Positions 1 to 64,000 of a DNA stretch of 64,000 nucleotides are shown in pieces; positions within the stretch are counted from its first letter, which is position 1, and each line of letters begins with the position of its first letter. The notes under the pieces are model-generated. The model searched no databases. It worked only from the letters and a program-made list of their open reading frames with translations, and was not told the origin of the DNA. The DNA is from an uncultured Candidatus Saccharibacteria bacterium (GTDB lineage: Bacteria > Patescibacteriota > Minisyncoccia > Phycocordibacterales > UBA2100), in contig CAZZHR010000002.1 in NCBI GenBank assembly GCA_964654205.1, positions 65,800-129,799 on the forward strand, in the 5' to 3' direction. A program made the translations under genes and the position numbers.

Positions 1-96
1 AAGTGCCCGATTGCGGTGCCGCTTGAACGTGCATCCGCAATTACCTCACGAAGCGTGCGCATGTCGCCCAGTATACCGCATCGATAAAAGGTCACG

Positions 97-105
97 TGGT
101 ACAAT
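97..105 (+). promoter_or_regulatory. Extended -10 box TGgTACAAT 6 nt upstream of the pfkB-family ATG (leaderless-type promoter)
   Basis: Sequence tggtacaat at 97-105, then ccgctc, then ATG at 112. No Shine-Dalgarno sequence between them. Confidence 0.4.
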
Positions 106-111
106 CCGCTC

Positions 112-1101
112 ATGCAATACGATGTCCTTGCCATCGGCGATCCCGTTATTGACTGCTTTATCAGACTGAAAGACGCGAAAGTCCACTGCAACATCGACAA
201 CGAGGACTGCGAGCTCTGCGTAAAATTCGGCCAAAAAATCCCCTTCGAATTCGCGGTCGAAGTGCCTGCGGTCGGCAATGCGTCGAATGCCGCTGTCGCG
301 TGCGCACGGCTCGGACTCGCATCCGCTTTCCGCGGTTCGGTGGGCGACGATGCCAACGGCCAGCTCATCATCGACACCTTCGCGAAAAACGGCGTCGCAA
401 CCGAACACATCGTGAAAGAGCCGGGCAAGGTGACGAATTACCACTACGTGCTCTGGTACGAGAGTGAGCGCACCATCCTCATCAAGCACGAGCACTTTAC
501 GTACTCGCTCCCGCAGCTCTCCGGTGCGCCGAAATGGATTTATCTCTCATCGCTCGGCGAAGGGACAGAAAAGTACCAGCACGAGATTGCTGCGTATGCG
601 CAAACGAGTGGTTCCAAACTCGCGTTCCAGCCCGGCACGTTCCAGATAAAACTCGGCGCCGACGAGCTCAAAGATATTTATGCGGCGGCAGAGATAAGCT
701 TCTGCAACAAAGAAGAGGCGCAGCAGATTTTGAAGACAGAGGAGAGCGACCTGAGAAAGCTGCTCGACGGAATGAGGAGCTTGGGTGTGAAGCAGATGGT
801 GATTACGGATGGCAGAAATGGCTCCTACGCGATGGATGAAAAGGGCTCCGCCTGGCACATACCCATGTATCCCGACCCGAAGCCGCCAGTGGAGCGCACC
901 GGCGCGGGCGATGCGACAGCCTCAACGACGGTCGCGTACCTGCTCAAAGGTCTTAGTCTCGAAGAAGCTCTCATGCGCGGGCTGATCAATTCGGCATACG
1001 TCGTGCAAGAAATAGGCGCGCAAAAAGGCCTGCTTACGCCGGAGCACATTGAGGAGCTCTACGCCGCCCGCCCCGCCGACTTTAAAGCAACGGCTCTCTA
1101 G
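112..1101 (+). CDS. PfkB-family carbohydrate kinase (ribokinase/fructokinase-like)
   Basis: 329-aa ORF. N-terminal DVLAIGDPVID motif and C-terminal TGAGDATAS (PfkB signature 2 with the catalytic Asp). Confidence 0.8.
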   Translation: MQYDVLAIGDPVIDCFIRLKDAKVHCNIDNEDCELCVKFGQKIPFEFAVEVPAVGNASNAAVACARLGLASAFRGSVGDDANGQLIIDTFAKNGVATEHIVKEPGKVTNYHYVLWYESERTILIKHEHFTYSLPQLSGAPKWIYLSSLGEGTEKYQHEIAAYAQTSGSKLAFQPGTFQIKLGADELKDIYAAAEISFCNKEEAQQILKTEESDLRKLLDGMRSLGVKQMVITDGRNGSYAMDEKGSAWHIPMYPDPKPPVERTGAGDATASTTVAYLLKGLSLEEALMRGLINSAYVVQEIGAQKGLLTPEHIEELYAARPADFKATAL

Positions 1102-1117
1102 AGCCATTTTCCCAATA

Positions 1118-1145
1118 TTGACTACCCGTCTAGTCGTGGTATAAT
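1118..1145 (+). promoter_or_regulatory. Sigma70-like promoter TTGACT-16nt-TGgTATAAT, with RBS AGGGAGG at 1155-1161, for the gene starting with GTG at 1171
   Basis: ttgact at 1118-1123. tggtataat at 1137-1145. agggagg lies 9 nt before the GTG at 1171. Confidence 0.45.
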
Positions 1146-1170
1146 TGCAAGAGCAGGGAGGCGTTGAACA

Positions 1171-1869
1171 GTGTGGTGGGTGTCACTCGATTTCTCGAAC
1201 CAACGAGGAACTGTGATGCGTATCAAACTGTGGACTATCGAGGCCAGGTTCTTCCGCACCTCGATTCACATGTCTCATTTCTTTGGCGCGCTCATCTTCG
1301 CGATGATCGTGGGTCCGGGAATTGAGATGCAAAGGATCGCCGAGGCGAGAGCCGAGGCGGCCCGTGAGGCGCGACTCGTGCAACTCCGCAAGGACGAGCA
1401 CGAAATCACGTGTCTCACAAACGTTGCTCACCACGAAGCTCGTGGTGAGATGGTGGGCGTGCGCGAGCTGGTCGCAAAGACTGTGCTTGCAATCGCCGGC
1501 GACAGGATGTCGAAGCTGCCGAAGACCGTGTGCGAACTCGCCAGGGTCAAAGGCATGTTCTCGAACATCCGATACGTCGAGGAGCCGCGCTTCGCTGACG
1601 CGAAATGGGCGGCGATTCACGGGGAAATGAGCGAGGTCTACTACGGACCCCGTACACTTCCCCGCGGCTGGGGGTGCGTGCGTGGGTTCCGAGTCTCCGA
1701 CGACCAATTGGAGAAACTCGGTCCCAAGGCGCTCGCACAGCTGGGCTTCACGGTGAACGCGAAGGGATTGAAGTACTTCGCGGCACACCGAGTACCCGTC
1801 GACACTCGCGGTCGCATAACGTTTTATGCACCGCGAGGCGGGTGCAGCGATCCGACTCCAACGACATAG
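1171..1869 (+). CDS. Membrane-anchored cell-wall hydrolase, SleB-like (Hydrolase_2 family)
   Basis: Motif CLTNVAHHEARGE matches the conserved CLA.N.Y.EARGE core of SleB-like hydrolases. N-terminal hydrophobic segment HFFGALIFAMIVGPGI. GTG start with a good RBS. Confidence 0.55.
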   Translation: MWWVSLDFSNQRGTVMRIKLWTIEARFFRTSIHMSHFFGALIFAMIVGPGIEMQRIAEARAEAAREARLVQLRKDEHEITCLTNVAHHEARGEMVGVRELVAKTVLAIAGDRMSKLPKTVCELARVKGMFSNIRYVEEPRFADAKWAAIHGEMSEVYYGPRTLPRGWGCVRGFRVSDDQLEKLGPKALAQLGFTVNAKGLKYFAAHRVPVDTRGRITFYAPRGGCSDPTPTT

Positions 1870-1897
1870 TTCCTCCGGCCACGTGGCCGGAATTCCT

Positions 1898-1931
1898 GAC
1901 GGCGCCCTCGTGGCGCCGTCTTCTTTTTTTT
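1898..1931 (+). terminator. Rho-independent terminator: stem gacggcgcc/ggcgccgtc followed by ttcttttttttg
   Basis: Perfect 9-bp GC stem, 5-nt loop and an 11-nt T tract immediately after the stop of the 1171..1869 gene. Confidence 0.65.
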
Positions 1932-1957
1932 GCATCCATGCCACTCTGAACCACATC

Positions 1958-1991
1958 CGTACCGATTCCTATCTATAGATAGGAATCGGTA
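1958..1991. repeat. 34-bp perfect palindrome gtaccgattcctatcta|tagataggaatcggtac
   Basis: Read directly from the sequence. The reverse complement of the left 17 nt equals the right 17 nt. AT-rich relative to its surroundings and not followed by a T tract. Confidence 0.8.
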
Positions 1992-2011
1992 CAGGCAGAT
2001 ACTGAAGTGAG

Positions 2012-2045
2012 TAGGGAACAGGGAGAATTAGGGAACCGGGAGAAT
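2012..2045. repeat. Tandem 17-bp direct repeat tagggaacagggagaat / tagggaaccgggagaat
   Basis: Two adjacent copies differing at one position, lying between convergent genes. Confidence 0.6.
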
Positions 2046-2091
2046 ATGGAGACTCGGGGATTCGCATTTCTTAGACCAGGGCGCGGGCGCT

Positions 2092-3099
2092 CTACGTGCG
2101 CCCCCTTCGCGGGATTACATTCTTTACTGCCGCGACAATATCCTTGACGCCGAGTCCGTATGCCTCGATGAGTTCTGCGGCCGTGCCAGACTCCCCGAAC
2201 TCGTCTTGTACCGCGACGAACTCCATCGGTGTCGGGGCTTCGCGCGCGAGCACTTCCGCTATCGCGCCGCCCAGTCCCCCGTTGACCTGATGTTCTTCCA
2301 CAGAGACGACGCAGCCCGCACGCTTCGCTTCGCGCACGATGGTCTCCGCGTCGATTGGTTTTATCGTATGAATATTAGTGACCGTGACCTGCATTCCCTC
2401 TCCTTCTAGCTGCTTCGCAGCTTTGAGCGCACCATGGAGGAGCGAGCCGGTGGCAAAGAGTGCGACCTGCGGAGAATCTGACTGCCATAGAACATTTGCC
2501 TTGCCGAGTGTGAATGGTGTTTCTGGCGTCGTCATCTGCGGCATCTTTTCACGCTCGACGCGGATGTAGACCGGCGTGTTCGTCTTCGCTGCTGCGATGG
2601 TAGCCTTTTTCGCCTCCTCTGCATCACATGGCGAGAGCACTATCATATTGGGCATCGCTCTCATGAGCGCGAGGTCTTCGAGCATCTGGTGCGTCGCGCC
2701 ATCGGGTCCCGTGAGAAGCCCCGCATGGGAGCCGACTATTTTTACCGGCACGTTGTTGAGCGCGATGGTCGTGCGTATCTGCTCCCAGTTGCGCCCGGGT
2801 GAGAACGCCGCGTACGAGGTGCAAAACGGGATTTTCCCGTAGTTCGCCATGCCCGAGGCCACCGTGACGAGATTTTGCTCCGCGACGCCCACTTGGATAA
2901 ACCGTGCAGGGAATTTTTTCGCGAAGAGGTCCATCTTCGTCGACTCAGTGAGGTCTGCCGAAAGCGCGACGATATTTTCATCCGCCTCGCCGGCTACGAC
3001 GAGTCCCTCGCCAAAACCCTGGCGCGTCGGGGAGAGCGTTCCGCCAGCCGGCGGAGCCCCCCAGATGTCCTCGCGCAGCTTCATTTCAGGATTCAACAT
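2092..3099 (-). CDS. tktB: Transketolase C-terminal subunit (pyrimidine-binding and C-terminal domains)
   Basis: Start re-derived at MLNPEMKLRED. The ORF as listed extends to 3174. Typical split-transketolase subunit B. Its ATG overlaps the stop of the upstream subunit gene. Confidence 0.85.
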   Translation of the reverse strand: MLNPEMKLREDIWGAPPAGGTLSPTRQGFGEGLVVAGEADENIVALSADLTESTKMDLFAKKFPARFIQVGVAEQNLVTVASGMANYGKIPFCTSYAAFSPGRNWEQIRTTIALNNVPVKIVGSHAGLLTGPDGATHQMLEDLALMRAMPNMIVLSPCDAEEAKKATIAAAKTNTPVYIRVEREKMPQMTTPETPFTLGKANVLWQSDSPQVALFATGSLLHGALKAAKQLEGEGMQVTVTNIHTIKPIDAETIVREAKRAGCVVSVEEHQVNGGLGGAIAEVLAREAPTPMEFVAVQDEFGESGTAAELIEAYGLGVKDIVAAVKNVIPRRGRT

Positions 3100-3101
3100 A
3101 T

Positions 3102-3938
3102 TTATTGAGCTACCGCGCGCAACTCTTCGAGGAACTTCGGCGCCTCGTCCTTCGTCGGCGGTTTGCCGTGCCATTTGTAGTCGTTCTCGATACTCTTGAT
3201 GCCCTTCCCTGGCGTCACATGCGCGAGGATGAGCGTCGGCTTGTCCTGGATCGACTTCGCTTCATCGCACGCAGCGATGAACTGCGCGATGTTATGACCA
3301 TCTATCTCTACGACGTGCCAGCCGAATGCCTCGTACTTTGCCCGCATCGGCTCGAGCGACATCACGTCTTCTGTGTTCCCCTCTATCTGGATATTGTTGC
3401 GGTCCATGATGGCGACGAGGTTCGATAATCGATAGTGTCCGGCGAACATCGCGCCCTCCCACGTGTTGCCCTCTTGCTGCTCACCATCGGACATCGCGCA
3501 AAAAATACGGAACTTTTTGTTGTCCATCCGCGCGGCGTACGCATACCCCGCCGCTTGTGAGAGCCCGCTCCCGAGCGGTCCCGAGGTCGTTTCCACACCT
3601 GGCAACTTCTCTCGCTCTGGGTGCCCCTGGAGACGCGAACCGAACTTGCGGAGCGTCAGGCATTCTTCTACCGGAAAGTATCCCGCATGCGCCATCGTCG
3701 CGTAGCGAACCGGCGTGATGTGACCGTTGGAAAGAAACAGGCGGTCACGCTCCTCCCATTCGGGATTCTTCGGGTCGTTTTTGAGTACGTGGAAATAGAG
3801 TGCGGTGAAAATGTCCGTCATGCCTAAGGGGCCGGCTGTGTGCCCCGAACCTGCCGCCGCCAGCATTTCAATAATCGTCTGTCGAACCTTGTTAGCCTGC
3901 TGTTCCAGCCTCTGTATTTCGGCATCCGTAAGAGCCAT
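3102..3938 (-). CDS. tktA: Transketolase N-terminal subunit (TPP-binding)
   Basis: Start re-derived at MALTDAEIQRLEQQ. The ORF as listed extends to 4112. Contains SGHTAGPLGMTDIF and GHPE motifs. Arranged head to tail with the C-terminal subunit. Confidence 0.85.
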   Translation of the reverse strand: MALTDAEIQRLEQQANKVRQTIIEMLAAAGSGHTAGPLGMTDIFTALYFHVLKNDPKNPEWEERDRLFLSNGHITPVRYATMAHAGYFPVEECLTLRKFGSRLQGHPEREKLPGVETTSGPLGSGLSQAAGYAYAARMDNKKFRIFCAMSDGEQQEGNTWEGAMFAGHYRLSNLVAIMDRNNIQIEGNTEDVMSLEPMRAKYEAFGWHVVEIDGHNIAQFIAACDEAKSIQDKPTLILAHVTPGKGIKSIENDYKWHGKPPTKDEAPKFLEELRAVAQ

Positions 3939-3945
3939 GACGCGA

Positions 3946-4668
3946 TTATACAGTCTCCGCGAGCACGGGGGGTGTGCATCCGCGCATGGCCCTCTCGTGG
4001 AGGCGAGCGAAGGCCTGGGCAGGATTGTCGCTCTTTGAGATTGCCGAGCCCACGCAGAGTCGATTTGCCCCGGCACGTACGAGGTCCTCGATGTTGGACT
4101 CCCCCACGCCACCGTCTACTGCCACCATGAGGTCGGGGTGTTTTGCATGCAGCTCTTCAACTCGTGAAAGCGCGGTGTCATTGAATGGCTGACCCTGGGG
4201 ACCAATCTTCGTTATAGACATCAGAAGCGCGTAATCAATAGCAGAAACAAATTCATCAATAGCAGCGAGTGGCGTATCAATCTTTAGCGCGAGACCAATC
4301 TCATTCGTTCCAGCACTGCGGCACAATGCGATTGTGCGCTGCACATCCTCTGCCGTGTCGAAGGATTCGACATGAAATACGATTCTCTTGAATCCAGCCT
4401 GAGCGAAGCACTCATAAACATCAAGATTCTGTTTTATCATCAAATGCAACTCCATCGAAACACTTCCTCCTAGCCTCAATTGCCGCAATTCCTCAAGCTG
4501 GGTCACATTGTTGAACGGCCATGTCTTTATATCTACGAACACGCCGTCGTCTATATCCACGTGCATCCAGTCGGTGTACGAACCGACGGATTGCACATAC
4601 GAAGCAACGTCGGACCACTCCCTCGGGACAACCGTCGGAAGTATGTGTGGGTCGCAAAGGTACCTCAT
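3946..4668 (-). CDS. rpe: Ribulose-phosphate 3-epimerase
   Basis: Start at MRYLCDPHILP. Motifs WMHVDIDDGVFV and AVDGGVG typical of Rpe TIM barrels. Confidence 0.8.
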   Translation of the reverse strand: MRYLCDPHILPTVVPREWSDVASYVQSVGSYTDWMHVDIDDGVFVDIKTWPFNNVTQLEELRQLRLGGSVSMELHLMIKQNLDVYECFAQAGFKRIVFHVESFDTAEDVQRTIALCRSAGTNEIGLALKIDTPLAAIDEFVSAIDYALLMSITKIGPQGQPFNDTALSRVEELHAKHPDLMVAVDGGVGESNIEDLVRAGANRLCVGSAISKSDNPAQAFARLHERAMRGCTPPVLAETV

Positions 4669-4670
4669 TT

Positions 4671-5126
4671 TTATTGTGGACCGACTCGGTAGCTGCCGGT
4701 TGGCTCCGTTGATGGAGAAGCACCTTCCGGTACATTGCACGTATCAGCGGGCGACGGTACGCTCGCTTCCATAACCGCACCAATGCAATACGAGACTACA
4801 GCAGAACCAATCGTGTACGGGGTGTAGTTGTAGTTGCTGCCCGTCGACGGGTCGGTAGGTACCTCTGAAATGTAGCTTGGCGCGAGACCCGCAAGAGCGC
4901 CTGGGTACGCGGGCAGTGACTGAGAAGAATAGTAGAGCTCGAGCGCGACTTGGAGCTGCTTGAGGTCCGAGATGCGACGCGTATCGCGCCCCTTCTCTCT
5001 CGCACTATTGAGTGATGCGAGCACAACAGAAGATAGGAGTCCGATGATAGCCACCACGACGAGAAGCTCTATGAGCGTGAACCCTCGCTGGGTGCTACGT
5101 CGCGATATGCGCAAATCTGTTGACAT
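4671..5126 (-). CDS. Type IV pilin / pseudopilin with class III signal (prepilin peptidase site G|FTLIELLVV)
   Basis: MSTDLRISRRSTQRG|FTLIELLVVVAIIGLL N-terminus. 151 aa. Embedded between rpe and rpiB. Confidence 0.7.
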   Translation of the reverse strand: MSTDLRISRRSTQRGFTLIELLVVVAIIGLLSSVVLASLNSAREKGRDTRRISDLKQLQVALELYYSSQSLPAYPGALAGLAPSYISEVPTDPSTGSNYNYTPYTIGSAVVSYCIGAVMEASVPSPADTCNVPEGASPSTEPTGSYRVGPQ

Positions 5127-5129
5127 GAT

Positions 5130-5348
5130 TTATTGCGGAAGGAGAGGGGGCGCGTCAGAACCACCGGTATTGAATAAGAGAAACGCTCCGACGAGCGCCA
5201 GAACACCAATGCCGATGAGTGTATAGATGGCTGTCTGCCTGTCTCCCACGAGTCCCCACGATACGAGCTTGTCCGCAAAGTCGCCGCGTTCCGCAGCGGG
5301 CGGTCTCCCGAATTCGTCGTTGTTGCTGTCAAAACGCATGTCGCTCAT
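5130..5348 (-). CDS. Small membrane protein (72 aa, C-terminal TM helix), hypothetical
   Basis: ORF immediately upstream of the pilin gene. Hydrophobic stretch IYTLIGIGVLALVGAFLLF. No recognisable domain. Confidence 0.35.
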   Translation of the reverse strand: MSDMRFDSNNDEFGRPPAAERGDFADKLVSWGLVGDRQTAIYTLIGIGVLALVGAFLLFNTGGSDAPPLLPQ

Positions 5349-5392
5349 ACCATGAAGTATACCCTGCGACAGGACAAATCAACACGGGTTGC

Positions 5393-5884
5393 TCACAGTT
5401 GCGTGTCGATGCTCGCGATTCGGCGCGCATGGCGTTCATCACCGGAAAAAGGGGCATCGAGCCAATCTTTGACGGCTTTCTTTGCATCGTCTATAGAGAG
5501 GAATCGGGCACCGAGGGAAAGTGCGTTCGCGTTGTTGTGCTCGCGCGTCGAGACTATCATGTTGAATGTCTTCCCTGCCGCATCGGTCTGTGTCGTGACG
5601 CCGCCGTAGTACACAACAGCGCGAACCCCCTTGAATCGGTTTGCGACGATGGCTTCACCTTGTCCCGAACCCCCCAAGATTACTGCTCTGCTGTCGAATC
5701 CACCCGCAACGTCGGCTGAAAGCTTCCGCGCAGCTCCGGCAACGATGCCGGGATAGTCGTCGGCCGCATCGTACGTGGATGCTCCGCAATCTTCTACCTC
5801 GTAGCCAAGCTCGTCTCGTACAAATGCCACGAGCGTATTTTTCAATTCGAACCCCGCGTGGTCTGCGGCGAAATAGACCTTCAT
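5393..5884 (-). CDS. rpiB: Ribose-5-phosphate isomerase B
   Basis: Start at MKVYFAADHAGFELK. RpiB/LacA/LacB signature AADHAG..GGSGQGEAIVANRFKGVRA. Confidence 0.8.
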   Translation of the reverse strand: MKVYFAADHAGFELKNTLVAFVRDELGYEVEDCGASTYDAADDYPGIVAGAARKLSADVAGGFDSRAVILGGSGQGEAIVANRFKGVRAVVYYGGVTTQTDAAGKTFNMIVSTREHNNANALSLGARFLSIDDAKKAVKDWLDAPFSGDERHARRIASIDTQL

Positions 5885-5885
5885 A

Positions 5886-6905
5886 CTACAGTCGCTTCGC
5901 GACTTCACTCACATGCTCGACGAGCGTGTGCACATATCCCATCTCGTTGTCGTACCACGCGAGCACCTTCACGAGCGTGCCATCTACAACACGAGTCATC
6001 GAGAGGTCGGCGATAGAGCCAAATGGCAGTCCAAGGATGTCGCTCGAGACAAGCGGTTCTTCGCTCACAGCGAAGACTCGCTTCCACCTGTCGCTCTGTG
6101 CCGCTGCCTTCAGGGTGGCGTTCACTTCTTCGGCGCTCGTCGCGCGCTTGGCAACAAAAGTGACATCGACGAGAGAGCCCGCGGGTACGGGCACGCGCAC
6201 CGATACGCCGTCGAACTTTCCCGCAAGCTGCGGATATGCAAGCGCAGTCGCCTTCGCAGCACCGGTCGAGGTCGGCACCATATTGAGCGCAGCAGCACGG
6301 CTTTCGCGGAGATCTTTAGACTTGCCGCCATCTACGAGTGCCTGTGATGCGGTGTATGCGTGCGTCGTATTGAGAATCGCTCGCTCGATGCCTATCGCTT
6401 CATCCAAGATGCCCACGAGGGGTGATGCGGCGTTGGTTGTGCAGGAGGCATTCGATGAAATGTCACACGTGCCCTGGCCGGGCAGGCCGAATTTCGATTC
6501 GTTCGCCCCGATGAGTATGGTCTCAAGCCCATCGCCTTTCCCAGGTGCAGAGATGACGACTTTCTTTGCACCCGCGGTGATGTGTCCGCGCGCTTTTTCA
6601 GCATCGGTGAAGAAACCTGTCGATTCGACGACAATGTCGATGCCGAGGTCTTTCCATGGGAGTTTTTCAGGCTCTTTCTCTGCAGTTATACGCACGTTCC
6701 TCCCCCCTATCACGAGCCCGCCATCGCCCACTGCGACTTCGAATTTCGCCTTTCCATAGACAGAATCGTAGGTGAGGAGATACGCGAGGCTCTCCGCGGG
6801 GGTGAGGTCGTTGACCGCGACGAGTTCGAGGCCAGGCCTATCGTGTATCGCCCGCGCGAACCCCCTGCCAATCCTGCCAAATCCATTGATTGCAATTTTT
6901 GCCAT
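5886..6905 (-). CDS. gap: Glyceraldehyde-3-phosphate dehydrogenase, type I
   Basis: Start at MAKIAINGFGRIGR. Catalytic ASCTTN motif and WYDNEMGY C-terminal signature. The ORF as listed carries a 5-prime extension to 7160. Confidence 0.85.
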   Translation of the reverse strand: MAKIAINGFGRIGRGFARAIHDRPGLELVAVNDLTPAESLAYLLTYDSVYGKAKFEVAVGDGGLVIGGRNVRITAEKEPEKLPWKDLGIDIVVESTGFFTDAEKARGHITAGAKKVVISAPGKGDGLETILIGANESKFGLPGQGTCDISSNASCTTNAASPLVGILDEAIGIERAILNTTHAYTASQALVDGGKSKDLRESRAAALNMVPTSTGAAKATALAYPQLAGKFDGVSVRVPVPAGSLVDVTFVAKRATSAEEVNATLKAAAQSDRWKRVFAVSEEPLVSSDILGLPFGSIADLSMTRVVDGTLVKVLAWYDNEMGYVHTLVEHVSEVAKRL

Positions 6906-7116
6906 GTGGCGAGTATACCACCCGCGCACAGGTGCTCTTGGGGAGATTTCTGGTGTTATTCCGTAGCGGGTGTGGATGTCGCCCCAGACGGTTCTGATGC
7001 TTCGTTGCTCTCTTCCGATTCCGTCCCCTCGTTGGTATCGGAGTCCTCGGATTCGGTACTCGTTGCCGCAGATGGCTCTTCCGGCACCTCTACTTCCCCG
7101 GCGTTGGGGTCGAACA

Positions 7117-7632
7117 CTATGACAGTACGTTCCGCGAACGTCGAAAAAGAACGTACGCACCGAAAAGGAGTAGGGGTGTGAGGATCACACCGCCCACCAA
7201 ATACGGCGCAGGAAAAACACGTTCACCTTCGACGACAGTGATGGAGAACTCGTTCGCGGCAAGCTCCTCGCCGTCTGCCGTTCTGTAACTCACACTCAGC
7301 GCAAACGTACCCTGCTCTGGGAACGTGTAAAGGAGCGTGGTCGGGCCGAAAGTTTGGAAACGGACTCCGGTCGCAAGAAGTGTTTTTCGCTCTCTCATTA
7401 CCCTCACCCACACATGGTCGAAATGCTCGAACGCGAGGTCTTCTTCTGCTCGCAGTTCAAACTCAAACCGTGACGCGCGCCCGGCTTCGAACGTAGGCTC
7501 ATCGTAGCCAATATCAATGAAAAAAGGTGACGATGTGGCTTCGAGGGAGTATCCGAGCGAATGCGCATTGACTATCGAGTAGGGAGCTACCGCGAGGAAA
7601 AGCAGGAGGATGCAGAACAGCACACGCCGCAT
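7117..7632 (-). CDS. Hypothetical secreted/membrane protein (signal peptide MRRVLFCILLLFLAVAPYSIVNA, C-terminal TM)
   Basis: Likely start at MRRVLF (7632). No known domain recognised. Confidence 0.45.
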   Translation of the reverse strand: MRRVLFCILLLFLAVAPYSIVNAHSLGYSLEATSSPFFIDIGYDEPTFEAGRASRFEFELRAEEDLAFEHFDHVWVRVMRERKTLLATGVRFQTFGPTTLLYTFPEQGTFALSVSYRTADGEELAANEFSITVVEGERVFPAPYLVGGVILTPLLLFGAYVLFRRSRNVLS

Positions 7633-7649
7633 GTCTGTCAGTCTATCAT

Positions 7650-7874
7650 TCAACGGTTCGCGTGCATCAGGCATTCCGCTCGGACGTACGGCGGAGTCGC
7701 GTCACAGAAATTCCTCAACCTCACAGTCTTTTGCGCATGCTGATGCAAGTCGACTTTTGCATGACCGAGTGCTGTGTCCATTATCCTGCGCGCCCACTCA
7801 AGCATGCGCGCAGCGAGTATCTCGCCGCTCTCGCGGATGAAGTGGGCAACAGCGCTGATAAAGGACTCGTTCAT
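7650..7874 (-). CDS. Small hypothetical protein (74 aa)
   Basis: Fills the gap between two same-strand genes and overlaps the downstream gene by about 25 nt. No domain recognised. Could be non-coding. Confidence 0.2.
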   Translation of the reverse strand: MNESFISAVAHFIRESGEILAARMLEWARRIMDTALGHAKVDLHQHAQKTVRLRNFCDATPPYVRAECLMHANR

Positions 7875-7875
7875 A

Positions 7876-9141
7876 TCAATTTTCAGGTGTGGTGGTCGCT
7901 TGCTGCACTTGTTCGCTCTCTGTAGCCACTGGCTCGGTAGTTGTCGCTGGGATTTCTATCTCCGTACTTCCTGCTTCGGTATTCGTGCTTCCCATTCCAC
8001 TCTCCGTACTCCCCCCTTCGTTCCCTCCGCTCTCATTCGACGCTTCTTCATTCATACCTCCTATTTCGTCTCCTTGTTCTTCTTGGACTTCTTCTTGGGC
8101 AGGCGTGCTCGTTGCCGAAATCGTGTCGCTCGACGCTTCTTCATTCGTACTTCCTCCTTCTCCTGCTGGACTTTCAACGTTCACATTTTCACTTTCAACC
8201 TGCGGCGGAGCCGCCGGCCTCACATTCCCCGCCTCGCTCACTTCGCCACCCGGATTCGCAGCATCACCCACGAGCACGATGCGGCGCACTGTTATCACTG
8301 CACCGCCTGGGTCTGTCGCGCTGTATTCAATCGAGTGCGCAGTCGTCGTCGAGGTATCGATGCCAGTCCATGTCGCTTTCTCGACGCCGTTGATGCGCAT
8401 ATACACGCCCGCGTTGGTCTGGTATGGATCGACGAGTACCGCGCCGAGGTCTGCGTAGCTCGCACCGAGCGGAATACGCGCCGGATTGTTGCCGAGGAGC
8501 TGCAGACCTATCTTGAGCCCGCTCGCGCTCGTACTTCCTGCTTCGTTACTCGTACTTCCGTTTCCGCTTCCATCTGCGGGACCAAAGACCGCGGCCGCTG
8601 CGGCCACCTGCGGCTGGACGACAGGGGTGTAGCCGGGGAGCGTCTCGGTGCTGTCATCGAGGAATTTGCCGATAAGGCCGCCGTACGACGTCGCTACGGT
8701 GAGCTGCGTCACTGCGCTCCGCGCGTTCTCTTGTGTCTTGCTCAGCCGCGAAGCCTCGCGTTCTATCACTTGCCTGAGCTGCTGCGTCACGTACAGGCCG
8801 AGGTCGCGATACTCGCCGAGGTCTGTCTTCGAGACCTGCATCGTTACTTTTTTGATTACGTCCTTCCAGACGTACTCGTCGACATCTATCGTGTGGAATT
8901 CGTACTCTACGAAATAGTCGTTCTCGTCTTCGGTGACCGCGGTGATGACAGCACGCGGGCTGTAGCTCGAGAGGTCCTTGCCGACGAGGTAGGTGTTGTC
9001 CACGGTGAGCACTTCATGCTGCTGCGAGTAGATGGCCTCCGGATTCGTCGCCGCAAAGACCCCCGTGCCGCCTAGAATCAGGATGCCGAGTGCCACCGGC
9101 ACGGCATTGTGATACTGAAAGAAGTGAAGAAGTGGGGTCAT
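7876..9141 (-). CDS. Membrane-anchored surface protein with an Ig-like (DUF5011-like) domain and an acidic S/T/E-rich disordered C-terminus
   Basis: N-terminal TM VPVALGILILGGTGVFAA. Segment IPLGASYADLGAVLVDPY...AVITVRRIV resembles bacterial Ig-like folds. The last ~100 aa are low-complexity and E/S/T/G-rich. Confidence 0.55.
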   Translation of the reverse strand: MTPLLHFFQYHNAVPVALGILILGGTGVFAATNPEAIYSQQHEVLTVDNTYLVGKDLSSYSPRAVITAVTEDENDYFVEYEFHTIDVDEYVWKDVIKKVTMQVSKTDLGEYRDLGLYVTQQLRQVIEREASRLSKTQENARSAVTQLTVATSYGGLIGKFLDDSTETLPGYTPVVQPQVAAAAAVFGPADGSGNGSTSNEAGSTSASGLKIGLQLLGNNPARIPLGASYADLGAVLVDPYQTNAGVYMRINGVEKATWTGIDTSTTTAHSIEYSATDPGGAVITVRRIVLVGDAANPGGEVSEAGNVRPAAPPQVESENVNVESPAGEGGSTNEEASSDTISATSTPAQEEVQEEQGDEIGGMNEEASNESGGNEGGSTESGMGSTNTEAGSTEIEIPATTTEPVATESEQVQQATTTPEN

Positions 9142-9151
9142 AGGTGAGAGG

Positions 9152-9598
9152 TTAGAGTTGATAGTTTTTAGTTGATAAGGGTGTACGCAACTTCCCGATA
9201 ATCGCCGTAAGCATTCGCTGTACTTCGTCGAGCAATTCGATGGATTTGGAGAAATCTATACTGGGAAAGAGCCGTTGCGCCGCGAGAAGCTGTGTTTCCA
9301 GCTCCGCGGCTGAACCAGCCGAGACGCATAAGAATTGCGCGTAATCCTTCCTTGTCCCCCTCTTTGTACCCTCGGCTATGTTTGAGGGGATTGATATTGC
9401 GGCGCGCCGCATCTGGCTCATCAGACCAAACTGCTCCGACTGTGGGAGTTTCGCGGTATCGCGGTACATCGTTTCGACAAGACTCATAGCCCTCTGCCAC
9501 ACGACCAAATCCTTGAAAGACCGCACAGGGGTAGGTGCGAGGTTAGAGTTTTTAGTTTTTAGGTTTGAGCTGTGTGTCGTTTTCATATTTCTTTTCAC
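9152..9598 (-). CDS. Four-helix-bundle protein (23S rRNA intervening-sequence protein family, TIGR02436-like)
   Basis: FKDLVVWQRAMSLV...FGLMSQMRRAAISIPSNIAEG matches the conserved core of this family. Confidence 0.65.
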   Translation of the reverse strand: MKRNMKTTHSSNLKTKNSNLAPTPVRSFKDLVVWQRAMSLVETMYRDTAKLPQSEQFGLMSQMRRAAISIPSNIAEGTKRGTRKDYAQFLCVSAGSAAELETQLLAAQRLFPSIDFSKSIELLDEVQRMLTAIIGKLRTPLSTKNYQL

Positions 9599-9611
9599 TA
9601 AAACCTCTAAC

Positions 9612-10112
9612 CTATAAACTCATCACTACCTTCCCAATAATGTCGACTTGTTGAACTGCTCCGAAGACGCGCCCATCGCTGCTCTTGCTGCGATTGTCAC
9701 CGAGCACAAGGTAATCTTCTGGCCCGAGTTGCATACGAAATGCTCCATTGTTCGTCCCGCCTATCATGCTTCCCGTCTCGTACCTCGTACTCTTTCCTTC
9801 GCTATCAGTGACCGTCACTCCATCTTCGCCAAGCTCTACAAGCTCACCGGGCAAGCCAATCACCCGTTTCACTTCAATCACCTCTTTCTGGTGCGGATTG
9901 CGATGCACGAGTATGTCGCCACGGCTAATGTGGAATCGGTGAGTCACCTTTTCGACGATAACAACGTCGTTCGCAGAAAACGTCGGCTCCATCGAGCCGC
10001 CAGAGACCACGTACGGACGGAAAATGAAAACCGAAGACAGCAGCGCGAGCGCAATGACAGTCGCAATCGTCTCTTTGTGCGTTCGTATCGTTGTGTGCAA
10101 TTGGTACGTCAT
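9612..10112 (-). CDS. lepB: Signal peptidase I
   Basis: N-terminal TM, catalytic-Ser box GGSMEPT and the VLGDNRSKSSDGR box. Start lies 3 nt after the stop of the giant upstream gene. Confidence 0.8.
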   Translation of the reverse strand: MTYQLHTTIRTHKETIATVIALALLSSVFIFRPYVVSGGSMEPTFSANDVVIVEKVTHRFHISRGDILVHRNPHQKEVIEVKRVIGLPGELVELGEDGVTVTDSEGKSTRYETGSMIGGTNNGAFRMQLGPEDYLVLGDNRSKSSDGRVFGAVQQVDIIGKVVMSL

Positions 10113-10114
10113 AT

Positions 10115-13100
10115 CTAAATTTCCATCCCGAGCATGAGCGCGAGGGCTTGGACGAAGCTGTTTGATGTGGCGGCAGGGGCGGCAGAATATTTGAACGGCT
10201 GCTCCGCGAACGCGGCGTAGACCATTGTGTCGCCGCTCGTGTTGAGGAAGGTGGTTCTTAACTTGAAACCATTGGCTAGAGAATCAATGACGTCTGCGGG
10301 TGCCGACTCTTGAGACGAACCATCGGCGCCCAAAACGCCACTTATTGGATTGTAGGTGTTCCTTGTTGTATCCAACATCCACCAACTACCCGTCGTTCCA
10401 ACCGCGGGCTTAAGCATGACAAACCGCGGCTTGAAGCCGGTGTAGACGAACGGACCGTCGGTCGAGCCATTGCCGGTGTAGGAGCCAAATGCCGACATGC
10501 CGGTCGTGGAGGCAAAGAGGTACGCCGCGTACTCGCTCCCGCCACCTACGCCGCCCGGTGTGCTCGAGGAATCGGTGAGTGCGCCGTTCTCCGTAAATGC
10601 TCCGCCTCGCCCCCTGTTGATGTGCCAATTGTCGCTCGTTCCAGAGAAGTACACATCGGGGACGAGTGTGGAACCGACCCCGATGACGGGCACGGGTTCG
10701 CCATTCGCGTCGATGAAGAAGCGCCTATTGGCTTCGACCGAGAGGTCCAGGCTCGTCCCGAACTTTATCCAAAGGTCTTTGATGTCTCCCGTGAGCTTGA
10801 AGCCCGCGTCCGGTTCCGCCCCCACCGCGAAGTTGCCTCTCGTCCAGTCGATCGTGTCGTTGGTAAGCGTGGAGCCGCCCGAATTGAAGTCGCTCACATC
10901 GTTGCGGTAGACCCAGGCGGAGCCGGTGTTTAGGTCGACCGAGAAGAGGTAGTGCACCCAGCCACTCGAGGCGAGCGTCTGCGTCGAGGAGTTCAGGATC
11001 ATGTCGAAGTTGTTGGACGCGTCGAGCCCCACGACCTGGATCACCTGCGTACCCGCCGTGCGTACGATGTAGAAGCCCGTGCCGAGGTCTCCCGTCGCTG
11101 CGATCGTCTGGTTGGTGCTATCTGCGCCCGTAATGTTGACCCAAAAAGAGACAGTTAACCGTTTGCCGTCCACGACGTCTGTGAGGTTTGCACCGCGCGT
11201 GAGGTAATCGTTGGTACCGTCGAAATGCGCGGCGCCGCCTTTGTTCACATCGGCATTCGTCCCCACGGTGAAGGCGCTTGCGGTAGGCGCGGTGTCGTTC
11301 CAGTAGGTCGCGTCGTCGGCAGTCGCAGCTGTGCTGTTGAGCAATAGATAGTCAGTCGCCGGTGCAGATGTATTGGACGAGTGATAGACCGCCCAATCGC
11401 CGGAGCCCGAAGCTTGTGTGTACGAGCGGAGCATCGCGCTCCCCTGATCGGCGATCGCCACGCTTGTGGCAGAGAGCGCCGCAACCGCGGGGTTCGGAGT
11501 CGTGCCGTCGACGATACCGCTCCCGTCGGCCACCTCTCTCCAATCGGTACCGTCGAAGGCGTACACACGGAGCTCGTTGGTCGTTGAGTCCACGAATGCC
11601 ACTCTGTTGCGGCCCAGCGCCGCCATGCCCGTCGAGCCTCCACTCGATTCGATTGTGAGAGAATTGCCCACCTGAGACCAATTCGTGCCGTCGAAATCAT
11701 ACGCGCGCAGCTGCTTTGTCCCCGAGTAGTCGTAGAGGGCTACGCGCGAAGCCGAGAGCGCCGCGAGGGAAGGGAGTGTGATGCCGCTGATGTTGAGCTC
11801 GTTCCCAGTCAGAGTCCAGTTGGTGCCGTCGAAATCATACGCGCGCAAGTCGTCGTTGGTGCCGTCGATAAAGGCTATGCGGTCGGACAGGAGCCCCGCA
11901 AGCGCGGGAGATCCCACGCCCGAGATGTTGAGCTCGTTGCCGGTCAGCGACCATGTAGAGCCGTTGAAATCGTATGCGCGCAAGTCGTCATTCCCGCTGT
12001 CAATAAATGCGACACGGCTCGAAAGCATAGTTGCGAGCGAGGGCGACCCTATACCCGAGATGCTGAGTCCGCTTCCTGTGAGAGACCAATTCGACGAGCT
12101 CAGGTCGTATGCGCGCAAAGACGCATTCCCGAAATCAACATATGCCACCCTCGTCGCGGAGAGCGCGGCAAGCGCGGGAGTATTGATACCGCTTATCGTG
12201 AGGCTGTTGCTCGTCTGTGCCCAGTCTCCGCGCACCTCTTTCACGAGCATGAAGTCCGGCGCTTTACCGAGCGAATGGCTCACCGTCCTGCTCTTACCCG
12301 TCCCCTTGTACGAGACGATGTCGAACCCGGCCTCCGCCGTCTCTTTCCAGAGCCATGAGATGTAGTTCTTGCCGCTCGTGTTGACGTTGGCCGAGCTCGC
12401 GCCGGAGCCGAGGCTGAAGCCGTTGTCGTCGTACGACGTGAGCGATTCCGTGTCGTCGACATCTTCACCGGCGGTCAGATTGGAGCTGAGCCACGCCTGC
12501 ACCCCGCGCAGAGCATCGAAGAGCGCATGGTTGGTCGAAGCGTCGGTACGGTTCTTTATCCACACGAGGTCGGGGCTAAAGCCGGTAACCGTTGTGCTTG
12601 TACCCGTCTGGTAGACAGACTTTGCCGCACCCGTGCCTGCGTACGCGATCGCATCAAAATAATTCTTCGGCACCACCACATCCGGCTCGGGCAAGTTGGC
12701 GGTCGAGAGTGCTTTGAAGCCAGAGGGCGGTTCGTATCTGAAATATCCCCCCGCCGCCGAGTAGTGCGTCGTCGTAGTTGTCCCTGGCTGACCAAAGTTT
12801 ATTGAAGCGCTTGCACCCGTGTAGACGGCGAGTGATGGAAATACAGGGTCAGCTCCGCTGAGTGTGGCGGCAGCTCCTGTGCCTCCTACTGGGTCACCAC
12901 TGTTCTGCCATGTCCCGTTTTTTGAGAAGTAAATCTTCTTGTTATCCAAATCAAGCGCTACACCGACGACATCGTTCGTTGTAAACGTATTGCCGTACGC
13001 GGCATTGGTCCCTCCGTTGTACGTCGTACCATCATGCCCGTAGTAGCTGATGCCCCCATTAGCAGACGAGCCGCCGGGAAATGCGCCGAGTGTCATCGGA

Positions 13101-14242
13101 GTGAACGCTGTGGAAGTTGCAACCCCGACGAGATAAAAATTACTGCCACTACTCTGTGCACCAGCTGTCACTTCCCAATACCATTTACCACTCGTGACAC
13201 CAATAATTGAGAGTGCCGTAAGAAAATTCCCAGCACTATGAGTCATACTCAAGTTGCCTTGAGAAAGAGTCAGCGAAGAGTTTTTGTAAATCGAGTTAAG
13301 TGTCGCAAACGCGTTCGTCGGGGTGTCGATGACTTGGTCGGTTGCGTCGAGGTTGTTGGCGGTCCAGTTGTTGCCGTTGCCGGATGTGTCGGTGCCAAGC
13401 GCCGCACTGTTGCCAAAGGCGAGCTTGAAGCCATTTGTCCCATACGTGCCCGTGTACGACTTCGGCCGCCAGTATCCATTGGCGTCGTACTCGCCGAAAG
13501 AGGTGGGCGTGAGCGCCTGCCCGTCGACAAAATGTAGGTCGGAGAGGTAGACATCAATCGAGCAACATGCACCCCCTTGTTGCTGACCGATACGATTGTT
13601 CGCATTGGCGAGCGCGAATTGGTACTCAGCGTTTTGTGCGGGATAATTCGCAGCGTCAAACGCCGTAATCTGCATCCCATCGATGTACATCTTCACTCTA
13701 TTCGCTGCAGTCGCATCTGTCGTGTCCCACACAACTACGACATGCATCCATTTTGATGGATCGCGAAAAAGTGCCGAGCTGCGAAGTTCGGCGGAAGTAG
13801 CCCCGCCGAAGGCGAAACTCAGGTTGTCCGCTGCAGCGCCGCCCGCCCCGAATTCAAGCCACGAAGAATTGCTCGACGAACCATCGTAGCCGGCAACTAT
13901 CGTTTGTCTCGTCCCCAAATTCCCCCTTTTTATCCACGTAGATATCGTTCCCTTCTTACGGTCAGCGGGTGCACCGGAGAATGTCTTGCTTAGGTTTGCA
14001 CTGTCATCGTCGTTGAAGCGAGCGCTGTTCGCGATCGTGTACGCCGCCTCCGCCTGCGGGAGTGTGAGAAGCGCAAACTGCGCGCCAAACCACGCCAGCG
14101 CGACAATCGCCGCCACAACCACCCGCCACCTCCACAGCCCGTTCAAAGCGTTCAAGGAGGCGTGCAAGGGGCGCCCTTGCACATGTGCAAGGGCGCCCCT
14201 TGCGCCGGAGATTTTGAGAAACTTGGTGAAGAGATTACTCAT
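10115..14242 (-). CDS. Giant secreted/surface protein (1375 aa): LamG/ConA-like, SPRY, seven ~40-aa tandem repeats, a second LamG-like domain
   Basis: SPRY signature GKWYWEV...VGVA...DVVGVALDLDNKKIYFSKNG. Seven repeats of I(S/T)G(I/V)G(S/T)P(S/A)LA..LS.R(V/I)AF(I/V)D.GN..LRAYDF(N/D)G(S/T)NW(S/T)LTGN.L. N-terminal TM. A likely alternative start is the GTG at 14122, preceded by GGAGG. Confidence 0.8.
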   Translation of the reverse strand: MSNLFTKFLKISGARGALAHVQGRPLHASLNALNGLWRWRVVVAAIVALAWFGAQFALLTLPQAEAAYTIANSARFNDDDSANLSKTFSGAPADRKKGTISTWIKRGNLGTRQTIVAGYDGSSSNSSWLEFGAGGAAADNLSFAFGGATSAELRSSALFRDPSKWMHVVVVWDTTDATAANRVKMYIDGMQITAFDAANYPAQNAEYQFALANANNRIGQQQGGACCSIDVYLSDLHFVDGQALTPTSFGEYDANGYWRPKSYTGTYGTNGFKLAFGNSAALGTDTSGNGNNWTANNLDATDQVIDTPTNAFATLNSIYKNSSLTLSQGNLSMTHSAGNFLTALSIIGVTSGKWYWEVTAGAQSSGSNFYLVGVATSTAFTPMTLGAFPGGSSANGGISYYGHDGTTYNGGTNAAYGNTFTTNDVVGVALDLDNKKIYFSKNGTWQNSGDPVGGTGAAATLSGADPVFPSLAVYTGASASINFGQPGTTTTTHYSAAGGYFRYEPPSGFKALSTANLPEPDVVVPKNYFDAIAYAGTGAAKSVYQTGTSTTVTGFSPDLVWIKNRTDASTNHALFDALRGVQAWLSSNLTAGEDVDDTESLTSYDDNGFSLGSGASSANVNTSGKNYISWLWKETAEAGFDIVSYKGTGKSRTVSHSLGKAPDFMLVKEVRGDWAQTSNSLTISGINTPALAALSATRVAYVDFGNASLRAYDLSSSNWSLTGSGLSISGIGSPSLATMLSSRVAFIDSGNDDLRAYDFNGSTWSLTGNELNISGVGSPALAGLLSDRIAFIDGTNDDLRAYDFDGTNWTLTGNELNISGITLPSLAALSASRVALYDYSGTKQLRAYDFDGTNWSQVGNSLTIESSGGSTGMAALGRNRVAFVDSTTNELRVYAFDGTDWREVADGSGIVDGTTPNPAVAALSATSVAIADQGSAMLRSYTQASGSGDWAVYHSSNTSAPATDYLLLNSTAATADDATYWNDTAPTASAFTVGTNADVNKGGAAHFDGTNDYLTRGANLTDVVDGKRLTVSFWVNITGADSTNQTIAATGDLGTGFYIVRTAGTQVIQVVGLDASNNFDMILNSSTQTLASSGWVHYLFSVDLNTGSAWVYRNDVSDFNSGGSTLTNDTIDWTRGNFAVGAEPDAGFKLTGDIKDLWIKFGTSLDLSVEANRRFFIDANGEPVPVIGVGSTLVPDVYFSGTSDNWHINRGRGGAFTENGALTDSSSTPGGVGGGSEYAAYLFASTTGMSAFGSYTGNGSTDGPFVYTGFKPRFVMLKPAVGTTGSWWMLDTTRNTYNPISGVLGADGSSQESAPADVIDSLANGFKLRTTFLNTSGDTMVYAAFAEQPFKYSAAPAATSNSFVQALALMLGMEI
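14162..14205. repeat. Two abutting copies of a 21-nt GC-rich near-palindromic REP-like element (GTGCAAGGGGCGCCCTTGCAC / GTGCAAGGGCGCCCCTTGCgC)
   Basis: Read directly from the sequence. A third copy lies at 14733-14753, inside the adjacent RAYT gene. Confidence 0.75.
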
Positions 14243-14901
14243 ACTTCGTCGAGCATTAATTCTCGGACTGTCGATTTCCGTGCGACGATGTCGTCGAAAG
14301 CGTCTTCAACGAAACGCTGGTACTCGCGCGCACTCTTGAAGTGCTCAAGGATTGTTGCCGTATCACACAATCCCCCGGTATCTGGCGAGAGGTACTCGGC
14401 ATAGCTACTATGCGGCCACTTTCGAGCGTCTCGCACAAGCTTCGCCACTTGGGGATTCACATGAATATAGGCCGAGAGGTGTTTGAGTTGCGTATCGTCT
14501 ACCACATGCACGGCCTTGATGCGATCCTGAAATACATGTCCCACATGATCGTACTTGCGATTGAAGTACATCGAGTAGCTCGTCAGTAGTTTCAGAAAAA
14601 GTTTACTAATCGATACATCTTTGTTCTGTCGTATGAGAAAATGGAAATGATTAGGCATAAGACAGTACACAGCAATCGAGAATGCATCTCTTTCGAATGG
14701 CTCGATGCGAATCTGGACGCGCTTCCCGCCGGTGTGCAAGGGCGCCCCTTGCACATCGCGACCGAGAGAGCGCATAAGTCGGTCTAGGAAAACTCGTGCA
14801 TCCTCATCATCTCGAAGGATGTCCATCTTGCCATTGCCGCGGCTGAAGAGGTGGTACCACTCTCCTGTCGAGAACTCTTTGTAGTCGCGTGAATTTGTCA
14901 T
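14239..14901 (-). CDS. REP-associated tyrosine transposase (RAYT; IS200/IS605-like Y1 HUH transposase, COG1943)
   Basis: GEWYHLFSRGNGK, HUH motif YCLMPNHFHFLI, KLLTSYSMYFNRKY, and catalytic-Tyr region WPHSSYAEY. Contains an in-frame REP copy. Confidence 0.75.
   Translation of the reverse strand: MTNSRDYKEFSTGEWYHLFSRGNGKMDILRDDEDARVFLDRLMRSLGRDVQGAPLHTGGKRVQIRIEPFERDAFSIAVYCLMPNHFHFLIRQNKDVSISKLFLKLLTSYSMYFNRKYDHVGHVFQDRIKAVHVVDDTQLKHLSAYIHVNPQVAKLVRDARKWPHSSYAEYLSPDTGGLCDTATILEHFKSAREYQRFVEDAFDDIVARKSTVRELMLDEV
14733..14753. repeat. REP-like 21-nt palindrome GTGCAAGGGCGCCCCTTGCAC inside the RAYT coding sequence
   Basis: Identical to the units at 14162-14205. Encodes DVQGAPLHT in the RAYT frame. 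Confidence 0.75.
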
Positions 14902-14911
14902 ACTCGATTAG

Positions 14912-17900
14912 TCATCTAAAGCCCGTGGCAGCCGCGCCGAATACGACGAGCGAGCTGGTCGCATTGGTCGCGACAAATGAGACGAGGTCACATTGGTTGG
15001 CCGTCGTGGTGAGTGTCGGTGCGCTTCCACCCTGCCAGCGCACGACCGCTGGCCAGGTCAGTGTGCGGCTTCCCGTGCCGTCTTGGCACACCACGAGACG
15101 GAGGATTTGCCCCGCGATGAAATTGGAGAATGTAATCGTGCGGTTGCCGCCGAGTGTCACCTTCTGCTGGTTGCCTTCAAGCCAGTTGATAGCCACGGTC
15201 GCGCCGTCGGAGAGACTCCTTTCCACCGTGGTGATAGCGCCACCCGCACCCACCGCAAATTTCGCAAACGGCGTCGATGTACCCACACCCACGTTGCCGT
15301 TGGCGTTGATGACAAAGAGGGACTGCGCTGTGGTGGAAGCGACCTGTATGAAGTTGGTCGAGCTATCCTGCGTCTCTATCGTGAGCTTGGCCGCAGGGGT
15401 CGTGGTGCCGATTCCTGCCGCTGTCTCTACATAGAGCTTGCCCGCTCCAGTCGGCGACGTGGGGCAGCCGGATGCGCAGACAAGGAGGTTGTCGTCGGAG
15501 AGCAGAATGTTTTTGTTGGACGTGTGTATCGTAAGGTCGCCAGTCGAGTCCACTTGGAGCGAGGCGACCGTGGAATCATTGTACGAAATCGCTACCTGAG
15601 GATTCGCCGCTGCAGCCGTCACCGAGAACTTGCGGTACGGCGATGTGGTGCCGACACCGAAGAATCCGGCACTCGTGGCGCGCATCACCTCGGTGAGCGC
15701 GCCACTTTGCAGTGTCGAGAACACGAGGTCGCCCTTCCCGAGCCCGCCGAAGTTCTGTTGCAAGATGCTCGTGATTGCAGAAGTCGTCGTACCCGTGCCG
15801 GTGACATCGAGCGCGCGGAATGAGAGCCGCGATGCGGTCGATGTCGCGCTCGCCGCATTGGTGAGGTAGAGCTGGTCGGCGGTCGCGCCGGAAGATGTGT
15901 TGTAGACATCGAGCTTCGTGCCCGGCGTCGTCGTACCGATGCCGACATTGCCCGTGCTGGTGATGCGCATTCGCTCTTGGCTCGACTCATATCCACCAGT
16001 CCTAAACTGAATACTGTCGGAGCCGCCTGATGCAACATTCCCGTTGGTAAAGAGCACCAGACTAGTATTCGAACCGAAACTCGTGTTTCCGCCGAGACCG
16101 TATCCGACACCAGACCCGTACGCACGGAAGTAGCCTGTCGCAGTATCGCTATGTACAGTGTATGTGCTCTGACCATTGCTATTTGCATTCGTCACCGTGA
16201 CCCCGTCGACGCTCGCTACATTGCTGTACACAGTGAGTTTTGTAGACGGAGTCGTCGTCCCTACCCCCACGTTGCCGGTGTTTGTCACCGCAAAGAGCGA
16301 GCTCGTCGCGCTCGCGGTCGAGCTCGCTATCTCGAAGAGCATCGTATTGGTCTCGCCCGACAGTGCGTGCACTGAGAGCTTAGCCCACGGCGACGACGTG
16401 CCGATACCGAAGCGCGCATTGACCGTATCCCACGTGAGCGTACTCGACGCCGCCATCACGCCGCCGTAGTTGAATTGTATGTTGCCGTTGCCGCCTGCCG
16501 GAGCCGAGCCGCCGGATGCGAGGAGGGAGCCGGAGAAGTATGTGTAGACTGCCGAACCATCGACAGCTGTACCCGTTGAAAGCACCGCTGCTTCGAGATA
16601 GTCGGATGTTCCATTCATGTCGACAATGGTGGTTACTTGCGCCGCATCTGCACCACCCGATCGATAGGGACCGTTTGCTATCGCGACACCGTTCTTACGG
16701 ACAGCTGCCTGACAGTTGTTTGTGGTATTTGTACATCCAACAGACGCGACAACGATATACTTGCCGGCTACCGTAGGTGTGAAGCGGTTGGTCGTTAGGT
16801 CAAAATTGTTGTTGGTATCGTAAGTTTCAGTCGTCCAATCGACCACAAGTACCGTATCGCTCACAGTGGTTGTCGCCGACCCATTGCGATGCACATGGAA
16901 CGCTACCGTAGAAGAAGCGGTTCCAACCGTGCGGTTCGTGTAGACCTTGACCGCGAATCCGCCTGCGCCGCCTGCGCCGCCTGCGCCTCCAGTGCCCGCA
17001 TTTCCAGCGCTACCCCCGGAGCCAACGGTGAAATAGAAAGTCCCCGTCGGACTGCCTACAAGCTCGTACGCGTATCCTCCGCCTCCACCTCCGCCTCCAC
17101 TCCATACGTTGTTGAGATCATTGATTCCGCCGCCAGCCCCTCCTCCTCCGAACGCGTTGCCTGCGCCGCCTGCTGCCGTAGTACCCGCTCCGCCACCCCC
17201 ACCGCGGGCACCATTGCCCCCCGCTCCTCCCACTGCGTACAGATCTTGCGTCTCCCCACCATCCGCATCAATACCAAGCGTGAGTCCGCCTGCACCACCA
17301 ACGAGATTTACTTCGCCACCGGAGCCAGAACCGCCAGATGCCGCAGGCCCATTGGAGCCAGACCCACCGCCTCCGCCCGTCGCACTTAAGTGCGGAGAGG
17401 AGCATGCGACAGAATTGCTTCCGAAGCATGTCGTACCTCCTACGCCACCATTGCCGCCGTTGCCTCCACCGCCACCCCCTCCACCGCCGCCCCAAACCTC
17501 CACTTCTATATATGACGTATCGCTCGGGAGCGTGAGCGTGCCACCGGAGAAGCTCGGTGCGCTGCCGGGGTCTCCGGTGAAGACCACCGACGAGGTTCCC
17601 ACAGTGGAAGTCGCGTATGTTCCTATGAGCGTGTTGCCACCACCTCCGCCTCCACTCGAGCCGCTCCCCGTCCCCGCACACTGTCCGCTCGGGAGCAGGA
17701 AGCAGCCGCTCGTGAGTTGGACGCCACCCGCAAAGGTGGATGTTGCCGAGCCGGTGATATTGAGGAGTGTTGATTGAATGCCGCCAGAGAATGTTGTGGT
17801 GGAAGGCGACCCAAACGTCGCTGCGCCGGTGGATGCCGAGAACGAGAGCGCGGCTACCGTAGAAGTCGACGAGTGCGTCGAGGTGGCGAGGTAGAAGGTG

Positions 17901-20900
17901 CTGCCGATGTTGCGGAGTGTCCAGAGATTGCTGCCGAGCCCGTCCGAGAGCGCGAGCTGCGGACCTGTCGAGCTCGCGACCGTAAGAATATGGTACGGTG
18001 TCGTCGTACCGATGCCGAACGTACCGTTGAAATAGCCGAGACCGTTGTCGAGAATGCGGAAGCGCGTCGTCGAGGCGGAGTCGAAGAATTCCGTGAGTAT
18101 GCCCGTGCCCGTCCCAGATCCCTGCACTGAGAGCTTAGCCCACGGTGACGTGGTGCCGATTCCGACGTTGCCCGTCGAACCCTGAATGAGCATTCTCGTC
18201 GCGTAACTCCCGGCCGTTGCGTTGGCCTTGAAATGGAGGTCGCCATTGTTGCCCGTCTGCCCTATCTCCGCCCAGCCCGTGCCAGTACCCGCGCCGCCGG
18301 TCGTGAATATCATGCTGCCGACGTTGCCTGTACCGGCTCTGTTGAGGAAGAGTCGGAAGTCGCCCGACGTGTCAAAGGCCGCACTCGTACCGAAGACGTC
18401 GAGCTTACTCCCCGGCGTCGTCGTACCGATTCCCACGCTGCCGGTGCTCTTTACCGCCAAAAGGTCACCGCCGGATCCGCTCGATGAGTTGAGCTGCAAG
18501 AGGTCCGCGCTGGAACCGGTATGAAGACTTCCAACGATGACGGGCTTCGCGATGTCGTGCTCGTTGTAGATGTTGAAGATACCTGTAAAGGTCGGGGAGG
18601 TTTTGCCAAAACCGATCTCCCCCGTGGGACTGACGATGAAGGCGTTGACGCCGTCGGTCCTGTTCTGGAAGAAGAGCGCCCCAGCAGGAGTATTGCCGCT
18701 ATCCCCCGCGAGGAAGCCCCATTTCTTACCGCCGGAGTCCGTATTCTGGAGATTGAACCACGGATCGCTGCCGCTCACATGGAACTTCGCGTCGCTTGAA
18801 GCTGCGCCCACGCCGAGCAGACCCTGCACGAGTAGGTTACCTGTCGTCGTCGCGCCGCCTGAGATCGTGAGGCCGCCCGCCTGTGTGCCGTCGCCGATGG
18901 TGGAACTTGCTGTGACACCGAGGCCGCCAGTTACAGCGAGTGTGGTCCACGGACTTACGTTGCCGATACCGACACTTCCACCACCGCTTTGAAGGACGAG
19001 ATTATTCCATGCACCGGCACCGCTGCTCTGTGCGCTGAGTCCAAAATAAGTATTGCCCGTGCTCGCGCCCGACGCTACAAAGAGCACCGAACCGGCTGAA
19101 CCAGAGACCCAATCGCTCGTCGTTATCGCAAGTTGTGAAGGCGCATTACCGCCAGTAATTTGCAACTTACCGTTGGTCGGACTCGCCGTGCCGATACCGA
19201 AGTTGCCGCTGATGCGGTCGACGAAGACGAGCGGCGAGGAGGTACCGACGGTAAAGAGCGAGGTCGATGGCGGCGTCGATGTGCCGACGGCGAGACCGCC
19301 GGAGGCGATTGTGCTCGTCGCCGTCGTCGAAGTGGCGACGAAATATGAAGCGTCGACGAATGACGTAAAGCGAGCATTGCCACTAACGTGAAGCTTATAG
19401 GTGGGAGAGGTATTACCTATACCTACAGAGCCAGCTGTATTGAGGAACAATAAGTCTGTCGCCGCGGCGCCCGTGCTGATGGAAAATCCAGAGCTATCGT
19501 TACCACTGATTCCGACTTTCCATTCTGGAGTCGTACCGCTTCTGACAAAGCTGACATTCGGTGCCACATTTCCGTTTATCAAAATTCCTTGATACGTCGT
19601 TCCTGCAGTCACATGGAGTGGCTGCTGCGGATTTGTTGTTCCAATTCCAACCCGACCGCTTGGGTTCCAAATGCCGGAGCCCGGGAAGAATGCGGTGCCA
19701 GAGACAGAGAGCGCGGTTGAGGACGCATACGGGAACGTGGACGCTGCTGTGGTAGAAGTCGCAGTGAAGATTGGCGCGGTGATGGTGTTGTATGCGGTGA
19801 GTGCGCCGCGCAGGAGTGAGCTGCCCGCGACTGAGAGGTTTCCGCTTGAGTCGATGGTCGTCGTCGCGCTGCCGCCGAAGTACGCAGTGCCAAAGTTGGA
19901 GAAGTTAGTACTCGACGCATTCCCCGAGAATATCTGGAGCGCCGTCCAGTTGTTGGAGACACTTGTGTCCACGGAGCCCCCACCGCCCGTGATACAAGCA
20001 CCGTCTACGGCAAAGCATCCGTCGGCGAGGTTTATTCCATTGGCAAATGTGGTAGTAGCCGAGCCGGTAAAGGTAATATCGCTCAGCGTAGTCCCAGAAA
20101 GGGTACCGCCCGTAATCGTCGAGTCGGAGATATCGACGCTGCTGAGCTGATCGATTTTGTTTGTGTGCGCGACCGTCTGATACACATTGGTAATACTTGC
20201 CGACTGCGCTGTAGAGACACCGGCGACGAGGCTTGTGAGTCGCTGTTCCACGGCTGCGATCCGCGTATCGAGGTCGGCATCCGTGATGCCGCCGACAGAT
20301 GCAACTATGCGCTCGGTCTCGACGATACGTTCAACGACTCGTTCGTTTGTCACCACAGTCGATGTGCTCACAACAACAGGCGTTTGCTGCGATTGCGCTA
20401 CGATAACCTGTGCGCGTTCATACGGATCCATCGTGTCGATGAATCCCGCATCGAGCGGTGTAAGTGCGAGCGAGTTCGTCGCGTCACTCGGGAACACGAT
20501 GTTGTAGACGAACGTGTCGACGCTCGTGTTGACTGCCTTCGCGATGGTGCGCAGCGCATCAGGGAAGAAAGAAAGTGTCGCGCTCGATACTTGTGCGAGC
20601 GCGACCTCGGGATTCTCAACCGCATAGTACGTCGCATCACTCGCCGCGCGCACCGCGCGCGTCGCCACTTCATCAACTCGTACGAGCGACTGCGCGACGC
20701 TCGCCGCCATCTCGCGCGTAGTCTCCGCTGCAAACCGCGCATAGGCTGGGTCGACAAACGCATACGTGCCAAATGTCATGGTGAACGCAACGAGCATCGC
20801 GACAAACTTCTGCAGAAACTCCGTCGCGGGAGAAATCGTGTACACCGGCACGTGCACATGTGCGTGACTCAAAGTACGAGCAACCGCCTCGTGCACGCCC

Positions 20901-21349
20901 GACGGCGCCGCTGCGATAGACGGCATCGCGTGAGCGACCTTCGCGCTCTGCGCCACCGCCGCAGCCTTCAATTTTTCCTGCACATGCTTCGCGTGCGCCG
21001 CCAACGTCTTCGTCACAGGTATTTGTCCGCTCACAGAAAGGGCGCTCTCGACACTCTTTACACTTTCAGATTTCAACTTTATATCTTGTGGCTTATTCTC
21101 CACCCCGTGATATTCACGCACCCGTTCATCCGACAGCTGCTCCCTGCGGATGGTTTTCGCATGCTCTTGCTCCACGAGGTATTTTTGGAGCGAGCCCTCA
21201 TCGACGTACCAGTTCTTGCCGATTCTTCTACCGCGAAGCCTTCCATCACGGCAAAGACGAGCGATGTAGTCGCGAGAGAGCCCTGCACTGGATGAAGCAT
21301 CCCCGGCCGAGAGGTGCTTCTGCCCGTCGAAATATATTTCGTTGCTCAT
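14912..21349 (-). CDS. Giant membrane protein (~2145 aa): cytoplasmic excisionase-type HTH (HTH_17-like), one TM, then a huge extracellular fibre-like region with >25 GN(V/I)GIGTT(S/T)P..KL.V repeats and a poly-Gly stretch
   Basis: Start set at the ATG at 21349 (MSNEIYFDG). The listed ORF begins at an upstream GTG. N-terminus LSRDYIARLCRDGRLRGRRIGKNWYVDEGSL aligns with the HTH repeats of the neighbouring gene. TM is FLQKFVAMLVAFTMTFGTYAFV. Repeats resemble tail-fibre proteins. Confidence 0.8.
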   Translation of the reverse strand: MSNEIYFDGQKHLSAGDASSSAGLSRDYIARLCRDGRLRGRRIGKNWYVDEGSLQKYLVEQEHAKTIRREQLSDERVREYHGVENKPQDIKLKSESVKSVESALSVSGQIPVTKTLAAHAKHVQEKLKAAAVAQSAKVAHAMPSIAAAPSGVHEAVARTLSHAHVHVPVYTISPATEFLQKFVAMLVAFTMTFGTYAFVDPAYARFAAETTREMAASVAQSLVRVDEVATRAVRAASDATYYAVENPEVALAQVSSATLSFFPDALRTIAKAVNTSVDTFVYNIVFPSDATNSLALTPLDAGFIDTMDPYERAQVIVAQSQQTPVVVSTSTVVTNERVVERIVETERIVASVGGITDADLDTRIAAVEQRLTSLVAGVSTAQSASITNVYQTVAHTNKIDQLSSVDISDSTITGGTLSGTTLSDITFTGSATTTFANGINLADGCFAVDGACITGGGGSVDTSVSNNWTALQIFSGNASSTNFSNFGTAYFGGSATTTIDSSGNLSVAGSSLLRGALTAYNTITAPIFTATSTTAASTFPYASSTALSVSGTAFFPGSGIWNPSGRVGIGTTNPQQPLHVTAGTTYQGILINGNVAPNVSFVRSGTTPEWKVGISGNDSSGFSISTGAAATDLLFLNTAGSVGIGNTSPTYKLHVSGNARFTSFVDASYFVATSTTATSTIASGGLAVGTSTPPSTSLFTVGTSSPLVFVDRISGNFGIGTASPTNGKLQITGGNAPSQLAITTSDWVSGSAGSVLFVASGASTGNTYFGLSAQSSGAGAWNNLVLQSGGGSVGIGNVSPWTTLAVTGGLGVTASSTIGDGTQAGGLTISGGATTTGNLLVQGLLGVGAASSDAKFHVSGSDPWFNLQNTDSGGKKWGFLAGDSGNTPAGALFFQNRTDGVNAFIVSPTGEIGFGKTSPTFTGIFNIYNEHDIAKPVIVGSLHTGSSADLLQLNSSSGSGGDLLAVKSTGSVGIGTTTPGSKLDVFGTSAAFDTSGDFRLFLNRAGTGNVGSMIFTTGGAGTGTGWAEIGQTGNNGDLHFKANATAGSYATRMLIQGSTGNVGIGTTSPWAKLSVQGSGTGTGILTEFFDSASTTRFRILDNGLGYFNGTFGIGTTTPYHILTVASSTGPQLALSDGLGSNLWTLRNIGSTFYLATSTHSSTSTVAALSFSASTGAATFGSPSTTTFSGGIQSTLLNITGSATSTFAGGVQLTSGCFLLPSGQCAGTGSGSSGGGGGGNTLIGTYATSTVGTSSVVFTGDPGSAPSFSGGTLTLPSDTSYIEVEVWGGGGGGGGGGNGGNGGVGGTTCFGSNSVACSSPHLSATGGGGGSGSNGPAASGGSGSGGEVNLVGGAGGLTLGIDADGGETQDLYAVGGAGGNGARGGGGGAGTTAAGGAGNAFGGGGAGGGINDLNNVWSGGGGGGGGYAYELVGSPTGTFYFTVGSGGSAGNAGTGGAGGAGGAGGFAVKVYTNRTVGTASSTVAFHVHRNGSATTTVSDTVLVVDWTTETYDTNNNFDLTTNRFTPTVAGKYIVVASVGCTNTTNNCQAAVRKNGVAIANGPYRSGGADAAQVTTIVDMNGTSDYLEAAVLSTGTAVDGSAVYTYFSGSLLASGGSAPAGGNGNIQFNYGGVMAASSTLTWDTVNARFGIGTSSPWAKLSVHALSGETNTMLFEIASSTASATSSLFAVTNTGNVGVGTTTPSTKLTVYSNVASVDGVTVTNANSNGQSTYTVHSDTATGYFRAYGSGVGYGLGGNTSFGSNTSLVLFTNGNVASGGSDSIQFRTGGYESSQERMRITSTGNVGIGTTTPGTKLDVYNTSSGATADQLYLTNAASATSTASRLSFRALDVTGTGTTTSAITSILQQNFGGLGKGDLVFSTLQSGALTEVMRATSAGFFGVGTTSPYRKFSVTAAAANPQVAISYNDSTVASLQVDSTGDLTIHTSNKNILLSDDNLLVCASGCPTSPTGAGKLYVETAAGIGTTTPAAKLTIETQDSSTNFIQVASTTAQSLFVINANGNVGVGTSTPFAKFAVGAGGAITTVERSLSDGATVAINWLEGNQQKVTLGGNRTITFSNFIAGQILRLVVCQDGTGSRTLTWPAVVRWQGGSAPTLTTTANQCDLVSFVATNATSSLVVFGAAATGFR

Positions 21350-21640
21350 GAGCGATGATGCCTGTGGCCGGACGCACGATTTATCTAATATTCTACTACT
21401 CTTTTCGCCAATTGGACGTGTATCGGACACTATTACGTGTGGACAAGCCTAAGCAGAATTTGTACCGGACATTTTTTACATTTTTTCCCACAAGTTCGTA
21501 TCAACGCACAAAAAATTCTCCGTTTTTTTGAAAAAAAGCCTCTTCACTACAACCTCTCACCTCTTACCTACCCCCCTCCTCCCGGCCGACTCGGGCATCC
21601 GAGGAGCGACGTAGAGCGGTATTCCGCGCGTGTGTGGCGC

Positions 21641-21670
21641 AGAAAATGAACGGCGCCCAATTGGGCGCCG
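21641..21670 (-). terminator. Rho-independent terminator (minus strand): cggcgcccaattgggcgccg followed by TTCATTTTCT
   Basis: 8-bp GC stem and a T-rich tract on the minus strand, 25 nt after the stop of the 21696..22682 gene. Confidence 0.55.
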
Positions 21671-21695
21671 CCTTAAGGCCTAGTCACTACACGAA

Positions 21696-22682
21696 TCAGC
21701 GCGAATAGCGTACTTCTTTGCTCACGATGGCTTCCAGAAGGTCGATGAGTACTTCGAGGCCACTCGCTGCATTTGCGGTCATGGTCTCAACCGCGCCAAC
21801 ATCTGCCGCCTCGAACATTGCGTAAAGTGATTCACTCTTGATCGACGCAAAGCCATACGACATCACGATGACCACGGTGAGAGCCACGCCCGCTTTTATC
21901 GCCAAAGACTTAGACATTCCGGGCATCCGTCCACGTCGCATGGGTGCCGTCTTGGCCACTGCATGCGGCACAGCACCTGCACGAGCCCGCGTCTCAACAA
22001 TGCGAATCAGTACAGCATTCGGAAGCGGCTCCAACGCCGCGCTTCGCACTTCATCATTCGCCACCGTTTTCACGTCGGCTGTCGCATTTTGAGTGTCGCC
22101 CTTCAGCTGAGGTTTGTTCACCATTGGCATAAGATGCTTCTCGTCCCGGATGTAGGTGTAGTACGAGGTAGGCCTCTCATCTGATCTCAGCCCTTGAGGC
22201 ACATTACTCGGTGCCGGTCGTACCAGGCCTACTGCATCCGCCTGGACTGCAGCGAGAAGCGAATCTTTCTGGGATTTATGCGTCAAAAGGCCGTTTCTCT
22301 CGACATACCAGCGATTCCCTATTTGCCGAGAGAGTATTTTGCCGGCCCGAGCGAGCTGACCAATGTAGTCAGGATTGTAGCCTGTCATTTTCGCGGCCTT
22401 TGCCGCCGAGACATAGTCCTTGCCATCGAAGGTAATGAGTGTGTCGGCTGCGTCCACAGGCCGTATAGGGGCTTCTGGTGGCCTTGGGACGAATGAATCA
22501 GCATTGCGCTTGTACGCTTCGAGTGAGGCAGGATTCACGTACCAGAGCCCGCCTACGCGCTGCGCGTCGATGACTCCACCGCGCGCAAGCTGGCCGACGT
22601 AGTCCTGCGCGTAGCCGTATTCCTTTGCCGCGCGCTTCGAAGATATATATGTCGTTCCGCCGAGATATAGCTGATCTGCCAT
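21696..22682 (-). CDS. Membrane-tethered protein with two tandem excisionase-type HTH (HTH_17-like) domains, one TM and a short external tail
   Basis: Two copies of the pattern ..Y(I/V)S...AAK..GY..DY(V/I)GQLAR.G.I...R(V/I)G..WYV. TM is LAIKAGVALTVVIVMSYGFASI, preceded by RRGRMPGMSK (N-in). Start at MADQLY with a TATACT -10 box 6 nt upstream. Confidence 0.6.
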   Translation of the reverse strand: MADQLYLGGTTYISSKRAAKEYGYAQDYVGQLARGGVIDAQRVGGLWYVNPASLEAYKRNADSFVPRPPEAPIRPVDAADTLITFDGKDYVSAAKAAKMTGYNPDYIGQLARAGKILSRQIGNRWYVERNGLLTHKSQKDSLLAAVQADAVGLVRPAPSNVPQGLRSDERPTSYYTYIRDEKHLMPMVNKPQLKGDTQNATADVKTVANDEVRSAALEPLPNAVLIRIVETRARAGAVPHAVAKTAPMRRGRMPGMSKSLAIKAGVALTVVIVMSYGFASIKSESLYAMFEAADVGAVETMTANAASGLEVLIDLLEAIVSKEVRYSR

Positions 22683-22756
22683 GATGCAAGTATACAATGA
22701 GCCGCATCTCGGCTTCCCGACTTTCCGAGATTATGTGGACAGCGCAGTTCCTTCGC

Positions 22757-24196
22757 TTACCTCATTACCCCTTTTATGAGAAGCTCTCTCAATACCTCGG
22801 GGTCAGCTGAACCTCTGAGCTGTCGCATACACTGTCCTAACAAAAACTCAAGAGCAGCAGCCTTTCCTGCCCTGTAACCAGCCGCTACATTTGGGTTCGC
22901 GTCGATGACGCTCTTTACGACACCCTCCATAAGCACCGTATCAGTCTTCTGCAACAAGTCGTGCTTCTCCGCGATTGCAATTGGATTACCGCCCCCTTGT
23001 ACCATGAGCGCGAGAATATCTTTTGCAGCTCGAGAGGTTACCTTCCTTTCAGCGACAAGGCCGATAAGCTCCGCAAAGCCATGTGCATCAACAGGGATTT
23101 CGGCGCTTAAAATCGAATCTCGCACTTCGATGTCTCGGACAATTTTTACCAAATCATTCGCAATATAGTTACTCGCAATTGCGAGCTGTCCTGCGGCAAG
23201 CTTTGCCGCAACGGCGTCAAAAAATCTTCCGAATCGCTCATCCTTTACGAACGAATCCGCATCCTCAGGCTTCACGCCAGCCGCCTTGTACCGCGCGCGC
23301 CTTTGCGCAGGCAACTCCGGCAACTTTAAATCTTTAAACATTTCTACCTCTGAAAGCCTCAGGCTCGGTAAATCAGGATCCGGGAAGTATCGATAATCTG
23401 CGCTACCTTCTTTGGTACGCTGCGGGAAAGTCGCCTGCTTCGTCTCATCCCAACCGAGTGTCTGCTTGGTAACCTCGCCTCCAGTCTCAAGAAGCTTCGT
23501 CTGGCGCTCTATCTCGTAGCGCACGGCGCGCTCCATCGCATTAAAAGAATTTAGGTTCTTGATCTCTACGTATCCCATGGAGCGCTCCCCCCTTTTCGCC
23601 ACAGAAACGTTTGCTTCTACGCGCATCTCCCCTTTTTCCATGTTTGCCTCGCTCACGCCAAGCGCCCTGAGCAGTAGCTGCAGCTCGCGCGCAAACTCAC
23701 CCGCCTGCTCCGCGCTATGAATCACCGGCTCCGTAACAAGCTCCATAAGCGGGACACCAGCTCTGTTGTAATCGATAGTGGTCTCACCTGACACCTCGTC
23801 GCCTGCCTGCGCAGGTAGGTGCATCGAACTTGCTGTATCTTCCTCCAAGTGTACGCGCGTAATCGCTACACCGGCAAGCTCCCCTCCTGAAACTAGCGGA
23901 TGCTCGTATTGCGAGATTTGATAGCCCTTTGGCAAATCCGGATAGAAATAGTTTTTACGGTCAAACTCTGCGTAGTCTGCGAGCTTCGAGCCAAGCGCAG
24001 TTCCCACACGCAGTACATGCATGACTGCCTGCTTATTTATTACCGGGAGCGTCCCCGGGTGCGCCATGCACACAGGGCAGATGTTTACGTTGGGTCTTGA
24101 TTCATCAGGGTCATTTTTTGAAGCACAAAACATCTTCGTCTCGGTTCGAAGTTCGGCGTGTATTTCGAGGCCTATGGTGGGCACATACTCAGCCAT
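22757..24196 (-). CDS. gatB: Asp-tRNA(Asn)/Glu-tRNA(Gln) amidotransferase subunit B
   Basis: MAEYVPTIGLEIHAEL, ICPVCMAHPGTLPV and the C-terminal GatB/YqeY region. 479 aa. Confidence 0.85.
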   Translation of the reverse strand: MAEYVPTIGLEIHAELRTETKMFCASKNDPDESRPNVNICPVCMAHPGTLPVINKQAVMHVLRVGTALGSKLADYAEFDRKNYFYPDLPKGYQISQYEHPLVSGGELAGVAITRVHLEEDTASSMHLPAQAGDEVSGETTIDYNRAGVPLMELVTEPVIHSAEQAGEFARELQLLLRALGVSEANMEKGEMRVEANVSVAKRGERSMGYVEIKNLNSFNAMERAVRYEIERQTKLLETGGEVTKQTLGWDETKQATFPQRTKEGSADYRYFPDPDLPSLRLSEVEMFKDLKLPELPAQRRARYKAAGVKPEDADSFVKDERFGRFFDAVAAKLAAGQLAIASNYIANDLVKIVRDIEVRDSILSAEIPVDAHGFAELIGLVAERKVTSRAAKDILALMVQGGGNPIAIAEKHDLLQKTDTVLMEGVVKSVIDANPNVAAGYRAGKAAALEFLLGQCMRQLRGSADPEVLRELLIKGVMR

Positions 24197-24625
24197 ATGG
24201 CGGCATCATACGACCTCTAAGCCATACGCGGAACACCCATAGAGCCAAAGCCCGCCAATCTGTCAGCACCCCACTCGCCCTGCCATTGCCACCCTATTGC
24301 TGCTCACAGATACCGAAGACTCCGCAGCGGCACCCGTTCGTGCTCTGTACTTCGCTCATCGCTCTTCTCCTGATTGCGAACCCTCGGCCTTACGAGTCTA
24401 CCGAGATGCGTCGCTATACAAAGCCATCTCGGATGCCGAGATAATGTACACGGCAGATGCGAATGTTGTGGGTAGTGTGCTGAATCTTGGCCGACGACGA
24501 GCTGCAGTCCGCGTCGCGTTCAGCATGCAAGTGGAGCTACTCAGTACCTCTTGCCTACCATTGCGGCAAGAACGCGTGAAAATATACGCAACATTAATCC
24601 GCTCATGTAAAGAGCGCTTTTCGTG

Positions 24626-27151
24626 CTACACGACAATGCGCCACCCGTCTGCGAGTAGGGGCTCGGCCTTCTTAAATTTCATTTCCTTGGTCTCAGTGCC
24701 ATTCGTAATAATGACTTTGTCGTTGCGACGGTATTCTTTCTTGCCCGCAATGGGCGCTTGTGCGGTGATACTCCGCGCCGCTCGCGATACCGCTTGTTCC
24801 CCCGCCGTCGCCGTGTGCACTCGCGGCGCCGCTCCGATATGTGGAATTAGTGTTCGTACGTGCGCAGCATACGTCTCCTCTAGCTGCTGGAAAAGCCTGC
24901 GACCTTCTTTTTTGTACTCGACGAGCGGATCGCGCTGTCCGTATGCGCGGAGATTCACGCTCGAGCGCAGGTACTCCATAGCTTCGAGATGCTCCACCCA
25001 GAGAAAGTCGATGCCCTGTAAGAGTATGCGGCGCACCGTCGGGACAAACGCATCCGTAAGCTCCTCTTTCTTTTTCTGTATAGCTTGAGCAAGAGCCTCA
25101 TCAGAGAGCGCGAGCCGCTCGAGCTCAGCCAGTACCGCCCCCTCTCCACCCGTCAGGAGGTCACGGCGACGTGTGTAGATGCTCTTGCGCTGGATGTTGA
25201 GCACATCGTCGTATGCGAGCACATGCTTGCGTGAGTCGAAGTGTATCTCCTCTATTCGCGTCTGCGCCTTCTCGAGCGAGCGCGTGATCATTTTGTTGAA
25301 TATCGGCTCGTCCTCGGGAATATTGAAGCTCCCCATCACCCGCTTGATGACGTCGCTCGCAAAAACGCGCATGAGACTGTCCTCAAGCGAAACGTAGAAC
25401 TGTGTCGCACCCGGGTCCCCTTGTCGGCCTGAGCGGCCACGCAGCTGGTTGTCGATGCGGCGCGCTTCGTGGCGCTCGGTGCCGAGCACAAAGAGGCCGC
25501 CGAGACTTTTTACTTCCTCGTAACTCTCCGGTGTCCCTGGATTGCCGCCGAGCTTAATGTCGACGCCTCGGCCGGCCATGTTGGTCGCGATGGTTACCGC
25601 GCCCTTCTTCCCGGCTTGCGCGACGATCTCACCCTCGCGCTCGTGATTCTTTGCGTTGAGCACTTCGTGCGGGATGCCCTCTTGCTTGAAGTACACCGAG
25701 AGCAGCTCGTTCTTTTCCACCGATACGGTACCGATGAGGACGGGCTGCCCCTTCTCGTGCAGCTCGCGCACGCGCTTCGCTATGGCTTTCATCTTGCCGT
25801 TCTCGGTCTGCAGGATGAGGTCGTCGAGGTCTGTTCGCTGAACGGGCTTGTTGGTCGGCACACTCGCTACGTTCAGGCCATATACCTTGTAGAATTCTTC
25901 GGACGAAGTGGCTGCGGTACCCGTCATGCCCGCGAGCTTGTCGTAGAGGCGGAAATAATTCTGGAAAGTTATCGATGCGAAAGTACGGCTCTCCTGTTGG
26001 ACTGAGACACCCTCCTTTGCCTCTATGGCCTGGTGGAGGCCATCAGACCACCTGCGCCCTGGCTGCATGCGACCCGTGAACTCGTCGACAATGATGACAG
26101 TCCCATCTCGCACTACGTAGTCCTTGTCTCGCTCAAAGAGAGCTTTTGCTCTCACGGCGGTCTCGAGGTGATGCACCATCTTGATGCCAGCATCCGTATA
26201 TATATTGTCTATCCCGAGCGCTGCCTGCGCCTTCTCGATACCTGCATCGGTCATCGCTATCTGTTTGTGCTTTTCGTCTACGGTGAAGTCCTCCTCGCGA
26301 ACCATGCCGCGCGCAATCTGCGCGAATCGCCCGTAGAGCGATTCTGCCTGCGAGACGGGTGCCGAGATAATCAGTGGCGTGCGTGCCTCGTCGATGAGGA
26401 TGGAATCTATCTCGTCGACTATTGCGAACCGGTACCCGCCATCCTGCGGGACGCGCTGACGCAAACCTGCTGCCTCGTATTCAAGGTTGTCGCGGAGGTA
26501 GTCGAAGCCGAATTCATTGTTGGTACCGTAGGTGATGTCGGCGGCATATGCTTCCCCGCGCGTACACGGACGAAGGAAATCTCGCGCCACCTTGAAGCTA
26601 CCTTCTGTATCCTGCTGCGCCTCTTCCTCCGCCTTGAGTTCCGGCGGAACATGCGATGGATCGTATATAAATGACGACTCGTGGTTGAGCACTCCCACGG
26701 TGAGGCCGAGTGCATAGTATATTTGCCCCATCCATGCGCCATCGCGGCGCGAGAGGTAGTCGTTGACAGTGATGACATGTACGCCTTTGCCCTCGAGGGC
26801 GTTGAGGTACGCTGGGAGCGTCGCGACGAGTGTCTTGCCCTCGCCCGTGCGCATCTCTGCGATGCCACCCTGGTGGAGTATCATCCCACCGATGAGCTGC
26901 ACGTCGAAGTGACGTTGACCGAGCGTCCTGCGCGACGCCTCCCTCACCGCGGCAAATGCCTCAGGCGCGAGGCTATCAAGGGATTCCCCGCCCGAAATGC
27001 GGACCTTGAATTCCGCGCTCTTTCCCTTGAGCGCCTCGTCGGTGAGCGCCGTAAACGTGTCTTCAAGTGCATTGACAGCAGCCACAATAGGCTGCGCCTT
27101 GCGGAGCGCCGCGACATTGGTATCTCCGAAGAGTCCTTTCCAAAATGACAT
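24626..27151 (-). CDS. secA: Preprotein translocase ATPase SecA (lacks the C-terminal zinc-finger)
   Basis: Start at MSFWKGLFG. Walker A MRTGEGKTLVATLP and DEAD-like DEIDSILIDEARTPL. C-terminus ends ...ADGWRIVV with no CxxC..C(H/C) motif. Confidence 0.9.
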   Translation of the reverse strand: MSFWKGLFGDTNVAALRKAQPIVAAVNALEDTFTALTDEALKGKSAEFKVRISGGESLDSLAPEAFAAVREASRRTLGQRHFDVQLIGGMILHQGGIAEMRTGEGKTLVATLPAYLNALEGKGVHVITVNDYLSRRDGAWMGQIYYALGLTVGVLNHESSFIYDPSHVPPELKAEEEAQQDTEGSFKVARDFLRPCTRGEAYAADITYGTNNEFGFDYLRDNLEYEAAGLRQRVPQDGGYRFAIVDEIDSILIDEARTPLIISAPVSQAESLYGRFAQIARGMVREEDFTVDEKHKQIAMTDAGIEKAQAALGIDNIYTDAGIKMVHHLETAVRAKALFERDKDYVVRDGTVIIVDEFTGRMQPGRRWSDGLHQAIEAKEGVSVQQESRTFASITFQNYFRLYDKLAGMTGTAATSSEEFYKVYGLNVASVPTNKPVQRTDLDDLILQTENGKMKAIAKRVRELHEKGQPVLIGTVSVEKNELLSVYFKQEGIPHEVLNAKNHEREGEIVAQAGKKGAVTIATNMAGRGVDIKLGGNPGTPESYEEVKSLGGLFVLGTERHEARRIDNQLRGRSGRQGDPGATQFYVSLEDSLMRVFASDVIKRVMGSFNIPEDEPIFNKMITRSLEKAQTRIEEIHFDSRKHVLAYDDVLNIQRKSIYTRRRDLLTGGEGAVLAELERLALSDEALAQAIQKKKEELTDAFVPTVRRILLQGIDFLWVEHLEAMEYLRSSVNLRAYGQRDPLVEYKKEGRRLFQQLEETYAAHVRTLIPHIGAAPRVHTATAGEQAVSRAARSITAQAPIAGKKEYRRNDKVIITNGTETKEMKFKKAEPLLADGWRIVV

Positions 27152-27159
27152 GGATACCC

Positions 27160-27168
27160 ATCCTACCA
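27160..27168 (-). promoter_or_regulatory. Extended -10 TGgTAGGAT 8 nt upstream of the secA ATG (minus strand)
   Basis: Minus-strand sequence GTGGTAGGATgggtatccATG. Lies immediately downstream of the terminator hairpin. Confidence 0.35.
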
Positions 27169-27194
27169 CTGTGCGACTTTTCAATCCATGAAAA

Positions 27195-27222
27195 GAAGAA
27201 GCCTCCTTTCGGAGGCTTCTTC
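27195..27222 (-). terminator. Rho-independent terminator (minus strand): gaagaagcctcc-tttc-ggaggcttcttc followed by TTTTC
   Basis: Perfect 12-bp stem. On the minus strand it is followed by CTTTTCATGG. Separates an upstream transcription unit from secA. Confidence 0.55.
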
Positions 27223-27226
27223 GGGA

Positions 27227-27298
27227 CTACGCGCGCTTCTTGCGCTTCGTGGCCTTCTTTTTCTTGGCTGTCTTTTTCGCCTTCTTTTTCTTTGCCAT
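27227..27298 (-). CDS. Possible tiny lysine-rich peptide, 23 aa (MAKKKKAKKTAKKKKATKRKKRA)
   Basis: An ATG...TAG ORF on the minus strand ending right at the terminator hairpin. No SD, but an AAATAT -10-like box 8 nt upstream. Below the 60-aa cutoff of the ORF track. Could equally be noise in a K-codon-rich AT stretch. Confidence 0.2.
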   Translation of the reverse strand: MAKKKKAKKTAKKKKATKRKKRA

Positions 27299-27757
27299 GG
27301 TCGTAAATATTTTGAGAGTATTAAACTCGACCTTCGCTTCGCGCGCGAAACGCTACAGCGTTTACATAATTATTGCACTCATGCATGTAAAGAAATGTTT
27401 TTTGAAAAAATTGTGTGGATAACTCTTTTATTTTTTAAAATGTATCTCTGATGTAGAAATCAGTTATATGAAATTACTTTCACAGGAAGATATTCAGTAC
27501 GTACTTGAGAAGACATTTCCTTCCGTACACTCCGCGTCGCTCGCCCATACGCAGAAACACCCTTCTGAGGGGTGTTTCTGAAAGACGCACAGCGGAGGAC
27601 GGGTGCGAGCTCCAAAAAAAGTGAAAGTCTTATGTGAGTGCCGCCGCCCTCCGCAATACGCCCTTTTAGTCCTACGACAAAGAGTAACACCCTGTCCTTG
27701 AGTGACAACCTCTATTCGTTGCACACTACTCAGATACGAGACTTGCGTATAATCAGC

Positions 27758-27775
27758 CATGGCGGATTATAAACA
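27758..27775. repeat. Copy 1 of an 18-bp direct repeat ATGGCGGATTATAAACAA flanking the PaaX-like gene
   Basis: Exact 18-nt match with 28454-28471. Each copy can pair with an adjacent inverted TTATAA-containing arm. Confidence 0.7.
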
Positions 27776-27786
27776 AGCGCGTGAGC

Positions 27787-28437
27787 CTATCGTTCTCCCA
27801 AACCGAAGTGCACTCGCAAGGGTTTATCGTACTCGATTGCGTCCGCAATAATGTATCTCACCTCCGTTCGCAGCGATGCGTCTAGCTTCAGAAGCGTTAT
27901 GATTTCTTCACAATCATACGGGTGCACCCATACGCTGTTTTGCAATCGGTGAAAACCAAGTCTCTTTAATATTTCGCGTACACGATCTCGCGTAGAGCGC
28001 CGCGCATGCGGAATGTCGAATATCACGACTCGCCAACGTCCGTCCCATCGACGCGGCCTAGGTATTTCTACGGCCGAAAGCCGGATGCGTTCCGCATGTG
28101 ACTTTCCCCTCTCCGTCAGTATGGGGTAACGTTTGCCCGAGTGCCGCATAAACTCGACCATCCCTTTTTTCTTCAATCTCGAGAGTGTCTCCCGCAGCCT
28201 CTGCGTGGGCTGCGGGGGCAGGATTACATCAAGGTGTTCTCTTTTGATGAGCGCAGCGACTTTCGGCGCCATCACCGCTACCGTGAGAATTCCTCCGAGA
28301 GCGAGCGTACCTATCACAGCTCTTTCTATCGATCCGCGTCTCAACCGCAGACGAACTCCACTCTCCTGGGATACGCGCGATTCTTGCTCACGCCTCTTCT
28401 GGGTATTCTGTTTTTGCCGCATGAGTGCATTGTACAA
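27787..28437 (-). CDS. PaaX-family-like protein (winged-helix N-domain plus Cas2-like/PaaX_C domain) with an N-terminal TM segment
   Basis: C-terminal WDGRWRVVIFDIPHARRSTRDRVREILKRLGFHRLQNSVWVHP matches the PaaX C-terminal signature (W.G.W..V.FD.PE..R...R..L...GF..LQ.SVW..P). TM is AVIGTLALGGILTVAVMAP. Confidence 0.5.
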   Translation of the reverse strand: MYNALMRQKQNTQKRREQESRVSQESGVRLRLRRGSIERAVIGTLALGGILTVAVMAPKVAALIKREHLDVILPPQPTQRLRETLSRLKKKGMVEFMRHSGKRYPILTERGKSHAERIRLSAVEIPRPRRWDGRWRVVIFDIPHARRSTRDRVREILKRLGFHRLQNSVWVHPYDCEEIITLLKLDASLRTEVRYIIADAIEYDKPLRVHFGLGER

Positions 28438-28453
28438 ACTTGTTTATAACTCG

Positions 28454-28471
28454 CTATGGCGGATTATAAAC
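28454..28471. repeat. Copy 2 of the 18-bp direct repeat ATGGCGGATTATAAACAA, preceded by the inverted arm TTGTTTATAA
   Basis: ttgtttataa-ctcgct-atggcggattataaacaa forms a 10-bp stem hairpin 14 nt upstream of the PaaX-like start. Confidence 0.7.
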
Positions 28472-28521
28472 AATTCAGGAATGTTCCCTTTAGTCCTGTT
28501 GTGCAGTGTGCATAAACTGAA

Positions 28522-28541
28522 TACCGCCCTTTCGGGCGGTA
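28522..28541 (-). terminator. Putative terminator hairpin taccgccc-tttc-gggcggta downstream of the O-antigen-ligase-like gene
   Basis: 8-bp GC stem. The T tract on the minus strand is weak (TTCAGTTTATG). Confidence 0.35.
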
Positions 28542-28622
28542 CTTCAGCGACTTTCAATCTGCGAGCCACACTTTGTGGCACTCACGTATTCATTATATGT
28601 ACCGCGCAGCGACGCGCAAGTA

Positions 28623-30854
28623 CTAGAGTACTTCGGCCGTACCGGTACGTATCTGCTCAATGACAGGATCCGCCTGCTCTCCAATACCCGGGATAGCGCG
28701 CTTCGCTTCTTCGAGCGCCGCGATCGCCGCCGCGCGATTGCCGGAGAGGTAGTGTATCGCGGCAAGCGTGAAATAGAGCTGCGCATCCTGTGGATTTGCG
28801 CGGATGGCAGCTTCCCAAATCGGCACCGCGCGCACGAGCTGGTTGGTCGAGCGATACGCGGCGAGCACGCGCGAATCGGCCGCCTGGCCTTTCTCGACGT
28901 ATGGTGCGAGCACCTCTTCTCCCTCAGCCATCTGGCCGTTCAAAATGAGCCCAGAGCCGTAAAGCACGGCCGCAGTCGCGAATGACGCGTCGAGTTCGTG
29001 CGCCTGTTTGTAATACGAGAGCGCCGAGGCGGTATCGCCGCGCGCTATCGCGTTCTCCGCAAGCTGGAACATTATTGCCTGCTTTTTCGGAGAGTCTTCG
29101 AGCGCCCGTTCGTACGCTGCCTTCGCATCGTCGTGCAATCCATAGGCTCCATAGAGCACGCCGAGAAAGAGTGGAAAACGCGCATCCAGCGGCGACATGT
29201 CCTCCTGTTTCCGCATTTCCGATTCCGCGAGCGCAAAGAACTGCTGCTTCGTGGCCTCGGGTATGTCGAGCTGGCTCGCCTGTGCTGCCATTTGCGCGAG
29301 CTGCTCCCGGGCTTCCTGCATGCCAAATGTGCCGAGCTCAATCGACTGCCTCATGTACTCCAGATTCGTTGCAATCTGACCCTGCGGTGCGATCGCCTGG
29401 AGCAGAAGCCTGTTCGCAGCGAGCGGCTTTTGGTTGACACCCCATGCGAGGAAAAGCAGCGCGAGTGCACATGCGAGCGCGATGTACGGGATGTACGCAC
29501 GGTTGACTACTGCGCTCCAGAGCACTTTTGCTTCTTGCGCCTTACTGGCTCGATATGCGATAAACGCGAGCACCGTCCCAAAGAGGATGTAGCTTGTCAC
29601 GTTGTCGAAGACGAAGAAGTTGTGCACGAAGTAGCCCGCGAGGAGTCCCGTGAGTATCGAGCGCTCCGCTATCGAGAATCCATCCGGCCGTCCCGTCAAG
29701 ACACTTCGCCAGAGCGCGAATAGCGCAGCGAAGAATATCGAGAGATACGCGAGCAGGCCGAGCGTTCCCCCTGCGACCCACCAGTCGAAAATGATGTTGT
29801 GCACGCGGTCAAACCACGGCTCCTGGCTGTGCATGCGCGGGTCGTAGTACTTGTCGAAAACGAGCGCGTAATTCTCCTGACCCCAGCCCAAAATGGGCTT
29901 CTCCTGTACACCCTGCCATGCCATCTGCCAGTTGATGAATCGCGCCTTCGTCGTCGCGTCGTCGAGTGAGATGGTCGCAAGACGCTGGAGGAAGCCGATG
30001 CGCTGCACCCACGTCTGCTCTTTCACTAAGAAGAACCCGCCGATAATGACGAGGAGCCCTACCACCATCGCCGCCGACGCTCTCCATGCGTTGCGCGAAT
30101 TTTGAGCCTGCATGAGCACGAGCAGCGCGGAAAGGAGCGCGCCGCCGACGAGACCGAGAATCGCACCGCGCGTACCGGTGAGGAGAAGTGCGATGGTGTC
30201 GAGCACAATGATAGAGCCGTACATAAGCGAGATGCCGACGCGCTTTCCCTCGCCCCTTTCCACCCACTGCTGCGCCCAGAGCATCGCCGCGAGGAATATG
30301 TGGAACAGCATGTATGCAGCGAAGTAGATGGGGTTGCCGAATGTCGCGTCGATGCGGCCGCTCAGTCCCGCTGCTCCACCCTGACCGAGTGCAATCTGGC
30401 CGGTAACTTGGAAGAGGCCGTATATCGAGAGGTACGCCGAGACGCCGAGCGTCGTCCACCACAGCCACCGCCAGAGTTTCTCCGTCTGGAGCATCGAGGC
30501 TGCAACCACGGTGTAGACGAGGAGATGGGCAAGCGTCACCCACCCGTCCATGCGCTCGTAGTTGCTCCAGATGCTCTTAAAGGGGTATTCGCCGAAGATG
30601 TCGGCAAGCCCGATGATGGCAACAAATACAGCGAGTGCCGCGAGCACCCATGAGCGCCGGGGTCTATACGCGGGATTGACGAGTGCGAGCGCGAGCCACG
30701 CTGCCGCGCTTATCTCGACAACGATGCGAAAGGCGAAGTTTTTACCCGTGATGTAGGGGAAAAAGAGCGACGAAGTGACGAGGAGGCACACGAAGGGGAG
30801 CGCAAATACGCCAGCAAGGGCAATGAATCGGAGCGTCTTCTCAAGGACAGTCAT
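28623..30854 (-). CDS. O-antigen ligase-like polytopic membrane protein (Wzy_C-type) fused to C-terminal TPR repeats
   Basis: Start re-derived at MTVLEKTLRFIALAG. At least 10 predicted TM helices with the O-antigen-ligase-type loop. C-terminal ~300 aa are TPR-like (AYERALEDSPKKQAIMFQLAENAIARGDTASALSYYKQAHEL...). Confidence 0.6.
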   Translation of the reverse strand: MTVLEKTLRFIALAGVFALPFVCLLVTSSLFFPYITGKNFAFRIVVEISAAAWLALALVNPAYRPRRSWVLAALAVFVAIIGLADIFGEYPFKSIWSNYERMDGWVTLAHLLVYTVVAASMLQTEKLWRWLWWTTLGVSAYLSIYGLFQVTGQIALGQGGAAGLSGRIDATFGNPIYFAAYMLFHIFLAAMLWAQQWVERGEGKRVGISLMYGSIIVLDTIALLLTGTRGAILGLVGGALLSALLVLMQAQNSRNAWRASAAMVVGLLVIIGGFFLVKEQTWVQRIGFLQRLATISLDDATTKARFINWQMAWQGVQEKPILGWGQENYALVFDKYYDPRMHSQEPWFDRVHNIIFDWWVAGGTLGLLAYLSIFFAALFALWRSVLTGRPDGFSIAERSILTGLLAGYFVHNFFVFDNVTSYILFGTVLAFIAYRASKAQEAKVLWSAVVNRAYIPYIALACALALLFLAWGVNQKPLAANRLLLQAIAPQGQIATNLEYMRQSIELGTFGMQEAREQLAQMAAQASQLDIPEATKQQFFALAESEMRKQEDMSPLDARFPLFLGVLYGAYGLHDDAKAAYERALEDSPKKQAIMFQLAENAIARGDTASALSYYKQAHELDASFATAAVLYGSGLILNGQMAEGEEVLAPYVEKGQAADSRVLAAYRSTNQLVRAVPIWEAAIRANPQDAQLYFTLAAIHYLSGNRAAAIAALEEAKRAIPGIGEQADPVIEQIRTGTAEVL

Positions 30855-30867
30855 AGCCGGGATTCTA

Positions 30868-31686
30868 TCACGAACGCTTCTTGCGCGTCGGCCGGCCATG
30901 GTCGTCTTCGATGCGGACAATGTCCTCCTCATCGAAATCGCCGTATGCGACCTCCACGACGATGCCGCCTTTCTTCGACTCGAGCCTGTGTACCTGTTTC
31001 TTGCCCACACAGTACGTCTCGCCCCTTTTGAGCCTCACCTGCTCCGCTTTGCCCTTTGCATCGTGGAGGGTCGCTAAGGCATCGCCCTCTACAAGGAGCC
31101 AGCACTCGCTGCGACGATGATGGTATTGCAGACTCAACCGACTCTTGGGCTTTATGTAAATGGTCTTGAGATTCCAGTCCTTGCCACTGTCCCAGCCGTA
31201 GTATTCGCCCCACGGCCGTACTGTTTTCTTCACCGGTTTTGCCGCTTTCGCGATCATCCAGGACGAAGACTGTACTTTCCCTCCGTGACCAACTCGGTAC
31301 TTCCGCGCGATGCCGAGCTCGATGCACACAGAGTCCTCTGGCGTATTCGACTGTACCCTGTCGCCGCCATTGGCGAAGACGTGCGGGCGCAGCTTCCGGA
31401 GCGTGCGCGAGACACTCATATCGGGGTCGTTCTCCGCGTGGTCGGTGAGCACCACCTTGTCGACGAACGGGAGCGACCGTATCATCTCTGCGCGCTCTTT
31501 CTCCGGCATAAAAGCGAAACCTTTCTTAGACTTGAGCCAATTGTCATTGTTGATGATGACAACAAGCTTGTCGCCGAGCTTCTTTGCCTCCTTAAACATA
31601 CGCACATGTCCGATATGGAGTGGGTCGAACCCCCCCGACACAGCGACCCATCGAACCTTTTTGCTACCGTATCGTGCCTTGGCCAT
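30868..31686 (-). CDS. Cytidylyltransferase-like nucleotidyltransferase (HxGH motif) fused to a mannose-6-phosphate-isomerase-type cupin domain
   Basis: N-terminal VAVSGGFDPLHIGHVRMF (RfaE-domain-II/TagD-like). C-terminal PWGEYYG...LSLQYHHRRSECWLLVEGDA...LKRGETYCV...HRLES...VVEVAYGDFDEEDIVRIEDDHGR matches the C-terminal cupin of type II PMI/GMP enzymes. Confidence 0.6.
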   Translation of the reverse strand: MAKARYGSKKVRWVAVSGGFDPLHIGHVRMFKEAKKLGDKLVVIINNDNWLKSKKGFAFMPEKERAEMIRSLPFVDKVVLTDHAENDPDMSVSRTLRKLRPHVFANGGDRVQSNTPEDSVCIELGIARKYRVGHGGKVQSSSWMIAKAAKPVKKTVRPWGEYYGWDSGKDWNLKTIYIKPKSRLSLQYHHRRSECWLLVEGDALATLHDAKGKAEQVRLKRGETYCVGKKQVHRLESKKGGIVVEVAYGDFDEEDIVRIEDDHGRPTRKKRS

Positions 31687-31718
31687 AGTGGCGTCATCCT
31701 AGCAGAGAGGGCGCACGC

Positions 31719-32459
31719 ATGCGAACTCCTCTATATAATAGGGCTGTGGCGCATATATCACTTATCTTACCCGCGATAGACGAGACGAATTCGCTAGAAG
31801 AGACTGTCCGACTTTCACGTAAGGCACTTTCGTCGCACGACCTCGAGTTTCTCATCGTGACATCTCCCGCCTTTACGACAGGTCCTTGTCTTCGCACAAT
31901 CGAGAATCTGACGACCAACAACCCCGACATTCGACACATCGTGCAAACACTGCCGGGTGTCGGCGGCGCCATACGTAATGCGTTCGATGTTGCGAAGGGC
32001 GAATACACGGTACTCATGGCGAGCGACCTTGAGACTGACCCCGTCGCACTTCCGGCACTCATACAAAAATTGGAGGATGGATTCGACATCGCCGCTACGA
32101 CCCGGTGGCGCGGTGGCGCACATTTCGTAGGCTACCATCCTGTGAAACTTGTATTCAACTACGCATTTCAAAAACTATTTCGCATACTCTACTGGACAGA
32201 CCTCACAGACATGACATACGCATACCGCGCGTACCGCACACCAATAGTAAAACGCATCAGGTGGGAAGAAACGCGGCATCCTTTCCTTTTCGAGAGTATC
32301 GTGAAGCCACTGCGGCTGGGGTACAGAGTGACCGAAGTCGACACCTCATGGAAAGCTCGTTCGGAAGGCGTCTCGCACGGACGACTCACGGACACTCTGA
32401 ACTACGCAAAAGTAGGTCTCAGAGTCCGCTTTATGCCCGCGTCGGAGTTGGTATACTAG
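31719..32459 (+). CDS. Glycosyltransferase family 2, polyprenyl-phosphate sugar synthase type (DPM1/ArnC-like)
   Basis: ISLILPAIDE...VLMASDLETDP (DxD) GT-A signature. 246 aa, size and motifs typical of Dpm1/ArnC/GtrB. Confidence 0.7.
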   Translation: MRTPLYNRAVAHISLILPAIDETNSLEETVRLSRKALSSHDLEFLIVTSPAFTTGPCLRTIENLTTNNPDIRHIVQTLPGVGGAIRNAFDVAKGEYTVLMASDLETDPVALPALIQKLEDGFDIAATTRWRGGAHFVGYHPVKLVFNYAFQKLFRILYWTDLTDMTYAYRAYRTPIVKRIRWEETRHPFLFESIVKPLRLGYRVTEVDTSWKARSEGVSHGRLTDTLNYAKVGLRVRFMPASELVY

Positions 32460-32559
32460 CCGCAACTCATATGCGTCCAGCTCTCATCACCCCGATACCA
32501 CAATGCTACGCATTGGCTACGGGGCAGGCCGGCGGCATACCTGGTGAGATTTCCTGACT

Positions 32560-33627
32560 ATGAAAAACAAACCGACACTGATTACTGGAGGTTGCGGCTT
32601 CGTTGGACGCCACCTCACGAAAAGCCTCATCGAACGAGGCTATCGAGAAATATGGATTATTGACAACATCGCTCTTGAGAGTGCACACCGTCCACACAGC
32701 TGGCTCTCGGCACGATGGCAAGAGTCCAGTGAGGGCGACGCGCTCATGTATAAGAAAGATGATGTATCGATACGATTCCTCGAGCGCGACGCGCTCGAAG
32801 TGTTCGCTACCCAGCCCGCCGGCGAATTTCCTCAGTTCGGCGATGTCTTCCACCTTGCTTCTATTGTAGGCGGGCGAACGCTTATCGATGGTGACCCCCT
32901 CCTCGTCGCACGTGACCTCGGTATCGATGCCGCGCTATTTCTTTGGCTCTCCCGTGATTCTATGCGCGCCGAACGCGTACTGTACGCTTCATCATCCGCT
33001 GCCTATCCCACGAGACTCCAGGGAGAGAGTGGTGCTGTCGCGCTCAAAGAGTCATTCATAGAATTCTCGGGCGGAACGCTTGGCCAGCCGGACATGACAT
33101 ACGGCTGGGCGAAACTCACCGGCGAGTACCTCGCAAAGCTCGCGCACGAAAAGTACGGCATGCACGTCGCCTGCGTCCGACCATTTTCCGGATATGGGGA
33201 GGATCAAGACCTCACATATCCCACCCCATCTATCGCTCTGCGTGTCGCACGCGGTGACGACCCCATAGAGGTTTGGGGTACCGGTACGCAAGGGCGCGAT
33301 TTCGTGCACATTGACGACTGCGTCGACGCATTCTTCGCTGTACTCGAGAAAGTGTCCGACGGCTCCGCCATCAATATCGGCACTGGGACGCCCACGACAT
33401 TCATTGAATTGATAGAACGCATGCTTACACTCGAAGGTCGTGCAGCAGGAATCAAGCCTCTTTCTGACAAACCGGTCGGAGTGACGACGCGATATGCGGA
33501 CACTACTATGATGGACGAGCGAGTACAGTGGCAGCCGAAAATATCGCTCGACGAGGGACTGCGCCGTGTACTCGACGGTGCGAGACAACGCCTCGCGGGA
33601 AACCCGCTTCCATTCTGCATCGTATGA
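32560..33627 (+). CDS. NAD-dependent epimerase/dehydratase (extended SDR)
   Basis: TGGCGFVGRHL glycine-rich loop, YASSSAAYP catalytic region. 355 aa. Confidence 0.75.
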   Translation: MKNKPTLITGGCGFVGRHLTKSLIERGYREIWIIDNIALESAHRPHSWLSARWQESSEGDALMYKKDDVSIRFLERDALEVFATQPAGEFPQFGDVFHLASIVGGRTLIDGDPLLVARDLGIDAALFLWLSRDSMRAERVLYASSSAAYPTRLQGESGAVALKESFIEFSGGTLGQPDMTYGWAKLTGEYLAKLAHEKYGMHVACVRPFSGYGEDQDLTYPTPSIALRVARGDDPIEVWGTGTQGRDFVHIDDCVDAFFAVLEKVSDGSAINIGTGTPTTFIELIERMLTLEGRAAGIKPLSDKPVGVTTRYADTTMMDERVQWQPKISLDEGLRRVLDGARQRLAGNPLPFCIV

Positions 33628-34724
33628 AGACGGCAATCGTCACCACAACGATATACGTGCCGAGACTCTTGGCTTCCTATGCCGACGACGCAAAGAAGCA
33701 CGGACACAACCCTATCTTTATCGTAGTCGCGGACAAGAAAACACCGCCGGAGGCCGAGGCGTTCTGCGCAGAACTCGCGAAAACATCGGGGTTTCGCGTC
33801 GAGTACTTTACGGTCGAGCGTCAGGACGAATACCTCTCTCGCTTCCCTGCACTGAAGGCTCACTTACCGTGGAATTGCATCCAGAGGCGCAATGTCGGGC
33901 TCCTCTATGCGTTTGAAGAAGGTTGCGAGACGATTATTACGATTGACGACGACAACTTCCGCGTAACTGAAGACTACATAGGAGCGCATGTTGTCAGCGG
34001 CGAGCGCGAGTGCGACGTAATCTCGACGACAACAGGCTGGCTCAACGTGTGTACTACTCTGAAAGAAAAGCACGGCCGGACTTTCTATCACCGCGGCTTC
34101 CCCCTCGAGAAGCGTCATCTTGAAGAAAACTGGAAGACACAAACACAGACCGTGCGGCCAGTCGTCAACGCCGGTCTCTGGCTCGGCGACCCGGACGTCG
34201 ACGCCATGGAGCGGCTCTACTGGTCCAATGAGCCGACAGAAGCGACCGAATACACAAGCACGCAAAACTACGCTCCGTCAAAGGGCATATGGACGCCTTT
34301 CAATTCACAGAACACCGCCATTGCGCGCCGAGCTATCCCCGCGTATTTTCTCAGTCCCATGGTCGGCCGGTACGATGACATTTGGGCCGCCTACATCATC
34401 AAAAGAATCGCGGACCACCTTGGCGAGTCCATCGTTTTCGGCGAACCTATCGTTCGACAAGAGCGGAACCCGCACAACTATTGGAAAGATCTCGACAATG
34501 AACGCTACGGGCATGCGCTCACTCTTCGTTTTACGCAGGTGCTCGATTCGATTGACCTAGAGGGAAAGGATTACGGCGAGTGCTACGCGGAACTCGTCGA
34601 CTCGCTGCCGACTACATTTACGTCGCTTGGCAAACTCTCCGACGTGGAGGACGCGTTCGTCGCCGGGTATTTTGAGGGTATGAGAGTATGGCGCGAGACA
34701 TTCCCTACCCAGCCCGGACAGTAA
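33624..34724 (+). CDS. GT-A-like glycosyltransferase, possibly reversibly-glycosylated-polypeptide (GT75)-like
   Basis: Start at the ATG overlapping the upstream stop (ATGA). MKTAIVTTTIYVPRLL then IITIDDDNF (DxD-like). Family assignment is tentative. Confidence 0.45.
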   Translation: MKTAIVTTTIYVPRLLASYADDAKKHGHNPIFIVVADKKTPPEAEAFCAELAKTSGFRVEYFTVERQDEYLSRFPALKAHLPWNCIQRRNVGLLYAFEEGCETIITIDDDNFRVTEDYIGAHVVSGERECDVISTTTGWLNVCTTLKEKHGRTFYHRGFPLEKRHLEENWKTQTQTVRPVVNAGLWLGDPDVDAMERLYWSNEPTEATEYTSTQNYAPSKGIWTPFNSQNTAIARRAIPAYFLSPMVGRYDDIWAAYIIKRIADHLGESIVFGEPIVRQERNPHNYWKDLDNERYGHALTLRFTQVLDSIDLEGKDYGECYAELVDSLPTTFTSLGKLSDVEDAFVAGYFEGMRVWRETFPTQPGQ

Positions 34725-35055
34725 CGACGACACCAAGCAGTATCATCGCCAGGCCTATGGCCTGGAAAAGGGTGATGCGCTCGCCGAGGAGAATCGCTGC
34801 ACCTGTAGTGAGCACAAACGTCATACCTATCATAATGGGGTAGCCTACGGCGAGCGGCACAGAGCGCAGCGCGAGGAGGTAGAAACCGAGATTGAGTGCA
34901 AAGAGGACAGCAGCGCTCGCAGCGTACAGATGAGCAGCCGTGAACTCAAACCTAAACAATGCAGAAAAGGAAAACTGATTCGCAGCAGCAAACTTGAGCA
35001 GCACGTTCGCTGCAGCGTTGAGCGTGAAAGCGAGTGCGAGAAACATTAGGTTCAT
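34705..35055 (-). CDS. Four-TM SMR/DMT-type membrane protein, ArnE/ArnF-like (undecaprenyl-phosphate sugar flippase subunit-like)
   Basis: 116 aa with four hydrophobic helices. Placed between a GT2 and a GT-C glycosyltransferase, as arnE/arnF are. Confidence 0.5.
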   Translation of the reverse strand: MNLMFLALAFTLNAAANVLLKFAAANQFSFSALFRFEFTAAHLYAASAAVLFALNLGFYLLALRSVPLAVGYPIMIGMTFVLTTGAAILLGERITLFQAIGLAMILLGVVVTVRAG

Positions 35056-35069
35056 AGCGTAAGTCTATA

Positions 35070-36614
35070 CTATTCGTCCGACGGTAGCGTGCGCCAAATA
35101 CCGATACCTTTCTCGCCGCCTACCCTATGAATCTCCGAAAGATTCGCCCATGGGCTCTCGACACCCAAGAACTGCCTGTAACGATACTGGATATAGAGAT
35201 CAAAATCTGCAAGATAACCAATATGCTCCTCATCGAGATACGCCCAGAGTCTGCGCTCTCGGAGAGCAGAGGCCGCTTCATTGTTCACAAGCCCGTCGAG
35301 ATTAACGATTCTATGCTCGGAGAAATAGGCTTGCACGCCCGCGTTGAATACACCTATCGTAGAATTCTCGGGCAGGTTCTCGTTCATCCAATGCGCAGCC
35401 TCGTACATGACAAGTTGCTGCGACTGCGCATACCGAAGATCTTTTTCCCAAGCGAAAACAAAAAGGGCTCCGACAGCAAGCGCACAAACTGCTGACGGGA
35501 GTGGTCGCAGCCACCCCCCTTCCCGCCACCTTCCGAGCATCCAGGCTACGAATAGGACGAAGAAGATATTGAACGCCACAAAGTACCATTCTCGAAACGT
35601 CCATCGAATGCTCGCGCTGGTTATGAAATGAAGCAATGTCCCCGCAAAAAGAAAAGCTTCTACTGGCATTTTCAGATTCACAAACCGCTCTCGTGCAGAG
35701 ATTGCCCACGCAATAACTGCACCAATAAACATGAGCGCCAAGAGAGGCGCGCCAGTTTGGTCGATAACCTGGCGTACTGCGCGCTCTGTCATGTATACGA
35801 CTGCTTTCATCTGCACGAAAAGACCCTCTCCGTTGTCTACTTTCACCAATTCATGATTTACGATAGTTGAGGAAACAGACGAAGATGTGAACAGCATGCC
35901 GAAATTCACGAAATTCCACGCAAGCCACGGTGCAACAAAGACTGTCGCTACTAGGCCAGCAGCAATTGAGTGTCGAATACCGACTACGAAGCCGTGTCGA
36001 TACATTAGAAACACGAAAAAGAGCAAGAGGTAGAATACATTGTCGAGTCGGGCAAGCATGAGGAGACCCGCCGCGGCTCCGACGAACAGAAGTCGAAGCA
36101 TTGTCGGCGACTCACTGTAACGGACAGCGGCGAGCACGGTAGTAGATAGAAGCGCCAATGACAGCGGCGTTTCAAGTCCTGACGACATTCCGTAGAGGAC
36201 AAATGGATTGAAGAGCCAGAGTGCTAGTGCACTGGCTTGTACCCAGACACTATTCGTGTACCGGCGCAGAATGAATAAAAGGGTCACTGCGGTCAATGCG
36301 CTCAGAAGCACCGAGAGTGCAAGCGCCGCCCGGACGGGTTCGATATCCATTTCACTGCCCGTGGAAAATATTGAGAAGATTCCCGTGAGCATGACGAGCC
36401 AAAGCGGATGAAATCCATTCGTCGGATTCTCGCCGTCAAAGGTCACGCCGTTCCCCTCAATGATATTGCGCGCGATTTGGAAATAGTAGAATGAATCATC
36501 AGGGATAAGATCCGAGAGCCAGAAAGAGAGCGGCTGAAAGACCATCCACAGCTGGAGTATTAAGCCGACTGCAACAGTCAGGTACGGCAGCGGTCGCGCA
36601 GTCATACGAGTCAA
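35070..36614 (-). CDS. GT-C fold membrane glycosyltransferase (ArnT/PMT-like)
   Basis: 514 aa. About 11 N-terminal TM helices and a C-terminal soluble domain. Early loop LIPDDSFYYFQIARNI resembles the DD/DE-containing first periplasmic loop of GT-C enzymes. Confidence 0.5.
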   Translation of the reverse strand: MTRMTARPLPYLTVAVGLILQLWMVFQPLSFWLSDLIPDDSFYYFQIARNIIEGNGVTFDGENPTNGFHPLWLVMLTGIFSIFSTGSEMDIEPVRAALALSVLLSALTAVTLLFILRRYTNSVWVQASALALWLFNPFVLYGMSSGLETPLSLALLSTTVLAAVRYSESPTMLRLLFVGAAAGLLMLARLDNVFYLLLFFVFLMYRHGFVVGIRHSIAAGLVATVFVAPWLAWNFVNFGMLFTSSSVSSTIVNHELVKVDNGEGLFVQMKAVVYMTERAVRQVIDQTGAPLLALMFIGAVIAWAISARERFVNLKMPVEAFLFAGTLLHFITSASIRWTFREWYFVAFNIFFVLFVAWMLGRWREGGWLRPLPSAVCALAVGALFVFAWEKDLRYAQSQQLVMYEAAHWMNENLPENSTIGVFNAGVQAYFSEHRIVNLDGLVNNEAASALRERRLWAYLDEEHIGYLADFDLYIQYRYRQFLGVESPWANLSEIHRVGGEKGIGIWRTLPSDE

Positions 36615-36650
36615 TGGATTCTAGCGAGTACAGTATGGCATACTACCCGC

Positions 36651-37913
36651 ATGAAACAACGCCTGCTGGGACTGATAGATCAGGCGAGCGGGTTGCTCCG
36701 CACGGATCTCCGCTATTCGATGTCGGGCGGCTTTTTTCTTACGGCCATGCAAATCACGAGCGCTATCATCAGCTTTGGCCTCACAGTAGCGTTCGCCAAC
36801 CTGCTCCCGGTTGATACATATGGTACGTACCGGTACATGCTCGCAGCATACGCCATCCTTTCCATCTTCGCGCTCCCAGGCATAGAGACCGCCCTCATGC
36901 GAGCAGTATCCGTCGGCAAGGAAGGTGCGTTCGCAGAAAGTCTGCGGACCAAATTCCGGTGGGGATTACTAGGCTCGCTCGCCGCCGTCTTCTACGCTGG
37001 TTATCTTTTCTCTCAGGACAGCATGGTAATGGCCGGCCTTTTCATTGTCGTTGCACTCATGCTCCCGGCGATGGAATCCCTAGCCCTGTACAGCACCTTC
37101 TTCAACGGCAAGAAGCTTTTTCGACAGTGGGCTGCGTTCGATATTGCCGCGCAGCTGCTGTCAGTAACGGCGCTCGTTGGGGCGATGATCGCTACGAAAA
37201 ACATCGTAGCGCTCCTGCTCGCCTACTTCCTGCCATACATCATCGTCCGCGTAATCGGAAGCTGGTACGTGAAGGAGTATCACGTGACAAGCGACACACC
37301 AGACAGCGAGCTCATGCCGTACGCTAAATCTGTTACATTCTTTCAAATCATTTCGAAGATTTCTTCCTCGCTCGACCAAATAGTCCTCTACCACGTGCTA
37401 GGTCCCGCGCAGGTCGCCATCTATTCGCTCGCGATGGCTATCCCGAATCGGGCTCAGGGATTATTCAAAATCAGCGGTATTCTCGCGTTCCCCAAATTCG
37501 CCGCCCGAACGAGCGGAGAAGTCGTGTATACGCTACCGAGAAAGATGCTTCTTTTCGGTGCCGGCATCATGCTTGTGTGTGTGGTGTACGTGCTTATAGC
37601 GCCGTACCTATTTGCACTTCTCTTCCCACAATATATGGCATCTCTCACCTACTCGCAGGTCGCGATATTCTTTACACTTTCTGCCGTGACCTACCCGTTT
37701 AGTTCGTTCCTATTTTCGCATAAAAGACTCGCGGAGAATTACGCAATCTCGCTCGGGAGCTTCTTCAGTAAAATTATTGCGCTCGCCGTATTCGTTCCTT
37801 TTTACGGTATCTGGGGCGCGATTATTAGCGTCCTAGTCGCGTCCGCTACCACAACCACGATATCGGTCATCGTACTGTGGCGCGAGCGACGCAGCTCTCC
37901 TGTCGCTTCCTAG
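36651..37913 (+). CDS. Oligosaccharide/polysaccharide flippase, Wzx/MOP family
   Basis: 420 aa, about 12 TM. N-terminal region typical of RfbX/Wzx polysaccharide biosynthesis proteins. Confidence 0.65.
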   Translation: MKQRLLGLIDQASGLLRTDLRYSMSGGFFLTAMQITSAIISFGLTVAFANLLPVDTYGTYRYMLAAYAILSIFALPGIETALMRAVSVGKEGAFAESLRTKFRWGLLGSLAAVFYAGYLFSQDSMVMAGLFIVVALMLPAMESLALYSTFFNGKKLFRQWAAFDIAAQLLSVTALVGAMIATKNIVALLLAYFLPYIIVRVIGSWYVKEYHVTSDTPDSELMPYAKSVTFFQIISKISSSLDQIVLYHVLGPAQVAIYSLAMAIPNRAQGLFKISGILAFPKFAARTSGEVVYTLPRKMLLFGAGIMLVCVVYVLIAPYLFALLFPQYMASLTYSQVAIFFTLSAVTYPFSSFLFSHKRLAENYAISLGSFFSKIIALAVFVPFYGIWGAIISVLVASATTTTISVIVLWRERRSSPVAS

Positions 37914-38865
37914 CAATGCAGTACAAGGATATGTAGCGCTTTCTTGTCGGGAGCATGACGAGGTAGATGATGATAGCTGGTATCCCAAATAGAACCGCGT
38001 CCTTCATCGACGCAAGTGTCGCAGTAACAGATATGACTCGCTCCTTCGGACTTCCTATATGAATGTGGCCATCATTCCGGAGTGCGCGCTTGGTTTTGTC
38101 GACAAGACCGAAGGAGAATGCTGTGCCATAGAGGAACCGCAACTTCACAATAAGGTAACGCAGCCCACCGAAGTATCGAGTCATGTAGACAATTTCGAAC
38201 CCATGTCGCTCAAGATACATTTGAAGAGAGTGTCTGTCCCAGCACGTGAGGTGTCGGGGTGGAAGGTCGCCGCGCATGAGCCAGTCGGCATGGTGCCTAT
38301 AAGGCATCGACATGGCGACGTATCCCCCATCTCGAAGTGATTGTTTGACCGCTTCGATAAAGTCGGCGTGATTATCGATATGTTCAAACACGTCAAAAAA
38401 TGTTACGAGGTCGAACTTTCTCTCTGGATGCTTGCGCGCATACTCAATGATGTCCCCGAGCTCGACATTGGGCAGTTGAAAAAGTGTGTTCGCGACCCGT
38501 ACCGCATCTCGATCAAAATCCAGCCCATAGGGATCCCATTTTTGAGAACGTGCGTAGTACAGAAAATTGCCCGTCCCACAGCCGACGTCGAGCACGCGGC
38601 CATACATCGGTGCGAGTTTCGAGATAACTTTGAGATGGTTCCAATTCGGCTTCATAAGCGGATCTCTGTTGCGACCGGCGTATCGTGTATCTTTTTCGTA
38701 CCATTCAGCGCCTGGATTTTTCAAAGGGGACCAAAACCACGCATCGCATGTGCCGCAGTCAAAGAGCATATAGGTTATGCCACTATCTTCGTGTGTGCGA
38801 CCGCGCGGTCTCGCATCGGTTGCTCCGCATAAAGGACATATCGATGCAGGTACCGTCTGTGCCAT
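37867..38865 (-). CDS. Class I SAM-dependent methyltransferase with an N-terminal Cys4 zinc-ribbon
   Basis: CPLCGAT...CGTCD, then VLDVGCGTGNF (motif I) and FDLVTFFDVFEHI. The start is uncertain (38865 or 38895). The listed ORF extends to 39357 without a plausible N-terminal domain. Confidence 0.55.
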   Translation of the reverse strand: MAQTVPASICPLCGATDARPRGRTHEDSGITYMLFDCGTCDAWFWSPLKNPGAEWYEKDTRYAGRNRDPLMKPNWNHLKVISKLAPMYGRVLDVGCGTGNFLYYARSQKWDPYGLDFDRDAVRVANTLFQLPNVELGDIIEYARKHPERKFDLVTFFDVFEHIDNHADFIEAVKQSLRDGGYVAMSMPYRHHADWLMRGDLPPRHLTCWDRHSLQMYLERHGFEIVYMTRYFGGLRYLIVKLRFLYGTAFSFGLVDKTKRALRNDGHIHIGSPKERVISVTATLASMKDAVLFGIPAIIIYLVMLPTRKRYISLYCIARKRQESCVARATVR

Positions 38866-38976
38866 ACAAGAAGTGAATGCGTGACACTTTAGCATGAATT
38901 GAACCGAGTGGCTTAGTCTGATAAGGTTGCTCTGGATGGGCTCTTTGACAGAGGGCCGCAACGAAGGGGTGAAACG

Positions 38977-40740
38977 ATGAAGAAAAAGTTCATCCTCGCG
39001 GCTCGCTATTACAGCATCGAGCCGCTGGGGATCCTGTACTTGGCCGGTCTCGTGAAAGCGATGCCGGACTGGGACTGCAAGGTGGTGCTCGTTCGCGAGT
39101 ACAATTTTGAGGAGCTCTACGATGCCGTGCGAAGCTGGCAGCCTGACCTGGTCGGCTTCCAGATCTGGACGGGATACCACATTCCCGCCTTCGCCGCCTG
39201 CGACCGCATACGGGGTATGGGCGTGCCCGTCGTGATAGGCGGCCCGCACGCTACGTACTTCTCGGATGAATGCAAGAAGCATGCAGAGTGGGTAGTCCAA
39301 GGAAGCGGCTTCGGCCTCCTCCAGAAGATACTCACGGGTCTTGGTGGCGGCGTTCACTTCGACAAGTCGGGCCGAGAAGAGGTTTTCCCCCTTCCTGACC
39401 GCGACGTCGTCTACAATGCGTATCCCGAGTTGGGTAACAGCCCGATTAAGAGCATCTTCGGCTCAGTCGGGTGCCCAATGACGTGCACGTACTGTTATGC
39501 GCCCTCGTTCAACGAGATGCATGGTGGCTTCAAACTAACCGTGCGTCCCGTCGACGACATCGTGCGCGAGGCGAAGGCGATCATGGAGCAGTGGCCACTT
39601 CGAATGGTCTACTTCCAGGACGACATTTTCGGGTACAACATCCGTTGGCTCGAGGAGTTCTCCAAGAAGTGGAAATCCGAGGTTGGAGTCCCGTACCACT
39701 GCCAGATCCGATTGGAGCTGACCCGACACGACAAAGGCGATCAGCGCCTAGACCTCTTCGCTGAAGGCGGCTGCAGCGGCATTACGCTCGCGATAGAAAG
39801 TGGCAACGCTTTTCTTCGCGACCGCGTGCTCTTCCGCCACATGCCCGACGAACTCATCGTCGAGGGATGCCGGAAGATCATGGATCGAGGGATGACGCTC
39901 CGGACGGAGCAGATTCTCGCGGTGCCCTTTAGCGACACGGTCACAGACCTCGCGACGCTCGACCTCAATAACCGTATCAGACCTACGATGGCGTGGACAT
40001 CGATCCTCGCCCCCTATGCCGGGACGGACATGGGCACGATCGCGAAGAATTTCGGATTCTATGACGGCAACAACGATGACCTGTCGGAATCTTTCTTCGA
40101 CAGGAGCGTACTCCGACATGTCGAAGGAGGCCCGCGGGACATCGAGGCAATCGTTGAAAAATCCGGAACTCCCGCGAACGTGCACGCGGCGAAGCAACCG
40201 CTTTTGAGCCTTCGGGCGCACAGGCGCAACAGCTACGACGCAGATGTGGTCGACAAGACTGGATTGAAGCACGGCACTATTCGGTATCTGGACCAGGTCG
40301 ACAACGAGAGGTACTGCAGGGACACCGTTCGTCTTCAGCGCCTGTTCAACTGGCTGGCAATGGTGCCGCAGGCAGCGAAGCTCGGACGCATGCTTGTGGA
40401 CATTCCGGAGGAGGAGTGGACATGGGCACGCATCGGCCGCGAGAGCGAGAAGCACCTGCACGATACGGGCGTCGGCGACGTGGAGTCATGGAAGCGCGAG
40501 CTTGCACGCGAAATGTCCGTCGAGGTATTGCCCGAGCCGATCGCTCAAAACATTCCGTTCTTCGCGCACTTCCCTGCGGGAGGCGTGCTCGCGCGGAGCG
40601 TGGTGGAAAAAGATGTCCTGCGTTCCACGAGAACGACGGGCGAGGCACTCGATGAACTCGGGACACTCGCGCGCCGGCACCTCTTCCACTTCGGCCTCTA
40701 CAAGATCGAAGAAGGATTGGCGCCGATCGCAAGTCGCTGA
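38977..40740 (+). CDS. B12-binding domain radical SAM enzyme (class B rSAM)
   Basis: N-terminal B12-binding-like Rossmann fold (VVIGGPHATY) and CPMTCTYCYAP (CxxxCxxC) cluster motif. 587 aa. Confidence 0.7.
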   Translation: MKKKFILAARYYSIEPLGILYLAGLVKAMPDWDCKVVLVREYNFEELYDAVRSWQPDLVGFQIWTGYHIPAFAACDRIRGMGVPVVIGGPHATYFSDECKKHAEWVVQGSGFGLLQKILTGLGGGVHFDKSGREEVFPLPDRDVVYNAYPELGNSPIKSIFGSVGCPMTCTYCYAPSFNEMHGGFKLTVRPVDDIVREAKAIMEQWPLRMVYFQDDIFGYNIRWLEEFSKKWKSEVGVPYHCQIRLELTRHDKGDQRLDLFAEGGCSGITLAIESGNAFLRDRVLFRHMPDELIVEGCRKIMDRGMTLRTEQILAVPFSDTVTDLATLDLNNRIRPTMAWTSILAPYAGTDMGTIAKNFGFYDGNNDDLSESFFDRSVLRHVEGGPRDIEAIVEKSGTPANVHAAKQPLLSLRAHRRNSYDADVVDKTGLKHGTIRYLDQVDNERYCRDTVRLQRLFNWLAMVPQAAKLGRMLVDIPEEEWTWARIGRESEKHLHDTGVGDVESWKRELAREMSVEVLPEPIAQNIPFFAHFPAGGVLARSVVEKDVLRSTRTTGEALDELGTLARRHLFHFGLYKIEEGLAPIASR

Positions 40741-40821
40741 ATTCGTTGCTTCACAGTTCTTCCGCCCCGGGCTTGTCCCGGGGCCTTTTCTTTTACTACG
40801 ATTCCTGGCTATACTCGCCGC

Positions 40822-41259
40822 ATGACAAAGAAACACCCTATCACCGTGGTTGTATCCGGAGGTTTCGACCCTGTACATATCGGCCACGTCCGAATGTTTC
40901 GCGAAGCCAAAAAGCTCGGAGACACGCTTATTGTGGTCTTGAATAATGACAATTGGGTGAAGGACAAAAAGGGGTACGTATTCATGCCCGCCAAGGAGCG
41001 GAAAGAAGTTATTGAAAGCATTAAATATGTTGATAAGGTCGCACTCTCATCTCACATACCAGGCGACGCGGACAAGACCATCGCGCGTGAACTGAGGCGT
41101 ATTAGACCCGATATTTTTGCCAATGGTGGTGGTGCGAAGCATATGCCTGGTAATGAACTCGACACCTGTCGTGAACTCGGCATTCAACTCGCTTACGACG
41201 TGGGGGGCAGAAAGAAAGTTCAGTCGAGCTCGCGGCTCGTACAAAATTCAAGGCACTGA
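40822..41259 (+). CDS. Cytidylyltransferase-like nucleotidyltransferase (stand-alone paralog of the N-domain of the 30868..31686 gene)
   Basis: VVVSGGFDPVHIGHVRMFREAKKLGD is nearly identical in motif to the fusion protein. 145 aa. Confidence 0.65.
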   Translation: MTKKHPITVVVSGGFDPVHIGHVRMFREAKKLGDTLIVVLNNDNWVKDKKGYVFMPAKERKEVIESIKYVDKVALSSHIPGDADKTIARELRRIRPDIFANGGGAKHMPGNELDTCRELGIQLAYDVGGRKKVQSSSRLVQNSRH

Positions 41260-41329
41260 TTGACAATAGTGATGTAAATCTGCATAGTTGCACCGGACCA
41301 TCCCGAAACGATTGGTGTGGGAGACAATA

Positions 41330-42205
41330 ATGCTGACATTAGATGCGGCCACGCTGCTCTCGCGAGCTGCGTACGGCCAAGACATGTTCGTCACGGAAGC
41401 CCAGGTGGCAGAGCGCGGCGAGCGACTCGCGATCAATGTTCCGGAAGGGGCGCGCGTCGCCACCAGTCGCGCGGAGCGGTGGGAGCTCTCGGCTACGAAC
41501 AATCCGAAGTGGCGCTGGTCGCAAGGCGGTGCGCTTCCACTCATGCGTCTGCGCGACGCGATCGTCGCTCCGCTTCAGCTCTCGGATTCGACGTTGCCCT
41601 TGTACGCCAATCACCTTACGGCGGCGACAGGGCTCGCGAGCTCACCCGAGGAATGGGTCAATCCCAGACGCCTTATGCGTGAAGCGTTCGAAGAGATCGC
41701 GATCGCGACGCCGACCGGTATAGCGATTCCCATCTTCAACGACCCCGAACTCGACACGCTTTCCTTCGGCACATTACCTGGGGTTCTGTCGCTCATCGAG
41801 ATGCAGAGTGACTTGCCAGACCTCTTCCACCTCGGTGTGTTCAACCGCGTGCGGGCGCAACACCTGCCACTTCGCGGCGAACGCTCGATTAGCGTGAGTA
41901 TTTTCGGAAGGATCGTCTCGCACATGCGAGCGGTCGCGGTCTTGGACGAGACGACGCGCGGAGTCGATATTATGCATGCGTATCAAATCGATCTGCGTGC
42001 GTGGAGGCTCGACGAGATCTCGCTCTTTTGCGCCGAGTCACGCGACGGTGTGCCGACCAATAGTGAGATCGCTTGTCTCGAGTTCAATGACGACTTCGAG
42101 CCTCTGCGAATCATCCGGTCGTTCAAGACAGGCAAGGCGATTGAGGGCACGGGCTCGATGGAGCGGATCTCGCCGGTTCTGAGGGCGACGCTCGCATCGC
42201 TCTGA
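41330..42205 (+). CDS. Hypothetical protein (~292 aa), no recognisable domain. Conspicuously GC-rich compared with its neighbours
   Basis: Long ORF with coherent codon usage. The start could be 41288 or 41330. Embedded in the glycan locus. Confidence 0.45.
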   Translation: MLTLDAATLLSRAAYGQDMFVTEAQVAERGERLAINVPEGARVATSRAERWELSATNNPKWRWSQGGALPLMRLRDAIVAPLQLSDSTLPLYANHLTAATGLASSPEEWVNPRRLMREAFEEIAIATPTGIAIPIFNDPELDTLSFGTLPGVLSLIEMQSDLPDLFHLGVFNRVRAQHLPLRGERSISVSIFGRIVSHMRAVAVLDETTRGVDIMHAYQIDLRAWRLDEISLFCAESRDGVPTNSEIACLEFNDDFEPLRIIRSFKTGKAIEGTGSMERISPVLRATLASL

Positions 42206-42285
42206 AGCACACGCAATCTTGCGAGCCCCGGCGACGCCGGGGCTTGTTCTTTTATATGAGCGCGCAATCGGCTACTATGCATGTA

Positions 42286-43419
42286 ATGAACAGAATCAGG
42301 GTCGCCATAATGACCGACGATTTTGATCCGCGACCAGAGCGGACTTTGTACTATCGCCGCCTCATTGAGCGCCTCATTGCATCCCCAGAGCTGGAAGTTA
42401 CCCTCGTCCATGCGAAAGCGGTGCCAGATGAACCGCTCTATGCGCAGACGCGCGAGGTCATCATGCCGCGTGTACAGCTGCCATTCGGTTCGCGATTCGT
42501 GGCATTTTTGCGCTACTGTTTGACCACCGAGGACCGATACGACATCGTGCACTGGCTGAAACCTCGTATTTTTCCTTTCTTCTGGCTTTTCCCAGCGAGG
42601 CGGATCATCGTTATGGCGCATGGCGGTGGTGACGTGTTTGTTCCAGGCATATGGACCCTCTCACGTCGCATATTTAACTGGACAATGATCTATTTTGGCA
42701 ACCGTATCCATACACTTATTGCAGTATCTGAGTACGCGAATAAAGAAATTGTGTACGCTTACAGAGCGCATCCGGAAAAAGTTGTGACCATCTATAACCC
42801 TGTCGATCCTCTGTACACACAGCCCTTTTCAGAAACTGTCGAGGCAGAGATCCGCCGCGAACACGGGCTAAGGGAGCCCTACTTCTTTTCGATAAGCCGA
42901 TTCCGCCTGCATAAAAATATTGGCCGTACTGTCGAGGCATTCGTGAGATACAGGACAGAACATCCCGAGAGTCGTGAACATCTTGCGCTCGGAGGTGGCT
43001 CGCTCGACGAGTTCGAGACGGCGTACGGCCCTCTTCTCGATTCCCCGTATACTAAGGATATCCACTTCCTAGGATATATCCCTTCCGAACATCTCCCAGC
43101 TCTCTACAGAGGCGCCACTGCGCTCGTATTCATATCGCTCAATGAGGGCTTTGGACTACCTGTCGTCGAGGCTATGGCCTGCAAGACGCCTGTCATCGTT
43201 TCGAATGTGACGTCGCTTCCTGAGATTGCAGGCGACGCTGGTGTCATAGTGGATCCGCAGAGCACCAGCGACGTAGCCGCCGCTATGTCCAGGGTCGCTC
43301 TCGATGAGCCATTTAGGAGGCAGCTCGTGGAGCGTGGGTACAAACGCAGTACATTCTTTACGTGGGACAAGAACTTCGCCTCTGTTCTCGCACTCTACAA
43401 ACGCGCTCTCTCTCAATGA
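42286..43419 (+). CDS. Glycosyltransferase family 4 (GT-B)
   Basis: C-terminal ISLNEGFGLPVVEAMACKTPVIVSNVTSLPEI (E-x7-E-type GT4 motif). The start may be 42244. Confidence 0.7.
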   Translation: MNRIRVAIMTDDFDPRPERTLYYRRLIERLIASPELEVTLVHAKAVPDEPLYAQTREVIMPRVQLPFGSRFVAFLRYCLTTEDRYDIVHWLKPRIFPFFWLFPARRIIVMAHGGGDVFVPGIWTLSRRIFNWTMIYFGNRIHTLIAVSEYANKEIVYAYRAHPEKVVTIYNPVDPLYTQPFSETVEAEIRREHGLREPYFFSISRFRLHKNIGRTVEAFVRYRTEHPESREHLALGGGSLDEFETAYGPLLDSPYTKDIHFLGYIPSEHLPALYRGATALVFISLNEGFGLPVVEAMACKTPVIVSNVTSLPEIAGDAGVIVDPQSTSDVAAAMSRVALDEPFRRQLVERGYKRSTFFTWDKNFASVLALYKRALSQ

Positions 43420-43811
43420 CTATGGAACTCCGCACACCACTTCCCGAAGCTCTCGATCGACTCTCAATCCTCACACTCAAGCTCGAACACACACCCGAGA
43501 ATGATCCTCGACGTACGAGCGTGAAGAAGGAATATGATTTTTATCGCGCCGTGGTGGAAAGCTATCGCACGGATGGTACTCCTGTACAGAACGCGTGGCT
43601 CGATGAGCTTGTAGCGGTCAATCGCACATGCTGGGATATGGAGGACGCCATCCGTGAAGGCAAGGAGGGAGGCCTTACACTAGAGGAAGTAGGTAGGCGT
43701 GCGCTTGAACTAAGAGATCTCAATAAACAACGCATCTCCGTGAAGAATCGGATTGCGAAGGAGTGCGGCCTCGACTTTTTCGAGGTCAAAATACGGCACG
43801 CGTCTGAATAG
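43416..43811 (+). CDS. Small hypothetical protein (131 aa), translationally coupled (ATGA) to the upstream GT4
   Basis: ATG overlaps the GT4 stop. Helical and charged. No known domain. Confidence 0.4.
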   Translation: MTMELRTPLPEALDRLSILTLKLEHTPENDPRRTSVKKEYDFYRAVVESYRTDGTPVQNAWLDELVAVNRTCWDMEDAIREGKEGGLTLEEVGRRALELRDLNKQRISVKNRIAKECGLDFFEVKIRHASE

Positions 43812-43814
43812 CTC

Positions 43815-44942
43815 CTAGGTTCGCTCTAACGCCTCTTTGACAATCTTGATCACGTAATCCACCTCGTTTTTCTTGAGCTTCGCATACATCGGGAGTGACA
43901 CAGTGCTGCCCGCAATCTTCTCCGCTATGGGAAAATCCCGTGTCTTGAATCCGAACTTCTTCTTGTAGAGCGTAAAAAGGTGGATAGGCGGATAGTTGAT
44001 GACGGCGCCAACACCGTGAGTATTCAAGTATGCGAGTACCGCGTCGCGCTTTTTCGCCTCCACCCAAATGGGAAAGAGATGGTATCCGTGAATCGCGCCA
44101 CGAAGCGCCTCCGGCATTTGAATAGCCAGATTCTTGAAACCGGCGCGATACTTTTTTGCCACCGCTTCTCTTTTTGCGCGCGTCGAATCCGCTTTTCTCA
44201 ACTGCGGCAAGAGCATGGCACCCTGTATATTGTTCATGTTTGCTTTCCATCCAGCCACGTTAATATCGTATGTCTTAAGCCCCGTCCTCTCGCGTTGGGC
44301 GAGCTCCGACGTGATGCCATGTGAACGCAATTGACGCATGAGCGCTGCGACATCATCGCTCTGCGTTGCAAACGCCCCGCCTTCGCCGCTTGTAATTCCT
44401 TTTGTCGCATAAAAACTAAAGCAGGCGCCGAATGACTTTTCGCCCGGCCGAATGCCATCGCGCTTAGCCTCAAGAGCATGTGCAGCGTCCTCGATGACAA
44501 TGAGCTTGTTCCTTTTTGCGATGGAAAGGATTTTCTTCATATCAACCATTTGCCCGTACAGATGGACGGGCAGTATGGCTTTAGTGCGCTTCGTAATGGC
44601 TTTTTCTATGAGGTCCGCGTTGATATTGCCCGTATGCGACTCAACATCAACGAAAACCGGTTTTGCTCCGGTCATCAAAATGACATTCGAACTCGCGACA
44701 AACGACATGGGTGTCGTGATGACCTCGTCTCCTTCCCCTACGCCGGCAGCAAGCAGCGCGAGATGCAACGCGCTCGTACAGCTCATAAGCCCGATTGCAT
44801 GTTTTGTGCCAAGGTATCGAGCGAGTGCCTTCTCAAACGCGTCCACGTCCGCGCCTGTCGTGAGGAAAAGTGACTGCAGCACACCATCGACGGCGGCGCG
44901 TTCCTTTTCTCCCACATTATGTTTAAAAAAAGCCACTTTCAT
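43815..44942 (-). CDS. DegT/DnrJ/EryC1/StrS-family PLP-dependent sugar aminotransferase
   Basis: Motifs DEVITTPMSFVASSN, PVHLYGQ, FSFYATKGITSGEGG (PLP-Lys region). 375 aa. Confidence 0.85.
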   Translation of the reverse strand: MKVAFFKHNVGEKERAAVDGVLQSLFLTTGADVDAFEKALARYLGTKHAIGLMSCTSALHLALLAAGVGEGDEVITTPMSFVASSNVILMTGAKPVFVDVESHTGNINADLIEKAITKRTKAILPVHLYGQMVDMKKILSIAKRNKLIVIEDAAHALEAKRDGIRPGEKSFGACFSFYATKGITSGEGGAFATQSDDVAALMRQLRSHGITSELAQRERTGLKTYDINVAGWKANMNNIQGAMLLPQLRKADSTRAKREAVAKKYRAGFKNLAIQMPEALRGAIHGYHLFPIWVEAKKRDAVLAYLNTHGVGAVINYPPIHLFTLYKKKFGFKTRDFPIAEKIAGSTVSLPMYAKLKKNEVDYVIKIVKEALERT

Positions 44943-44943
44943 A

Positions 44944-45930
44944 CTAGACCCTTGATACTTCGGAGAATATCTGTTTGAAAACTTCTATATTGTAGTAGCG
45001 CAGATTGGCGTAGTCGAAAGAAGCATCGTAGTGTTCGTCCAAACCTTTCAGTATCGATGCCACGGAGCCAGTTGGTCTAAATTTGAGCTCTTTCTTAGCC
45101 TTTTCTATGGTCGCGGTGTAATTGCGAAGATCTGGTGAGTTGAGTATCTCGAGTGCTATCTCTACACCGTGCTTCTTTTTAAAGTGCGCTTGTATCTCTT
45201 CGGCTACCGCTCCCACTGTGACGTTGCAACTCGCAATGTTAAACGTACCAGAAACAGCTTGTGGTGCCTCGATAGCGAGGATGTACGCCTGCACGGCGTC
45301 ATCCATATCAAGAAGCGGGCGACCTATCTTGGGATTGTCTACGACTATCTTTTTTCTCAGGCGGGCATTTTTGTACATCGCATTCACAAGGAGGTCGAAG
45401 CGCATGCGCGGACTCCAACCTGATACGGTACCTTTCCGAATCGCAATGACCGAAAAATCTTTGCTCGCGAGAGGCATAAGTGCTTGATTCGCCTGCGCCT
45501 TGGACGCGCCATACGGATACGCAGACGTGAGCGGCGCGTTTTCGTCGCACACTTTCCCGTCGGCATTGCCATACACAGAACACGAATCGGCGAATATGAA
45601 TCGATTGACCCCCGCATGGAGAGCTGCAAATGCCGAATACGCTGGAACGCCAAGATTGCTGATAAAGTTGTACGCGCTCGCATACTGCGCCATCGGATCG
45701 CTCGAGAGACCGGCGAGAAATACGACCGTATCAAACCCTTTAAAAAAATCCTGCGGCACCTTGAGTACGTCGGATTTTACTAGTGTTACGGACTCATCGA
45801 GATGGTTCCCAAACCAGCACGGATCGACGACCGTGACTTTGTACCCGCGCTCAAGCAGCTCGGGAACAAGTCTGGTCCCGATGTATCCTGCCCCACCTAT
45901 TACGCACAGGCTTCGAGGGCTCTTTGTCAT
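44944..45930 (-). CDS. NAD-dependent sugar epimerase/dehydratase (SDR)
   Basis: VIGGAGYIGTRL and YGASKAQA catalytic YxxxK. 328 aa. Confidence 0.75.
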   Translation of the reverse strand: MTKSPRSLCVIGGAGYIGTRLVPELLERGYKVTVVDPCWFGNHLDESVTLVKSDVLKVPQDFFKGFDTVVFLAGLSSDPMAQYASAYNFISNLGVPAYSAFAALHAGVNRFIFADSCSVYGNADGKVCDENAPLTSAYPYGASKAQANQALMPLASKDFSVIAIRKGTVSGWSPRMRFDLLVNAMYKNARLRKKIVVDNPKIGRPLLDMDDAVQAYILAIEAPQAVSGTFNIASCNVTVGAVAEEIQAHFKKKHGVEIALEILNSPDLRNYTATIEKAKKELKFRPTGSVASILKGLDEHYDASFDYANLRYYNIEVFKQIFSEVSRV

Positions 45931-45983
45931 GTTGGCTGTATAGTACGCACAATCGTGGTGTAAATCAAACGTACACGTCTCTC

Positions 45984-46649
45984 CTACTGTCCCGTGTCAC
46001 CCTGCTTATATATTTTTAGAATGTACGTGTGTCCATCGTGTGTAAAATGCGCAGGATATCGTTCGTTGTCGACCACTCGAAGCAAGTTGAATTGCTGGAG
46101 AATGGTTTGATGTATGTCGAGTTCGCTATCTTTGGATTTACGCTTCTTGTACCACGTACTTTCCCCCCGCTGCTCTCTCGGCTCATTGTGTGGATATGCA
46201 TCGATGAATTTAAGTGCGAGTTCAATGGTTTTTTGTCCTTGCGCTTGCTTCAGCTCTTCATTGAGTTCATGTCCTTGAAAATGAATAGTGTCCTTATAGT
46301 AGTACGGTCCCGAATCTACTTTTGCCACAGCCTCGAAGAGCGTTACAGGGATATCATTTTTACCCTCCAATATTTGCCAGGTCAGCGGTGAAAATCCTTG
46401 GCCGAGCGGGAGATCGCTCGGGTGAATCACGATGTTGTGCCTGTGTTTTTGTAGCGTGGACTCCGGCACAATCTTGTCGCAGCTAAGTATGAAGAGGATG
46501 TCGCCTTTCTCTATATCATTTTCCACCCCGAAAATTCTTACTGAGTGTCCTCGCGACTCGATGGCCAACTTAAGTTCAGCAATGTAGGGGTGTATCCAGC
46601 TATTTGGATTATCAACGAATATCGATATTGAGAGGTTTTGCTTTGCCAT
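45984..46649 (-). CDS. Formyltransferase (sugar N-formyltransferase / Fmt-like N-domain)
   Basis: HNIVIHPSDLPLGQGFSPLTWQILEG matches the HxSLLP..RG core of formyl transferases. Start at MAKQNLSISIF. Confidence 0.65.
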   Translation of the reverse strand: MAKQNLSISIFVDNPNSWIHPYIAELKLAIESRGHSVRIFGVENDIEKGDILFILSCDKIVPESTLQKHRHNIVIHPSDLPLGQGFSPLTWQILEGKNDIPVTLFEAVAKVDSGPYYYKDTIHFQGHELNEELKQAQGQKTIELALKFIDAYPHNEPREQRGESTWYKKRKSKDSELDIHQTILQQFNLLRVVDNERYPAHFTHDGHTYILKIYKQGDTGQ

Positions 46650-46659
46650 AGCGCAATTA

Positions 46660-47793
46660 TCATCGTCGCGAGCGCTTGTGGTCAAGGAGTTGCGAAAAGA
46701 GTCTCGCCAGTGCGGCCGCGGAGTTTTCTATCGTACGGTCGCCGTAGCGCACCCTTGCTTCTCGGGCGAGGCGCGCCATAAGAGCATCATCAGAGAGTGC
46801 GCGAACAAGCGCGCGGGCAAGCCCCTCTACATCTCGAGGCTCCGCGAGAAGTCCTGTTTCTTCGTGCTTTATGACGTCCGGGATACCGCCCACGTTCGAC
46901 GCCACGATGGGTAGATCTGAAAAGAACGCTTCCGCAAGTACCATGCCTTGCCCTTCCCACACCGAAGGAAATACGAAGATGTCCGCACTTCTCATAAGGT
47001 CTGGTACATCTTTGCGGGCGCCTAGGAAGATGACTCTGTGCTCAATGCCGAGTTCTTTTGCCTCCTGTTTGAGCGAGGCTTCAAGCCCACCTATTCCCGC
47101 TATTGCAAAATATGTGTCTGGCTTATCTTTAAGAACCAGCGGCATCGCCCTTAAGAGGTACGTATGACCTTTTTGTTCTATGAGGCGCCCCACTGTGAGT
47201 ACGAAATGCGCACCCTCTGGTATTCCGATTTCGCGCCGTATCTTTACCCTATCTATCGGCGTAGTGAATTTCGAAAGGTCGACCGCGTTCATTGATATTT
47301 CGTGGATTTTCTTTTGGGGAAAACCAATCACATCACGTGCGTAGACAGATATTGCCTGTGTTTGCGAGAGACACGCATCTGTACATTTAGATAAAACCCA
47401 GTCAGTCCAGATGTATTTTTTGGGAAGTGACGGGATGAGGTTCTGTACGGCCGTCACGATAAGTCGCGTACGAGCAAGGAGGGCTGCCAACCTACCGAAG
47501 AGATCCGACATGAACAGTTGTGTGAAGACGACATCAAATTTCTCCCTACGTATGTACCGATATAGTCGAAAGAACCCGGGTACGTCCCAAAAACCCCTGA
47601 AACCGAAATCAATGTATACGACCGACGGTTTCAGCAGGTCTTTGAAGAAAGAGTACTTTTGCTCGGTGCGGAGTGTCGCGACGGTCACATCTACGTCCTT
47701 CTTTTCTAGTTCGTTCGCGAAGTTTACGACGAGCCGTTGTACACCACCGGGCGCGAGCTCATTCGTCAGCAGAAGCAGCTTGAACTTACTCAT
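46660..47793 (-). CDS. Glycosyltransferase family 4
   Basis: FVFPSVWEGQGMVLAEAFFSDLPIVASNVGGIPDVI (GT4 E-x7-E region). Confidence 0.75.
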   Translation of the reverse strand: MSKFKLLLLTNELAPGGVQRLVVNFANELEKKDVDVTVATLRTEQKYSFFKDLLKPSVVYIDFGFRGFWDVPGFFRLYRYIRREKFDVVFTQLFMSDLFGRLAALLARTRLIVTAVQNLIPSLPKKYIWTDWVLSKCTDACLSQTQAISVYARDVIGFPQKKIHEISMNAVDLSKFTTPIDRVKIRREIGIPEGAHFVLTVGRLIEQKGHTYLLRAMPLVLKDKPDTYFAIAGIGGLEASLKQEAKELGIEHRVIFLGARKDVPDLMRSADIFVFPSVWEGQGMVLAEAFFSDLPIVASNVGGIPDVIKHEETGLLAEPRDVEGLARALVRALSDDALMARLAREARVRYGDRTIENSAAALARLFSQLLDHKRSRR

Positions 47794-48419
47794 GAAGAAG
47801 TGCTCTTTACTGCCGCGACGAGGTATCCGAGCGGATAGCGATTGGTTGAGAATGTCTGCTTTTTGTCCAGACCCACGAGCACGTCATCGAGTACAGAACT
47901 CACCAGGCCATGTGCCTGCGCAAGAAGCGGAACCTTCGAAAGAACGTTATGCGCCACGTGGGACGCCGCCGTAAAGGGACCCTTTCCGATAGGCGTTACC
48001 TGCACGTTGTGGAACTCCGCATCCGCGAATATTTTCTTCAGGGTTTCATCAGTGTAGCGAAAGTAATCGTGCGGCGAGGGGTGTACTTGCATGATGAATG
48101 GCACCGCGAGCAGTATCTTCCCGCCGGGCTTGAGTATGCGGCGACACTCTGAAAGGAATTGCTCGTGATTGTAGATGTGCTCCATGATGTTCATGCATAT
48201 GACACCGTCGTACGACGCGTCTGGGAGCGGAAACTTTTCTTCCAGATCGAAAATGTGCTCCGCGCCCGTCTCCCGCGAGAGATTCACGACCTCCACCTTT
48301 TTCTCTCCGCGCAGAAGCGCGTGATAGCCCGAGCGACTATCGCCCCCGACGTCTAACACACGGCCAGTGAGCTCGTGCTTTTCGAGCTCTCTGTACAGTC
48401 GACGTCTCCAGGGACTCAT
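47790..48419 (-). CDS. Class I SAM-dependent methyltransferase
   Basis: VLDVGGDSRSGY (motif I), DGVICMNIMEHI and ILKPGGKILLAVP. Confidence 0.7.
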   Translation of the reverse strand: MSPWRRRLYRELEKHELTGRVLDVGGDSRSGYHALLRGEKKVEVVNLSRETGAEHIFDLEEKFPLPDASYDGVICMNIMEHIYNHEQFLSECRRILKPGGKILLAVPFIMQVHPSPHDYFRYTDETLKKIFADAEFHNVQVTPIGKGPFTAASHVAHNVLSKVPLLAQAHGLVSSVLDDVLVGLDKKQTFSTNRYPLGYLVAAVKSTSS

Positions 48420-49444
48420 ATATGCATTTCTCTTCTTAGCATCCCGACCAGTGTACCCAAACTATGATCACGCGCCACTTGCTCACGCAGTTCATTCGTG
48501 CCCGCCGAGCCAAGGAACTGCTCGATCCGATCCGACAGCTGATGAGCATCACCCGCTTTGAACCATAGCTTGTCTCCTGCGAATTGCCGATAATCCTCAC
48601 TGCATGCGATGCTTGTGCATCCACAGGCAACCGCTTCGAAGATGGTCTTGTCGAACATACCGCTCGCGCTCGCGTTGACGAATACCTCGTGCACGGAATA
48701 GATAGCTGGCGTTTCGCTGTTCTTCACGCCTGGATAGAATACTACGTTGTCGGAAAGGTTATTCTCGCGGACGAAACGCTTTTGGTCTTCGAGATACCCA
48801 GCACCTTTTGGCAGTGCGTCGCCGTACATCGAAGCCGTAAAATCAATTCCTCTGCTCTTCAAAATCTTGAACGCCTCGAGCATCACGTGGATATTTTTCG
48901 ATGGTGCAATGCGGCCGAGCGAAAGGATACTGCGCGGTTTACGCTCCATCCCAGGCACTGGCCTGAACATATCAGTGTCAATGCCGACAGGCATCAGTAC
49001 ATTCTTTCGATATTTCGCGACGTACGAGCTTTTCGACGTACAGAATGTTTTATGCGAGAGCGCTACGGCTATATCTGTGACAATCCCGGGCGCCCAGTGA
49101 TTGCGCCAGAGATACACGCGCTTGCCCATGAGCCGCCAGAAGATACCGCCGAGCACGACGTACTCCGGATTCATATGTACGAAGACCGCGTCGTACTCGC
49201 GTCGAAGCGTCCACGCGAGTCGATAAAACCGAAGTATATAAAGCAACCGGTTACCACCAGATTCTTTGCCGAGCGAGTACACCTGTACATTCGCCGGGAC
49301 ATCGTGTGCTCCGACACGCAGCCCCACCGCGTGAATGTGCGGGAACTTCGCCGCAAAAGCACGCAGCCACCCATGGAAAAACCCCAACACGGGGTCTTTC
49401 GTATCTATCGCCTGTGTAAACACGAGAAGCCTCGTCCCGTTCAT
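48416..49444 (-). CDS. Glycosyltransferase family 4
   Basis: GT-B C-terminal region VFVNASASGMFDKTIFEAVACGCTSIACSE. Genes overlap by 4 nt in an operon. Confidence 0.7.
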   Translation of the reverse strand: MNGTRLLVFTQAIDTKDPVLGFFHGWLRAFAAKFPHIHAVGLRVGAHDVPANVQVYSLGKESGGNRLLYILRFYRLAWTLRREYDAVFVHMNPEYVVLGGIFWRLMGKRVYLWRNHWAPGIVTDIAVALSHKTFCTSKSSYVAKYRKNVLMPVGIDTDMFRPVPGMERKPRSILSLGRIAPSKNIHVMLEAFKILKSRGIDFTASMYGDALPKGAGYLEDQKRFVRENNLSDNVVFYPGVKNSETPAIYSVHEVFVNASASGMFDKTIFEAVACGCTSIACSEDYRQFAGDKLWFKAGDAHQLSDRIEQFLGSAGTNELREQVARDHSLGTLVGMLRREMHI

Positions 49445-51441
49445 GATGTGTAGTGCGAATGTTCTCCGCCCTCCCTCGTCAACATTTCGAGCATGTTGGG
49501 GACGACAGAGGAGAGCGCGTGCTCGCGGCGCACGTAGGCACGCGCAAGAGCGCGCGCATGCTCGCGCTTCTCTTCCGAGAGCGCGAGCGCGGCCTTGATA
49601 GCTACGGCTACGCTCTCAGGCGTGACTTCCTCGAGGAACAGCCTCGGCTCGATGACCCGTTGCACCTCCTTTTCTGAGGTAATCACAAGACAGCCGGCCG
49701 CCATCGCCTCATAGAGCGTCTTTTTTGAGCCGTGCGCGGAACCCGCGTGAATGAAAATCTCATGCGATGCGTAGATGCCCGGCGTCTTCTCATGGAGCAC
49801 CGTCCCGCGATACGCGACTGCTCCGCTGCGTTCTGCGTCGGTGAACTGGGAGCGGAGCTTCGCCGCGTACGCTTCATCTCCCGGTCGCGGCTCCCCGTAG
49901 ACATCGAGCGAGAAGTTGTGGACGTTCTCGCGCACCTGCGCGGCGGCCGCGATGACCGACTCGAGTCGCTTCGATTGATGGATGCGGCCCATAAAAAGCA
50001 GCGACTCTTTCGGCGCAGAGCGTAATGCGGAATACATGTCCGTATCGATGCCCATCGGGACGTACCGCGCGTGTGCAAGCCGGGCGGCATACGAATCCTT
50101 GCTCGAATAGAAGACGATGTCGGCGAGCTGCATCGCCATGCGCGCCATCCATGTCGCGCGCGCGTCGTTGTGCCAGAAACCGACGCGCTTGCCGAGCAGC
50201 TTCCAGAGCCACCCGCCGACGACGGCAAACTCGGACGAGAGATGGACGAGTACCGCGTCGTACTCGCGGCGATGCTTCCACGCCACGGAAAGCAGGCGCG
50301 CCGAGTACACGAGTCGGCGGAAGAACCGCCCCACGGCCGACATCGATTCCTTGCCGAGACTGTGTTCAGTCACGTTGGGTGGGAGCCCCCTGTCGCCGTA
50401 GCCGAGGCAGACGACGTGCAGCCTGTGTGCGTGACGTGCAAACTCCCTAAGCCAGCCGTGGAAGTAGCCGAGGAGCGGGTCGGAGCGGTCTACCGATTCA
50501 GTGCAGACGAGCACTTTCACCTCGCCGCGCAGCGAGCTCAATTTCGGGAGCTCCATCCGTTCGAACGGCTCTTTGAGCACCGACTTTCCATACACGCCCT
50601 CAAGGAGGTCGAGGTCTTTGCCCGTGCCGCGGAGGAGTTCGATATTTTTACGCTCCATGGCTTCCAAGAGCGCCGTACCTGCTTCATTGCCAATCTTTGT
50701 GCTGTATTCGCCTCGGAGAGCCGCGACATCTTTGATAAAACAGTGGCCGCCCGCGCCGCGTCCGCTTTTGTGTATCGGGCGAGCGTAGCGATTGTTGACG
50801 AGAGGGTCCGCTTCGATGGCGCGCTGAATCATGTGCCAATTGCAGCCGTGGTGCGCCGCGAGGTCGTACATGAGGTTGAAAAAGAGTATTTGCGTGTAGC
50901 CGCTCCCGTTGTGCGAGTACTTGATGATCTCGGCTTCCGTGCTCGAGCATGTCTGCGCATATGGCGCAGTCGGAAGGACAGAGTGGATGAGCGCTGCGGC
51001 AGCCTTCTGCTTCGGCGTGTCTTCTGTGAGCCCTACGATGTTCATAAAAGGATGCGCCGCGTCGTGCGCCGCGGTCGCCTCGCTGAGAAATTCCGGCGAG
51101 TAGATGACTGTCTTGTCGGGGAACTCGGTCTGTAATACTTTTGCAGTGCCAGGCACGATGGTCGATTTTATGACTGCAACTTTGTTTTTTCCCACGAGCT
51201 CAATTGCGGATCGGACGATCGAGTAGTCGAATCCCGATGGCGTGGTCGGAGTCGGCACTGCGATAAAGACGAGGTCGCACTCAAGCACCTTGTCCCTATT
51301 TCGCACATAGGGCTCTTCGAGGGCATAGCGGACGCACGCATAGCCGCGGCGCTCGAAATCGTCGGCATAATTCTTGCCGATGAATCCCTGCCCTATGAAC
51401 CCGATGAGCGGCGTGTCTTTCATGGCGACGTATACTAGCAA
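49441..51441 (-). CDS. Fusion protein: N-terminal nucleotide-sugar dehydrogenase (UDP-glucose 6-dehydrogenase family) + C-terminal GT4 glycosyltransferase
   Basis: N-terminal GFIGQGFIGKNY Rossmann fold and GGHCFIKD catalytic-Cys motif. C-terminal FIHAGSAHGSKKTLYEAMAAGCLVITSE (GT4). One uninterrupted 666-aa ORF. Confidence 0.55.
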   Translation of the reverse strand: MLVYVAMKDTPLIGFIGQGFIGKNYADDFERRGYACVRYALEEPYVRNRDKVLECDLVFIAVPTPTTPSGFDYSIVRSAIELVGKNKVAVIKSTIVPGTAKVLQTEFPDKTVIYSPEFLSEATAAHDAAHPFMNIVGLTEDTPKQKAAAALIHSVLPTAPYAQTCSSTEAEIIKYSHNGSGYTQILFFNLMYDLAAHHGCNWHMIQRAIEADPLVNNRYARPIHKSGRGAGGHCFIKDVAALRGEYSTKIGNEAGTALLEAMERKNIELLRGTGKDLDLLEGVYGKSVLKEPFERMELPKLSSLRGEVKVLVCTESVDRSDPLLGYFHGWLREFARHAHRLHVVCLGYGDRGLPPNVTEHSLGKESMSAVGRFFRRLVYSARLLSVAWKHRREYDAVLVHLSSEFAVVGGWLWKLLGKRVGFWHNDARATWMARMAMQLADIVFYSSKDSYAARLAHARYVPMGIDTDMYSALRSAPKESLLFMGRIHQSKRLESVIAAAAQVRENVHNFSLDVYGEPRPGDEAYAAKLRSQFTDAERSGAVAYRGTVLHEKTPGIYASHEIFIHAGSAHGSKKTLYEAMAAGCLVITSEKEVQRVIEPRLFLEEVTPESVAVAIKAALALSEEKREHARALARAYVRREHALSSVVPNMLEMLTREGGEHSHYTS

Positions 51442-52515
51442 TTATCGCACCCCCGCGGAAGCTACATCAGCGCAGTACGCGGATACATAGTCTTCGAAGC
51501 TTTTGTAAGGATAATCGGCCAAGAACGCGTCATAAGGACCCTCGGCAAACCAGCGCTTGAGCGCATCTCTGTAATCCTTTTCTTCTGTGACGATTGCTCC
51601 CGCTTCTCTGGCGATACCCACGTCGGTCGATAGGACCGGCTTCCCGGCAGCGAGCGCCTCGATGATGACGAGGCCATACCCTTCGTAGCGCGACGTGACA
51701 AGCACGAGGTCGGCGAGCGCGTAGTATGGCGCACTGTCTGTCTCGCCCTCAAAAAAGACGCGCTCGGCCACTTTGAGTTCATGAGCGAGCTTGTCGAGGT
51801 ACGGCCGTTCGCTGCCACCACCCACGATGACGAGGCACGCATCCGTCGGTGCCGCAGCCGCGAACGCCCGGAGCGCGAGGCATGGATTCTTTTCCGCCTC
51901 AAAGCGACCTACATAGAGCAGGCGTTTCGAAAACCGGGCAAACTTTTGCACAAGCTCCGTATCGGGTCTCGCATTGCGTACACGATCAATATCGACAAAG
52001 ATGGGCAGCACCGTTATCGGACATGTGAGCTCGAATGTATCCTGCAGTGAGCGCTTAATGCGCTCGGAAACGACACGAACACGTGATGAGCGTTGCAATA
52101 CGATTCCCGCCATACGGACGCGCAATCTGTTGATCCAAGAATGATTCGCATACGCCGGAGAAAGAAAGTCTGTGTGGACTTGCACATGCAGCGGCTTGCC
52201 GACAAAACGTGATATCACGAGTGCCGTGAGCCCAGCCTCGAATGGATCCTGTGCGGATACGACATCCGGCCATGGCAACCGCGTCGCGAGGAGTAGCGCA
52301 TCTATGCTATACAGCAACTTCGAGAACGACCTCGTAGGATGCACATGAAGCGCCCCATCGCGGATTTCTGTGAACCCATCGTTTTCGAGCGAGAAACCAA
52401 TGATGTCGAGTGCGCCGAATTTCTCAGCGTACGCTTTCTGCCGCGCGTATGCGGGAGAGCCGGGCACCAGGATGCCCCGCTTTGACCTGTCGGCTCCGAT
52501 CTGCAAGACATGCAT
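51442..52515 (-). CDS. Glycosyltransferase family 4
   Basis: LVLVTSRYEGYGLVIIEALAAGKPVLSTDVGIAREAG. Confidence 0.7.
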   Translation of the reverse strand: MHVLQIGADRSKRGILVPGSPAYARQKAYAEKFGALDIIGFSLENDGFTEIRDGALHVHPTRSFSKLLYSIDALLLATRLPWPDVVSAQDPFEAGLTALVISRFVGKPLHVQVHTDFLSPAYANHSWINRLRVRMAGIVLQRSSRVRVVSERIKRSLQDTFELTCPITVLPIFVDIDRVRNARPDTELVQKFARFSKRLLYVGRFEAEKNPCLALRAFAAAAPTDACLVIVGGGSERPYLDKLAHELKVAERVFFEGETDSAPYYALADLVLVTSRYEGYGLVIIEALAAGKPVLSTDVGIAREAGAIVTEEKDYRDALKRWFAEGPYDAFLADYPYKSFEDYVSAYCADVASAGVR

Positions 52516-52529
52516 ACCTCTACAGAGTA

Positions 52530-53687
52530 TCAGCGTGCCGTGAGAATGTCCTCATACAATGTGATGAATGAATTCACCACGTTCGTAAGCTGGAACTGTT
52601 TAGACCTCTCATATGCAGACTTGGCCATTTTATTCCGCAGATCAAGGTTCACTAGAAGTTCCCGAATTTTCTCAGAGAATGCGTCTTCGTCACTCGGATC
52701 GACGAGGAAACCCGTAATCCCATCTTGCACCAATTCCGAGCAACCCCCCACATCGGTGGACACAATAGGAAGGCCGAAGTGCATGGCTTCGATGAAGACG
52801 TTGGGGAATCCCTCTTCGAGAGACGCAGACACGTAGAGCGCGGCGCCTTGAAACTGCGCATACACGTCTGCTGACGATAGGCGTCCTGTAAACGTGACCG
52901 GCACTCGGAGCCGCTTTGCTTCTGACTCGGATTCCTCGCGGATCCTGTCCTGGCCGTCACCGATGAGCACGAGATGTGCATGGGGGGTTTTCGCCTTGGC
53001 GAACGCACGGATTATCGTCGGTATTCTTTTGTGCGGAATGAACCGATTCGCTGACACGACGACAGGCTTGCTATCGTGAGTGAATGTCTTGTACCCGCCG
53101 CCCTCGATGTCGAGCGCATTTGGAATGATTCGGATACTCGCATCCTCGCCTGCTATCGCGCGAATGTTCTTCGCACGGAACTGTGAGGGTGCCCACACCA
53201 CAGAAAAAAGCAGAAGGCCGTGGCGTTCTATCCAAGTCAGGAACCTCGAAAAAACCGAGAAAGAGTAGGTGCCGCCGAAGTCACGGCTTTTTACGTCACT
53301 CGTTGCGTATGTTTCCCACACCCAGTCGCCTGCGAACTTTATGATACTGGGCATGCCTGCGATTTTCGCAAAAAGGCCTGCCACGAATGACAGTGCGCTC
53401 ACGCTGTGCGCATGTAGGATGTCCGGTCGCTCACGCACGATGACCCATGCCAGACATGCAGAACCGACGAGCCAGCGGATGGGCTTATCGAGCGGCGTGC
53501 GAGTGTAGCGCCAACGGTATCGGTACACCGTGTATCCGTCTGGATTCGACAACTCAAAGCGATCCCCTACAGTGACAACAACGGGTGTTACGCCCCTATC
53601 ATTGAGTACACGGCAAAGGTGCCACGACTGCGTTGCGGGCCCTCCTATCATGGGTGGGAAAATGGGCGCGTACATCAAGACTTTCAT
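52530..53687 (-). CDS. Glycosyltransferase family 4
   Basis: LYVSASLEEGFPNVFIEAMHFGLPIVSTDVGGCSELV. Confidence 0.7.
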   Translation of the reverse strand: MKVLMYAPIFPPMIGGPATQSWHLCRVLNDRGVTPVVVTVGDRFELSNPDGYTVYRYRWRYTRTPLDKPIRWLVGSACLAWVIVRERPDILHAHSVSALSFVAGLFAKIAGMPSIIKFAGDWVWETYATSDVKSRDFGGTYSFSVFSRFLTWIERHGLLLFSVVWAPSQFRAKNIRAIAGEDASIRIIPNALDIEGGGYKTFTHDSKPVVVSANRFIPHKRIPTIIRAFAKAKTPHAHLVLIGDGQDRIREESESEAKRLRVPVTFTGRLSSADVYAQFQGAALYVSASLEEGFPNVFIEAMHFGLPIVSTDVGGCSELVQDGITGFLVDPSDEDAFSEKIRELLVNLDLRNKMAKSAYERSKQFQLTNVVNSFITLYEDILTAR

Positions 53688-53762
53688 ATCTCGATACTAT
53701 ACATGCCTCCTCGCCCGCTCATTGTCCCATTCGTCCGACTGTCACCAGCGACCCGAGCTACG

Positions 53763-54818
53763 CTAGCCACGTTTGGTGGCAAATTTTACCTTTTTGAAGT
53801 ACGCCTGCTGAAGGTCGAGTTGCATCTTCTCAAAGGTGCCCGGCGGCAAAGCTTTAGTCGCAGCAATAATACGACGGATACCCTCCTCCAAGGAGACCTC
53901 TGGCGTGAATCCGAGTACTTTCTTTACTTTCTTCATATCTGCAAGCAGTCGGTACGCATAGATCTGAATAGGGACATTTACACGCACGGGCTTCGGAGTC
54001 TTGACTCCGAGCTGCTTAGCAATGATAGCAAGTACGTCATTGAACGTGTGCTCAATGCCGAAGCCAAGGTTCAGTTCGCAGGTCGGGATATTCTTTTCCA
54101 TCGCCATAATGAAAGCGCGGGCTACGTCGTCGACATAGATGAAATCACGCGTCTGCTTGCCGTCGCCCCATATGACCGGCTTCTGTCCGCCCATGAGCGC
54201 CCACGTAAGGAGCGACGTGATGTTGGCATACCCCAGCTTCGTATGCTCTCCGACTCCGTAGACGGAGAATGGTCGGAAGGCGATGCATTTGAAACCCCAC
54301 CTGTTGCTATAGCGCCTTGCTTCAAGTTCGCACCAATGTTTCGAGCCTGCTTTACTGTCGGGCGGATCGATGGGCATGTCCTCGCGAAATGGCACGCGCG
54401 GCGGCTTGTTCCATTCCTCATAGACGGCGGACGTGGATGCCCATACTATCTTTCTTTTCCCATGCTTGCGCATCGCCTCAAGGATTGTCTTGAACCCGCG
54501 CATCGTAAAGTCGCAGGACTCTACGTCGTTCTCTTCGTACATGATGAACGACGACGGCGCAGCGAGATGGATGATATGGTCTGCTTTTGAGACCAAGTCC
54601 GAAACGAGCTTGTAGTCACGGACGTCGCCCTCTTTCCAGGCTATGTGCGGGGAATTGAGTATTTGGTCGCGATTCGAGAACCGGAAATTATCGAGCGCCG
54701 TGACCCGGTATCCCTTTTCGATAAGTTGCCTCACGAGAGAGCGCCCGATAAAACCTGCTGCGCCTGTCACGAATACGTTTTCACGCAGACCAGACTTTTT
54801 TCGAAACTGTTTTTTCAT
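53763..54818 (-). CDS. NAD-dependent epimerase/dehydratase (SDR)
   Basis: VFVTGAAGFIGRSLV and catalytic YxxxK region DSKAGSKHWCE. Start probably at MKKQF. Confidence 0.7.
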   Translation of the reverse strand: MKKQFRKKSGLRENVFVTGAAGFIGRSLVRQLIEKGYRVTALDNFRFSNRDQILNSPHIAWKEGDVRDYKLVSDLVSKADHIIHLAAPSSFIMYEENDVESCDFTMRGFKTILEAMRKHGKRKIVWASTSAVYEEWNKPPRVPFREDMPIDPPDSKAGSKHWCELEARRYSNRWGFKCIAFRPFSVYGVGEHTKLGYANITSLLTWALMGGQKPVIWGDGKQTRDFIYVDDVARAFIMAMEKNIPTCELNLGFGIEHTFNDVLAIIAKQLGVKTPKPVRVNVPIQIYAYRLLADMKKVKKVLGFTPEVSLEEGIRRIIAATKALPPGTFEKMQLDLQQAYFKKVKFATKRG

Positions 54819-54854
54819 ATGGCGAGGATAGTACCATGGCGGCACTCAAAGTAA

Positions 54855-54876
54855 AACGGGGCGCGAGGGCGCCCCG
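54855..54876 (-). terminator. Terminator hairpin cggggcgc-gag-ggcgccccg with a T-rich tail on the minus strand
   Basis: On the minus strand the stem is followed by TTTTACTTTGAG. Lies downstream of the small ORF at 54902..55072. Confidence 0.5.
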
Positions 54877-54901
54877 TTCCAATCTTGGGCAGGCGGGAAC
54901 G

Positions 54902-55072
54902 CTACCGCGTTGGCGGACCCGCGAGAAGATAGGGACTCCTCAGAATGAGCTCGGTGATGATGAGAGACGACTGAATCCAGGCGATGGCAATGGTAGCCGG
55001 CGCAAGCGTCAGCATTGCGTACTCCTTCATTCCGAACTCGTTTCCTTGGAGAGGAGAGACAAATGGGAACAT
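54902..55072 (-). CDS. Small hydrophobic protein (56 aa, MFPFVSPLQGNEFGMKEYAMLTLAPATIAIAWIQSSLIITELIL...)
   Basis: Consensus RBS AAGGAGG 8 nt upstream of the ATG. Sits between the GT4 stop and a terminator hairpin. Confidence 0.35.
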   Translation of the reverse strand: MFPFVSPLQGNEFGMKEYAMLTLAPATIAIAWIQSSLIITELILRSPYLLAGPPTR

Positions 55073-55130
55073 TACAGCTCCCTCCTTTCCTACCCAATCA
55101 AACACCCATATCGGTGTTCTCACCAGCGAG

Positions 55131-56354
55131 TTATCCCCTGTTCGTCAGTGGGTCGAAAACCTCCCTTTTCATGCGCTCTGCTATCAGACCCCAGTCGTAC
55201 CGCTCCGCCGCAAGCTCCCTGGCGTTCTTTACGATGCGTGCGGTGAGCGACGGCTCACCCATGTAGCGCCGCACAGCTTTAGCGACTGATTCCGGATTGC
55301 TGACTTCGCAGAAGATGCCTGTCGGTTCCATGTCGGGATTTCTCTCCGGGTCGAAAAGAAAATCTGGTATGCCGCCGACCGGAGTCGCCACCACGGGAAT
55401 GCCCGCAGCGAACGCTTCAACAAACGCATTGCCAAAACCCTCGATAAGCGATGGTCGCACAAAAATGTCGCACATTTTGTAGTACGCCGGCAATTCGTCG
55501 TGACCGATGTGCCCCGCAAAAATTACGCGCCCCCGCACGCCAGATTCCTGCGCTATGCGCTCGAGCTTGGCTTCGTCTTCTCCAGAGCCGGCAATGAGCA
55601 GCTTTACATTCTCGGGCAGGTGCGCGAGCGAGCGAATCGTGTCCTCGACACCGCGCGAGAGTACGAGGCGCGATGCGGTGAAGAGGAATACGTCACCCAT
55701 TTTTTTGTCGTACTTTTCCTTCAACGTGAGGAGTTCATCTTCCGGTATCACACGAGAAAACTTCGCCACGTCGACTGCGTTGGGAATCACTGCTACGTGC
55801 CCCTTGTACCCTATGTTCCGCACCTCCCGCTCCAGAAAATGCGATATAACCTTGATGCGGTCGGCTCTATGGTAGACACGTTTGTACAGCCACCACAGCA
55901 CATAGAGAATCGGTCGACGCTTCGGCATGTCGCTAAACGCTCGGCCGTCCTGTAGCTCAAGCACATACGGCGTCTTGGGGTGCAGATAATTGAAGATCAT
56001 GCCCGCGAAACCCGCCTGGTTCGCCATCATCGACCAGACCGTGTCGTACACATACTTCTGGTCGAGCATCATCGCTTTCACAAATGCCGTAAAAGGGAAC
56101 AGTAGCTTGGCGAACTTGAGAGTAAGCGGCATCATGCGATCCGACACCTTTGGATTTGCAGCAGACGGGCCGATGCGGTGAATCGTTATGTTGCCCCGCC
56201 TCTCGACTTTCGGCAGGGCTCTGTCGAAGCGGAGCGTCACCATGTGAAATTCATACTCGCTGGAATCAATGCGGTCGGTAATTTCTTTTATCGCCACCTC
56301 CGCGCCGCCAACGAAGGGATGGTAAGTGAGCGAGATAATCAGAACGCGTCTCAT
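55131..56354 (-). CDS. Glycosyltransferase family 4
   Basis: IFVRPSLIEGFGNAFVEAFAAGIPVVATPVGGIPDFLFDP. Confidence 0.75.
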   Translation of the reverse strand: MRRVLIISLTYHPFVGGAEVAIKEITDRIDSSEYEFHMVTLRFDRALPKVERRGNITIHRIGPSAANPKVSDRMMPLTLKFAKLLFPFTAFVKAMMLDQKYVYDTVWSMMANQAGFAGMIFNYLHPKTPYVLELQDGRAFSDMPKRRPILYVLWWLYKRVYHRADRIKVISHFLEREVRNIGYKGHVAVIPNAVDVAKFSRVIPEDELLTLKEKYDKKMGDVFLFTASRLVLSRGVEDTIRSLAHLPENVKLLIAGSGEDEAKLERIAQESGVRGRVIFAGHIGHDELPAYYKMCDIFVRPSLIEGFGNAFVEAFAAGIPVVATPVGGIPDFLFDPERNPDMEPTGIFCEVSNPESVAKAVRRYMGEPSLTARIVKNARELAAERYDWGLIAERMKREVFDPLTNRG

Positions 56355-57238
56355 GCCTTCTGTGCCTTTAGTGAATCTATATACTGTTTTACCGTCATCT
56401 GCGGCTTCCAGCCGAATTCCTTTTCCACTCGTGTCGTATCGACGATCGAGTCCATGCGGTTCCCCTTCCGCTCCGGCAGCATGACGATGTTGTCAGTAAA
56501 CATCTTCGCGATATCGAGCACCGTGTGCGATTCAGGACTTCCGAGACCGTACTCATCGCCCTGCCCTTTCTCCCCCACATCGACGAGGCCGCGCGCGATG
56601 TCGCCGGCAAAGGTAAAGTTGCGCTTCTGCGTACCAGGTGAGACCACGGTGATGGGCTCGCCTTTCCAGTACTGCGTCTTGAAACGTCCGATGACGCTCG
56701 CATACGGGCCTTCCGCGAGCTCTTGTTTTCCGTACGCATTGTAGAAATACGTGATGGCGTACGGCATGCTGAACCATGTGCCGTAGTTGCGCACGAGTTC
56801 GGTATTGCTCGCCTTCATCCACGCGTAGGGCGATTGGTCGCGCCCCATGCCGCCATCTGAGAACTTGGTCGACGAACCGGCATACACGATTTTGCACTTC
56901 TGGCCAGATAGATTGCGCTTGCGCCAATACTCGAAGACGCGGAACGTGCCGTGGACGTTGCTCTCCCACACGAGCGGCAAGTCGTCGAAGCTTTGTTCGA
57001 CGCGCGAGTACTCGCCGAGATGGAAAATGATAGCGGGGTTTTCTTTGCCGAGAAGCTGTTCGATGTCTTTCGTATGTCCCTCTACGTACTCCGCTCCCGC
57101 GAAATGATTGTCCTTGCTGCCGATGAAGTAATTGTCGAGCGATACCACCCGATACCCCTTTTCGAGGAGCATCTCGATAAGGTGTGAACCAATCAGACCG
57201 GCGCCACCTGTCACAATGACCGTTTTTTTCTCACTCAT
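56351..57238 (-). CDS. NAD-dependent epimerase/dehydratase (SDR; UDP-glucuronate decarboxylase / 4-epimerase-like)
   Basis: VIVTGGAGLIGSHLIEML and YAWMKASNTEL (YxxxK). Confidence 0.75.
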   Translation of the reverse strand: MSEKKTVIVTGGAGLIGSHLIEMLLEKGYRVVSLDNYFIGSKDNHFAGAEYVEGHTKDIEQLLGKENPAIIFHLGEYSRVEQSFDDLPLVWESNVHGTFRVFEYWRKRNLSGQKCKIVYAGSSTKFSDGGMGRDQSPYAWMKASNTELVRNYGTWFSMPYAITYFYNAYGKQELAEGPYASVIGRFKTQYWKGEPITVVSPGTQKRNFTFAGDIARGLVDVGEKGQGDEYGLGSPESHTVLDIAKMFTDNIVMLPERKGNRMDSIVDTTRVEKEFGWKPQMTVKQYIDSLKAQKA

Positions 57239-57272
57239 GTGTTGAAGCGTACAGTGTGTCGTTACAAAAGCA

Positions 57273-57300
57273 AAGTCGCCGTTTTCTCAAACGGCGACTT
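57273..57300 (-). terminator. Rho-independent terminator (minus strand): aagtcgccgttt-tctc-aaacggcgactt then TTGCTTTTGT
   Basis: Perfect 12-bp stem with a T-rich tail on the minus strand, after the stop of the 57371..57868 gene. Confidence 0.55.
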
Positions 57301-57370
57301 GTAACATGTGTCGTTCACTGGCCGCGGAGCTTGCGAATCTCGTCGGAAGTAAGCCCGAGGTCGCTCGGCG

Positions 57371-57868
57371 TCACCACGCCGCTCGCGAGCACATCGTTGC
57401 GTAGGTGGTCGAGCGCATGATCGGGCTCGGCCCAGACTCGCTCGCGGTGATGCGAACGAACTCCATAGCATGCGCAATCACCGCTGCGCGAAAATACGCG
57501 TCCACGACCTGCTTGGGCATGCCGATGTCAGCGTAGCTCAGGCCTTTCCGCAGTAGATCGTCGAGTTCGCGCCGCCCATGATGCGGATATTCGCCCGGAA
57601 GGGTCTGCCACCGATAGATGCAGTAGCGTACGCTGAAGATGTTCGCGCGCTTGCGAGCGCTCTTCAGCATCGTCTGCGTCACCCTGGTGCCGTCACCGAG
57701 GGTTACGACATGACCGTCCTCGATGAGCCGCGAGAAATCTTCGATGAAGTCGGGCATCTTCAGTGTAAACCAGTTCGACCTCTCCGTTGGCCAGAACCCT
57801 TCGCCGGTCGAAAGGAGCTCTTCGAGCTCTTTCGTGTTGTGTCGTGGTCGCAGTTTGGTGACGCTCAT
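57371..57868 (-). CDS. Hypothetical protein (165 aa), no recognised domain
   Basis: Clean ORF with its own terminator. The composition matches its neighbours. Confidence 0.45.
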   Translation of the reverse strand: MSVTKLRPRHNTKELEELLSTGEGFWPTERSNWFTLKMPDFIEDFSRLIEDGHVVTLGDGTRVTQTMLKSARKRANIFSVRYCIYRWQTLPGEYPHHGRRELDDLLRKGLSYADIGMPKQVVDAYFRAAVIAHAMEFVRITASESGPSPIMRSTTYATMCSRAAW

Positions 57869-57927
57869 CTGCGCCTCCCGGTTGCCAATACTCCTACCAT
57901 TATACCACGAATGCCAGACTCAAGCAA

Positions 57928-59136
57928 CTACACCGTATCCTCAACGATGCCCCACTCGCCCTGCCGCTTCCGGCGCACCGCCATCACAGCGCCACCAGTG
58001 AGGAGCGCGAGTGCGACGGGAGCAAACCACCACATGCTCATGCCGAACGATGCGCTTGCGGCAGCGACGGTAGGACGCACCACATCCGTGGCCGATTCTG
58101 GTACCACCTCCACCGCTTCAGTTTCCTCGTCGGGGGCAGCGGGAGAGAGTTGCACGGACGCGCGAGATGCGGGCTTAGGCGCTACACTCGACTGCACCGC
58201 TTGGAATTCGCTCGGCGAGGGCGCTGACGCTGGCGCACTCTGTGTGGGCGCATCACCCGCTTTCATCGCGAGTACGCCGTTGGGGTACGCGAGCTCCGCC
58301 TCCGCTCCTGCAAAAAAGCCGAGTGTTTTCGGAGATACCCGCATCGACGAGCCGGCAAGAATGAAGGAGTTGTCGGGCAGAAGAAATTCGCGCATGAATG
58401 CGCGAATAATCCATGAGGATAGGTCGAGATCTCGATCTGCATGGTTCTCGATTATCACGCTTCCGTCGGACTCAGCGCGAAACGCCAGCCGCGCTGGTTC
58501 TGCTGTGACGACGATACGGTCGCTTGCGGACTCAATGTCCTTAGCAACGGAGAGCACGACGACGTATTTCCCAGGGTACTCATAGTGGTGCGTCACGGTC
58601 GCACCTTCTGCCGTACCCCCATCGCCGAAGTTCCAGTTGAACCGCACATTGTCGAGGGGCTCCTTCTTCTTATTGTAGGCGCGTGCGCGATACGTCGTGT
58701 GCGCACCGACGATGACGACTCTGTCCTCGCCCGCGTCGACGAAGACTGAGGGGTCTGGCGGCGCTACGTATGACGAGACGGGTGCAATCTGCTGTGTCGT
58801 CGCTGTGGTCTGGGTATTCGTCGACTGAGTAGTGGTCGTGCTGGTGTCGGTTCCCGATGTTGTCTGTGCTTGTGATGATCCTCCTGGAGCTTCGCCGACG
58901 GTGATGAGATGTTTAAAATTGTCGAAAGTCGACGGTCCGATGCCATTGACATTGATGATGTCCTCAATTGTCGCGAAGGGGCCGTTCGTCGTCCTGTAAT
59001 CGATTATTCTCTGGGCCAAGGTAGGCCCAATGCCCGGGAGAGTATCGAGCGTTGCGAGGTCCGCCGTGTTGATATTGATGAGCGCATGCGCCGGGAGCGG
59101 CGCAAGAAGCAATATGAGTGCGACAAGCCATCGCAT
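57928..59136 (-). CDS. Surface DNA-binding protein: signal peptide + ComEA-type helix-hairpin-helix domain + S/T-rich linker + PKD domain + lamin-tail (LTD)-like domain + C-terminal TM anchor
   Basis: ININTADLATLDTLPGIGPTLAQRIIDYRTTNGPFATIEDIINVNGIGPSTF is a ComEA HhH signature. FNWNFGDGGTAEGATVTHHYEYPGKYVVVLSV is a PKD signature. VIIENHADRDLDLSSWII is LTD-like. C-terminal WWFAPVALALLTGGAVMAVRRKRQ is the anchor. Confidence 0.7.
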   Translation of the reverse strand: MRWLVALILLLAPLPAHALININTADLATLDTLPGIGPTLAQRIIDYRTTNGPFATIEDIINVNGIGPSTFDNFKHLITVGEAPGGSSQAQTTSGTDTSTTTTQSTNTQTTATTQQIAPVSSYVAPPDPSVFVDAGEDRVVIVGAHTTYRARAYNKKKEPLDNVRFNWNFGDGGTAEGATVTHHYEYPGKYVVVLSVAKDIESASDRIVVTAEPARLAFRAESDGSVIIENHADRDLDLSSWIIRAFMREFLLPDNSFILAGSSMRVSPKTLGFFAGAEAELAYPNGVLAMKAGDAPTQSAPASAPSPSEFQAVQSSVAPKPASRASVQLSPAAPDEETEAVEVVPESATDVVRPTVAAASASFGMSMWWFAPVALALLTGGAVMAVRRKRQGEWGIVEDTV

Positions 59137-59198
59137 GCACGGTATTATGCGACACGAATCAATGAGAGAGTGTTTGACTATTGAATCGCTGTGGATTC

Positions 59199-61079
59199 TC
59201 AGTTAACACCCTTGTCCTTTGTATCGCCGCCGTTGACGACGCGCTGGAGCACTTGGTTGGATACTTCAGGATTCGCTTGTGACCGCTCCCCGGCGTGATT
59301 CTGTTGCATCTCTGTAGGCTTTTGATGCGGCGTCGCATGGCGAGGACCGCCCTGAGACTTATCAAAGCGTTGCTCACCCCGGCCATGATTGTGGTGCGGC
59401 TGGTGGTCGCGCGACTGCTGTTTATGCGCCTGCTTATCGCGCAATAGCTCGAGCGGCGAGCGAGCGGGTGCTTGAGCTGATGAAATACCCTCGGCACGTG
59501 CCTTTTCTATCGCGTCGCGAAGAGAGTTCCGTCCCGCCTCGGCGCGAGGTTGGGTTGTCACCTGCTCGCGCCGCGGCTCCACCCTGGCAATGGTCGGCTG
59601 CAGTACGGGCGCAGGCGCAGGTGACGGGCGCGACTCGCGCAATCTCTCTGCCGGAGAGATGCTCGGGGGAGGTGTAAAGCCACCATTCGGCCGATAGTCG
59701 CGCCGTTCTTTTTTTTCTTTTGGCGGCGGGATGAACTCTTCTTGCTTAGATTTTATGAGCTCCTCTATCTTCGCCCTTGGTACGCCGAAGGCGTGTCGCG
59801 ACGACATGATGACATCGTCGCGGTATGTGATGTTGGGCGGCTCAATAGGCGGTATGGTCTCTGCCGAAAAGGGCGGCGAACCCACACCATCTATCATGAG
59901 CGTGAGGTAAATCTGCCCGAGGCCGAGATTCACGAGGTCCTCCGGTTCGAACGTGGGCTGGAAGACAGTCTCGAGAACTTCCGCGTCGAATGGACCCACC
60001 CGGAAGACAATGAGCGTGCCGACGTTGCCGAAGACCGCGTCGCGGACTTCCTCTTCCATCTGCTCGATGTACTGGTTGGCCAGCGTGAGCGCGAGCTTGT
60101 ACTTGCGGGATTCTGAGAGAATATCGGCGAATGCCTCGTTCATCATCGACTGGAATTCGTCGACATAAAAGTAGAAGCGAGGCAGTTTCGCAAGACGCAT
60201 CGGCGGTTCGTCTGCACGCGACATCGCAGCAAGGTAAATCTTGACGGTGAGCGCCGAGCCGAGGAGAGAGGCGTTCGTCTCGCCCATGCGTCCTTTTGAG
60301 AGATTGACGATGAAGATTTTCTTCTCATCCATCACTTTGCGCAAATCGAAGGAAGATTTTGCCTGGCCTACAATGTTGCGAATGAGAGGGTTTGAGACGA
60401 ATTGGCCGATTTTGTTCTGGATTGCCGGCAGAGCTTCGCGTGTGTATGTGTCGGTAAAATTCGCAAATTCCTCCACCCAGAACGCTTTGACGATAGGGTC
60501 TGAAACCTTTTCAAGCACCGCATTGCGATACGTTTTGTTGATGAGCATGCGGTTCACGTCGAGCAGCGTCGAGCCTGGATACTCGAGGAGTGCGAGCAGA
60601 GTGTTTTGCAAGATATACTCCATGCGGGCGCTCCACGCGTCCACCCAGATGCGTTTGAGTGCCCCCATGAGACCGGAGACGACGAGGTGCCGCTTGTCAT
60701 ACCCCACGTCCTCCATCACGTTGAATCCAAGGGGGTATTCGGTATCAAACGGCGCGAAGTAGATGACATCACTGATACGCTCCTGCGGGATGAAATCGAG
60801 GAGCTTTTCGGCGGTCGAGCCGTGGGGGTCGATAAAGGCGATGCCTTCCCCATTTTGAATATCCTGAATCGCCATGTTCTCGAGCATGGTCGATTTGCCC
60901 ATGCCGGTCTTGCCGATAACATAGATATGCTTTCCGCGGTCTATCGCGCGGATACCGAACATTTCCCTCTTTCCCCGCGTGTGCGTCGATGCGAAGTAGG
61001 TGATTCGCCTATCGTCGTCGAACTGGTCAGGGTGGGGCTTGTGCTCGCCTGAAGCGTGACTGTCGTGGTGCTCAGACAT
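59199..61079 (-). CDS. TraD/VirD4/TraG-like P-loop ATPase (type IV secretion coupling-protein family) lacking TM segments, with a long disordered basic Q/P/R-rich C-terminus
   Basis: Walker A YVIGKTGMGKSTML. Walker-B-like FYFYVDEFQSM. Internal region typical of TrwB/TraD AAA-like domains. The last ~170 aa are low-complexity. Confidence 0.6.
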   Translation of the reverse strand: MSEHHDSHASGEHKPHPDQFDDDRRITYFASTHTRGKREMFGIRAIDRGKHIYVIGKTGMGKSTMLENMAIQDIQNGEGIAFIDPHGSTAEKLLDFIPQERISDVIYFAPFDTEYPLGFNVMEDVGYDKRHLVVSGLMGALKRIWVDAWSARMEYILQNTLLALLEYPGSTLLDVNRMLINKTYRNAVLEKVSDPIVKAFWVEEFANFTDTYTREALPAIQNKIGQFVSNPLIRNIVGQAKSSFDLRKVMDEKKIFIVNLSKGRMGETNASLLGSALTVKIYLAAMSRADEPPMRLAKLPRFYFYVDEFQSMMNEAFADILSESRKYKLALTLANQYIEQMEEEVRDAVFGNVGTLIVFRVGPFDAEVLETVFQPTFEPEDLVNLGLGQIYLTLMIDGVGSPPFSAETIPPIEPPNITYRDDVIMSSRHAFGVPRAKIEELIKSKQEEFIPPPKEKKERRDYRPNGGFTPPPSISPAERLRESRPSPAPAPVLQPTIARVEPRREQVTTQPRAEAGRNSLRDAIEKARAEGISSAQAPARSPLELLRDKQAHKQQSRDHQPHHNHGRGEQRFDKSQGGPRHATPHQKPTEMQQNHAGERSQANPEVSNQVLQRVVNGGDTKDKGVN

Positions 61080-61087
61080 ACGGGAAG

Positions 61088-61194
61088 TATACCCCGTGAG
61101 ATAGGCGCTCCTCCGGTCTTTAATGCAAATTGGAGCAAAGCAGGATCGACCATGTTTCTAGGCTCACCCCGCACGCATATCTCACGGGGTATAC
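61088..61194. repeat. Perfect 16-bp inverted repeat GTATACCCCGTGAGAT (61088-61103) / ATCTCACGGGGTATAC (61179-61194) separated by 75 bp; the left arm overlaps the -10 (TATACT) of the TraD-like gene
   Basis: Read directly from the sequence. On the minus strand GGTATACT-tcccgtt-ATG gives a leaderless-type promoter inside the left arm. Confidence 0.65.
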
Positions 61195-61220
61195 CAAGAA
61201 GCGTCCCTCAGGGACGCTTC

Positions 61221-62489
61221 TTATTGCGCCGAGAGCGCCTGTTTCAAGCTGCTGTATCGATTCGCGGGATCCCAGAAGTACCACGAGGTGAGCCCTGCGT
61301 CGTACGTTGCGCGTGTCTGGTCGAGGATGTCTTGCGCGGTATACGTCTTGCCGTAATTAAAATCCTGCAGCCACGGGCGCAGCATCTTGGGGTCATACAC
61401 CGGTTTCTCGTACACTGCCGGCGTCGACGTGCCGATACGCGTAAAGGCGAGCGACGGGACGGTCGTCGTGGGCGCTTTGAGTCGCCGCACCGCTTCGGCC
61501 ATGGATTGGTACACGACTTTGTACGGGTCACTGTTCGGGTCACTCAGTCCTGCAAAGCCCTTGTTGTAGTGCGATGGGTACACCATGGGCGCGATGTAGT
61601 CGAAATATGGAAGCGCGCGCTCGAGCTGTTGGCCGATACCGAGGTCGTCGGTGAGCACGGTCGTGTAGCCAAAGAGGTCTGCGCTCATGACCGGCACGTG
61701 GCCGCCGTGGTGCGCCGTATCAAATCCCTTTACTTGCTTGTGGAGATACGAGAAGAATTTCTCCAGCTCGCCTGCCCGGTCTGTCGAGGGATAGACGATG
61801 TCGCTCATGACGCCGTCGGATGGCCAACGGACGTAATCGTAATTCAGTTCGTCGAAGCCGAGCTCGTAGCTCTCTCGGCTAAGCTCCACAATGTAGTCCC
61901 AGTGCGGCTCCGAATTGACCGCGATAAATGAGAGGCCCTTGTGGTCTTTCCATGGCTCACCGGGCCGCGCCTTCGACTGCACCGCTCGCTCAGGATGCAC
62001 CTTCGACATGAAGGGGTCTTGGAACACCGTGATGCGTCCTATCACGTAGATTCCTTTTTCATGGAGCGTCGCGATGAACTCGCGCATATCGCCCGCTCCG
62101 CACTTGGCGGCATCCCACGCTGGTTTCAATTCCTCACTCTCGGGCTTGAACGCGATGGTACCTGAGTAATCTTTTATATCGATAACGACCGCGTTGAGCT
62201 TCGTCGAGTCCAAGAGTTCTACAAGGGTGTTGCGGAGCGAGGGCGTCCCCACGGCGCACTGCGTCATGTATATCGCGTACATGGGCTCCGGCGCGGCCAC
62301 GTGACTTACGCGCGCCTTCGGAGCCTCGGGAATCACCACCTTCGGCGTACTGGTCGCACCAGCGCGGATAAATTCTGCCGACGGATTAGAGAGAGAAATG
62401 AACACGCCCGCCGCAACGACGGCGGGTGCCGCGATGCCGAGGAAAACGACGCCTATCCTCGACGCGCTCGTTCGTTTAGAGCTGGACAT
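61221..62489 (-). CDS. Putative glycoside hydrolase, DUF4015-like, with N-terminal signal-anchor
   Basis: LNAVVIDIKDYSGTIAFKP and GIYVIGRITVFQDP resemble the DUF4015 putative-glycosidase TIM-barrel core. TM is IGVVFLGIAAPAVVAAGVFISL. The start could be 62489 or 62543. Confidence 0.55.
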   Translation of the reverse strand: MSSSKRTSASRIGVVFLGIAAPAVVAAGVFISLSNPSAEFIRAGATSTPKVVIPEAPKARVSHVAAPEPMYAIYMTQCAVGTPSLRNTLVELLDSTKLNAVVIDIKDYSGTIAFKPESEELKPAWDAAKCGAGDMREFIATLHEKGIYVIGRITVFQDPFMSKVHPERAVQSKARPGEPWKDHKGLSFIAVNSEPHWDYIVELSRESYELGFDELNYDYVRWPSDGVMSDIVYPSTDRAGELEKFFSYLHKQVKGFDTAHHGGHVPVMSADLFGYTTVLTDDLGIGQQLERALPYFDYIAPMVYPSHYNKGFAGLSDPNSDPYKVVYQSMAEAVRRLKAPTTTVPSLAFTRIGTSTPAVYEKPVYDPKMLRPWLQDFNYGKTYTAQDILDQTRATYDAGLTSWYFWDPANRYSSLKQALSAQ

Positions 62490-62724
62490 GCTCGTGACGC
62501 GGTTGCGAGACGTTCTCGGTTTCTGGTCGGCGCGGATTCTCAATGTGGCCGTACCTCCTGCGCACTACGATGCCGAGCGCGATGACGAAAACGCCAACAG
62601 CAAAGAAAATCCACGTGTCCCAGGTGTTGGGAAAGCCCAAAAAAGGAAGTGCTGCGACGAGGACGCCGGAGAGCATGATGAGCGCATCGAGTGTCATGTG
62701 GCCTAGTATATAGCCACGCGGCAT
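62476..62724 (-). CDS. Small two-TM membrane protein (82 aa), hypothetical
   Basis: LDALIMLSGVLVAALPFLGF and IFFAVGVFVIALGIVV hydrophobic helices. Immediately upstream of the glycosidase gene. Confidence 0.35.
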   Translation of the reverse strand: MPRGYILGHMTLDALIMLSGVLVAALPFLGFPNTWDTWIFFAVGVFVIALGIVVRRRYGHIENPRRPETENVSQPRHEHVQL

Positions 62725-62771
62725 ACGCTCCTAGTGCACAAACATCTTTATAGTCCTGTGTACCCCTCCCT

Positions 62772-62816
62772 CCCATGAGTGACCTCGTAGGTCACTCATG
62801 GGAGGTCACTCATGGG
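62772..62816. repeat. Inverted repeat CCCATGAGTGACC-tcgta-GGTCACTCATGGG followed by a second direct copy of the right arm (GGTCACTCATGGG)
   Basis: 13-bp perfect stem with a 5-nt loop at 62772-62802. Arm duplicated at 62804-62816. Lies directly downstream of the rsmI stop. Confidence 0.65.
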
Positions 62817-62823
62817 TGCGCTT

Positions 62824-63549
62824 TTATGCCGAGGACTGCGGCTCGATGATGACGACAAATTCTCCCCGCTCGGCCTTGCGCTTCTTCAGGTCTGCGGCGA
62901 GTTCTTTCGGCGTACCAGAGAGCATTTCTTCATGGAGTTTCGTGAGCTCGCGACCGATGTGCACTTTGCGAACTTTTACCACCTCAAGCTCCGAGAGGAG
63001 CTTCTGAATGCGGTGAGGCGACTCGAAAAGTACGACCGGGATGCCGCCCTGTGGTGAGCCTGGTCGAACCATCGCGGCGACTCTTTTTACAAATGTCTGA
63101 CGTCCTTTTTTGTGCGGCGCGAATCCAAGGAATGCGAACTCCGGCGACGCAAGCCCTGCAATCGAGAGCGCCGCGGTGAGCGAGCTTGGCCCTGGGATTG
63201 CGTCGACGAGTCCGCCGCCCTCGCGCACAAGTGCGACGAGGCGCGCGCCGGGGTCGGATATGCCCGGCGTCCCCGCGTCCGACACGTAGACCACATGCTC
63301 ACCGCTGAGCACGCGCTCGAGCACTTCTTTCGACTTCTTGCCCTCCATCGCCGCATCGAGTCGCTGGAGCGATTTTCTGATGCCATAGTGTGCGAGCAAC
63401 TTCGACACGACACGCGTGTCTTCTGCGTAGATAACACTGCACTCTTTCAAGTTCCACAGCGCCCGGAATGTGATATCGCCCATGTTGCCGATGGGCGTGG
63501 CGACGATAGAGAGTTTCCCCTGCTCGGTCTCCCTTGAGACTTCGTTCAT
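62824..63549 (-). CDS. rsmI: 16S rRNA (cytidine1402-2'-O)-methyltransferase RsmI (tetrapyrrole-methylase fold)
   Basis: LSIVATPIGNMGDITFRALWNLKECSVIYAEDTR matches the RsmI N-terminal signature. 241 aa. Confidence 0.8.
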   Translation of the reverse strand: MNEVSRETEQGKLSIVATPIGNMGDITFRALWNLKECSVIYAEDTRVVSKLLAHYGIRKSLQRLDAAMEGKKSKEVLERVLSGEHVVYVSDAGTPGISDPGARLVALVREGGGLVDAIPGPSSLTAALSIAGLASPEFAFLGFAPHKKGRQTFVKRVAAMVRPGSPQGGIPVVLFESPHRIQKLLSELEVVKVRKVHIGRELTKLHEEMLSGTPKELAADLKKRKAERGEFVVIIEPQSSA

Positions 63550-63581
63550 ACGCAGACCCTACCACTGATACAAAAAAGAGA

Positions 63582-63611
63582 GAAGCCGCGGCGCTTTCGC
63601 GCCGCGGCTTC
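63582..63611 (-). terminator. Rho-independent terminator (minus strand): gaagccgcggcgc-tttc-gcgccgcggcttc then TCTCTTTTTTGT
   Basis: 13-bp GC stem with a canonical T tract on the minus strand, right after the stop of the small basic ORF. Confidence 0.65.
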
Positions 63612-63629
63612 GAGACGATGCCGTGATTG

Positions 63630-63872
63630 TTACTTTTTGCCCGGCGTTCCGAGCAGAAGCTCACCGTACTCGACGAGCTTGCGCCGATTTCGCGGCGTCA
63701 GGCCGTCATAGATGACCTGGACTCTCGACGGGGCGTGGTTCTCATGGCACTGCTTGAGCTGCCGCTTCGCGAGCCCAAGTGCGCTTTCAAGCGCGTAGAC
63801 CGCTTTTGAGGCGGAGCGGTCGAGCCCACGGAACCGGTGGGTCACCCTGCGGGTGATTTTTTTCCTTGGCAT
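63630..63872 (-). CDS. Small basic protein (~80 aa, MPRKKITRRVTHRFRGLDRSASKAVYALESALGLAKRQL...), hypothetical
   Basis: Start at MPRKK. The listed ORF extends to 63929. Arg/Lys-rich and helical. Followed by a strong terminator. No family recognised with confidence. Confidence 0.4.
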   Translation of the reverse strand: MPRKKITRRVTHRFRGLDRSASKAVYALESALGLAKRQLKQCHENHAPSRVQVIYDGLTPRNRRKLVEYGELLLGTPGKK

Positions 63873-64000
63873 TTCAACGTTCTCCTCGCTTCCAGCCCCT
63901 ATGGCCGGTATGTTTGTATTATAGCACACCTTGCGGATAATGCAAGTTCGCCCTATTCCTTGCCTTCGTTCTTAGAAATATGCGCAACGAGCGGTGGAAT

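Follow-up and report, generated by a model that had tools for sequence, protein, structure and literature searches.

The window analyzed here, a 64-kb stretch of DNA from a Kaiserbacteria-like CPR bacterium of groundwater with a tiny genome, carries on its minus strand a giant gene whose 1375-aa product has an identical counterpart at NCBI (P0001). Matches to Pfam and PHROG profiles lay this protein out as an export signal, a LamG domain, a SPRY domain, a DUF7483 domain that hosts two inserts (a propeller of six blades and another LamG), and a C-terminal tail. The features of the locus are as follows:

7876..9141, minus strand: 421-aa conserved protein (N-terminal TM/signal segment, weak Ig-like domain), a fixed component of the cassette
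9152..9598, minus strand: four-helix-bundle / 23S rRNA IVP (Avd-like) protein, 148 aa (TIGR02436, 111 bits)
9612..10112, minus strand: lepB, signal peptidase I, 166 aa
10115..14242, minus strand: giant gene, intact ORF of 1375 aa
10118..10192, minus strand: CPR-type C-terminal tail, aa 1351-1375 (25 aa, PFKYSAAPAATSNSFVQALALMLGMEI)
10193..10540, minus strand: DUF7483 repeat R3, aa 1235-1350 (profile positions 213-330; 8.3e-41)
10541..11200, minus strand: nested insert 2, the second LamG, aa 1015-1234
11201..11410, minus strand: remainder of DUF7483 repeat R2, aa 945-1014 (profile positions 161-213; pLDDT about 93-96)
11411..12238, minus strand: nested insert 1, a six-bladed beta-propeller, aa 669-944 (six ~45-aa repeats)
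12239..12670, minus strand: DUF7483 repeat R1 and the first strands of R2, aa 525-668 (profile positions 2-159; 1.1e-38)
12671..13342, minus strand: SPRY domain, aa 301-524 (Pfam match aa 353-485)
13343..14041, minus strand: LamG / concanavalin-A-like domain 1, aa 68-300 (Pfam match aa 91-235)
14045..14242, minus strand: predicted N-terminal export signal, aa 1-66
14164..14203, no strand: perfect 40-bp palindrome, a REPIN-like doublet in the called 5′ coding region
14239..14901, minus strand: RAYT/IS200-like Y1 transposase gene, 220 aa (HUH and Tyr intact)
14912..21430, minus strand: upstream 2172-aa protein that combines HTH_17 and a TM segment with a long extracellular part rich in Gly and Thr

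A first-pass annotation of this DNA had described two LamG-like domains and a SPRY domain, and had named HMM searches as its own check. Both families score above their cutoffs: Laminin_G_3 (PF13385) exceeds its gathering score of 27.6 bits twice, at 48.3 bits (1.6e-12) for domain 1 and at 34.0 bits (4e-8, ~aa 1012-1163) for the second LamG, in each case in segment scans only, the full-length scan listing neither; in addition, a match to phrog_27411 spans aa 80-518. The SPRY domain (PF00622) reaches 59.5 bits against a cutoff of 26.3 (E 4.5e-16), contains the strings GKWYWEV and DVVGVALDLDNKKIYFSKNG, is modeled by AF2 with a pLDDT of about 85-96, and retrieves the SPRY structures of Ash2L, DDX1 and RanBP9/10 in Foldseek (E ~1e-12, TM to target 0.7-0.86), as well as PDB sequences by phmmer (5e-7). 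The label “eukaryote-like” that had been attached to it is not retained, as it mirrors which SPRY structures have been solved.

Downstream of the SPRY domain, DUF7483 (PF24299) is matched at 278 bits (cutoff 27), with profile positions 2-330 covered in three pieces that correspond to positions 2-159, 161-213 and 213-330. The segment comprising R1 and the start of R2 is modeled with a pLDDT of about 88-97, and R3 additionally matches phrog_24898, “tail fiber protein,” at 4.5e-53. The three repeats are mutually homologous (hhalign probabilities of 98.2-99.4%), showing that DUF7483 is an internal triplication of three homologous beta modules of ~105 aa. In the giant it is divided by inserts of 276 aa (the propeller, aa 669-944) and 220 aa (the second LamG, aa 1015-1234), while uninterrupted it measures 305-340 aa in 94 of 104 homologous units. 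Two related modules of ~110 aa, listed in the first-pass annotation, are indeed homologous (hhalign 99.4%) but prove to be R1 and R3 of one DUF7483. The second LamG insert, which like the C-terminal tail is modeled with poor AF2 confidence, occurs at the identical site in two further proteins (P0046 and P0025). A literature search returned nothing on DUF7483, nor on a LamG-SPRY-DUF7483 architecture in CPR bacteria. DUF7483 thereby receives a first anatomy, that of a triple repeat that tolerates nested domains and has phage and cellular branches with distinct termini. The domain-in-domain layout, the kinship with phage proteins and the hypervariability of the locus described below are all absent from the first-pass annotation.

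The boundaries of the propeller were taken from a collinear alignment with the protein of phage SS120-1. Its repeats number six, with a period of 45-47 aa and LR[AVS]Y anchors at aa 709, 754, 799, 845, 891 and 938. AF2 modeling from an alignment of 40 homologues gives 24 strands arranged as six four-stranded blades (pLDDT 92.6, pTM 0.89), and Foldseek matches the model to Pizza6, NHL domains, the fucose lectins RSL and AAL and the PknD sensor, the best matches all being six-bladed. The propeller fold suggested earlier is thus borne out by structure prediction of the repeat region, but with six repeats of ~45 aa in place of the seven of ~40 aa that had been counted. Composite alignments (A1 and A2), in which MAFFT laid DUF7483 rows on the propeller, were discarded, and alignments A4 and A5 were used instead. 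At the DNA level the repeats have diverged, and no tandem repeats were found in the region. No Pfam family matches the propeller at its cutoff (Rax2 is weak, at 1e-3); it belongs to a family without a name that comprises about 1,560 clusters at 50% identity. Its nearest sequence relatives are phage tail-fibre C-terminal domains, with 43-52% identity, and its homologues bear phage tail N-termini, e.g., phrog_394 at 1.5e-47; one of them (P0126) follows the baseplate genes in a 42-kb myophage contig (L088). Among the 120 best matches to the giant, no other protein contains the propeller insert of the window.

Kinship with phages extends to the rest of the protein. The body of the giant is a LamG-SPRY-DUF7483 unit of the kind present in tail-fibre and virion structural proteins of T7-like marine phages: PHROG 19943, “virion structural protein,” matches at 4.9e-161, and the unit is found in 71 phage records, in a gene that lies within the structural module and is annotated as virion structural protein, tail fibre or SPRY protein. 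The giant aligns collinearly with YP_007676874 of Cyanophage SS120-1 over q68-668, q945-1014 and q1235-1355, both inserts appearing as clean gaps. Moreover, the last ~70 aa of the upstream 2172-aa protein (14972..15172) correspond to a phage tail-fibre C-terminal domain. This domain is present in 61 phage records, but SS120-1 and MEP301 are the only phages in which it adjoins a LamG-SPRY-DUF7483 gene; the case for a two-gene synteny common to phages and CPR bacteria is suggestive, not strong. In the literature, we found a sole mention of LamG3 and SPRY lectin domains on phage tail fibres, those of jumbo phages (Iyer et al. 2021, PMC7824862), and nothing on SPRY in pelagiphages.

What sets the cellular branch apart from the phage branch is found at the two ends of the protein. 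A hydrophobic N-terminal signal and a long C-terminal tail are both present in 30 proteins and both missing from 68, which end in “..NAR”; eight proteins are discordant, two with the hydrophobic N-terminus only and six with the long tail only, and 11 are unclassed. The cellular (CPR) branch thus adds a signal ending in a small-x-small motif at the point where the phage-like body begins, plus a tail of 25 aa, for which AF2 predicts a short helix at low pLDDT.

In the giant, the N-terminus comprises an n-region with WRWR, a 21-aa hydrophobic h-region (VVVAAIVALAWFGAQFALLTL) and the c-region PQAEA. A motif [AVSG]-x-[AGS] directly before AYTIANSARF is conserved in the CPR-type homologues. Together, the basic stretch, the 21 hydrophobic residues and the conserved small-x-small motif agree with the export proposed in the first-pass annotation. 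Signal peptidase I would be expected to cut between A66 and A67 (LPQAEA|AY), a site judged by motif alone, and the hydrophobic stretch could equally serve as an uncleaved N-terminal anchor. Alternative TTG starts are present at aa 30 (14155) and aa 33 (14146). The 40-bp palindrome in this 5′ region encodes aa 14-27 (ARGALAHVQGRPLH) and as RNA forms a hairpin of -47 kcal/mol (z -7.3). A nucleotide-identical element is present in the related L002/L003, while metagenome scans returned no match to the 40-mer and, for a 19-mer, four unrelated single hairpins. Directly upstream, the stop codon of the Y1 transposase gene overlaps the ATG of the giant by 4 nt, and the transposase recurs in related loci.

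On the other side of the giant, lepB begins 2 nt past its stop (TAG-AT-ATG, with the lepB ATG at 10112), which confirms the adjacency noted earlier and corrects the spacing from 3 nt. LepB scores 120 bits with TIGR02227 against a cutoff of 47 and 9e-33 with Peptidase_S26, and its Ser (GGSMEP), Lys (KRVIGLPGE) and GDNRSKSSDGR boxes are intact in an alignment with six other S26 proteins of such cassettes. It is an ordinary bacterial P-type signal peptidase I, the SipW model giving 20.8 bits against a cutoff of 190. Further downstream, as had been reported, the four-helix-bundle gene (assigned by TIGR02436) is followed by a gene for a secreted-type protein, the 421-aa product with a hydrophobic N-terminus. 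The resemblance of the four-helix bundle to Avd prompted us to consider the giant as a DGR target, a candidate that we rejected: among 47 ORFs of the window compared with Pfam there is no RT, and DivGenRetAVD scores 18.5 bits against 80.

The synteny of lepB with giant genes, for which the first-pass annotation had proposed a check, is present in about ten related loci. The peptidase gene lies directly after the giant, or one small gene past it, in the window and in L001, L002/3, L012, L041, L056, L072, L085 and L086; at the direct junctions, stop and start codons overlap or are separated by 2 nt. Among 79 genome loci, five have lepB near the homologue, all of them in CPR bacteria. In Kaiserbacteria-like genomes the cassette is ordered as an HTH-TM giant, the giant, lepB, the Ig-like protein and gap, and the synteny with gap, rpiB and rpe is kept in other genomes too, among them a complete Kaiserbacteria chromosome of 859 kb. 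The position of the giant between gatB/secA and gap is likewise conserved in several genomes. The four-helix-bundle gene, by comparison, is a passenger whose place shifts between loci. One related cassette (L086) includes a protein of the GP38 family (PF05268). The source paper of the complete genome CP066682.1 contains no mention of lectins, adhesins or Kaiserbacteria.

Within this conserved arrangement the giant evolves differently from its neighbors. Between the window and its closest relative (L012), identity is 74% for HTH333, 73% for lepB, 83% for the 421-aa protein and 90% for the C terminus of the HTH giant, but only 47% for the giant itself (over an N-terminal alignment of 585 aa, with segments at 39-58%), and the giant of L012 carries an LVIVD propeller, placed in another loop. 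These comparisons show that the giant is the fast-changing member of a conserved chromosomal cassette.

Based on these results, the reading we lean towards, with somewhat better than even confidence, is that the giant is a lectin-like protein which a Kaiserbacteria-type CPR bacterium exports by Sec to its surface. According to this model, the precursor would pass through Sec and signal peptidase I would cleave it behind AEA66, the simplest candidate being the LepB encoded 2 nt downstream. In its mature form of ~1300 aa, the protein would stay on the cell surface, held, at a guess, by its C-terminal tail or by the membrane-anchored, fibre-like 2172-aa neighbor. Its ligand, a glycan or a protein, would belong to another cell or to a matrix, and the propeller would be an exchangeable specificity head. 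The likeness of its modules to lectins is one of fold and no proof of sugar binding. The giant is a plausible, though unproven, tool for gripping other cells because it combines phage tail-fibre modules, a spliced-in propeller and an adjoining signal peptidase gene; the host-contact function proposed in the first-pass annotation is an inference. More tentatively, a podophage receptor-binding gene pair (a fibre ending in a tail-fibre C-terminal domain and a LamG-SPRY-DUF7483 adhesin) may have been co-opted for host recognition in Kaiserbacteria-type CPR bacteria, acquiring a Sec signal, a retention tail, propeller heads in DUF7483 loops whose swapping would re-tune specificity, and maturation by LepB, with RAYT/REPIN elements at the borders of the gene possibly aiding cassette exchange; we put this scenario forward as a speculative one.

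Phage-type modules could also mean that the giant is a phage or prophage tail-fibre gene, or part of a phage-derived particle, and hence a virion component. The PHROG matches at 4.9e-161 and 4.5e-53, the occurrence of the unit in 71 phage records, the tail-fibre-like segments of the adjoining 2172-aa protein and the neighboring Y1 transposase gene would all fit such an origin, yet neither the context nor the termini of the giant are of phage type: it is chromosomal, in a place between gatB/secA and gap that several genomes keep, and it has the hydrophobic signal and the CPR-specific tail that phage-type proteins lack. The 64-kb window contains no capsid, portal, terminase, tail-tube, integrase or lysis gene; a prophage origin of the locus was rejected on this ground, and we consider a virion component very improbable. 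Less far-fetched, while still unlikely, is a secreted or S-layer-associated glycan handler that would take part in capturing nutrients, in binding polysaccharides or in building the envelope, but not in recognizing another cell. The LamG “lectin/glucanase” folds and the propeller do resemble carbohydrate binders, and the window also holds a large glycan-synthesis cluster; however, no hydrolase family or catalytic motif was found in the giant, and its kinship with phage receptor-binding proteins, together with head-swapping among close relatives, is better suited to the recognition of variable partners.

A separate question is whom LepB serves. That it is dedicated to the giant is plausible but unproven. 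In the model of the first-pass annotation, the giant, lepB, the four-helix-bundle gene and the gene of the secreted protein after it would make up a stand-alone unit for secretion and processing, with LepB as a maturation protease private to the adhesin; we consider this model rather unlikely. The recurrent adjacency in about ten loci, the tight or overlapping junctions and the conserved A-x-A site of the substrate all point that way, as does one locus (L087) with two intact S26 genes, S26a right after an LVIVD giant and S26b farther on, separated from the giant P0025 upstream of it by a single gene (437 aa). Against this, the adjacency is confined to one CPR clade (the five of 79 genome loci), and five other CPR loci (L007, L066, L081, L033 and L035) have a giant and no lepB nearby. 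The block, moreover, holds the housekeeping genes gap, rpiB, rpe, gatB and secA in an order that is conserved overall, the four-helix-bundle gene changes place and is missing from some cassettes, and the enzyme is of the P type, well below the SipW cutoff; the single lepB of the 64-kb window may be the cell's sole copy.

Apart from the type IV pili of Saccharibacteria, little is known about the means by which ultra-small CPR bacteria locate their hosts and stay attached to them. The locus offers a concrete and widely conserved candidate for host attachment, in the form of exported proteins built of phage receptor-binding modules, with binding heads that differ even among close relatives. If the adhesin reading is true, the propeller and LamG inserts would provide handles for predicting the host range of uncultivated CPR lineages.

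Several known systems resemble parts of the locus. Signal peptidases dedicated to an operon are encoded in tapA-sipW-tasA of Bacillus subtilis, where SipW serves TasA, and in streptococcal pilus islands (SipA/LepA). In these, as in the window, a large secreted protein of the surface or of a fibre has a peptidase gene as its immediate neighbor, and the pairing seen in the window recurs in other genomes; the LepB of the window, unlike enzymes of the SipW type, is a standard P-type signal peptidase I and a candidate for a dedicated role only. In phage T4, the gp37 fibre and the gp38 adhesin make up a two-component adhesion module, and there too the globular binding protein has a gene of its own, placed after that of a long fibre-like protein. 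The 2172-aa protein of the window differs from gp37 in being membrane-anchored with a cytoplasmic HTH_17, and its pairing with the giant is read from gene order alone. The propeller shares its fold with those of NHL proteins (Brat, TRIM71), PknD, RSL and AAL (TM 0.6-0.75), but it is an internal insert of another domain, whereas the propellers of phage tail fibres (e.g., P0126) are terminal domains. The closest parallels to the whole protein are those of T7-like marine phages. The “virion structural protein” YP_007676874 of Cyanophage SS120-1, the “tail fiber protein” gp36+gp37 of Pelagibacter phage HTVC011P and the proteins of Roseobacter phage CRP-811 and Methylophilales phage MEP301 all share the module order LamG-SPRY-DUF7483 with the giant, in a collinear alignment at 35-39% identity across the entire phage protein, and the giant matches PHROG 19943, 27411 and 24898. 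The gene that immediately precedes the unit in SS120-1 and MEP301 has at its end the tail-fibre C-terminal domain also present at the end of the 2172-aa protein. The phage proteins, of ~780 aa, have no hydrophobic N-terminus and no inserts and end in “...PFKYSNAR,” whereas the giant is chromosomal, begins with a Sec-type signal, ends in its 25-aa tail and contains both nested inserts, the propeller and the second LamG.

The 1375-aa protein described in the first-pass annotation is encoded by an intact ORF, and it lies in a run of genes that are all on one strand from 21430 down to 7876, with overlaps or gaps of at most 13 nt:

14912..21430, minus strand: 2172-aa protein with a weak HTH_17 match (hereafter the HTH giant), upstream of the Y1 transposase gene
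14239..14901, minus strand: RAYT/IS200-like Y1 transposase gene (Y1_Tnp), 220 aa, HUH and Tyr intact, overlapping the ATG of the next gene by 4 nt
10115..14242, minus strand: intact ORF of the 1375-aa protein (hereafter the giant)
9612..10112, minus strand: lepB, signal peptidase I of 166 aa (TIGR02227, 120 bits against a cutoff of 47; Peptidase_S26, 9e-33)
9152..9598, minus strand: four-helix-bundle/23S-rRNA-intervening-sequence (IVP, Avd-like) protein (TIGR02436, 111 bits)
7876..9141, minus strand: 421-aa protein (p421); hydrophobic segment at the N-terminus, weak Ig-like match

The last two genes agree with the earlier statement that a four-helix-bundle protein and another secreted protein follow lepB. 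The same annotation called the giant and lepB translationally coupled; their junction, TAG-AT-ATG, with two bases between stop codon and ATG, fits this proposal, but junctions just as tight, or overlapping, are also seen at the operon's other gene borders.

A full-length Pfam scan of the giant detected SPRY (59.5 bits, aa 353-485) and, broken into three stretches, DUF7483 (PF24299, 278 bits); scanning by segments added Laminin_G_3 twice (aa 91-235, 48.3 bits; about aa 1012-1163, 34 bits), so that the SPRY domain and both LamG-like domains first read from the sequence are borne out. The segment scans place DUF7483 profile positions 2-159 at aa 525-672, positions 161-213 at about aa 950-1005 and positions 213-330 at aa 1234-1349. 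A 781-aa protein of Cyanophage SS120-1 (YP_007676874) aligns collinearly with giant residues 68-668, 945-1014 and 1235-1355, which defines aa 669-944 and 1015-1234 as inserts. Profile-profile comparison of the three thirds (R1, R2 and R3) of an alignment of 94 DUF7483 units showed them to be mutually homologous (R1-R2, 98.8% probability; R1-R3, 99.4%; R2-R3, 98.2%), with a common motif, Y.G.G...GF.P..V..K.R....W, and DUF7483 is thus, as judged from these alignments, an internal triplication. The two related modules of ~110 aa noticed earlier are real and correspond to R1 and R3, but both belong to this one triplicated domain. In the giant, a propeller interrupts R2 and the second LamG falls between R2 and R3; since DUF7483 is uninterrupted, at 292-350 aa, in 94 of 104 homologous units, the giant is among the most heavily decorated proteins of the family.

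An AlphaFold2 run on aa 300-1375 was confident for the SPRY and DUF7483 pieces (pLDDT ~85-97) and gave pLDDT 35-60 in the propeller region, where it had no alignment depth. When 40 aligned homologues were supplied, aa 672-962 were predicted at pLDDT 92.6 and pTM 0.89 with 24 strands, which argues against the disordered repeats that had been named as the opposing outcome. Foldseek comparison of this model with the PDB returned six-bladed propellers only (TM 0.6-0.75), including the designed Pizza6 series, the NHL domains of TRIM71, Brat and Thin, the PknD sensor domain and the fucose lectins RSL and AAL. The propeller proposed at first therefore stands as a predicted fold, with six blades rather than seven: the giant has six repeats with a period of 45-47 aa, not seven of ~40 aa. 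These repeats are too diverged for tandem repeats to be detected at the DNA level in this region, and no Pfam model reaches its cutoff there, Rax2 and Tectonin being sub-threshold. The 45-aa repeat family (window 11357-12229, minus strand, aa 672-962) is sizeable and unnamed, with 1,557 clusters at 50% identity matching at E <= 1e-3 and 388 at E <= 1e-30, in proteins of 250-3,700 aa.

The kinship of the giant with phage proteins is clear. It matches PHROGs 19943 "virion structural protein" (4.9e-161), 27411 (2e-76) and 24898 "tail fiber protein" (4.5e-53), and tblastn found the LamG-SPRY-DUF7483 unit at 34-39% identity in 71 phage records, mostly T7-like marine phages of Pelagibacter, Synechococcus/Prochlorococcus, Roseobacter and Methylophilales. 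The phage matches cover about half of the giant, that is, all but the signal and the two inserts. For the propeller insert, a word-based search gave 73 homologues, mostly proteins of 290-480 aa with the propeller at the C-terminus, several of which carry N-termini of phage tail type: P0125 hits phrog_394 "tail protein" (1.5e-47), and P0124, P0126 and P0134 match tail-fibre PHROGs. The P0126 gene, whose product is 48% identical to the insert, directly follows the baseplate-wedge genes of a temperate myophage contig of 42 kb, on which amidase and integrase genes come further downstream. Propellers are also common in predicted viral structural proteins, and the propeller too appears to be drawn from the phage receptor-binding toolbox.

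A collection of 5.8 billion proteins holds more than 5,000 matches to the giant, many with two tandem units, and the best named ones are from Candidatus Kaiserbacteria. Among the best 120 of these, two types can be told apart by their termini. The CPR type begins with basic residues, ~20 hydrophobic residues and [A/V]-x-[A/G] directly before AYTIANSARF, where LamG starts, and ends with a 25-aa extension, "...PFKYSAA..FVQAVAFLMGMxF". The phage type, in contrast, has ~20 residues without a hydrophobic stretch before the same motif and ends "...PFKYSNAR"; the SS120-1 protein, from an actual phage, carries these ends. Hydrophobic N-terminus and long tail are correlated: both are present in 30 proteins and both absent from 68, while 8 proteins are discordant and 11 unclassed. 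In a crude neighbor-joining tree of DUF7483 units, limited to matches picked by similarity to the giant, a single 22-leaf clade holds 21 of the 27 CPR-type units, which is compatible with one main origin for the cellular branch. The CPR tail (window 10118-10192, minus strand, aa 1351-1375; "PFKYSAA..FVQAxAFLMGMxF"), which accompanies the N-terminal signal across homologues, falls short of the length of a TM helix and fits no sorting signal that we could name.

Phage likeness extends to the HTH giant, which combines the weak HTH_17 match (aa 44-85) with a hydrophobic segment, long Gly/Thr-rich regions, tail-fibre PHROG matches and a weak C1q-like match (aa 1510-1637). Its N-terminus is HTH_17-like and cytoplasmic, followed by a TM segment and Gly-rich runs, and a 333-aa paralogue of this part (HTH333) lies just upstream (21696-22697). 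Over its last ~70 aa the HTH giant shares 41% identity (E 7e-11) with the C-terminus of SS120-1 CYYG_00030, a gene in tail-fibre position immediately upstream of the LamG-SPRY-DUF7483 gene of that phage. This C-terminal domain (aa 2087-2153) occurs in tail fibres of many kinds, in 61 phage records, and adjoins a LamG-SPRY-DUF7483 gene in SS120-1 and MEP301. These arrangements hint at a co-inherited gene pair, perhaps of physical partners, a hint weakened by the fact that tail-fibre genes cluster anyway.

No capsid, portal, terminase or reverse transcriptase genes were found in the window, and the cassette is flanked on one side by PfkB, split transketolase, rpe, pilin-like, rpiB and gap genes and on the other by HTH333, gatB, secA, genes for a Cas2-like and a Wzy_C/TPR protein and a glycan-synthesis cluster of ~28 kb, then ComEA-like and VirD4-like genes. 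The window is CPR chromosome, not prophage. In related genomes the order HTH-TM giant, LamG/SPRY/DUF7483 giant, S26 (signal peptidase) gene, Ig-like protein and gap recurs, with small Y1_Tnp and four-helix-bundle genes in varying slots: on the complete 859-kb Kaiserbacteria chromosome CP066682.1 (L001/L006), on an 852-kb scaffold (L002, with L003 representing this locus on a 266-kb scaffold of a second assembly) and at L012, L041, L056, L072, L085 and L086.

LepB is a standard bacterial signal peptidase I, and alignment with six S26 proteins of related loci shows its boxes intact (Ser GGSMEP, Lys KRVIGLPGE, GDNR..S.D.R). L087 carries a pair of S26 genes whose catalytic boxes are intact, one directly after a 2511-aa LVIVD giant and the other one gene after the LamG/SPRY/DUF7483 giant P0025; they lie within 8 kb (4384-4743 and 11893-12327), both keep the Ser/Lys boxes, and the first lacks the middle beta-hairpin region. 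The proposed synteny of lepB with giants does recur in related CPR loci, but in a set of species-representative genomes only 5 of 79 loci, all five CPR, have an S26 gene within 10 kb of the homologue, and CPR giants at L033, L035 and L081 adjoin gap without lepB, while those at L007 and L066 have no lepB downstream. The link is therefore real but clade-limited, and the pair is embedded in a block of conserved housekeeping gene order.

Other genes of the neighbourhood were also recorded. secA (24626-27184, minus strand) is separated from the cassette by ~3 kb, while in L085 (13303-15837) the two are immediate neighbours, so that in this clade two core Sec-pathway genes, secA and lepB, are found near the largest putatively exported proteins of the cell. 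The four-helix-bundle gene changes slot, upstream of the giant or downstream of lepB (window 9152-9598, minus strand; L001 7508-7999; L085 5600-6004; L086 12193-12558; L041 ~4298-4714), and a role as part of a DGR was rejected for the window, which has no reverse transcriptase. L086 encodes a 357-aa protein (16183-17256) matching GP38, the T-even phage adhesin (PF05268), and adds a further phage receptor-binding module to this type of locus. The Cas2-like protein (27787-28437, minus strand; 216 aa, PaaX_M/Cas2-like domain) has no CRISPR array or other cas genes that we noticed nearby. The glycan-synthesis cluster (28623-57238) includes a 795-aa Wzy_C O-antigen-ligase-like protein with TPR repeats, many GT4 and GT2 glycosyltransferases, epimerases/dehydratases, a DegT aminotransferase, a flippase, methyltransferases and a B12-radical SAM enzyme. 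A ComEA-like HHH_3 and PKD protein (57928-59136, minus strand) adjoins a VirD4/TrwB-like coupling-protein homologue (59199-61079, minus strand); both may be DNA-uptake or type IV secretion components.

The giant is hypervariable within this conserved setting. Between the window and L012, its closest available relative, identity is 74% for HTH333, 73% for lepB, 83% for p421 and 90% for the last 250 aa of the HTH giant, versus 47% for the LamG/SPRY/DUF7483 protein (N-terminal 585-aa alignment; segments 39-58%). P0046, the L012 protein of 1366 aa, shares the design of the giant, including the site of the LamG insert, but carries an LVIVD-repeat propeller (1e-53) in R1, whereas the window giant has a different propeller, in R2. 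No other protein in the best 120 matches contains the window's propeller insert, and the best non-self match to the giant is only 46-48% identical. Conserved flanks around a fast-changing, head-swapping centre are the pattern expected for recognition of a variable partner.

The 5′ end of the giant gene contains a perfect 40-bp palindrome (14164-14203; GCAAGGGGCGCCCTTGCACA/TGTGCAAGGGCGCCCCTTGC), 39 nt after the called ATG, which is in frame, encodes aa 14-27 and is predicted to form an RNA hairpin (-47 kcal/mol, z -7.3). A third copy of its 17-mer lies, likewise in frame, inside the Y1_Tnp ORF (14730-14758; aa ~48-57), making three copies in 64 kb against 0.02 expected. The identical element occurs at three places in L002/L003 (L002 7493-7507, 8065-8102 and 14445-14479): the same Y1_Tnp place and doublets at the 5′ ends of the giant gene and of lepB, which thus bracket the giant gene. 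Proteins of the L002 genome are only ~41% identical to those of the window. Scans of JGI metagenomes found no related palindrome copies. The palindrome is REP/REPIN-like and resembles palindromic elements that insert into ORFs. The peptide "RGALAHVQGRPLH", common to several homologues, is encoded by it; its reading as a conserved protein motif was rejected in favor of a REP/REPIN-like DNA element beside a RAYT-like gene, and it is therefore of no use for choosing the start codon. Alternative starts are TTG at aa 30 (14155) and aa 33 (14146), the L012 orthologue begins just before WRWR, and all variants share the same h-region and cleavage site. Y1_Tnp genes recur beside LamG-SPRY-DUF7483 giants at the CPR loci L001, L002, L007, L008, L056, L066, L081 and L087, in varying position and orientation, often overlapping start or stop codons of neighbours.

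Based on these data, we infer the functional steps as follows. The giant is probably exported through Sec, its precursor being cut after AEA66. Were the hydrophobic segment to remain uncleaved, the giant would be an N-terminally anchored surface protein, a situation that would leave the functional reading unchanged and make LepB irrelevant. Retention at the surface by the C-terminal tail or by neighbouring proteins is conceivable, though we lean slightly against it. We marginally favor recognition of a ligand or cell, with the propeller as specificity head, and only tentatively suggest a part in the host contact of an episymbiosis. The giant offers a testable lead on host recognition by CPR bacteria.

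NCBI already lists the giant, as an entry without a name, and its parts fall into catalogued families; our literature search turned up no paper dealing with DUF7483, with pelagiphage SPRY proteins or with such an architecture in CPR bacteria. New here are the DUF7483 triple repeat and the nested-domain design, the phage-type and cell-type proteins with distinct termini, the conserved Kaiserbacteria cassette with lepB, and the head swapping between close relatives. The giant appears to be of a modular lectin-like surface or receptor-binding kind. LamG3 and SPRY lectin domains have been noted on the tail fibres of jumbo phages in a comparative paper (PMC7824862). In SS120-1 and HTVC011P the LamG-SPRY-DUF7483 gene stands in the structural module, after internal virion proteins and tail fibre, and in HTVC011P the unit is split into gp36 (LamG and SPRY) and gp37 (DUF7483), the latter annotated as a tail fibre.

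Follow-up and report, generated by a model that had tools for sequence, protein, structure and literature searches.

A probable REPtron-like unit of Patescibacteria with a hairpin read in frame inside its own Y1 HUH endonuclease gene

Introduction

Can a gene for a Y1 HUH enzyme carry what appears to be the enzyme's own hairpin within its reading frame and still be intact, and for what reason would such a copy be retained? This question is raised by a locus in a 64-kb window, the whole stretch of DNA analysed here, in which a short palindrome recurs at and within a single gene of the TnpA_REP/RAYT type. In E. coli, TnpA_REP/RAYT is reportedly associated with REP and BIME sequences (Messing et al. 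2012; Ton-Hoang et al. 2012).

The Y1/HUH gene and its product

The ORF 14239-14901 on the minus strand codes for a protein of 220 aa, containing YCLMPNHFHFLI and WPHSSYAEY, which is assigned by profile, fold and motifs to the Y1/HUH single-strand DNA endonucleases of the TnpA_REP/RAYT type. The HUH motif is formed by H85-F-H87 (PNHFHF) and the catalytic tyrosine is Y145 in YIHVNP, and the protein further has an SS tail motif (WPHSSY) and a C-terminal helix. Residues H85, H87, Y145, N149 and P150 are invariant in the family alignment A1 and align to the TnpA_REP 4er8 sequence. The Pfam model Y1_Tnp is matched with E = 4e-9 (37.1 bits, cutoff 23), and the NCBIfam equivalog REP_Tyr_transpos reaches 52.2 bits, which is below its cutoff of 80. 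Homologues of the protein number 810, and those with taxon names belong to Patescibacteria.

The AF2 model (pLDDT 87) depicts a complete HUH fold. Its top PDB match in Foldseek is 4er8_A, E. coli TnpA_REP (E = 7e-7, TMt 0.70), ahead of the ISDra2, IS608 and IS200 transposases, and the same entry, in which TnpA_REP is bound to a REP hairpin, is the sole PDB sequence match. Judged by its sequence and its predicted model the protein is a TnpA_REP/RAYT-like enzyme, and with Y1_Tnp above the cutoff and 4ER8 as both best fold and only PDB match the assignment to RAYT-type Y1/HUH enzymes made in an earlier note on this DNA is upheld.

Both profile models align from residue 70 onward only, as though there were a break in the N-terminal part, which would be compatible with a pseudogene or with an enzyme crippled by the insertion of a REP. 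The ORF is however uninterrupted, with the HUH motif and the catalytic tyrosine in place, and the N-terminal block RDYKEF..YH.F.RGN.K ranks with the best-conserved stretches of the family. Furthermore, the complete HUH fold is modelled with confidence, the insertion is common to all members of the clade, and the codon-position identity of 0.75/0.84/0.44 to the orthologue at locus L003 indicates purifying selection on the Y1 gene. Disruption is thus very improbable; as far as can be told from its sequence the gene is functional, intact and undisrupted, and the notion of a REP-disrupted RAYT put forward in the earlier note is not supported.

Genomic neighbourhood

The Y1 gene is enclosed by two large genes on the same strand. 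Upstream, a giant gene of 2172 aa (14912-21430, minus strand) stops 10 nt short of the Y1 start codon, so that no room is left for a 5′ flanking hairpin. Downstream follows a gene for a surface protein of 1375 aa (10115-14242, minus strand; Pfam DUF7483, E = 1e-82, and SPRY, E = 5e-16) and directly after it a signal peptidase I gene (9612-10112, minus strand; Pfam Peptidase_S26, E = 9e-33). The order giant gene, Y1, DUF7483/SPRY, Peptidase_S26 is conserved in orthologues of 60-70% identity, and the arrangement of the upstream giant gene and the Y1 gene is syntenic in L003, L095, L096, L097 and L098. With one Y1-type gene in the 64-kb window and its synteny conserved, the gene is of low-copy character and, as read from the gene order, is inherited vertically.

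Since the fold and the Pfam family are common to the TnpA proteins of IS200, IS608 and ISDra2, and most homologues carry hairpins to either side of the gene, the locus might be taken for an active insertion sequence of the IS200/IS605 type with the hairpins as its left and right ends. With IS608 and ISDra2 the gene product has in common the HUH/Tyr fold and, as predicted for it, the recognition of subterminal DNA hairpins on single-stranded DNA. Contrary to IS200/IS605 elements, which are multi-copy, carry Y---Q, possess same-orientation ends of different sequence and are often accompanied by tnpB, the present gene occurs once in 64 kb, its tyrosine motif is Y---NP (class 2, TnpA_REP-like), its neighbours are giant surface-protein genes with no TnpB-sized partner, and none of the other features is found. 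Moreover, its synteny is kept across orthologues that are only 60-70% identical, its best structural match is TnpA_REP instead of an IS transposase, and the left end would lie within the ORF, leaving the first 48 codons behind on excision. An IS200/IS605 element was rejected on account of the Y---NP motif, the single copy and the surface-gene neighbours, and only a very small probability is assigned to it.

Copies of the palindrome in the window

The palindrome is a stop-codon-free sequence of 21 nt with the core CAAGGGSSSCCCTTG, present in the 64-kb window in three copies, all of them at the Y1 locus. That they lie within 600 bp of each other, as described earlier, is correct: GTGCAAGGGCGCCCCTTGCAC is matched exactly at 14734-14754 on the plus strand, within an extended palindrome at 14733-14755, and at 14162-14182 on the minus strand, and with one mismatch at 14185-14205 on the plus strand. 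The copy within the Y1 ORF had formerly been placed at 14733-14753, which is one base off. Read on the gene strand (minus), it has the sequence GTG CAA GGG GCG CCC TTG CAC and encodes V49-Q-G-A-P-L-H55. The other two copies are inverted with respect to each other with a spacer of 2 nt, giving a REPIN-like doublet (14162-14205) which starts 35 nt past the Y1 stop codon and forms a joint perfect palindrome of 40 nt (14164-14203). Each of the three copies is located within a longest ORF. No further copy turns up in the 64 kb, not even when the 15-nt core is searched with 2 mismatches allowed.

As single-stranded DNA a single copy has a folding energy of -13.5 kcal/mol (z = -3.0), and the doublet folds into one 20-bp stem of -28 kcal/mol (z about -8). 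A short GC-rich palindrome with a stable hairpin, present also as inverted doublet, corresponds to REP/REPIN sequences; the many dispersed extragenic copies that likewise characterize these are not found in the window, where the three copies in 64 kb are all at the locus. The canonical 5′ guide tetranucleotide GT[AG]G is absent from the foot of the stem, which is GTGC...GCAC in the window and CTCA, GGTC or GCCA in close relatives; a GTAG...CTAC foot is seen in a few distant lineages (L018). Among 185,579 species representatives, the source genome not being one of them, the exact 21-mer pattern has three single matches, in unrelated genomes, and an exact look-up of the protein retrieved two short Logan contigs and nothing else.

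The expectation from shuffled sequences is 0 for the 21-mer, which argues against a chance palindrome, and 0.28 for the core, and three copies were reached in no shuffle. There is no T-run downstream of the hairpins, which argues against a terminator. The palindrome is devoid of stop codons in all six frames and can therefore survive in coding DNA wherever a few G, A, R, P or L residues are tolerated.

The hairpin within loop 1 of the enzyme

The Y1 ORF reads through the internal copy as VQGAPLH, which in the AF2 model is part of a low-confidence loop (mean pLDDT 54 for residues 51-60) flanked by helix 32-45 and strand 74-81, ahead of the HUH motif. Between R41 and F74 the window protein comprises 32 aa compared to 22 aa in the shortest homologues; the extra segment thus amounts to about 10 aa, of which 7 are encoded by the hairpin. 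An in-frame addition in a surface loop had been proposed before and is retained, albeit at about half the suggested size of about 20 aa.

Comparison with L003 (69% identical) reveals that all 21 nt of the loop hairpin are the same, versus 11 of 21 and 8 of 21 in the adjoining blocks of seven codons. The loop-1 hairpin is a perfect palindrome in all eight clade members examined (48-100% identity), and it is also carried by the P0027 and P0044 clades. On this distribution the loop copy goes back to an ancestor shared by a large part of the family and does not represent a recent disruption. Within the inner clade the loop copy is present without a copy in the 5′ flank, whereas in most other clades the 5′ flank is occupied and the loop is not. 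Changes in the outer stem are compensated and are common to all hairpin copies of one genome, and loop 1 as well as the 3′ flank accommodate one or two hairpins each, varying by genome.

Hairpins across the homologous family

About 90 homologous loci were surveyed for hairpins, with positions given relative to the anchor MPNHFH. Each lineage possesses a hairpin of its own, repeated at the flanks and loops of the gene: lineage-specific perfect hairpins are located at about -260 to -330 and +410 to +480 nt from the anchor, and the same hairpins occur within the ORF at about -65 to -103 or +211 to +233 nt. In the relatives (~720 kb), 183 cognate copies lie within -450 to +600 of the gene as opposed to 28 elsewhere. 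The palindromes had been regarded as cognate hairpins of the enzyme from the window alone, and the recurrence of lineage-specific hairpins at flanks and loops throughout the survey bears this out. The arrangement is that of a REPtron, with a 3′ doublet and a loop copy in the window and hairpins at both flanks in the homologous loci. A formal covariation test was dropped, as the hairpins had been chosen for perfect stems and the test would be circular; recurrence within a locus and difference between loci were used in its place. The orientation of the 5′ relative to the 3′ hairpin is inverted in about half of the loci and direct in the others, and no claim is therefore made for flank orientation as a hallmark of RAYTs.

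Internal hairpins are confined to two loops, the one used in the window (32 aa before the M of MPNHFH) and a second one 70-78 aa after this residue, past YIHxNP. All 24 of 24 ORFs with internal hairpins are intact, all three frames and both orientations being used, and the internal copies co-vary in sequence with the flanking copies. The P0052 group has no internal hairpin.

A GxPL-like peptide is recurrent in the loop of many homologues, which would be expected if the repeat were kept for the peptide it encodes (QGAPL/RGAL). The same DNA is, however, read in different frames, as VQGAPLH in the Y1 gene and as ARGALAHVQGRPL in the giant gene downstream, hairpins of unrelated sequence are found at the same positions in other lineages, and all third codon positions of the hairpin are conserved. 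A motif at the peptide level was rejected in view of the frame differences and the lineage-specific hairpins, and a repeat retained for its peptide, or arisen by chance or as a terminator without relation to the enzyme, is the least probable of all readings considered.

A different question is whether the hairpin in the ORF and the 3′ doublet are tolerated passengers or a selected cis-acting element. In the latter case they would include the left REP of the REPtron, serving as putative binding site of the enzyme or stalling ribosomes or polymerase and thereby throttling their own gene. The perfect palindrome at the same loop in a whole deep clade and two neighbouring clades speaks for selection, as do its complete conservation in the most variable part of the protein, in a gene whose third codon positions are 44% identical, its co-variation with the flanking copies, and the presence of a loop copy without a 5′ flank copy in the inner clade, opposite to most other clades. 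Nevertheless, repeated transposition or gene conversion would lead to this pattern through concerted evolution, with no benefit involved, frames and orientations vary among lineages, and some subfamilies such as the P0052 group do without an internal hairpin. A selected element is rated as unlikely, though of appreciable weight; it overlaps with the explanation preferred below, differing only in the functionality of the loop copy, and for a perfect palindrome kept at one site over a long time a selected function fits at least as well as passive tolerance. Somewhat less likely again is the specific proposal that the hairpin is a working part which replaces the lost 5′ REP and through which the enzyme, or the ribosome during translation, senses or limits expression of the gene, selection thereby maintaining its perfect symmetry, or that it acts as an excision switch. 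In the excision variant, cleavage at the direct repeats formed by the loop copy and the 3′ copy, which are 549 nt apart, may remove the catalytic core and so inactivate the gene by its own product.

The N-terminus of the DUF7483/SPRY protein

The longest ORF of the giant DUF7483/SPRY gene starts with an ATG overlapping the Y1 stop codon by 4 nt and runs on across both hairpins of the doublet. As had been noted before, copies 1 and 2 are readable from this ATG at 14242; within the ORF 10115-14242 they are translated as GARGALAHVQGRPLHAS. The ORF is open from the corresponding ATG in five of five intact orthologues. The same doublet is found at the same place in L003, and one or two copies are present there in the orthologues. 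A signal peptide is predicted for residues 1-66 (14045-14242, minus strand), consisting of a long n-region with the hairpin-encoded ARGALAHVQGRPL, WRWR, a hydrophobic core and the junction of AEA and AYTIANSARF. Cleavage at this junction is suggested by the AxA rule and by the adjacent signal peptidase gene.

An alternative start at the GTG of codon V41 (14120-14122, minus strand), preceded by GGAGG 6 nt upstream, was named by the earlier note as an option that would leave the hairpins extragenic. The GTG and its GGAGG are present as described, but a start at this position is disfavoured by the sequence comparison. The WRxR motif just upstream of the GTG is kept in the orthologues through synonymous Arg codons (AGG/AGA/CGG/CGC), which indicates that it is translated, and in L003 the stretch from the hairpin doublet to this W contains no start codon. 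At the protein level, conservation in alignment A2 extends from W37 through the AxA/AY site, and ahead of W37 no residue is invariant except the initial Met and the hairpin-encoded RGAL; the argument for the start is for this reason based on ORF continuity, the Arg codons and L003.

Comparison with known systems

In TnpA_Y1 subclass 2.4, REPs inserted in frame into tnpA_REP genes are described as predominant (Quentin et al. 2018, BMC Genomics 19:475, PMC6006769); this subclass corresponds to Bertels RAYT group 4 and has the key motifs NH[IFV]H, WQ and YIxNNP (PMC6006769). A REP within its own transposase gene, initially called unusual, is therefore not so, and in a large part of the present family it is ancestral. 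Subclass 2.4 and the window locus have in common a low-copy Y1 HUH gene with cognate flanking hairpins and in-frame copies in its own ORF, the location of the internal copies in a peripheral variable region, and the symmetry of some hairpins ('double foot'). They differ in the site of insertion, which in the window is before the HuH motif and, for other lineages of the present family, past the Y motif, in the missing GT[AG]G foot and the very low number of copies outside the gene here, and in their hosts, which are Cyanobacteria or Bacteroidetes in the case of subclass 2.4 and Patescibacteria here. On motifs alone, as compared with the published motif table, NHFH fits subclass 2.4 but FQ and YIHVNP do not; the Patescibacteria family motifs NHFH, FQ (GHVFQDR), YIH[VLQ]NP and SS tail are closer to the rows of subclasses 2.1 or 2.6.

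E. coli TnpA_REP resembles the window protein as its best structural match, as a single-copy gene bracketed by hairpins and in the occurrence of inverted doublets (REPINs). It is 14% identical and 165 aa in length, and the long C-terminal helix of the window protein is missing from it. Its REPs are extragenic, number hundreds and carry a GTAG guide, in contrast to the three copies in 64 kb of the window, all within ORFs.

In-frame palindromes in protein genes have also been described as intragenic GTAG/CGTC REPs (Di Nocera et al. 2013, PMC3733652). These and the Rickettsia RPEs are likewise short palindromes inserted in frame into proteins that apparently still function, often as dimers encoding 20-30 aa and often in N-termini or loops. 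They are, however, spread over many unrelated genes of repeat-rich genomes, whereas here the copies are concentrated at the gene of the cognate enzyme.

A REPtron-like unit

The locus is most probably a REPtron-like unit of Patescibacteria (CPR), i.e. a vertically inherited Y1 HUH gene of the TnpA_REP/RAYT type and the 21-nt hairpin cognate to it. Most family members have the gene bracketed in its 5′ and 3′ flanks by one or two lineage-specific hairpins. The clade of the window would have lost the 5′ intergenic space through gene packing, and the left-hand hairpin is accommodated in frame instead, in a disordered loop that leads from helix alpha-1 to the strand preceding the HUH strand. The inverted doublet on the right is situated just past the stop codon within the 5′ end of the next ORF, where it most likely codes for a portion of the n-region, on the cytoplasmic side, of a signal peptide that is cleaved off.

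By analogy to E. coli TnpA_REP, the enzyme presumably binds the single-stranded hairpin and cuts and rejoins DNA beside it. Either this activity or gene conversion would keep the copies of one genome alike and perfectly palindromic. L003 harbors an extra hairpin doublet in the N-terminal tail of its signal peptidase which is missing in the window orthologue, and this difference, along with the variable number of hairpins, is counted in favour of mobility or turnover, as suggested by the sequences compared.

Significance

As in-frame REPs have already been described elsewhere (Quentin et al. 2018), the window locus is a new example of a known phenomenon. It extends in-frame REPs in their own RAYT/TnpA_REP gene to Patescibacteria, whose genomes are nearly devoid of intergenic DNA; the literature searched yielded no account of REP/RAYT systems from this phylum. 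New details are the age of the internal copy, which has stayed perfectly palindromic as the loop around it and the synonymous sites diverged, and the confinement of internal copies to two loops, where they co-vary with the flanking copies. For annotation, hairpins without a stop codon in any frame extend ORFs and create pseudo-motifs rich in G, A, R, P and L, and hairpin doublets break short-read assemblies.

The family offers clean comparative material for the question whether the hairpins of REPtrons serve the gene they bracket. If the hairpin were indeed a working part, a stretch encoding a protein loop would at the same time serve as the DNA or RNA site recognised by the very protein it helps to encode, and this dual use would be conserved across a large family of Patescibacteria.

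The Y1 Protein Is a TnpA_REP-Type Enzyme

The Y1 gene (220 aa, 14239-14901, minus strand) matches Pfam Y1_Tnp above cutoff and NCBIfam REP_Tyr_transpos below it (52 bits, cutoff 80), both alignments beginning only at residue 70. Its protein has 810 homologues, and those named by taxon are all Patescibacteria (Paceibacterota, Doudnabacteria, Yanofskybacteria). In the family alignment H85, H87, Y145, N149 and P150 are invariant, representing the HUH motif and the class-2 Y---NP motif, and the N-terminal block RDYKEF..YH.F.RGN is likewise strongly conserved. A PDB search with the family profile returned E. coli TnpA_REP (4ER8) as its sole match, and the same structure is the top Foldseek match (4er8_A, E = 7e-7, TMt 0.70) of the AlphaFold model (pLDDT 87, pTM 0.84), ranking above the IS200, IS608 and ISDra2 transposases. 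No second Y1-type gene is present within the window.

Palindromes at the Y1 Locus

The 21-nt hairpin GTGCAAGGGCGCCCCTTGCAC occurs exactly at 14734-14754 (plus strand; copy 3, inside the Y1 ORF) and at 14162-14182 (minus strand), and with one mismatch at 14185-14205, while zero matches are expected by chance according to dinucleotide-preserving shuffles. The triplicate palindrome described in the earlier note is real, with slightly corrected coordinates. A search of the whole 64 kb with the 15-nt core CAAGGGSSSCCCTTG (≤2 mismatches) gave the same three sites and no others, so that a classical dispersed REP family is without support in the window. Copies 1 and 2, located 3′ of the Y1 stop codon, are mutually inverted with a spacer of 2 nt and combine into a perfect 40-nt palindrome (14164-14203). 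As single-stranded DNA, one copy folds with -13.5 kcal/mol (z = -3.0) and the doublet with -28 kcal/mol (z about -8). TAA, TAG and TGA are absent from all six frames of the 21-nt palindrome, as read off its sequence.

A number of short contigs with the Y1 gene, from Logan and ENA, terminate in the 40-44-nt doublet or within about 15 nt beyond it (L001, which ends at 2182 with its hairpin at 2153-2169, L002, L009 and L010), apparently because short-read assembly breaks at the perfect palindrome. Elsewhere in the window, a perfect 34-nt palindrome unrelated to REP (GTACCGATTCCTATCTATAGATAGGAATCGGTAC, 1959-1992) lies 3 nt beyond the 5′ end (1956) of the minus-strand ORF 1183-1956, and a perfect 17-bp stem with a 3-nt loop (CCTCCCATGAGTGACC TCG TAGGTCACTCATGGGAGG, 62769-62805) lies about 20 nt past the 3′ end (62824) of the minus-strand ORF 62824-63549.

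The Internal Copy Lies in a Predicted Loop

In the Y1 protein copy 3 reads V49-QGAPL-H55. Residues 51-60 of the model (mean pLDDT 54) are placed between helix 32-45 and strand 74-81, shortly before the HUH strand 86-92. R41 and F74, both conserved, are separated by 22 aa in homologues without the hairpin and by as many as 48 aa in others; in the window the spacing is 32 aa. An in-frame insertion is thus upheld, its size being about 10 aa rather than the previously proposed 20 aa or so. The suggestion that the gene is REP-disrupted does not hold, since the ORF is intact with its internal hairpin and identity to the 69%-identical orthologue L003 by codon position is 0.75/0.84/0.44, a pattern which indicates purifying selection on the protein with synonymous sites near saturation.

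Hairpins across the Family

About 90 homologous loci from metagenomes were surveyed. In the majority of the genes perfect, lineage-specific hairpins occupy the 5′ flank, about 260-330 nt before the MPNHFH anchor, and the 3′ flank, about 410-480 nt after it. In a subset the hairpin of the flanks is also found within the ORF, at two positions only: 22-42 aa before the HUH methionine (loop 1), and 70-78 aa after it, just beyond YIHxNP. All 24 ORFs with an internal hairpin are intact, and among them three reading frames and both orientations are represented. Cognate copies cluster strongly at the gene, with 183 between -450 and +600 nt from the anchor versus 28 elsewhere (about 720 kb). The core of the earlier reading, a RAYT-type enzyme with cognate palindromes inside coding sequence, is right; it is supported by the Pfam and 4ER8 matches and by the lineage-specific hairpins at the flanks and in the loops.

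In a rough neighbour-joining tree every member of the window's clade (L014, at 48% identity, L098, L095, L096, L094, L097, L003 and the window) has the loop-1 hairpin. Inner members lack a 5′ flank copy; there the upstream gene overlaps the Y1 start or stops 1-24 nt short of it (10 nt in the window). Two neighbouring clades, MPRGALG and KTRGTLA, seem hairpin-free as protein and have loop-1 hairpins at the DNA level (ATGCCAAGGGGCGCCCTTGGCAT and CAAGGGGCACCCTTG); the loop copy thus goes back to the ancestor of much of the Y1 family.

Gene Order

The order giant gene, Y1 gene, DUF7483/SPRY (LamG) giant gene and signal peptidase S26 is common to the window, L003 and L098, and to L095 and L096 as far as visible on those contigs. 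This conserved order points to a resident gene that is vertically inherited and speaks against an active insertion sequence.

In the window (9612-14242, minus strand), L003 and L098 the gene of the giant DUF7483/SPRY surface protein is directly followed by a signal peptidase I gene of its own. The upstream giant protein (2172 aa, 14912-21430, minus strand) shows long Gly-rich stretches and a weak N-terminal HTH_17 hit (E = 3e-4, below cutoff); its orthologues in L003, L004 and L097 (2017-3108 aa) are equally without annotation. In L098 a PemK-family toxin gene (7364-7810) separates two giant genes with LamG domains a short way upstream of the Y1 gene.

Start of the Downstream Giant Gene

A GTG at 14122 had been offered as an alternative start of the giant gene, leaving the doublet untranslated. 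However, the WRxR motif ahead of the hydrophobic core is conserved in orthologues through synonymous Arg changes (AGG, AGA, CGG, CGC) and is therefore translated; as it lies upstream of GTG 14122, this start is disfavoured. In L003 the codons from the doublet to the WRxR Trp (ACA, CTC) include no start codon, so initiation must lie inside or upstream of the hairpins. Each of the five intact orthologues has an open frame that begins with an ATG at the Y1 stop or overlapping it, runs through one or two hairpins (read ..RGAL.. in every case) and continues into the signal peptide. Tail length varies from 31 to 37 codons, and upstream of W37 protein-level conservation is otherwise weak. From these comparisons ATG 14242 is probably the start, with the TTG codons at 14155 and 14146 as the remaining candidates in the window. 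Starting at ATG 14242, the doublet would code for part of the signal-peptide n-region, with predicted removal between AEA and AYTIANSARF, which would account for the insertion being harmless.

The predicted mature N-terminus, AYTI(A/S)NS(A/L)RF after AxA, is almost invariant in orthologues, the remaining leader being variable. In the last hairpin of the window (14185-14205) and of L003 (10746-10766) an in-frame TTG lies in the 3′ arm, 6 nt past an AAGGG in the 5′ arm; speculatively, this pair buried in the stem might form a Shine-Dalgarno-like, hairpin-gated alternative start of the giant gene.

Relation to Described Systems

The arrangement, previously considered unusual, is not so for this enzyme class: TnpA_Y1 subclass 2.4, with in-frame REPs inside tnpA_REP, was described by Quentin, Siguier, Chandler and Fichant 2018 (PMC6006769). 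The Patescibacteria family differs from it in insertion position, in its motifs (NHFH, FQ, YIHxNP, SS tail; nearer the published 2.1 or 2.6 rows), in the absence of a GT[AG]G foot and in its very low copy number. Many in-frame REPs within genes, together with the Rickettsia RPEs, are listed by Di Nocera et al. 2013 (PMC3733652), who warn that the true start of an ORF may lie downstream of a REP at its N-terminus. Literature searches found nothing specific on REP/RAYT in the candidate phyla radiation or Patescibacteria.

Maintenance and Turnover of the Hairpins

The window and L003 have the three hairpins in common, in matching orientation and position. The loop hairpin is identical at 21/21 nt, versus 11/21 and 8/21 in the adjoining 7-codon blocks. 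Throughout the clade the core CAAGGGGCGCCCTTG is invariant and the outer stem varies with compensation (GTGCAAGG/CCTTGCAC, CTCAAGG/CCTTGAG, GGTCAAGG/CCTTGACC, GCCAAGG/CCTTGGC), each variant being common to all copies of one genome. The number of hairpins, one or two, differs between genomes both in loop 1 and in the 3′ flank. L003 has an extra doublet (17105-17141) in the N-terminal tail of its signal peptidase S26, 39 nt after the start codon; the tail is thereby 13 aa longer than that of the orthologue in the window, where the doublet is absent, and the pair represents a clean presence/absence polymorphism of the repeat. L098 has four further copies in or beside LamG genes 4-5 kb upstream. 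Hairpin copies at 5182-5266 and 5991 stand at the start of and within the first of the two LamG genes that flank the PemK toxin gene.

The shared variants, varying numbers and additional copies in L003 and L098 indicate turnover or homogenisation among copies. Such behaviour is expected of a REP/RAYT system, but here it occurs at very low copy number. The most interesting remainder is the perfect hairpin long retained in one loop and co-varying with the flanking copies, for which a functional role is conceivable, if rather unlikely.

What the first reader, a model, noticed from the sequence alone, without database searches (positions are those of the whole stretch)
14912..22682. Giant fibre-like surface protein with a cytoplasmic excisionase-type HTH: a ToxR-like membrane-tethered DNA-binding giant, plus a 2xHTH sibling
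The 2145-aa protein starts with a ~55-aa segment (LSRDYIARLCRDGRLRGRRIGKNWYVDEGSLQKYL). That segment aligns with two tandem repeats at the N-terminus of the next gene: AAKEYGYAQDYVGQLARGGVIDAQRVGGLWYV and AAKMTGYNPDYIGQLARAGKILSRQIGNRWYV. The pattern fits the excisionase/MerR-type HTH_17 DNA-binding fold. In both proteins the HTH region is followed by a single TM helix, with positive charges on the HTH side, so the HTH is predicted cytoplasmic and the rest external. In the giant protein the external part is ~1900 aa of GN(V/I)GIGTT(S/T)P..KL.V fibre repeats plus a poly-Gly tract. A DNA-binding domain wired through the membrane to a phage-tail-fibre-like ectodomain is not a described architecture. 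It suggests a one-component trans-membrane transcription factor whose sensor is a giant adhesin or fibre, with a smaller paralog as partner or competitor.
Basis: partly seen in the sequence, partly recalled or inferred. Interest (0 to 1): 0.8.

Follow-up and report, generated by a model that had tools for sequence, protein, structure and literature searches.

The report
Membrane fibre with cytoplasmic DNA-binding head
An ultrasmall (CPR, Kaiserbacteria-type) bacterium encodes a giant tail-fibre-like surface protein whose inner end is an excisionase-type DNA-binding domain, always next to a small membrane protein with two such domains; the pair is conserved in over 50 species and its job is unknown.

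Summary
On the minus strand, 14912..21349 encodes a 2145-aa protein and 21696..22682 a 328-aa protein. The small protein has two HTH_17 domains above Pfam's threshold. The giant has one, below threshold on its own but homologous to both (BLASTP E 9e-13). AlphaFold models (pLDDT about 90) match Xis, BldC, RacA and TraN. Each protein has one hydrophobic helix after the HTH. Charge bias puts the HTH in the cytoplasm for the small protein, but says nothing for the giant. The giant's outer part resembles phage and Bdellovibrio fibres.

The two genes sit side by side in 58 of 59 related Kaiserbacteria/Parcubacteria loci. In metagenomes, 138 of 145 cluster representatives begin with the HTH, and they reach 3958 aa. 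The outer part varies greatly; the N-terminal module does not.

The giant's promoter carries a conserved, phased array of 9-mers headed by TTATCCACA. That is the DnaA-box consensus, but it is also the layout Xis-type proteins bind.

The ToxR-like reading is partly supported: the architecture is real, while transcription control is untested. RodZ-like protein binding or plain anchoring remain possible. I found no published description. It is best filed as a new variant of transmembrane DNA-binding regulators.

The parts
14912..21349 (-). Giant gene, 2145 aa: HTH_17 - basic helix - linker - single hydrophobic helix - juxtamembrane/stalk - fibre repeats - Gly-rich block - C1q-like region - fibre repeats - tail-fibre tip
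   Evidence: ORF. Start confirmed by homologues. Domain evidence.
21164..21349 (-). Giant residues 1-62: excisionase-type winged HTH
   Evidence: Pfam HTH_17 21.3 bits, below the gathering score of 27. BLASTP to both sibling repeats at E 9e-13. AF2 pLDDT about 90. Foldseek matches Pukovnik Xis (prob 1.00, rmsd 1.8 A over 46 columns), BldC and RacA.
20750..20818 (-). Giant residues 178-200: predicted single transmembrane helix (FLQKFVAMLVAFTMTFGTYAFVD) with the conserved flank VDPxYARFAA
   Evidence: Kyte-Doolittle peak 1.55. Conserved across homologues. A hydrophobic segment 100-250 residues after the HTH in most of the related giants (none reached the cut-off in 5 partial ones) and in all 48 HTH-bearing representatives of 900 aa or more.
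15230..19657 (-). Giant residues 565-2040: region holding the 12 GxVGIGTTxP..KL.V fibre repeats, rich in Ser, Thr and Gly
   Evidence: Motif count and composition. PDB 8ond_A Bd2133 fibre at E 4.9e-6. PHROG tail-fibre families at 8e-13.
16940..17497 (-). Giant residues about 1285-1470: Gly-rich block with poly-Gly runs
   Evidence: 31-38 Gly per 100 residues.
16520..16903 (-). Giant residues 1483-1610: weak C1q/TNF-like match
   Evidence: Pfam C1q E 0.0039, 17.8 bits, below the gathering score. Cerebellin-1 at E 0.25.
14930..15217 (-). Giant residues about 2045-2140: C-terminal tip shared with phage tail-fibre and minor tail proteins
   Evidence: tblastn against phages, 37-47% identity, E down to 3e-10. 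phrog_9017 tail fibre.
21390..21446 (-). Promoter region of the giant: TTGTCCACA box (21438..21446) at -48, GTCC-core repeats, and TAGTAGAAT (21390..21398) as the likely -10
   Evidence: The architecture is conserved in 48 of 55 species, with same-orientation 9-mers at -48, -36, -25 and -14.
21649..21672 (-). Terminator-like hairpin after the sibling gene
   Evidence: It implies that the giant has its own promoter.
21696..22682 (-). Sibling gene, 328 aa: 2 x HTH_17 - basic disordered linker - TM helix - short acidic outer tail
22494..22682 (-). Sibling residues 1-63: first HTH_17 domain
   Evidence: pLDDT 90-98. Foldseek matches TraN, Xis, BldC and RacA.
22233..22445 (-). Sibling residues 80-150: second HTH_17 domain plus C-terminal helix
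   Evidence: Best Pfam stretch at residues 91-133. pLDDT 93-97.
21831..21914 (-). Sibling residues 257-284: transmembrane helix
   Evidence: Positive-inside bias in 49 of 53 orthologues. The linker before it has pI 10.2 and the tail after it pI 4.3.

Best explanation
This is a conserved two-gene envelope module of Kaiserbacteria-type CPR bacteria. The giant is a single-pass membrane protein with its N-terminus inside and its C-terminus outside. The outer 1900 aa form a tail-fibre-like, probably trimeric, adhesin or host-recognition fibre with a swappable tip. The inner 180 aa carry a Xis/BldC/RacA-type winged HTH on a basic helix and a flexible linker. The upstream partner is a membrane protein with two copies of the same HTH facing the cytoplasm.

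The most likely mechanism is that the HTH domains bind DNA from the membrane, as ToxR-type transmembrane regulators and DNA-membrane tethers do, and so link the base of the fibre to the nucleoid. The best candidate target is the phased array of direct 9-mers in the giant gene's own promoter.

Shown here: the domain folds, the architecture, the gene pairing, its conservation, and the existence of the promoter array. Inferred: the giant's topology, trimer formation, DNA binding, the identity of the DNA target, and any signalling.
For: HTH fold and family:
- Pfam HTH_17 scores 38.5 bits for the sibling and 21.3 bits for the giant.
- The giant's HTH aligns to both sibling repeats at E 9e-13.
- AF2 models have pLDDT of about 90 or more, with identical topology in all three domains.
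- The best Foldseek matches are DNA-bound or DNA-binding Xis, BldC, RacA, TraN and RdfS, at prob 0.9-1.0 and rmsd about 2 A over 46-57 columns.
- The residues that the HTH_17 family conserves are kept and nearly invariant across species: the helix RDYIARLCR or QDYxGQLAR, and the wing R-x-G-x-x-W-Y-V.
- The HTH domains and cytoplasmic linkers are basic, pI 8-10.2.

Topology:
- The sibling family shows a strong positive-inside bias.
- The giant has no signal peptide, only one hydrophobic segment, and an outer part that resembles fibres.

Conservation:
- The sibling lies immediately upstream of the giant, on the same strand, in 58 of 59 loci from Kaiserbacteria/Parcubacteria genomes.
- 375 cluster representatives match at E <= 1e-30. 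Of the best 145, 138 start with the HTH, and 48 are 900-3958 aa long.
- The N-terminal module is conserved while the outer part varies in length and content.

Candidate DNA site:
- Same-orientation 9-mers at -48, -36, -25 and -14 from a -10-like TAGTAAAAT occur in 48 of 55 species.
- From my own knowledge, Xis-type proteins bind tandem direct repeats at helical spacing.
Against: - No experiment or computation here shows DNA binding.
- The giant's local charge distribution does not support, or contradict, an N-in topology.
- The head of the promoter array is the exact DnaA-box consensus. The same box also sits upstream of another promoter nearby. DnaA or another global factor may therefore own the site.
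- The recognition helices are invariant, so no covariation test with the DNA was possible.
- In one relative the downstream giant carries an ordinary signal peptide and no HTH. The fibre therefore does not need the HTH in order to be made.
- The HTH subfamily has no significant sequence match to any solved structure.
Confidence: 0.4

Rival explanations
1. The HTH domains are protein-binding or purely anchoring modules. They would work as in RodZ, whose cytoplasmic HTH binds MreB. They would fix or position the fibre base through a cytoplasmic partner, or simply stop the N-terminus being pulled through the membrane. DNA would not be the ligand.
For: - RodZ-type proteins (HTH_25+DUF4115) share the HTH - TM - outer domain layout and appear in the TTR survey's table.
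- The recognition helix is invariant over species that share only about 30-40% identity elsewhere. This fits a conserved protein partner as well as it fits a conserved DNA site.
- The HTH domains are only mildly basic, with net charge +1 to +3.
- The fibre can exist with a plain signal peptide instead.
Against: - All the closest structural relatives are DNA binders.
- The wing arginine and the helix arginines typical of HTH_17 are conserved.
- No candidate partner gene is conserved in the neighbourhood other than the sibling itself.
Confidence: 0.25
2. The N-terminal HTH-TM part is a long leader that is cut off, either by signal peptidase I or by intramembrane proteolysis. The fibre would then be released or re-anchored, and the HTH fragment would act separately, possibly as a released regulator.
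For: - A signal peptidase I gene ends the same apparent operon: giant, Y1-like gene, DUF7483 giant, then S26 peptidase, with overlapping or abutting stops and starts.
- A conserved motif, VDPxYARFAA, follows the helix directly.
- Short stand-alone HTH-TM proteins of about 300 aa exist in some relatives.
Against: - The conserved motif does not obey the -3/-1 rule across homologues. Position -3 is Q or E in several, or F for the alternative site.
- The neighbouring DUF7483 giant has an ordinary signal peptide, which is enough to explain the peptidase gene.
- There is no evidence of processing.
Confidence: 0.15
3. The promoter array consists of DnaA boxes and has nothing to do with the HTH proteins. 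A high-affinity TTATCCACA box would nucleate a DnaA oligomer over weaker boxes in the same orientation 2-3 bp apart, reaching the -35 region. Expression of the giant fibre would then be tied to DnaA status.
For: - Exact DnaA-box consensus in 23 species, and at most one mismatch in about 43 of 48.
- The 11-12 bp phasing and single orientation resemble the low-affinity arrays of E. coli oriC (own knowledge).
- The same box lies at a similar distance upstream of a second conserved promoter near secA.
Against: - In the window's own clade the inner repeats keep only a GTCC core and are poor DnaA boxes.
- DnaA binding was not tested.
- The region is not an origin: there is no GC-skew switch, and all flanking genes are on one strand.
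Confidence: 0.35
4. The architecture is an artefact: a mis-called start, a fusion of two genes, or an assembly chimera.
For: Many related contigs end inside the giant gene, which shows that it is hard to assemble.
Against: - One uninterrupted ORF runs from the HTH to the tip in the window.
- The same holds in complete giants of other genomes, including a closed 859-kb chromosome.
- The start is conserved in all homologues.
Confidence: 0.01

Closest known systems
Transmembrane transcription regulators (TTRs; ToxR, TcpP, CadC and the wider set surveyed in PMC10269533)
   Same: A DNA-binding domain and a single membrane helix in one polypeptide, with an extracytoplasmic remainder. Single-pass forms dominate the class. 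HTH_17 is already listed as the DNA-binding domain of 151 of 50,302 TTRs.
   Different: - ToxR-family members use an OmpR-type winged helix and have small periplasmic sensor domains.
- Here the domain is HTH_17 and the outer part is a 0.3-3.7 kaa tail-fibre-like protein.
- A dedicated 2xHTH membrane partner is always present.
- Regulation of transcription is not shown.
Excisionase / MerR-like small DNA binders: Pukovnik Xis (4j2n), BldC (6ama), RacA N-domain (5i44), RdfS (8dgl)
   Same: Same fold, with TM-score 0.6-0.73 normalised to the target and rmsd about 2 A. Same Pfam family for the sibling.
   Different: - Those proteins are soluble.
- There is no significant sequence match to any of them.
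- The present domains have an extra N-terminal hairpin and are tethered to the membrane.
TraN of plasmid pIP501 (4pm3, 4p0z)
   Same: Two excisionase-like HTH units in one chain. It is the best Foldseek match of the sibling, at prob 0.98-0.99.
   Different: - TraN is a soluble accessory protein of a conjugative type IV secretion system.
- There are no T4SS genes here.
- The overall rmsd of about 22 A shows that the relative placement of the two domains differs or is undefined.
Bdellovibrio MAT fibres (Bd2133, 8ond; PMC10769870) and phage tail fibres
   Same: Sequence similarity of the repeat region (E 4.9e-6), PHROG tail-fibre families and a phage-like C-terminal tip. These are cell-surface fibres of a bacterium that lives on other bacteria, with exchangeable tips.
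   Different: - MAT fibres have a signal peptide and a conserved 130-aa beta-rich anchor domain, and many end in an S74 chaperone-protease.
- Here the anchor is HTH-TM, and Pfam reported no S74 domain.
RodZ (HTH_25 - TM - DUF4115)
   Same: A cytoplasmic N-terminal HTH, one membrane helix and an outer domain. It shows that such an HTH need not bind DNA.
   Different: A different HTH family (XRE type), a different outer domain and no sequence relation. Pfam reported neither HTH_25 nor DUF4115 for either protein.

Membership tests
HTH_17 / excisionase-type winged helix (PF12728) | Score at or above Pfam's gathering score (27 bits) | tested here: met
   The sibling scores 38.5 bits in two stretches. 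The giant alone scores 21.3 bits, below threshold, but is homologous to both sibling repeats at E 9e-13.
HTH_17 / excisionase-type winged helix (PF12728) | Helix-turn-helix followed by a beta-hairpin wing, with fold similarity to solved Xis/MerR-type domains | tested here: met
   AF2 pLDDT of about 90 or more. Foldseek matches Xis, BldC, RacA, TraN and RdfS at prob 0.9-1.0.
HTH_17 / excisionase-type winged helix (PF12728) | Binds DNA | not testable with these tools
   Only indirect support: conserved Arg residues in helix and wing, and basic pI.
NCBIfam TIGR01764 'excise' domain | Score at or above the curated cut-off (28.8 bits) | tested here: not met
   14.9 bits for the giant and 18.7 bits for the sibling.
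Transmembrane transcription regulators (broad class) | A DNA-binding-type domain and at least one transmembrane segment in one protein | tested here: met
Transmembrane transcription regulators (broad class) | The DNA-binding domain faces the cytoplasm | tested here: inconclusive
   The sibling family has a clear positive-inside bias. The giant family does not. For the giant, topology is inferred from the lack of a signal peptide and the fibre-like remainder.
Transmembrane transcription regulators (broad class) | Controls transcription in response to an outside signal | not testable with these tools
   A candidate operator exists, but it is equally a DnaA-box array.
ToxR family in the strict sense | OmpR/PhoB-type winged helix (Trans_reg_C) | tested here: not met
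   The Pfam scan reports HTH_17 only.
Bdellovibrio MAT fibres / phage tail fibres | Sequence similarity of the fibre shaft or tip | tested here: met
   8ond_A at E 4.9e-6. PHROG tail-fibre families at 8e-13. Phage tip domain at 37-47% identity.
Bdellovibrio MAT fibres / phage tail fibres | Signal peptide plus the conserved 130-aa beta-rich N-terminal domain (MAT), or an S74 C-terminal chaperone-protease | tested here: not met
   The N-terminus is HTH-TM. Pfam reported no Peptidase_S74 at E <= 1. The MAT features are taken from PMC10769870.
Bdellovibrio MAT fibres / phage tail fibres | Trimeric fibre | not tested
This is inferred from homology only.
RodZ | HTH_25/XRE-type HTH and a DUF4115 outer domain | tested here: not met
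   Pfam reported neither domain.
TraN-like T4SS DNA-binding proteins | Two excisionase-like HTH units in one chain | tested here: met
   Sibling against 4pm3 and 4p0z, prob 0.98-0.99.
TraN-like T4SS DNA-binding proteins | Encoded within a conjugative type IV secretion locus; soluble | tested here: not met
   The neighbours are secA, gatB, a Wzy_C/TPR protein, glycan-synthesis genes and surface giants. The sibling has a TM helix.
DnaA-box array (for the promoter element) | Match to TTATCCACA, with boxes in the same orientation 2-3 bp apart | tested here: met
DnaA-box array (for the promoter element) | Bound by DnaA | not testable with these tools
   No dnaA gene was found among the window ORFs scanned, and no binding data exist.

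The most novel reading that the evidence does not exclude
The giant fibre and its 2xHTH partner would form a contact- or force-sensing transmembrane DNA-binding complex. A trimeric fibre would bring three Xis-type HTH domains together. With the partner's two, they would assemble head-to-tail on the four phased 9-mers of the fibre gene's own promoter. This would tether the gene to the membrane, so that the 2000-3800-aa product is made and exported on the spot. It could also switch expression when the fibre engages a host cell. That would be a direct physical line from a host-recognition fibre to DNA in an ultrasmall episymbiont.
Probability: 0.15. Interest if true: 0.85.

Novelty: new variant of a known kind. 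Interest (0 to 1): 0.62.

Why it matters
How CPR/Patescibacteria cells recognise hosts and respond to them is largely unknown, and they encode few regulators. This module is conserved across a whole lineage and fuses a variable, phage-like recognition fibre to a DNA-binding-type domain through the membrane.

If the HTH domains bind DNA, this would be the simplest possible path from host contact to the chromosome. It would also extend transmembrane regulators to giant adhesins. If they bind a protein instead, the module would be a new way of anchoring a surface fibre in a cell without an outer membrane. From my own knowledge, such cells may also lack sortase anchoring; that was not tested here.

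Both readings can be tested with small soluble domains and a defined 90-bp promoter fragment.

Tried and rejected
- **Paralogues in the window.** My own HMM of the HTH found no further copies.
- **Prophage origin, rejected.** The locus is syntenic with secA and gatB in about 50 species. The N-terminal module has no phage match.
- **Origin of replication at the DnaA-box cluster, rejected.** There is no GC-skew switch and all genes are co-oriented.
- **Signal peptidase I cleavage after the helix, not supported.** The conserved motif breaks the -3/-1 rule in several homologues.
- **Covariation between promoter repeats and recognition helices, impossible.** The helices are invariant.
- **PDB sequence search with an HTH profile.** No significant hit.
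- **Rfam on the whole window.** No match.
- **Sigma-70 consensus scan of the intergenic region.** Nothing found.
- **AlphaFold-database Foldseek search.** The library was unavailable.
- **Literature searches.** None described HTH-anchored giants in CPR bacteria.
- **AF2 of the giant's residues 83-403.** Low confidence, with mean pLDDT 52 for the whole model, so nothing was concluded about the linker, the juxtamembrane region or the stalk.
- **TTATCCACA between secA and gatB.** These copies are a coding coincidence (V-I-H-K-A codons in secA), not promoters.


Full report
**What is in the sequence.** Both genes lie on the minus strand. The giant is 14912..21349. The ATG at 21349 gives 2145 aa, and every homologue begins MSDEIFFDG at that point, which fixes the start. 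The sibling is 21696..22682, 328 aa. A terminator-like hairpin follows the sibling at 21649..21672, so the giant has its own promoter.

The neighbours upstream, in the direction of transcription, are a Wzy_C/TPR protein, a PaaX/Cas2-like gene, secA and gatB. Downstream, in tight succession, come a Y1-transposase-like gene, a 1375-aa DUF7483/SPRY surface protein with an ordinary signal peptide, and signal peptidase I. The rest of the window, 30-64 kb, is a glycan-synthesis cluster.

**The HTH domains.** Pfam HTH_17 scores 38.5 bits for the sibling in two stretches, against a gathering score of 27. It scores 21.3 bits for the giant at residues 17-58. NCBIfam's excisionase model stays below its cut-off for both. 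The giant's first 82 residues align to each sibling repeat with E 9e-13, so all three domains are homologous.

- AlphaFold of the sibling, using 120 homologues, gives pLDDT 90-98 for residues 1-63 and 80-150.
- AlphaFold of the giant's N-terminus, using 13 sequences, gives about 90 for residues 1-80, with the same order of elements: hairpin, helix, helix, wing hairpin, helix.
- Foldseek against the PDB finds TraN of pIP501, which has two excisionase-like units, as the sibling's best hit. It finds Pukovnik Xis, BldC, RacA and RdfS for both proteins, at probabilities of 0.9-1.0 and rmsd about 2 A over 46-57 columns.
- E-values are weak, as expected for 50-residue domains.
- A sequence profile of the domain finds nothing significant in the PDB. 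The subfamily is therefore divergent.

**Membrane helix and topology.** Each protein has one hydrophobic segment: giant residues 178-200 and sibling residues 257-284.

- In 53 sibling orthologues, the 20 residues before the helix hold on average 4.98 Lys+Arg and the 20 after it hold 2.09.
- The sibling's cytoplasmic linker has pI 10.2 and its 44-residue tail pI 4.3. This is good evidence that the sibling's HTH pair is cytoplasmic.
- For 59 giants the same count is 1.42 against 1.98, which says nothing.
- The giant's N-in topology rests on three points. It has no signal peptide. A folded 60-residue domain sits at the extreme N-terminus. The remainder looks like an extracellular fibre.

**The outer part.** The GxVGIGTTxP..KL.V motif occurs 12 times, at residues 565-1140 and 1692-2040. 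The surrounding sequence is rich in Ser, Thr and Gly and poor in charged residues.

- The region matches the Bdellovibrio fibre Bd2133 (8ond_A, E 4.9e-6).
- It matches PHROG tail-fibre families.
- The last 85 residues or so are 37-47% identical to phage tail-fibre or minor tail proteins.
- A Gly-rich block at about residues 1285-1470 is followed by a weak C1q-like match.
- Bdellovibrio MAT fibres are anchored by a signal peptide plus a beta-rich domain, not by HTH-TM.

**Conservation.** A scan of species-representative genomes with the N-terminal alignment returned 56 loci. By their record titles they are mostly Kaiserbacteria, Parcubacteria, Paceibacterota or other Patescibacteria MAGs, with some titled 'uncultured Candidatus Saccharibacteria' and two titled Bacteriovoracaceae or Hyphomicrobiales.

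- In 58 of 59 loci the 2xHTH sibling (279-341 aa) lies directly upstream of the 1xHTH giant on the same strand. gatB lies upstream in 54 and secA in 49.
- Complete giants range from 929 to 3156 aa, and incomplete ones exceed 3700 aa.
- A few loci hold short forms of about 300 aa, additional HTH-bearing genes, or giants with two HTH domains.
- The N-terminal 400-500 residues are conserved at 28-70% identity. The C-terminal region is shared by only 14 loci.
- An exhaustive HMMER search found 375 cluster representatives at E <= 1e-30. Of the 145 examined, 138 start with the HTH and 48 are 900-3958 aa long.
- The sibling family has at least 682 members of similar length.
- Starting from two sibling homologues, one locus had an HTH-TM giant of 3543 aa. 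The other had a 2739-aa giant with an ordinary signal peptide and no HTH. The fibre slot can therefore change its anchor while the sibling stays.

**A conserved promoter element.** The sibling-giant intergenic region shares a precise architecture in 48 of 55 species.

- A 9-mer sits at -48 from a -10-like TAGTAAAAT. It is TTATCCACA exactly in 23 species, and within one mismatch in about 43.
- Further 9-mers in the same orientation sit at -36, -25 and -14.
- A conserved GGATATCCGGAAT follows, and the start codon lies about 35-50 nt downstream of TAGTAAAAT.
- In the window the elements are TTGTCCACA (21438..21446) and TAGTAGAAT (21390..21398). The inner repeats keep only a GTCC core.

TTATCCACA is the DnaA-box consensus. 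Same-orientation arrays with 11-12 bp phasing are known for DnaA at oriC, and tandem direct repeats at helical spacing are also what Xis-type proteins bind; both points come from my own knowledge. The same box occurs at a similar distance upstream of one other conserved promoter nearby. The region is not an origin. The recognition helices do not vary between species, so no covariation test was possible. I cannot say which protein binds the array.

**Interpretation.** The functional claim goes beyond the evidence.

- The general class, transmembrane transcription regulators, is known and large. HTH_17 is already counted in 151 of 50,302 such proteins (PMC10269533).
- That survey's table also includes RodZ-type HTH_25+DUF4115 proteins. 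From my own knowledge, the RodZ HTH binds MreB. The layout alone therefore does not prove a DNA-binding role.
- I rank membrane-tethered DNA binding first, at confidence 0.4, with the promoter array as the candidate target.
- A protein-binding or anchoring role comes second, at 0.25.
- Proteolytic separation of the N-terminal module comes third, at 0.15.
- Whether the array belongs to DnaA is a separate question, which I put at about 0.35.

**Novelty and score.** I found no description of an HTH-anchored giant fibre, or of the 2xHTH partner family. I file it as a new variant of a known kind and give it an interest of 0.62. It is conserved, unexplained and testable, but its function is still open.

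Noticed in passing
window 27228..27299 (-), promoter box at 27414..27422 (-): There is an unannotated micro-gene for a 23-aa Lys-rich peptide, MAKKKKAKKTAKKKKATKRKKRA. It has its own TTATCCACA-N36-38-TGCAATAAT promoter, a conserved leader that looks structured, and a terminator. A similar ORF of 12-33 aa follows the same promoter in 31 of 34 related loci. Rfam has no match.
   Followed up: partly
window 21380..21470 (-) and the equivalent region of L001-L059: A phased array of DnaA-box-like 9-mers at -48, -36, -25 and -14 lies in the promoter of the giant gene. It is conserved in 48 of 55 species. It could be a DnaA-controlled promoter or an operator for the HTH_17 proteins.
   Followed up: partly
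window 14239..14901 (-); L001 18492..18950, L002 18077..18568: Between the giant and the DUF7483 giant, the window has a 220-aa IS200/REP-tyrosine-transposase-like gene, below NCBIfam's cut-off. Two relatives have instead a 23S_rRNA_IVP four-helix-bundle gene, the family that includes the Avd protein of diversity-generating retroelements (own knowledge). I did not look for a reverse transcriptase or for template and variable repeats.
   Followed up: no
window 10115..14242 (-): A second surface giant of 1375 aa carries DUF7483 x3 plus SPRY, with an ordinary N-terminal signal-anchor. It matches a PHROG 'virion structural protein' family at E 5e-161 and a tail-fibre family. Its stop overlaps the start of signal peptidase I (9612..10112).
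   Followed up: partly
window 28623..31010 (-) and 30000..64000: A Wzy_C + TPR protein lies upstream of secA in 38 related loci. A 30-kb cluster of glycosyltransferases, sugar-modifying enzymes and a flippase adjoins the fibre genes. The Ser/Thr-rich giant may be O-glycosylated, but this is inference only.
   Followed up: no
window 16520..17497 (-), giant residues about 1285-1610: A Gly-rich block with poly-Gly runs is followed directly by a weak C1q/TNF-like match. From my own knowledge this pairing recalls the glycine-rich plus TNF-like module of ALK/LTK receptors. It was not tested structurally.
   Followed up: no
L061 10484..18969: In one relative the HTH-anchored giant (3543 aa) carries precomputed Pfam hits to an intein splicing domain and a bacterial surface Ig-like domain.
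   Followed up: no
L060 10206..18425: A relative has the sibling gene followed by a 2739-aa giant with a classical signal peptide and a BppL_N (phage receptor-binding protein) hit, and no HTH. The intergenic TTTATCCACA box is still present.
   Followed up: partly
window 27787..28437 (-): A PaaX_M/Cas2-like 216-aa gene lies between the Wzy_C gene and the secA region. It has a near-consensus box, TTATGCACA, about 70 nt upstream (28507..28515).
   Followed up: no
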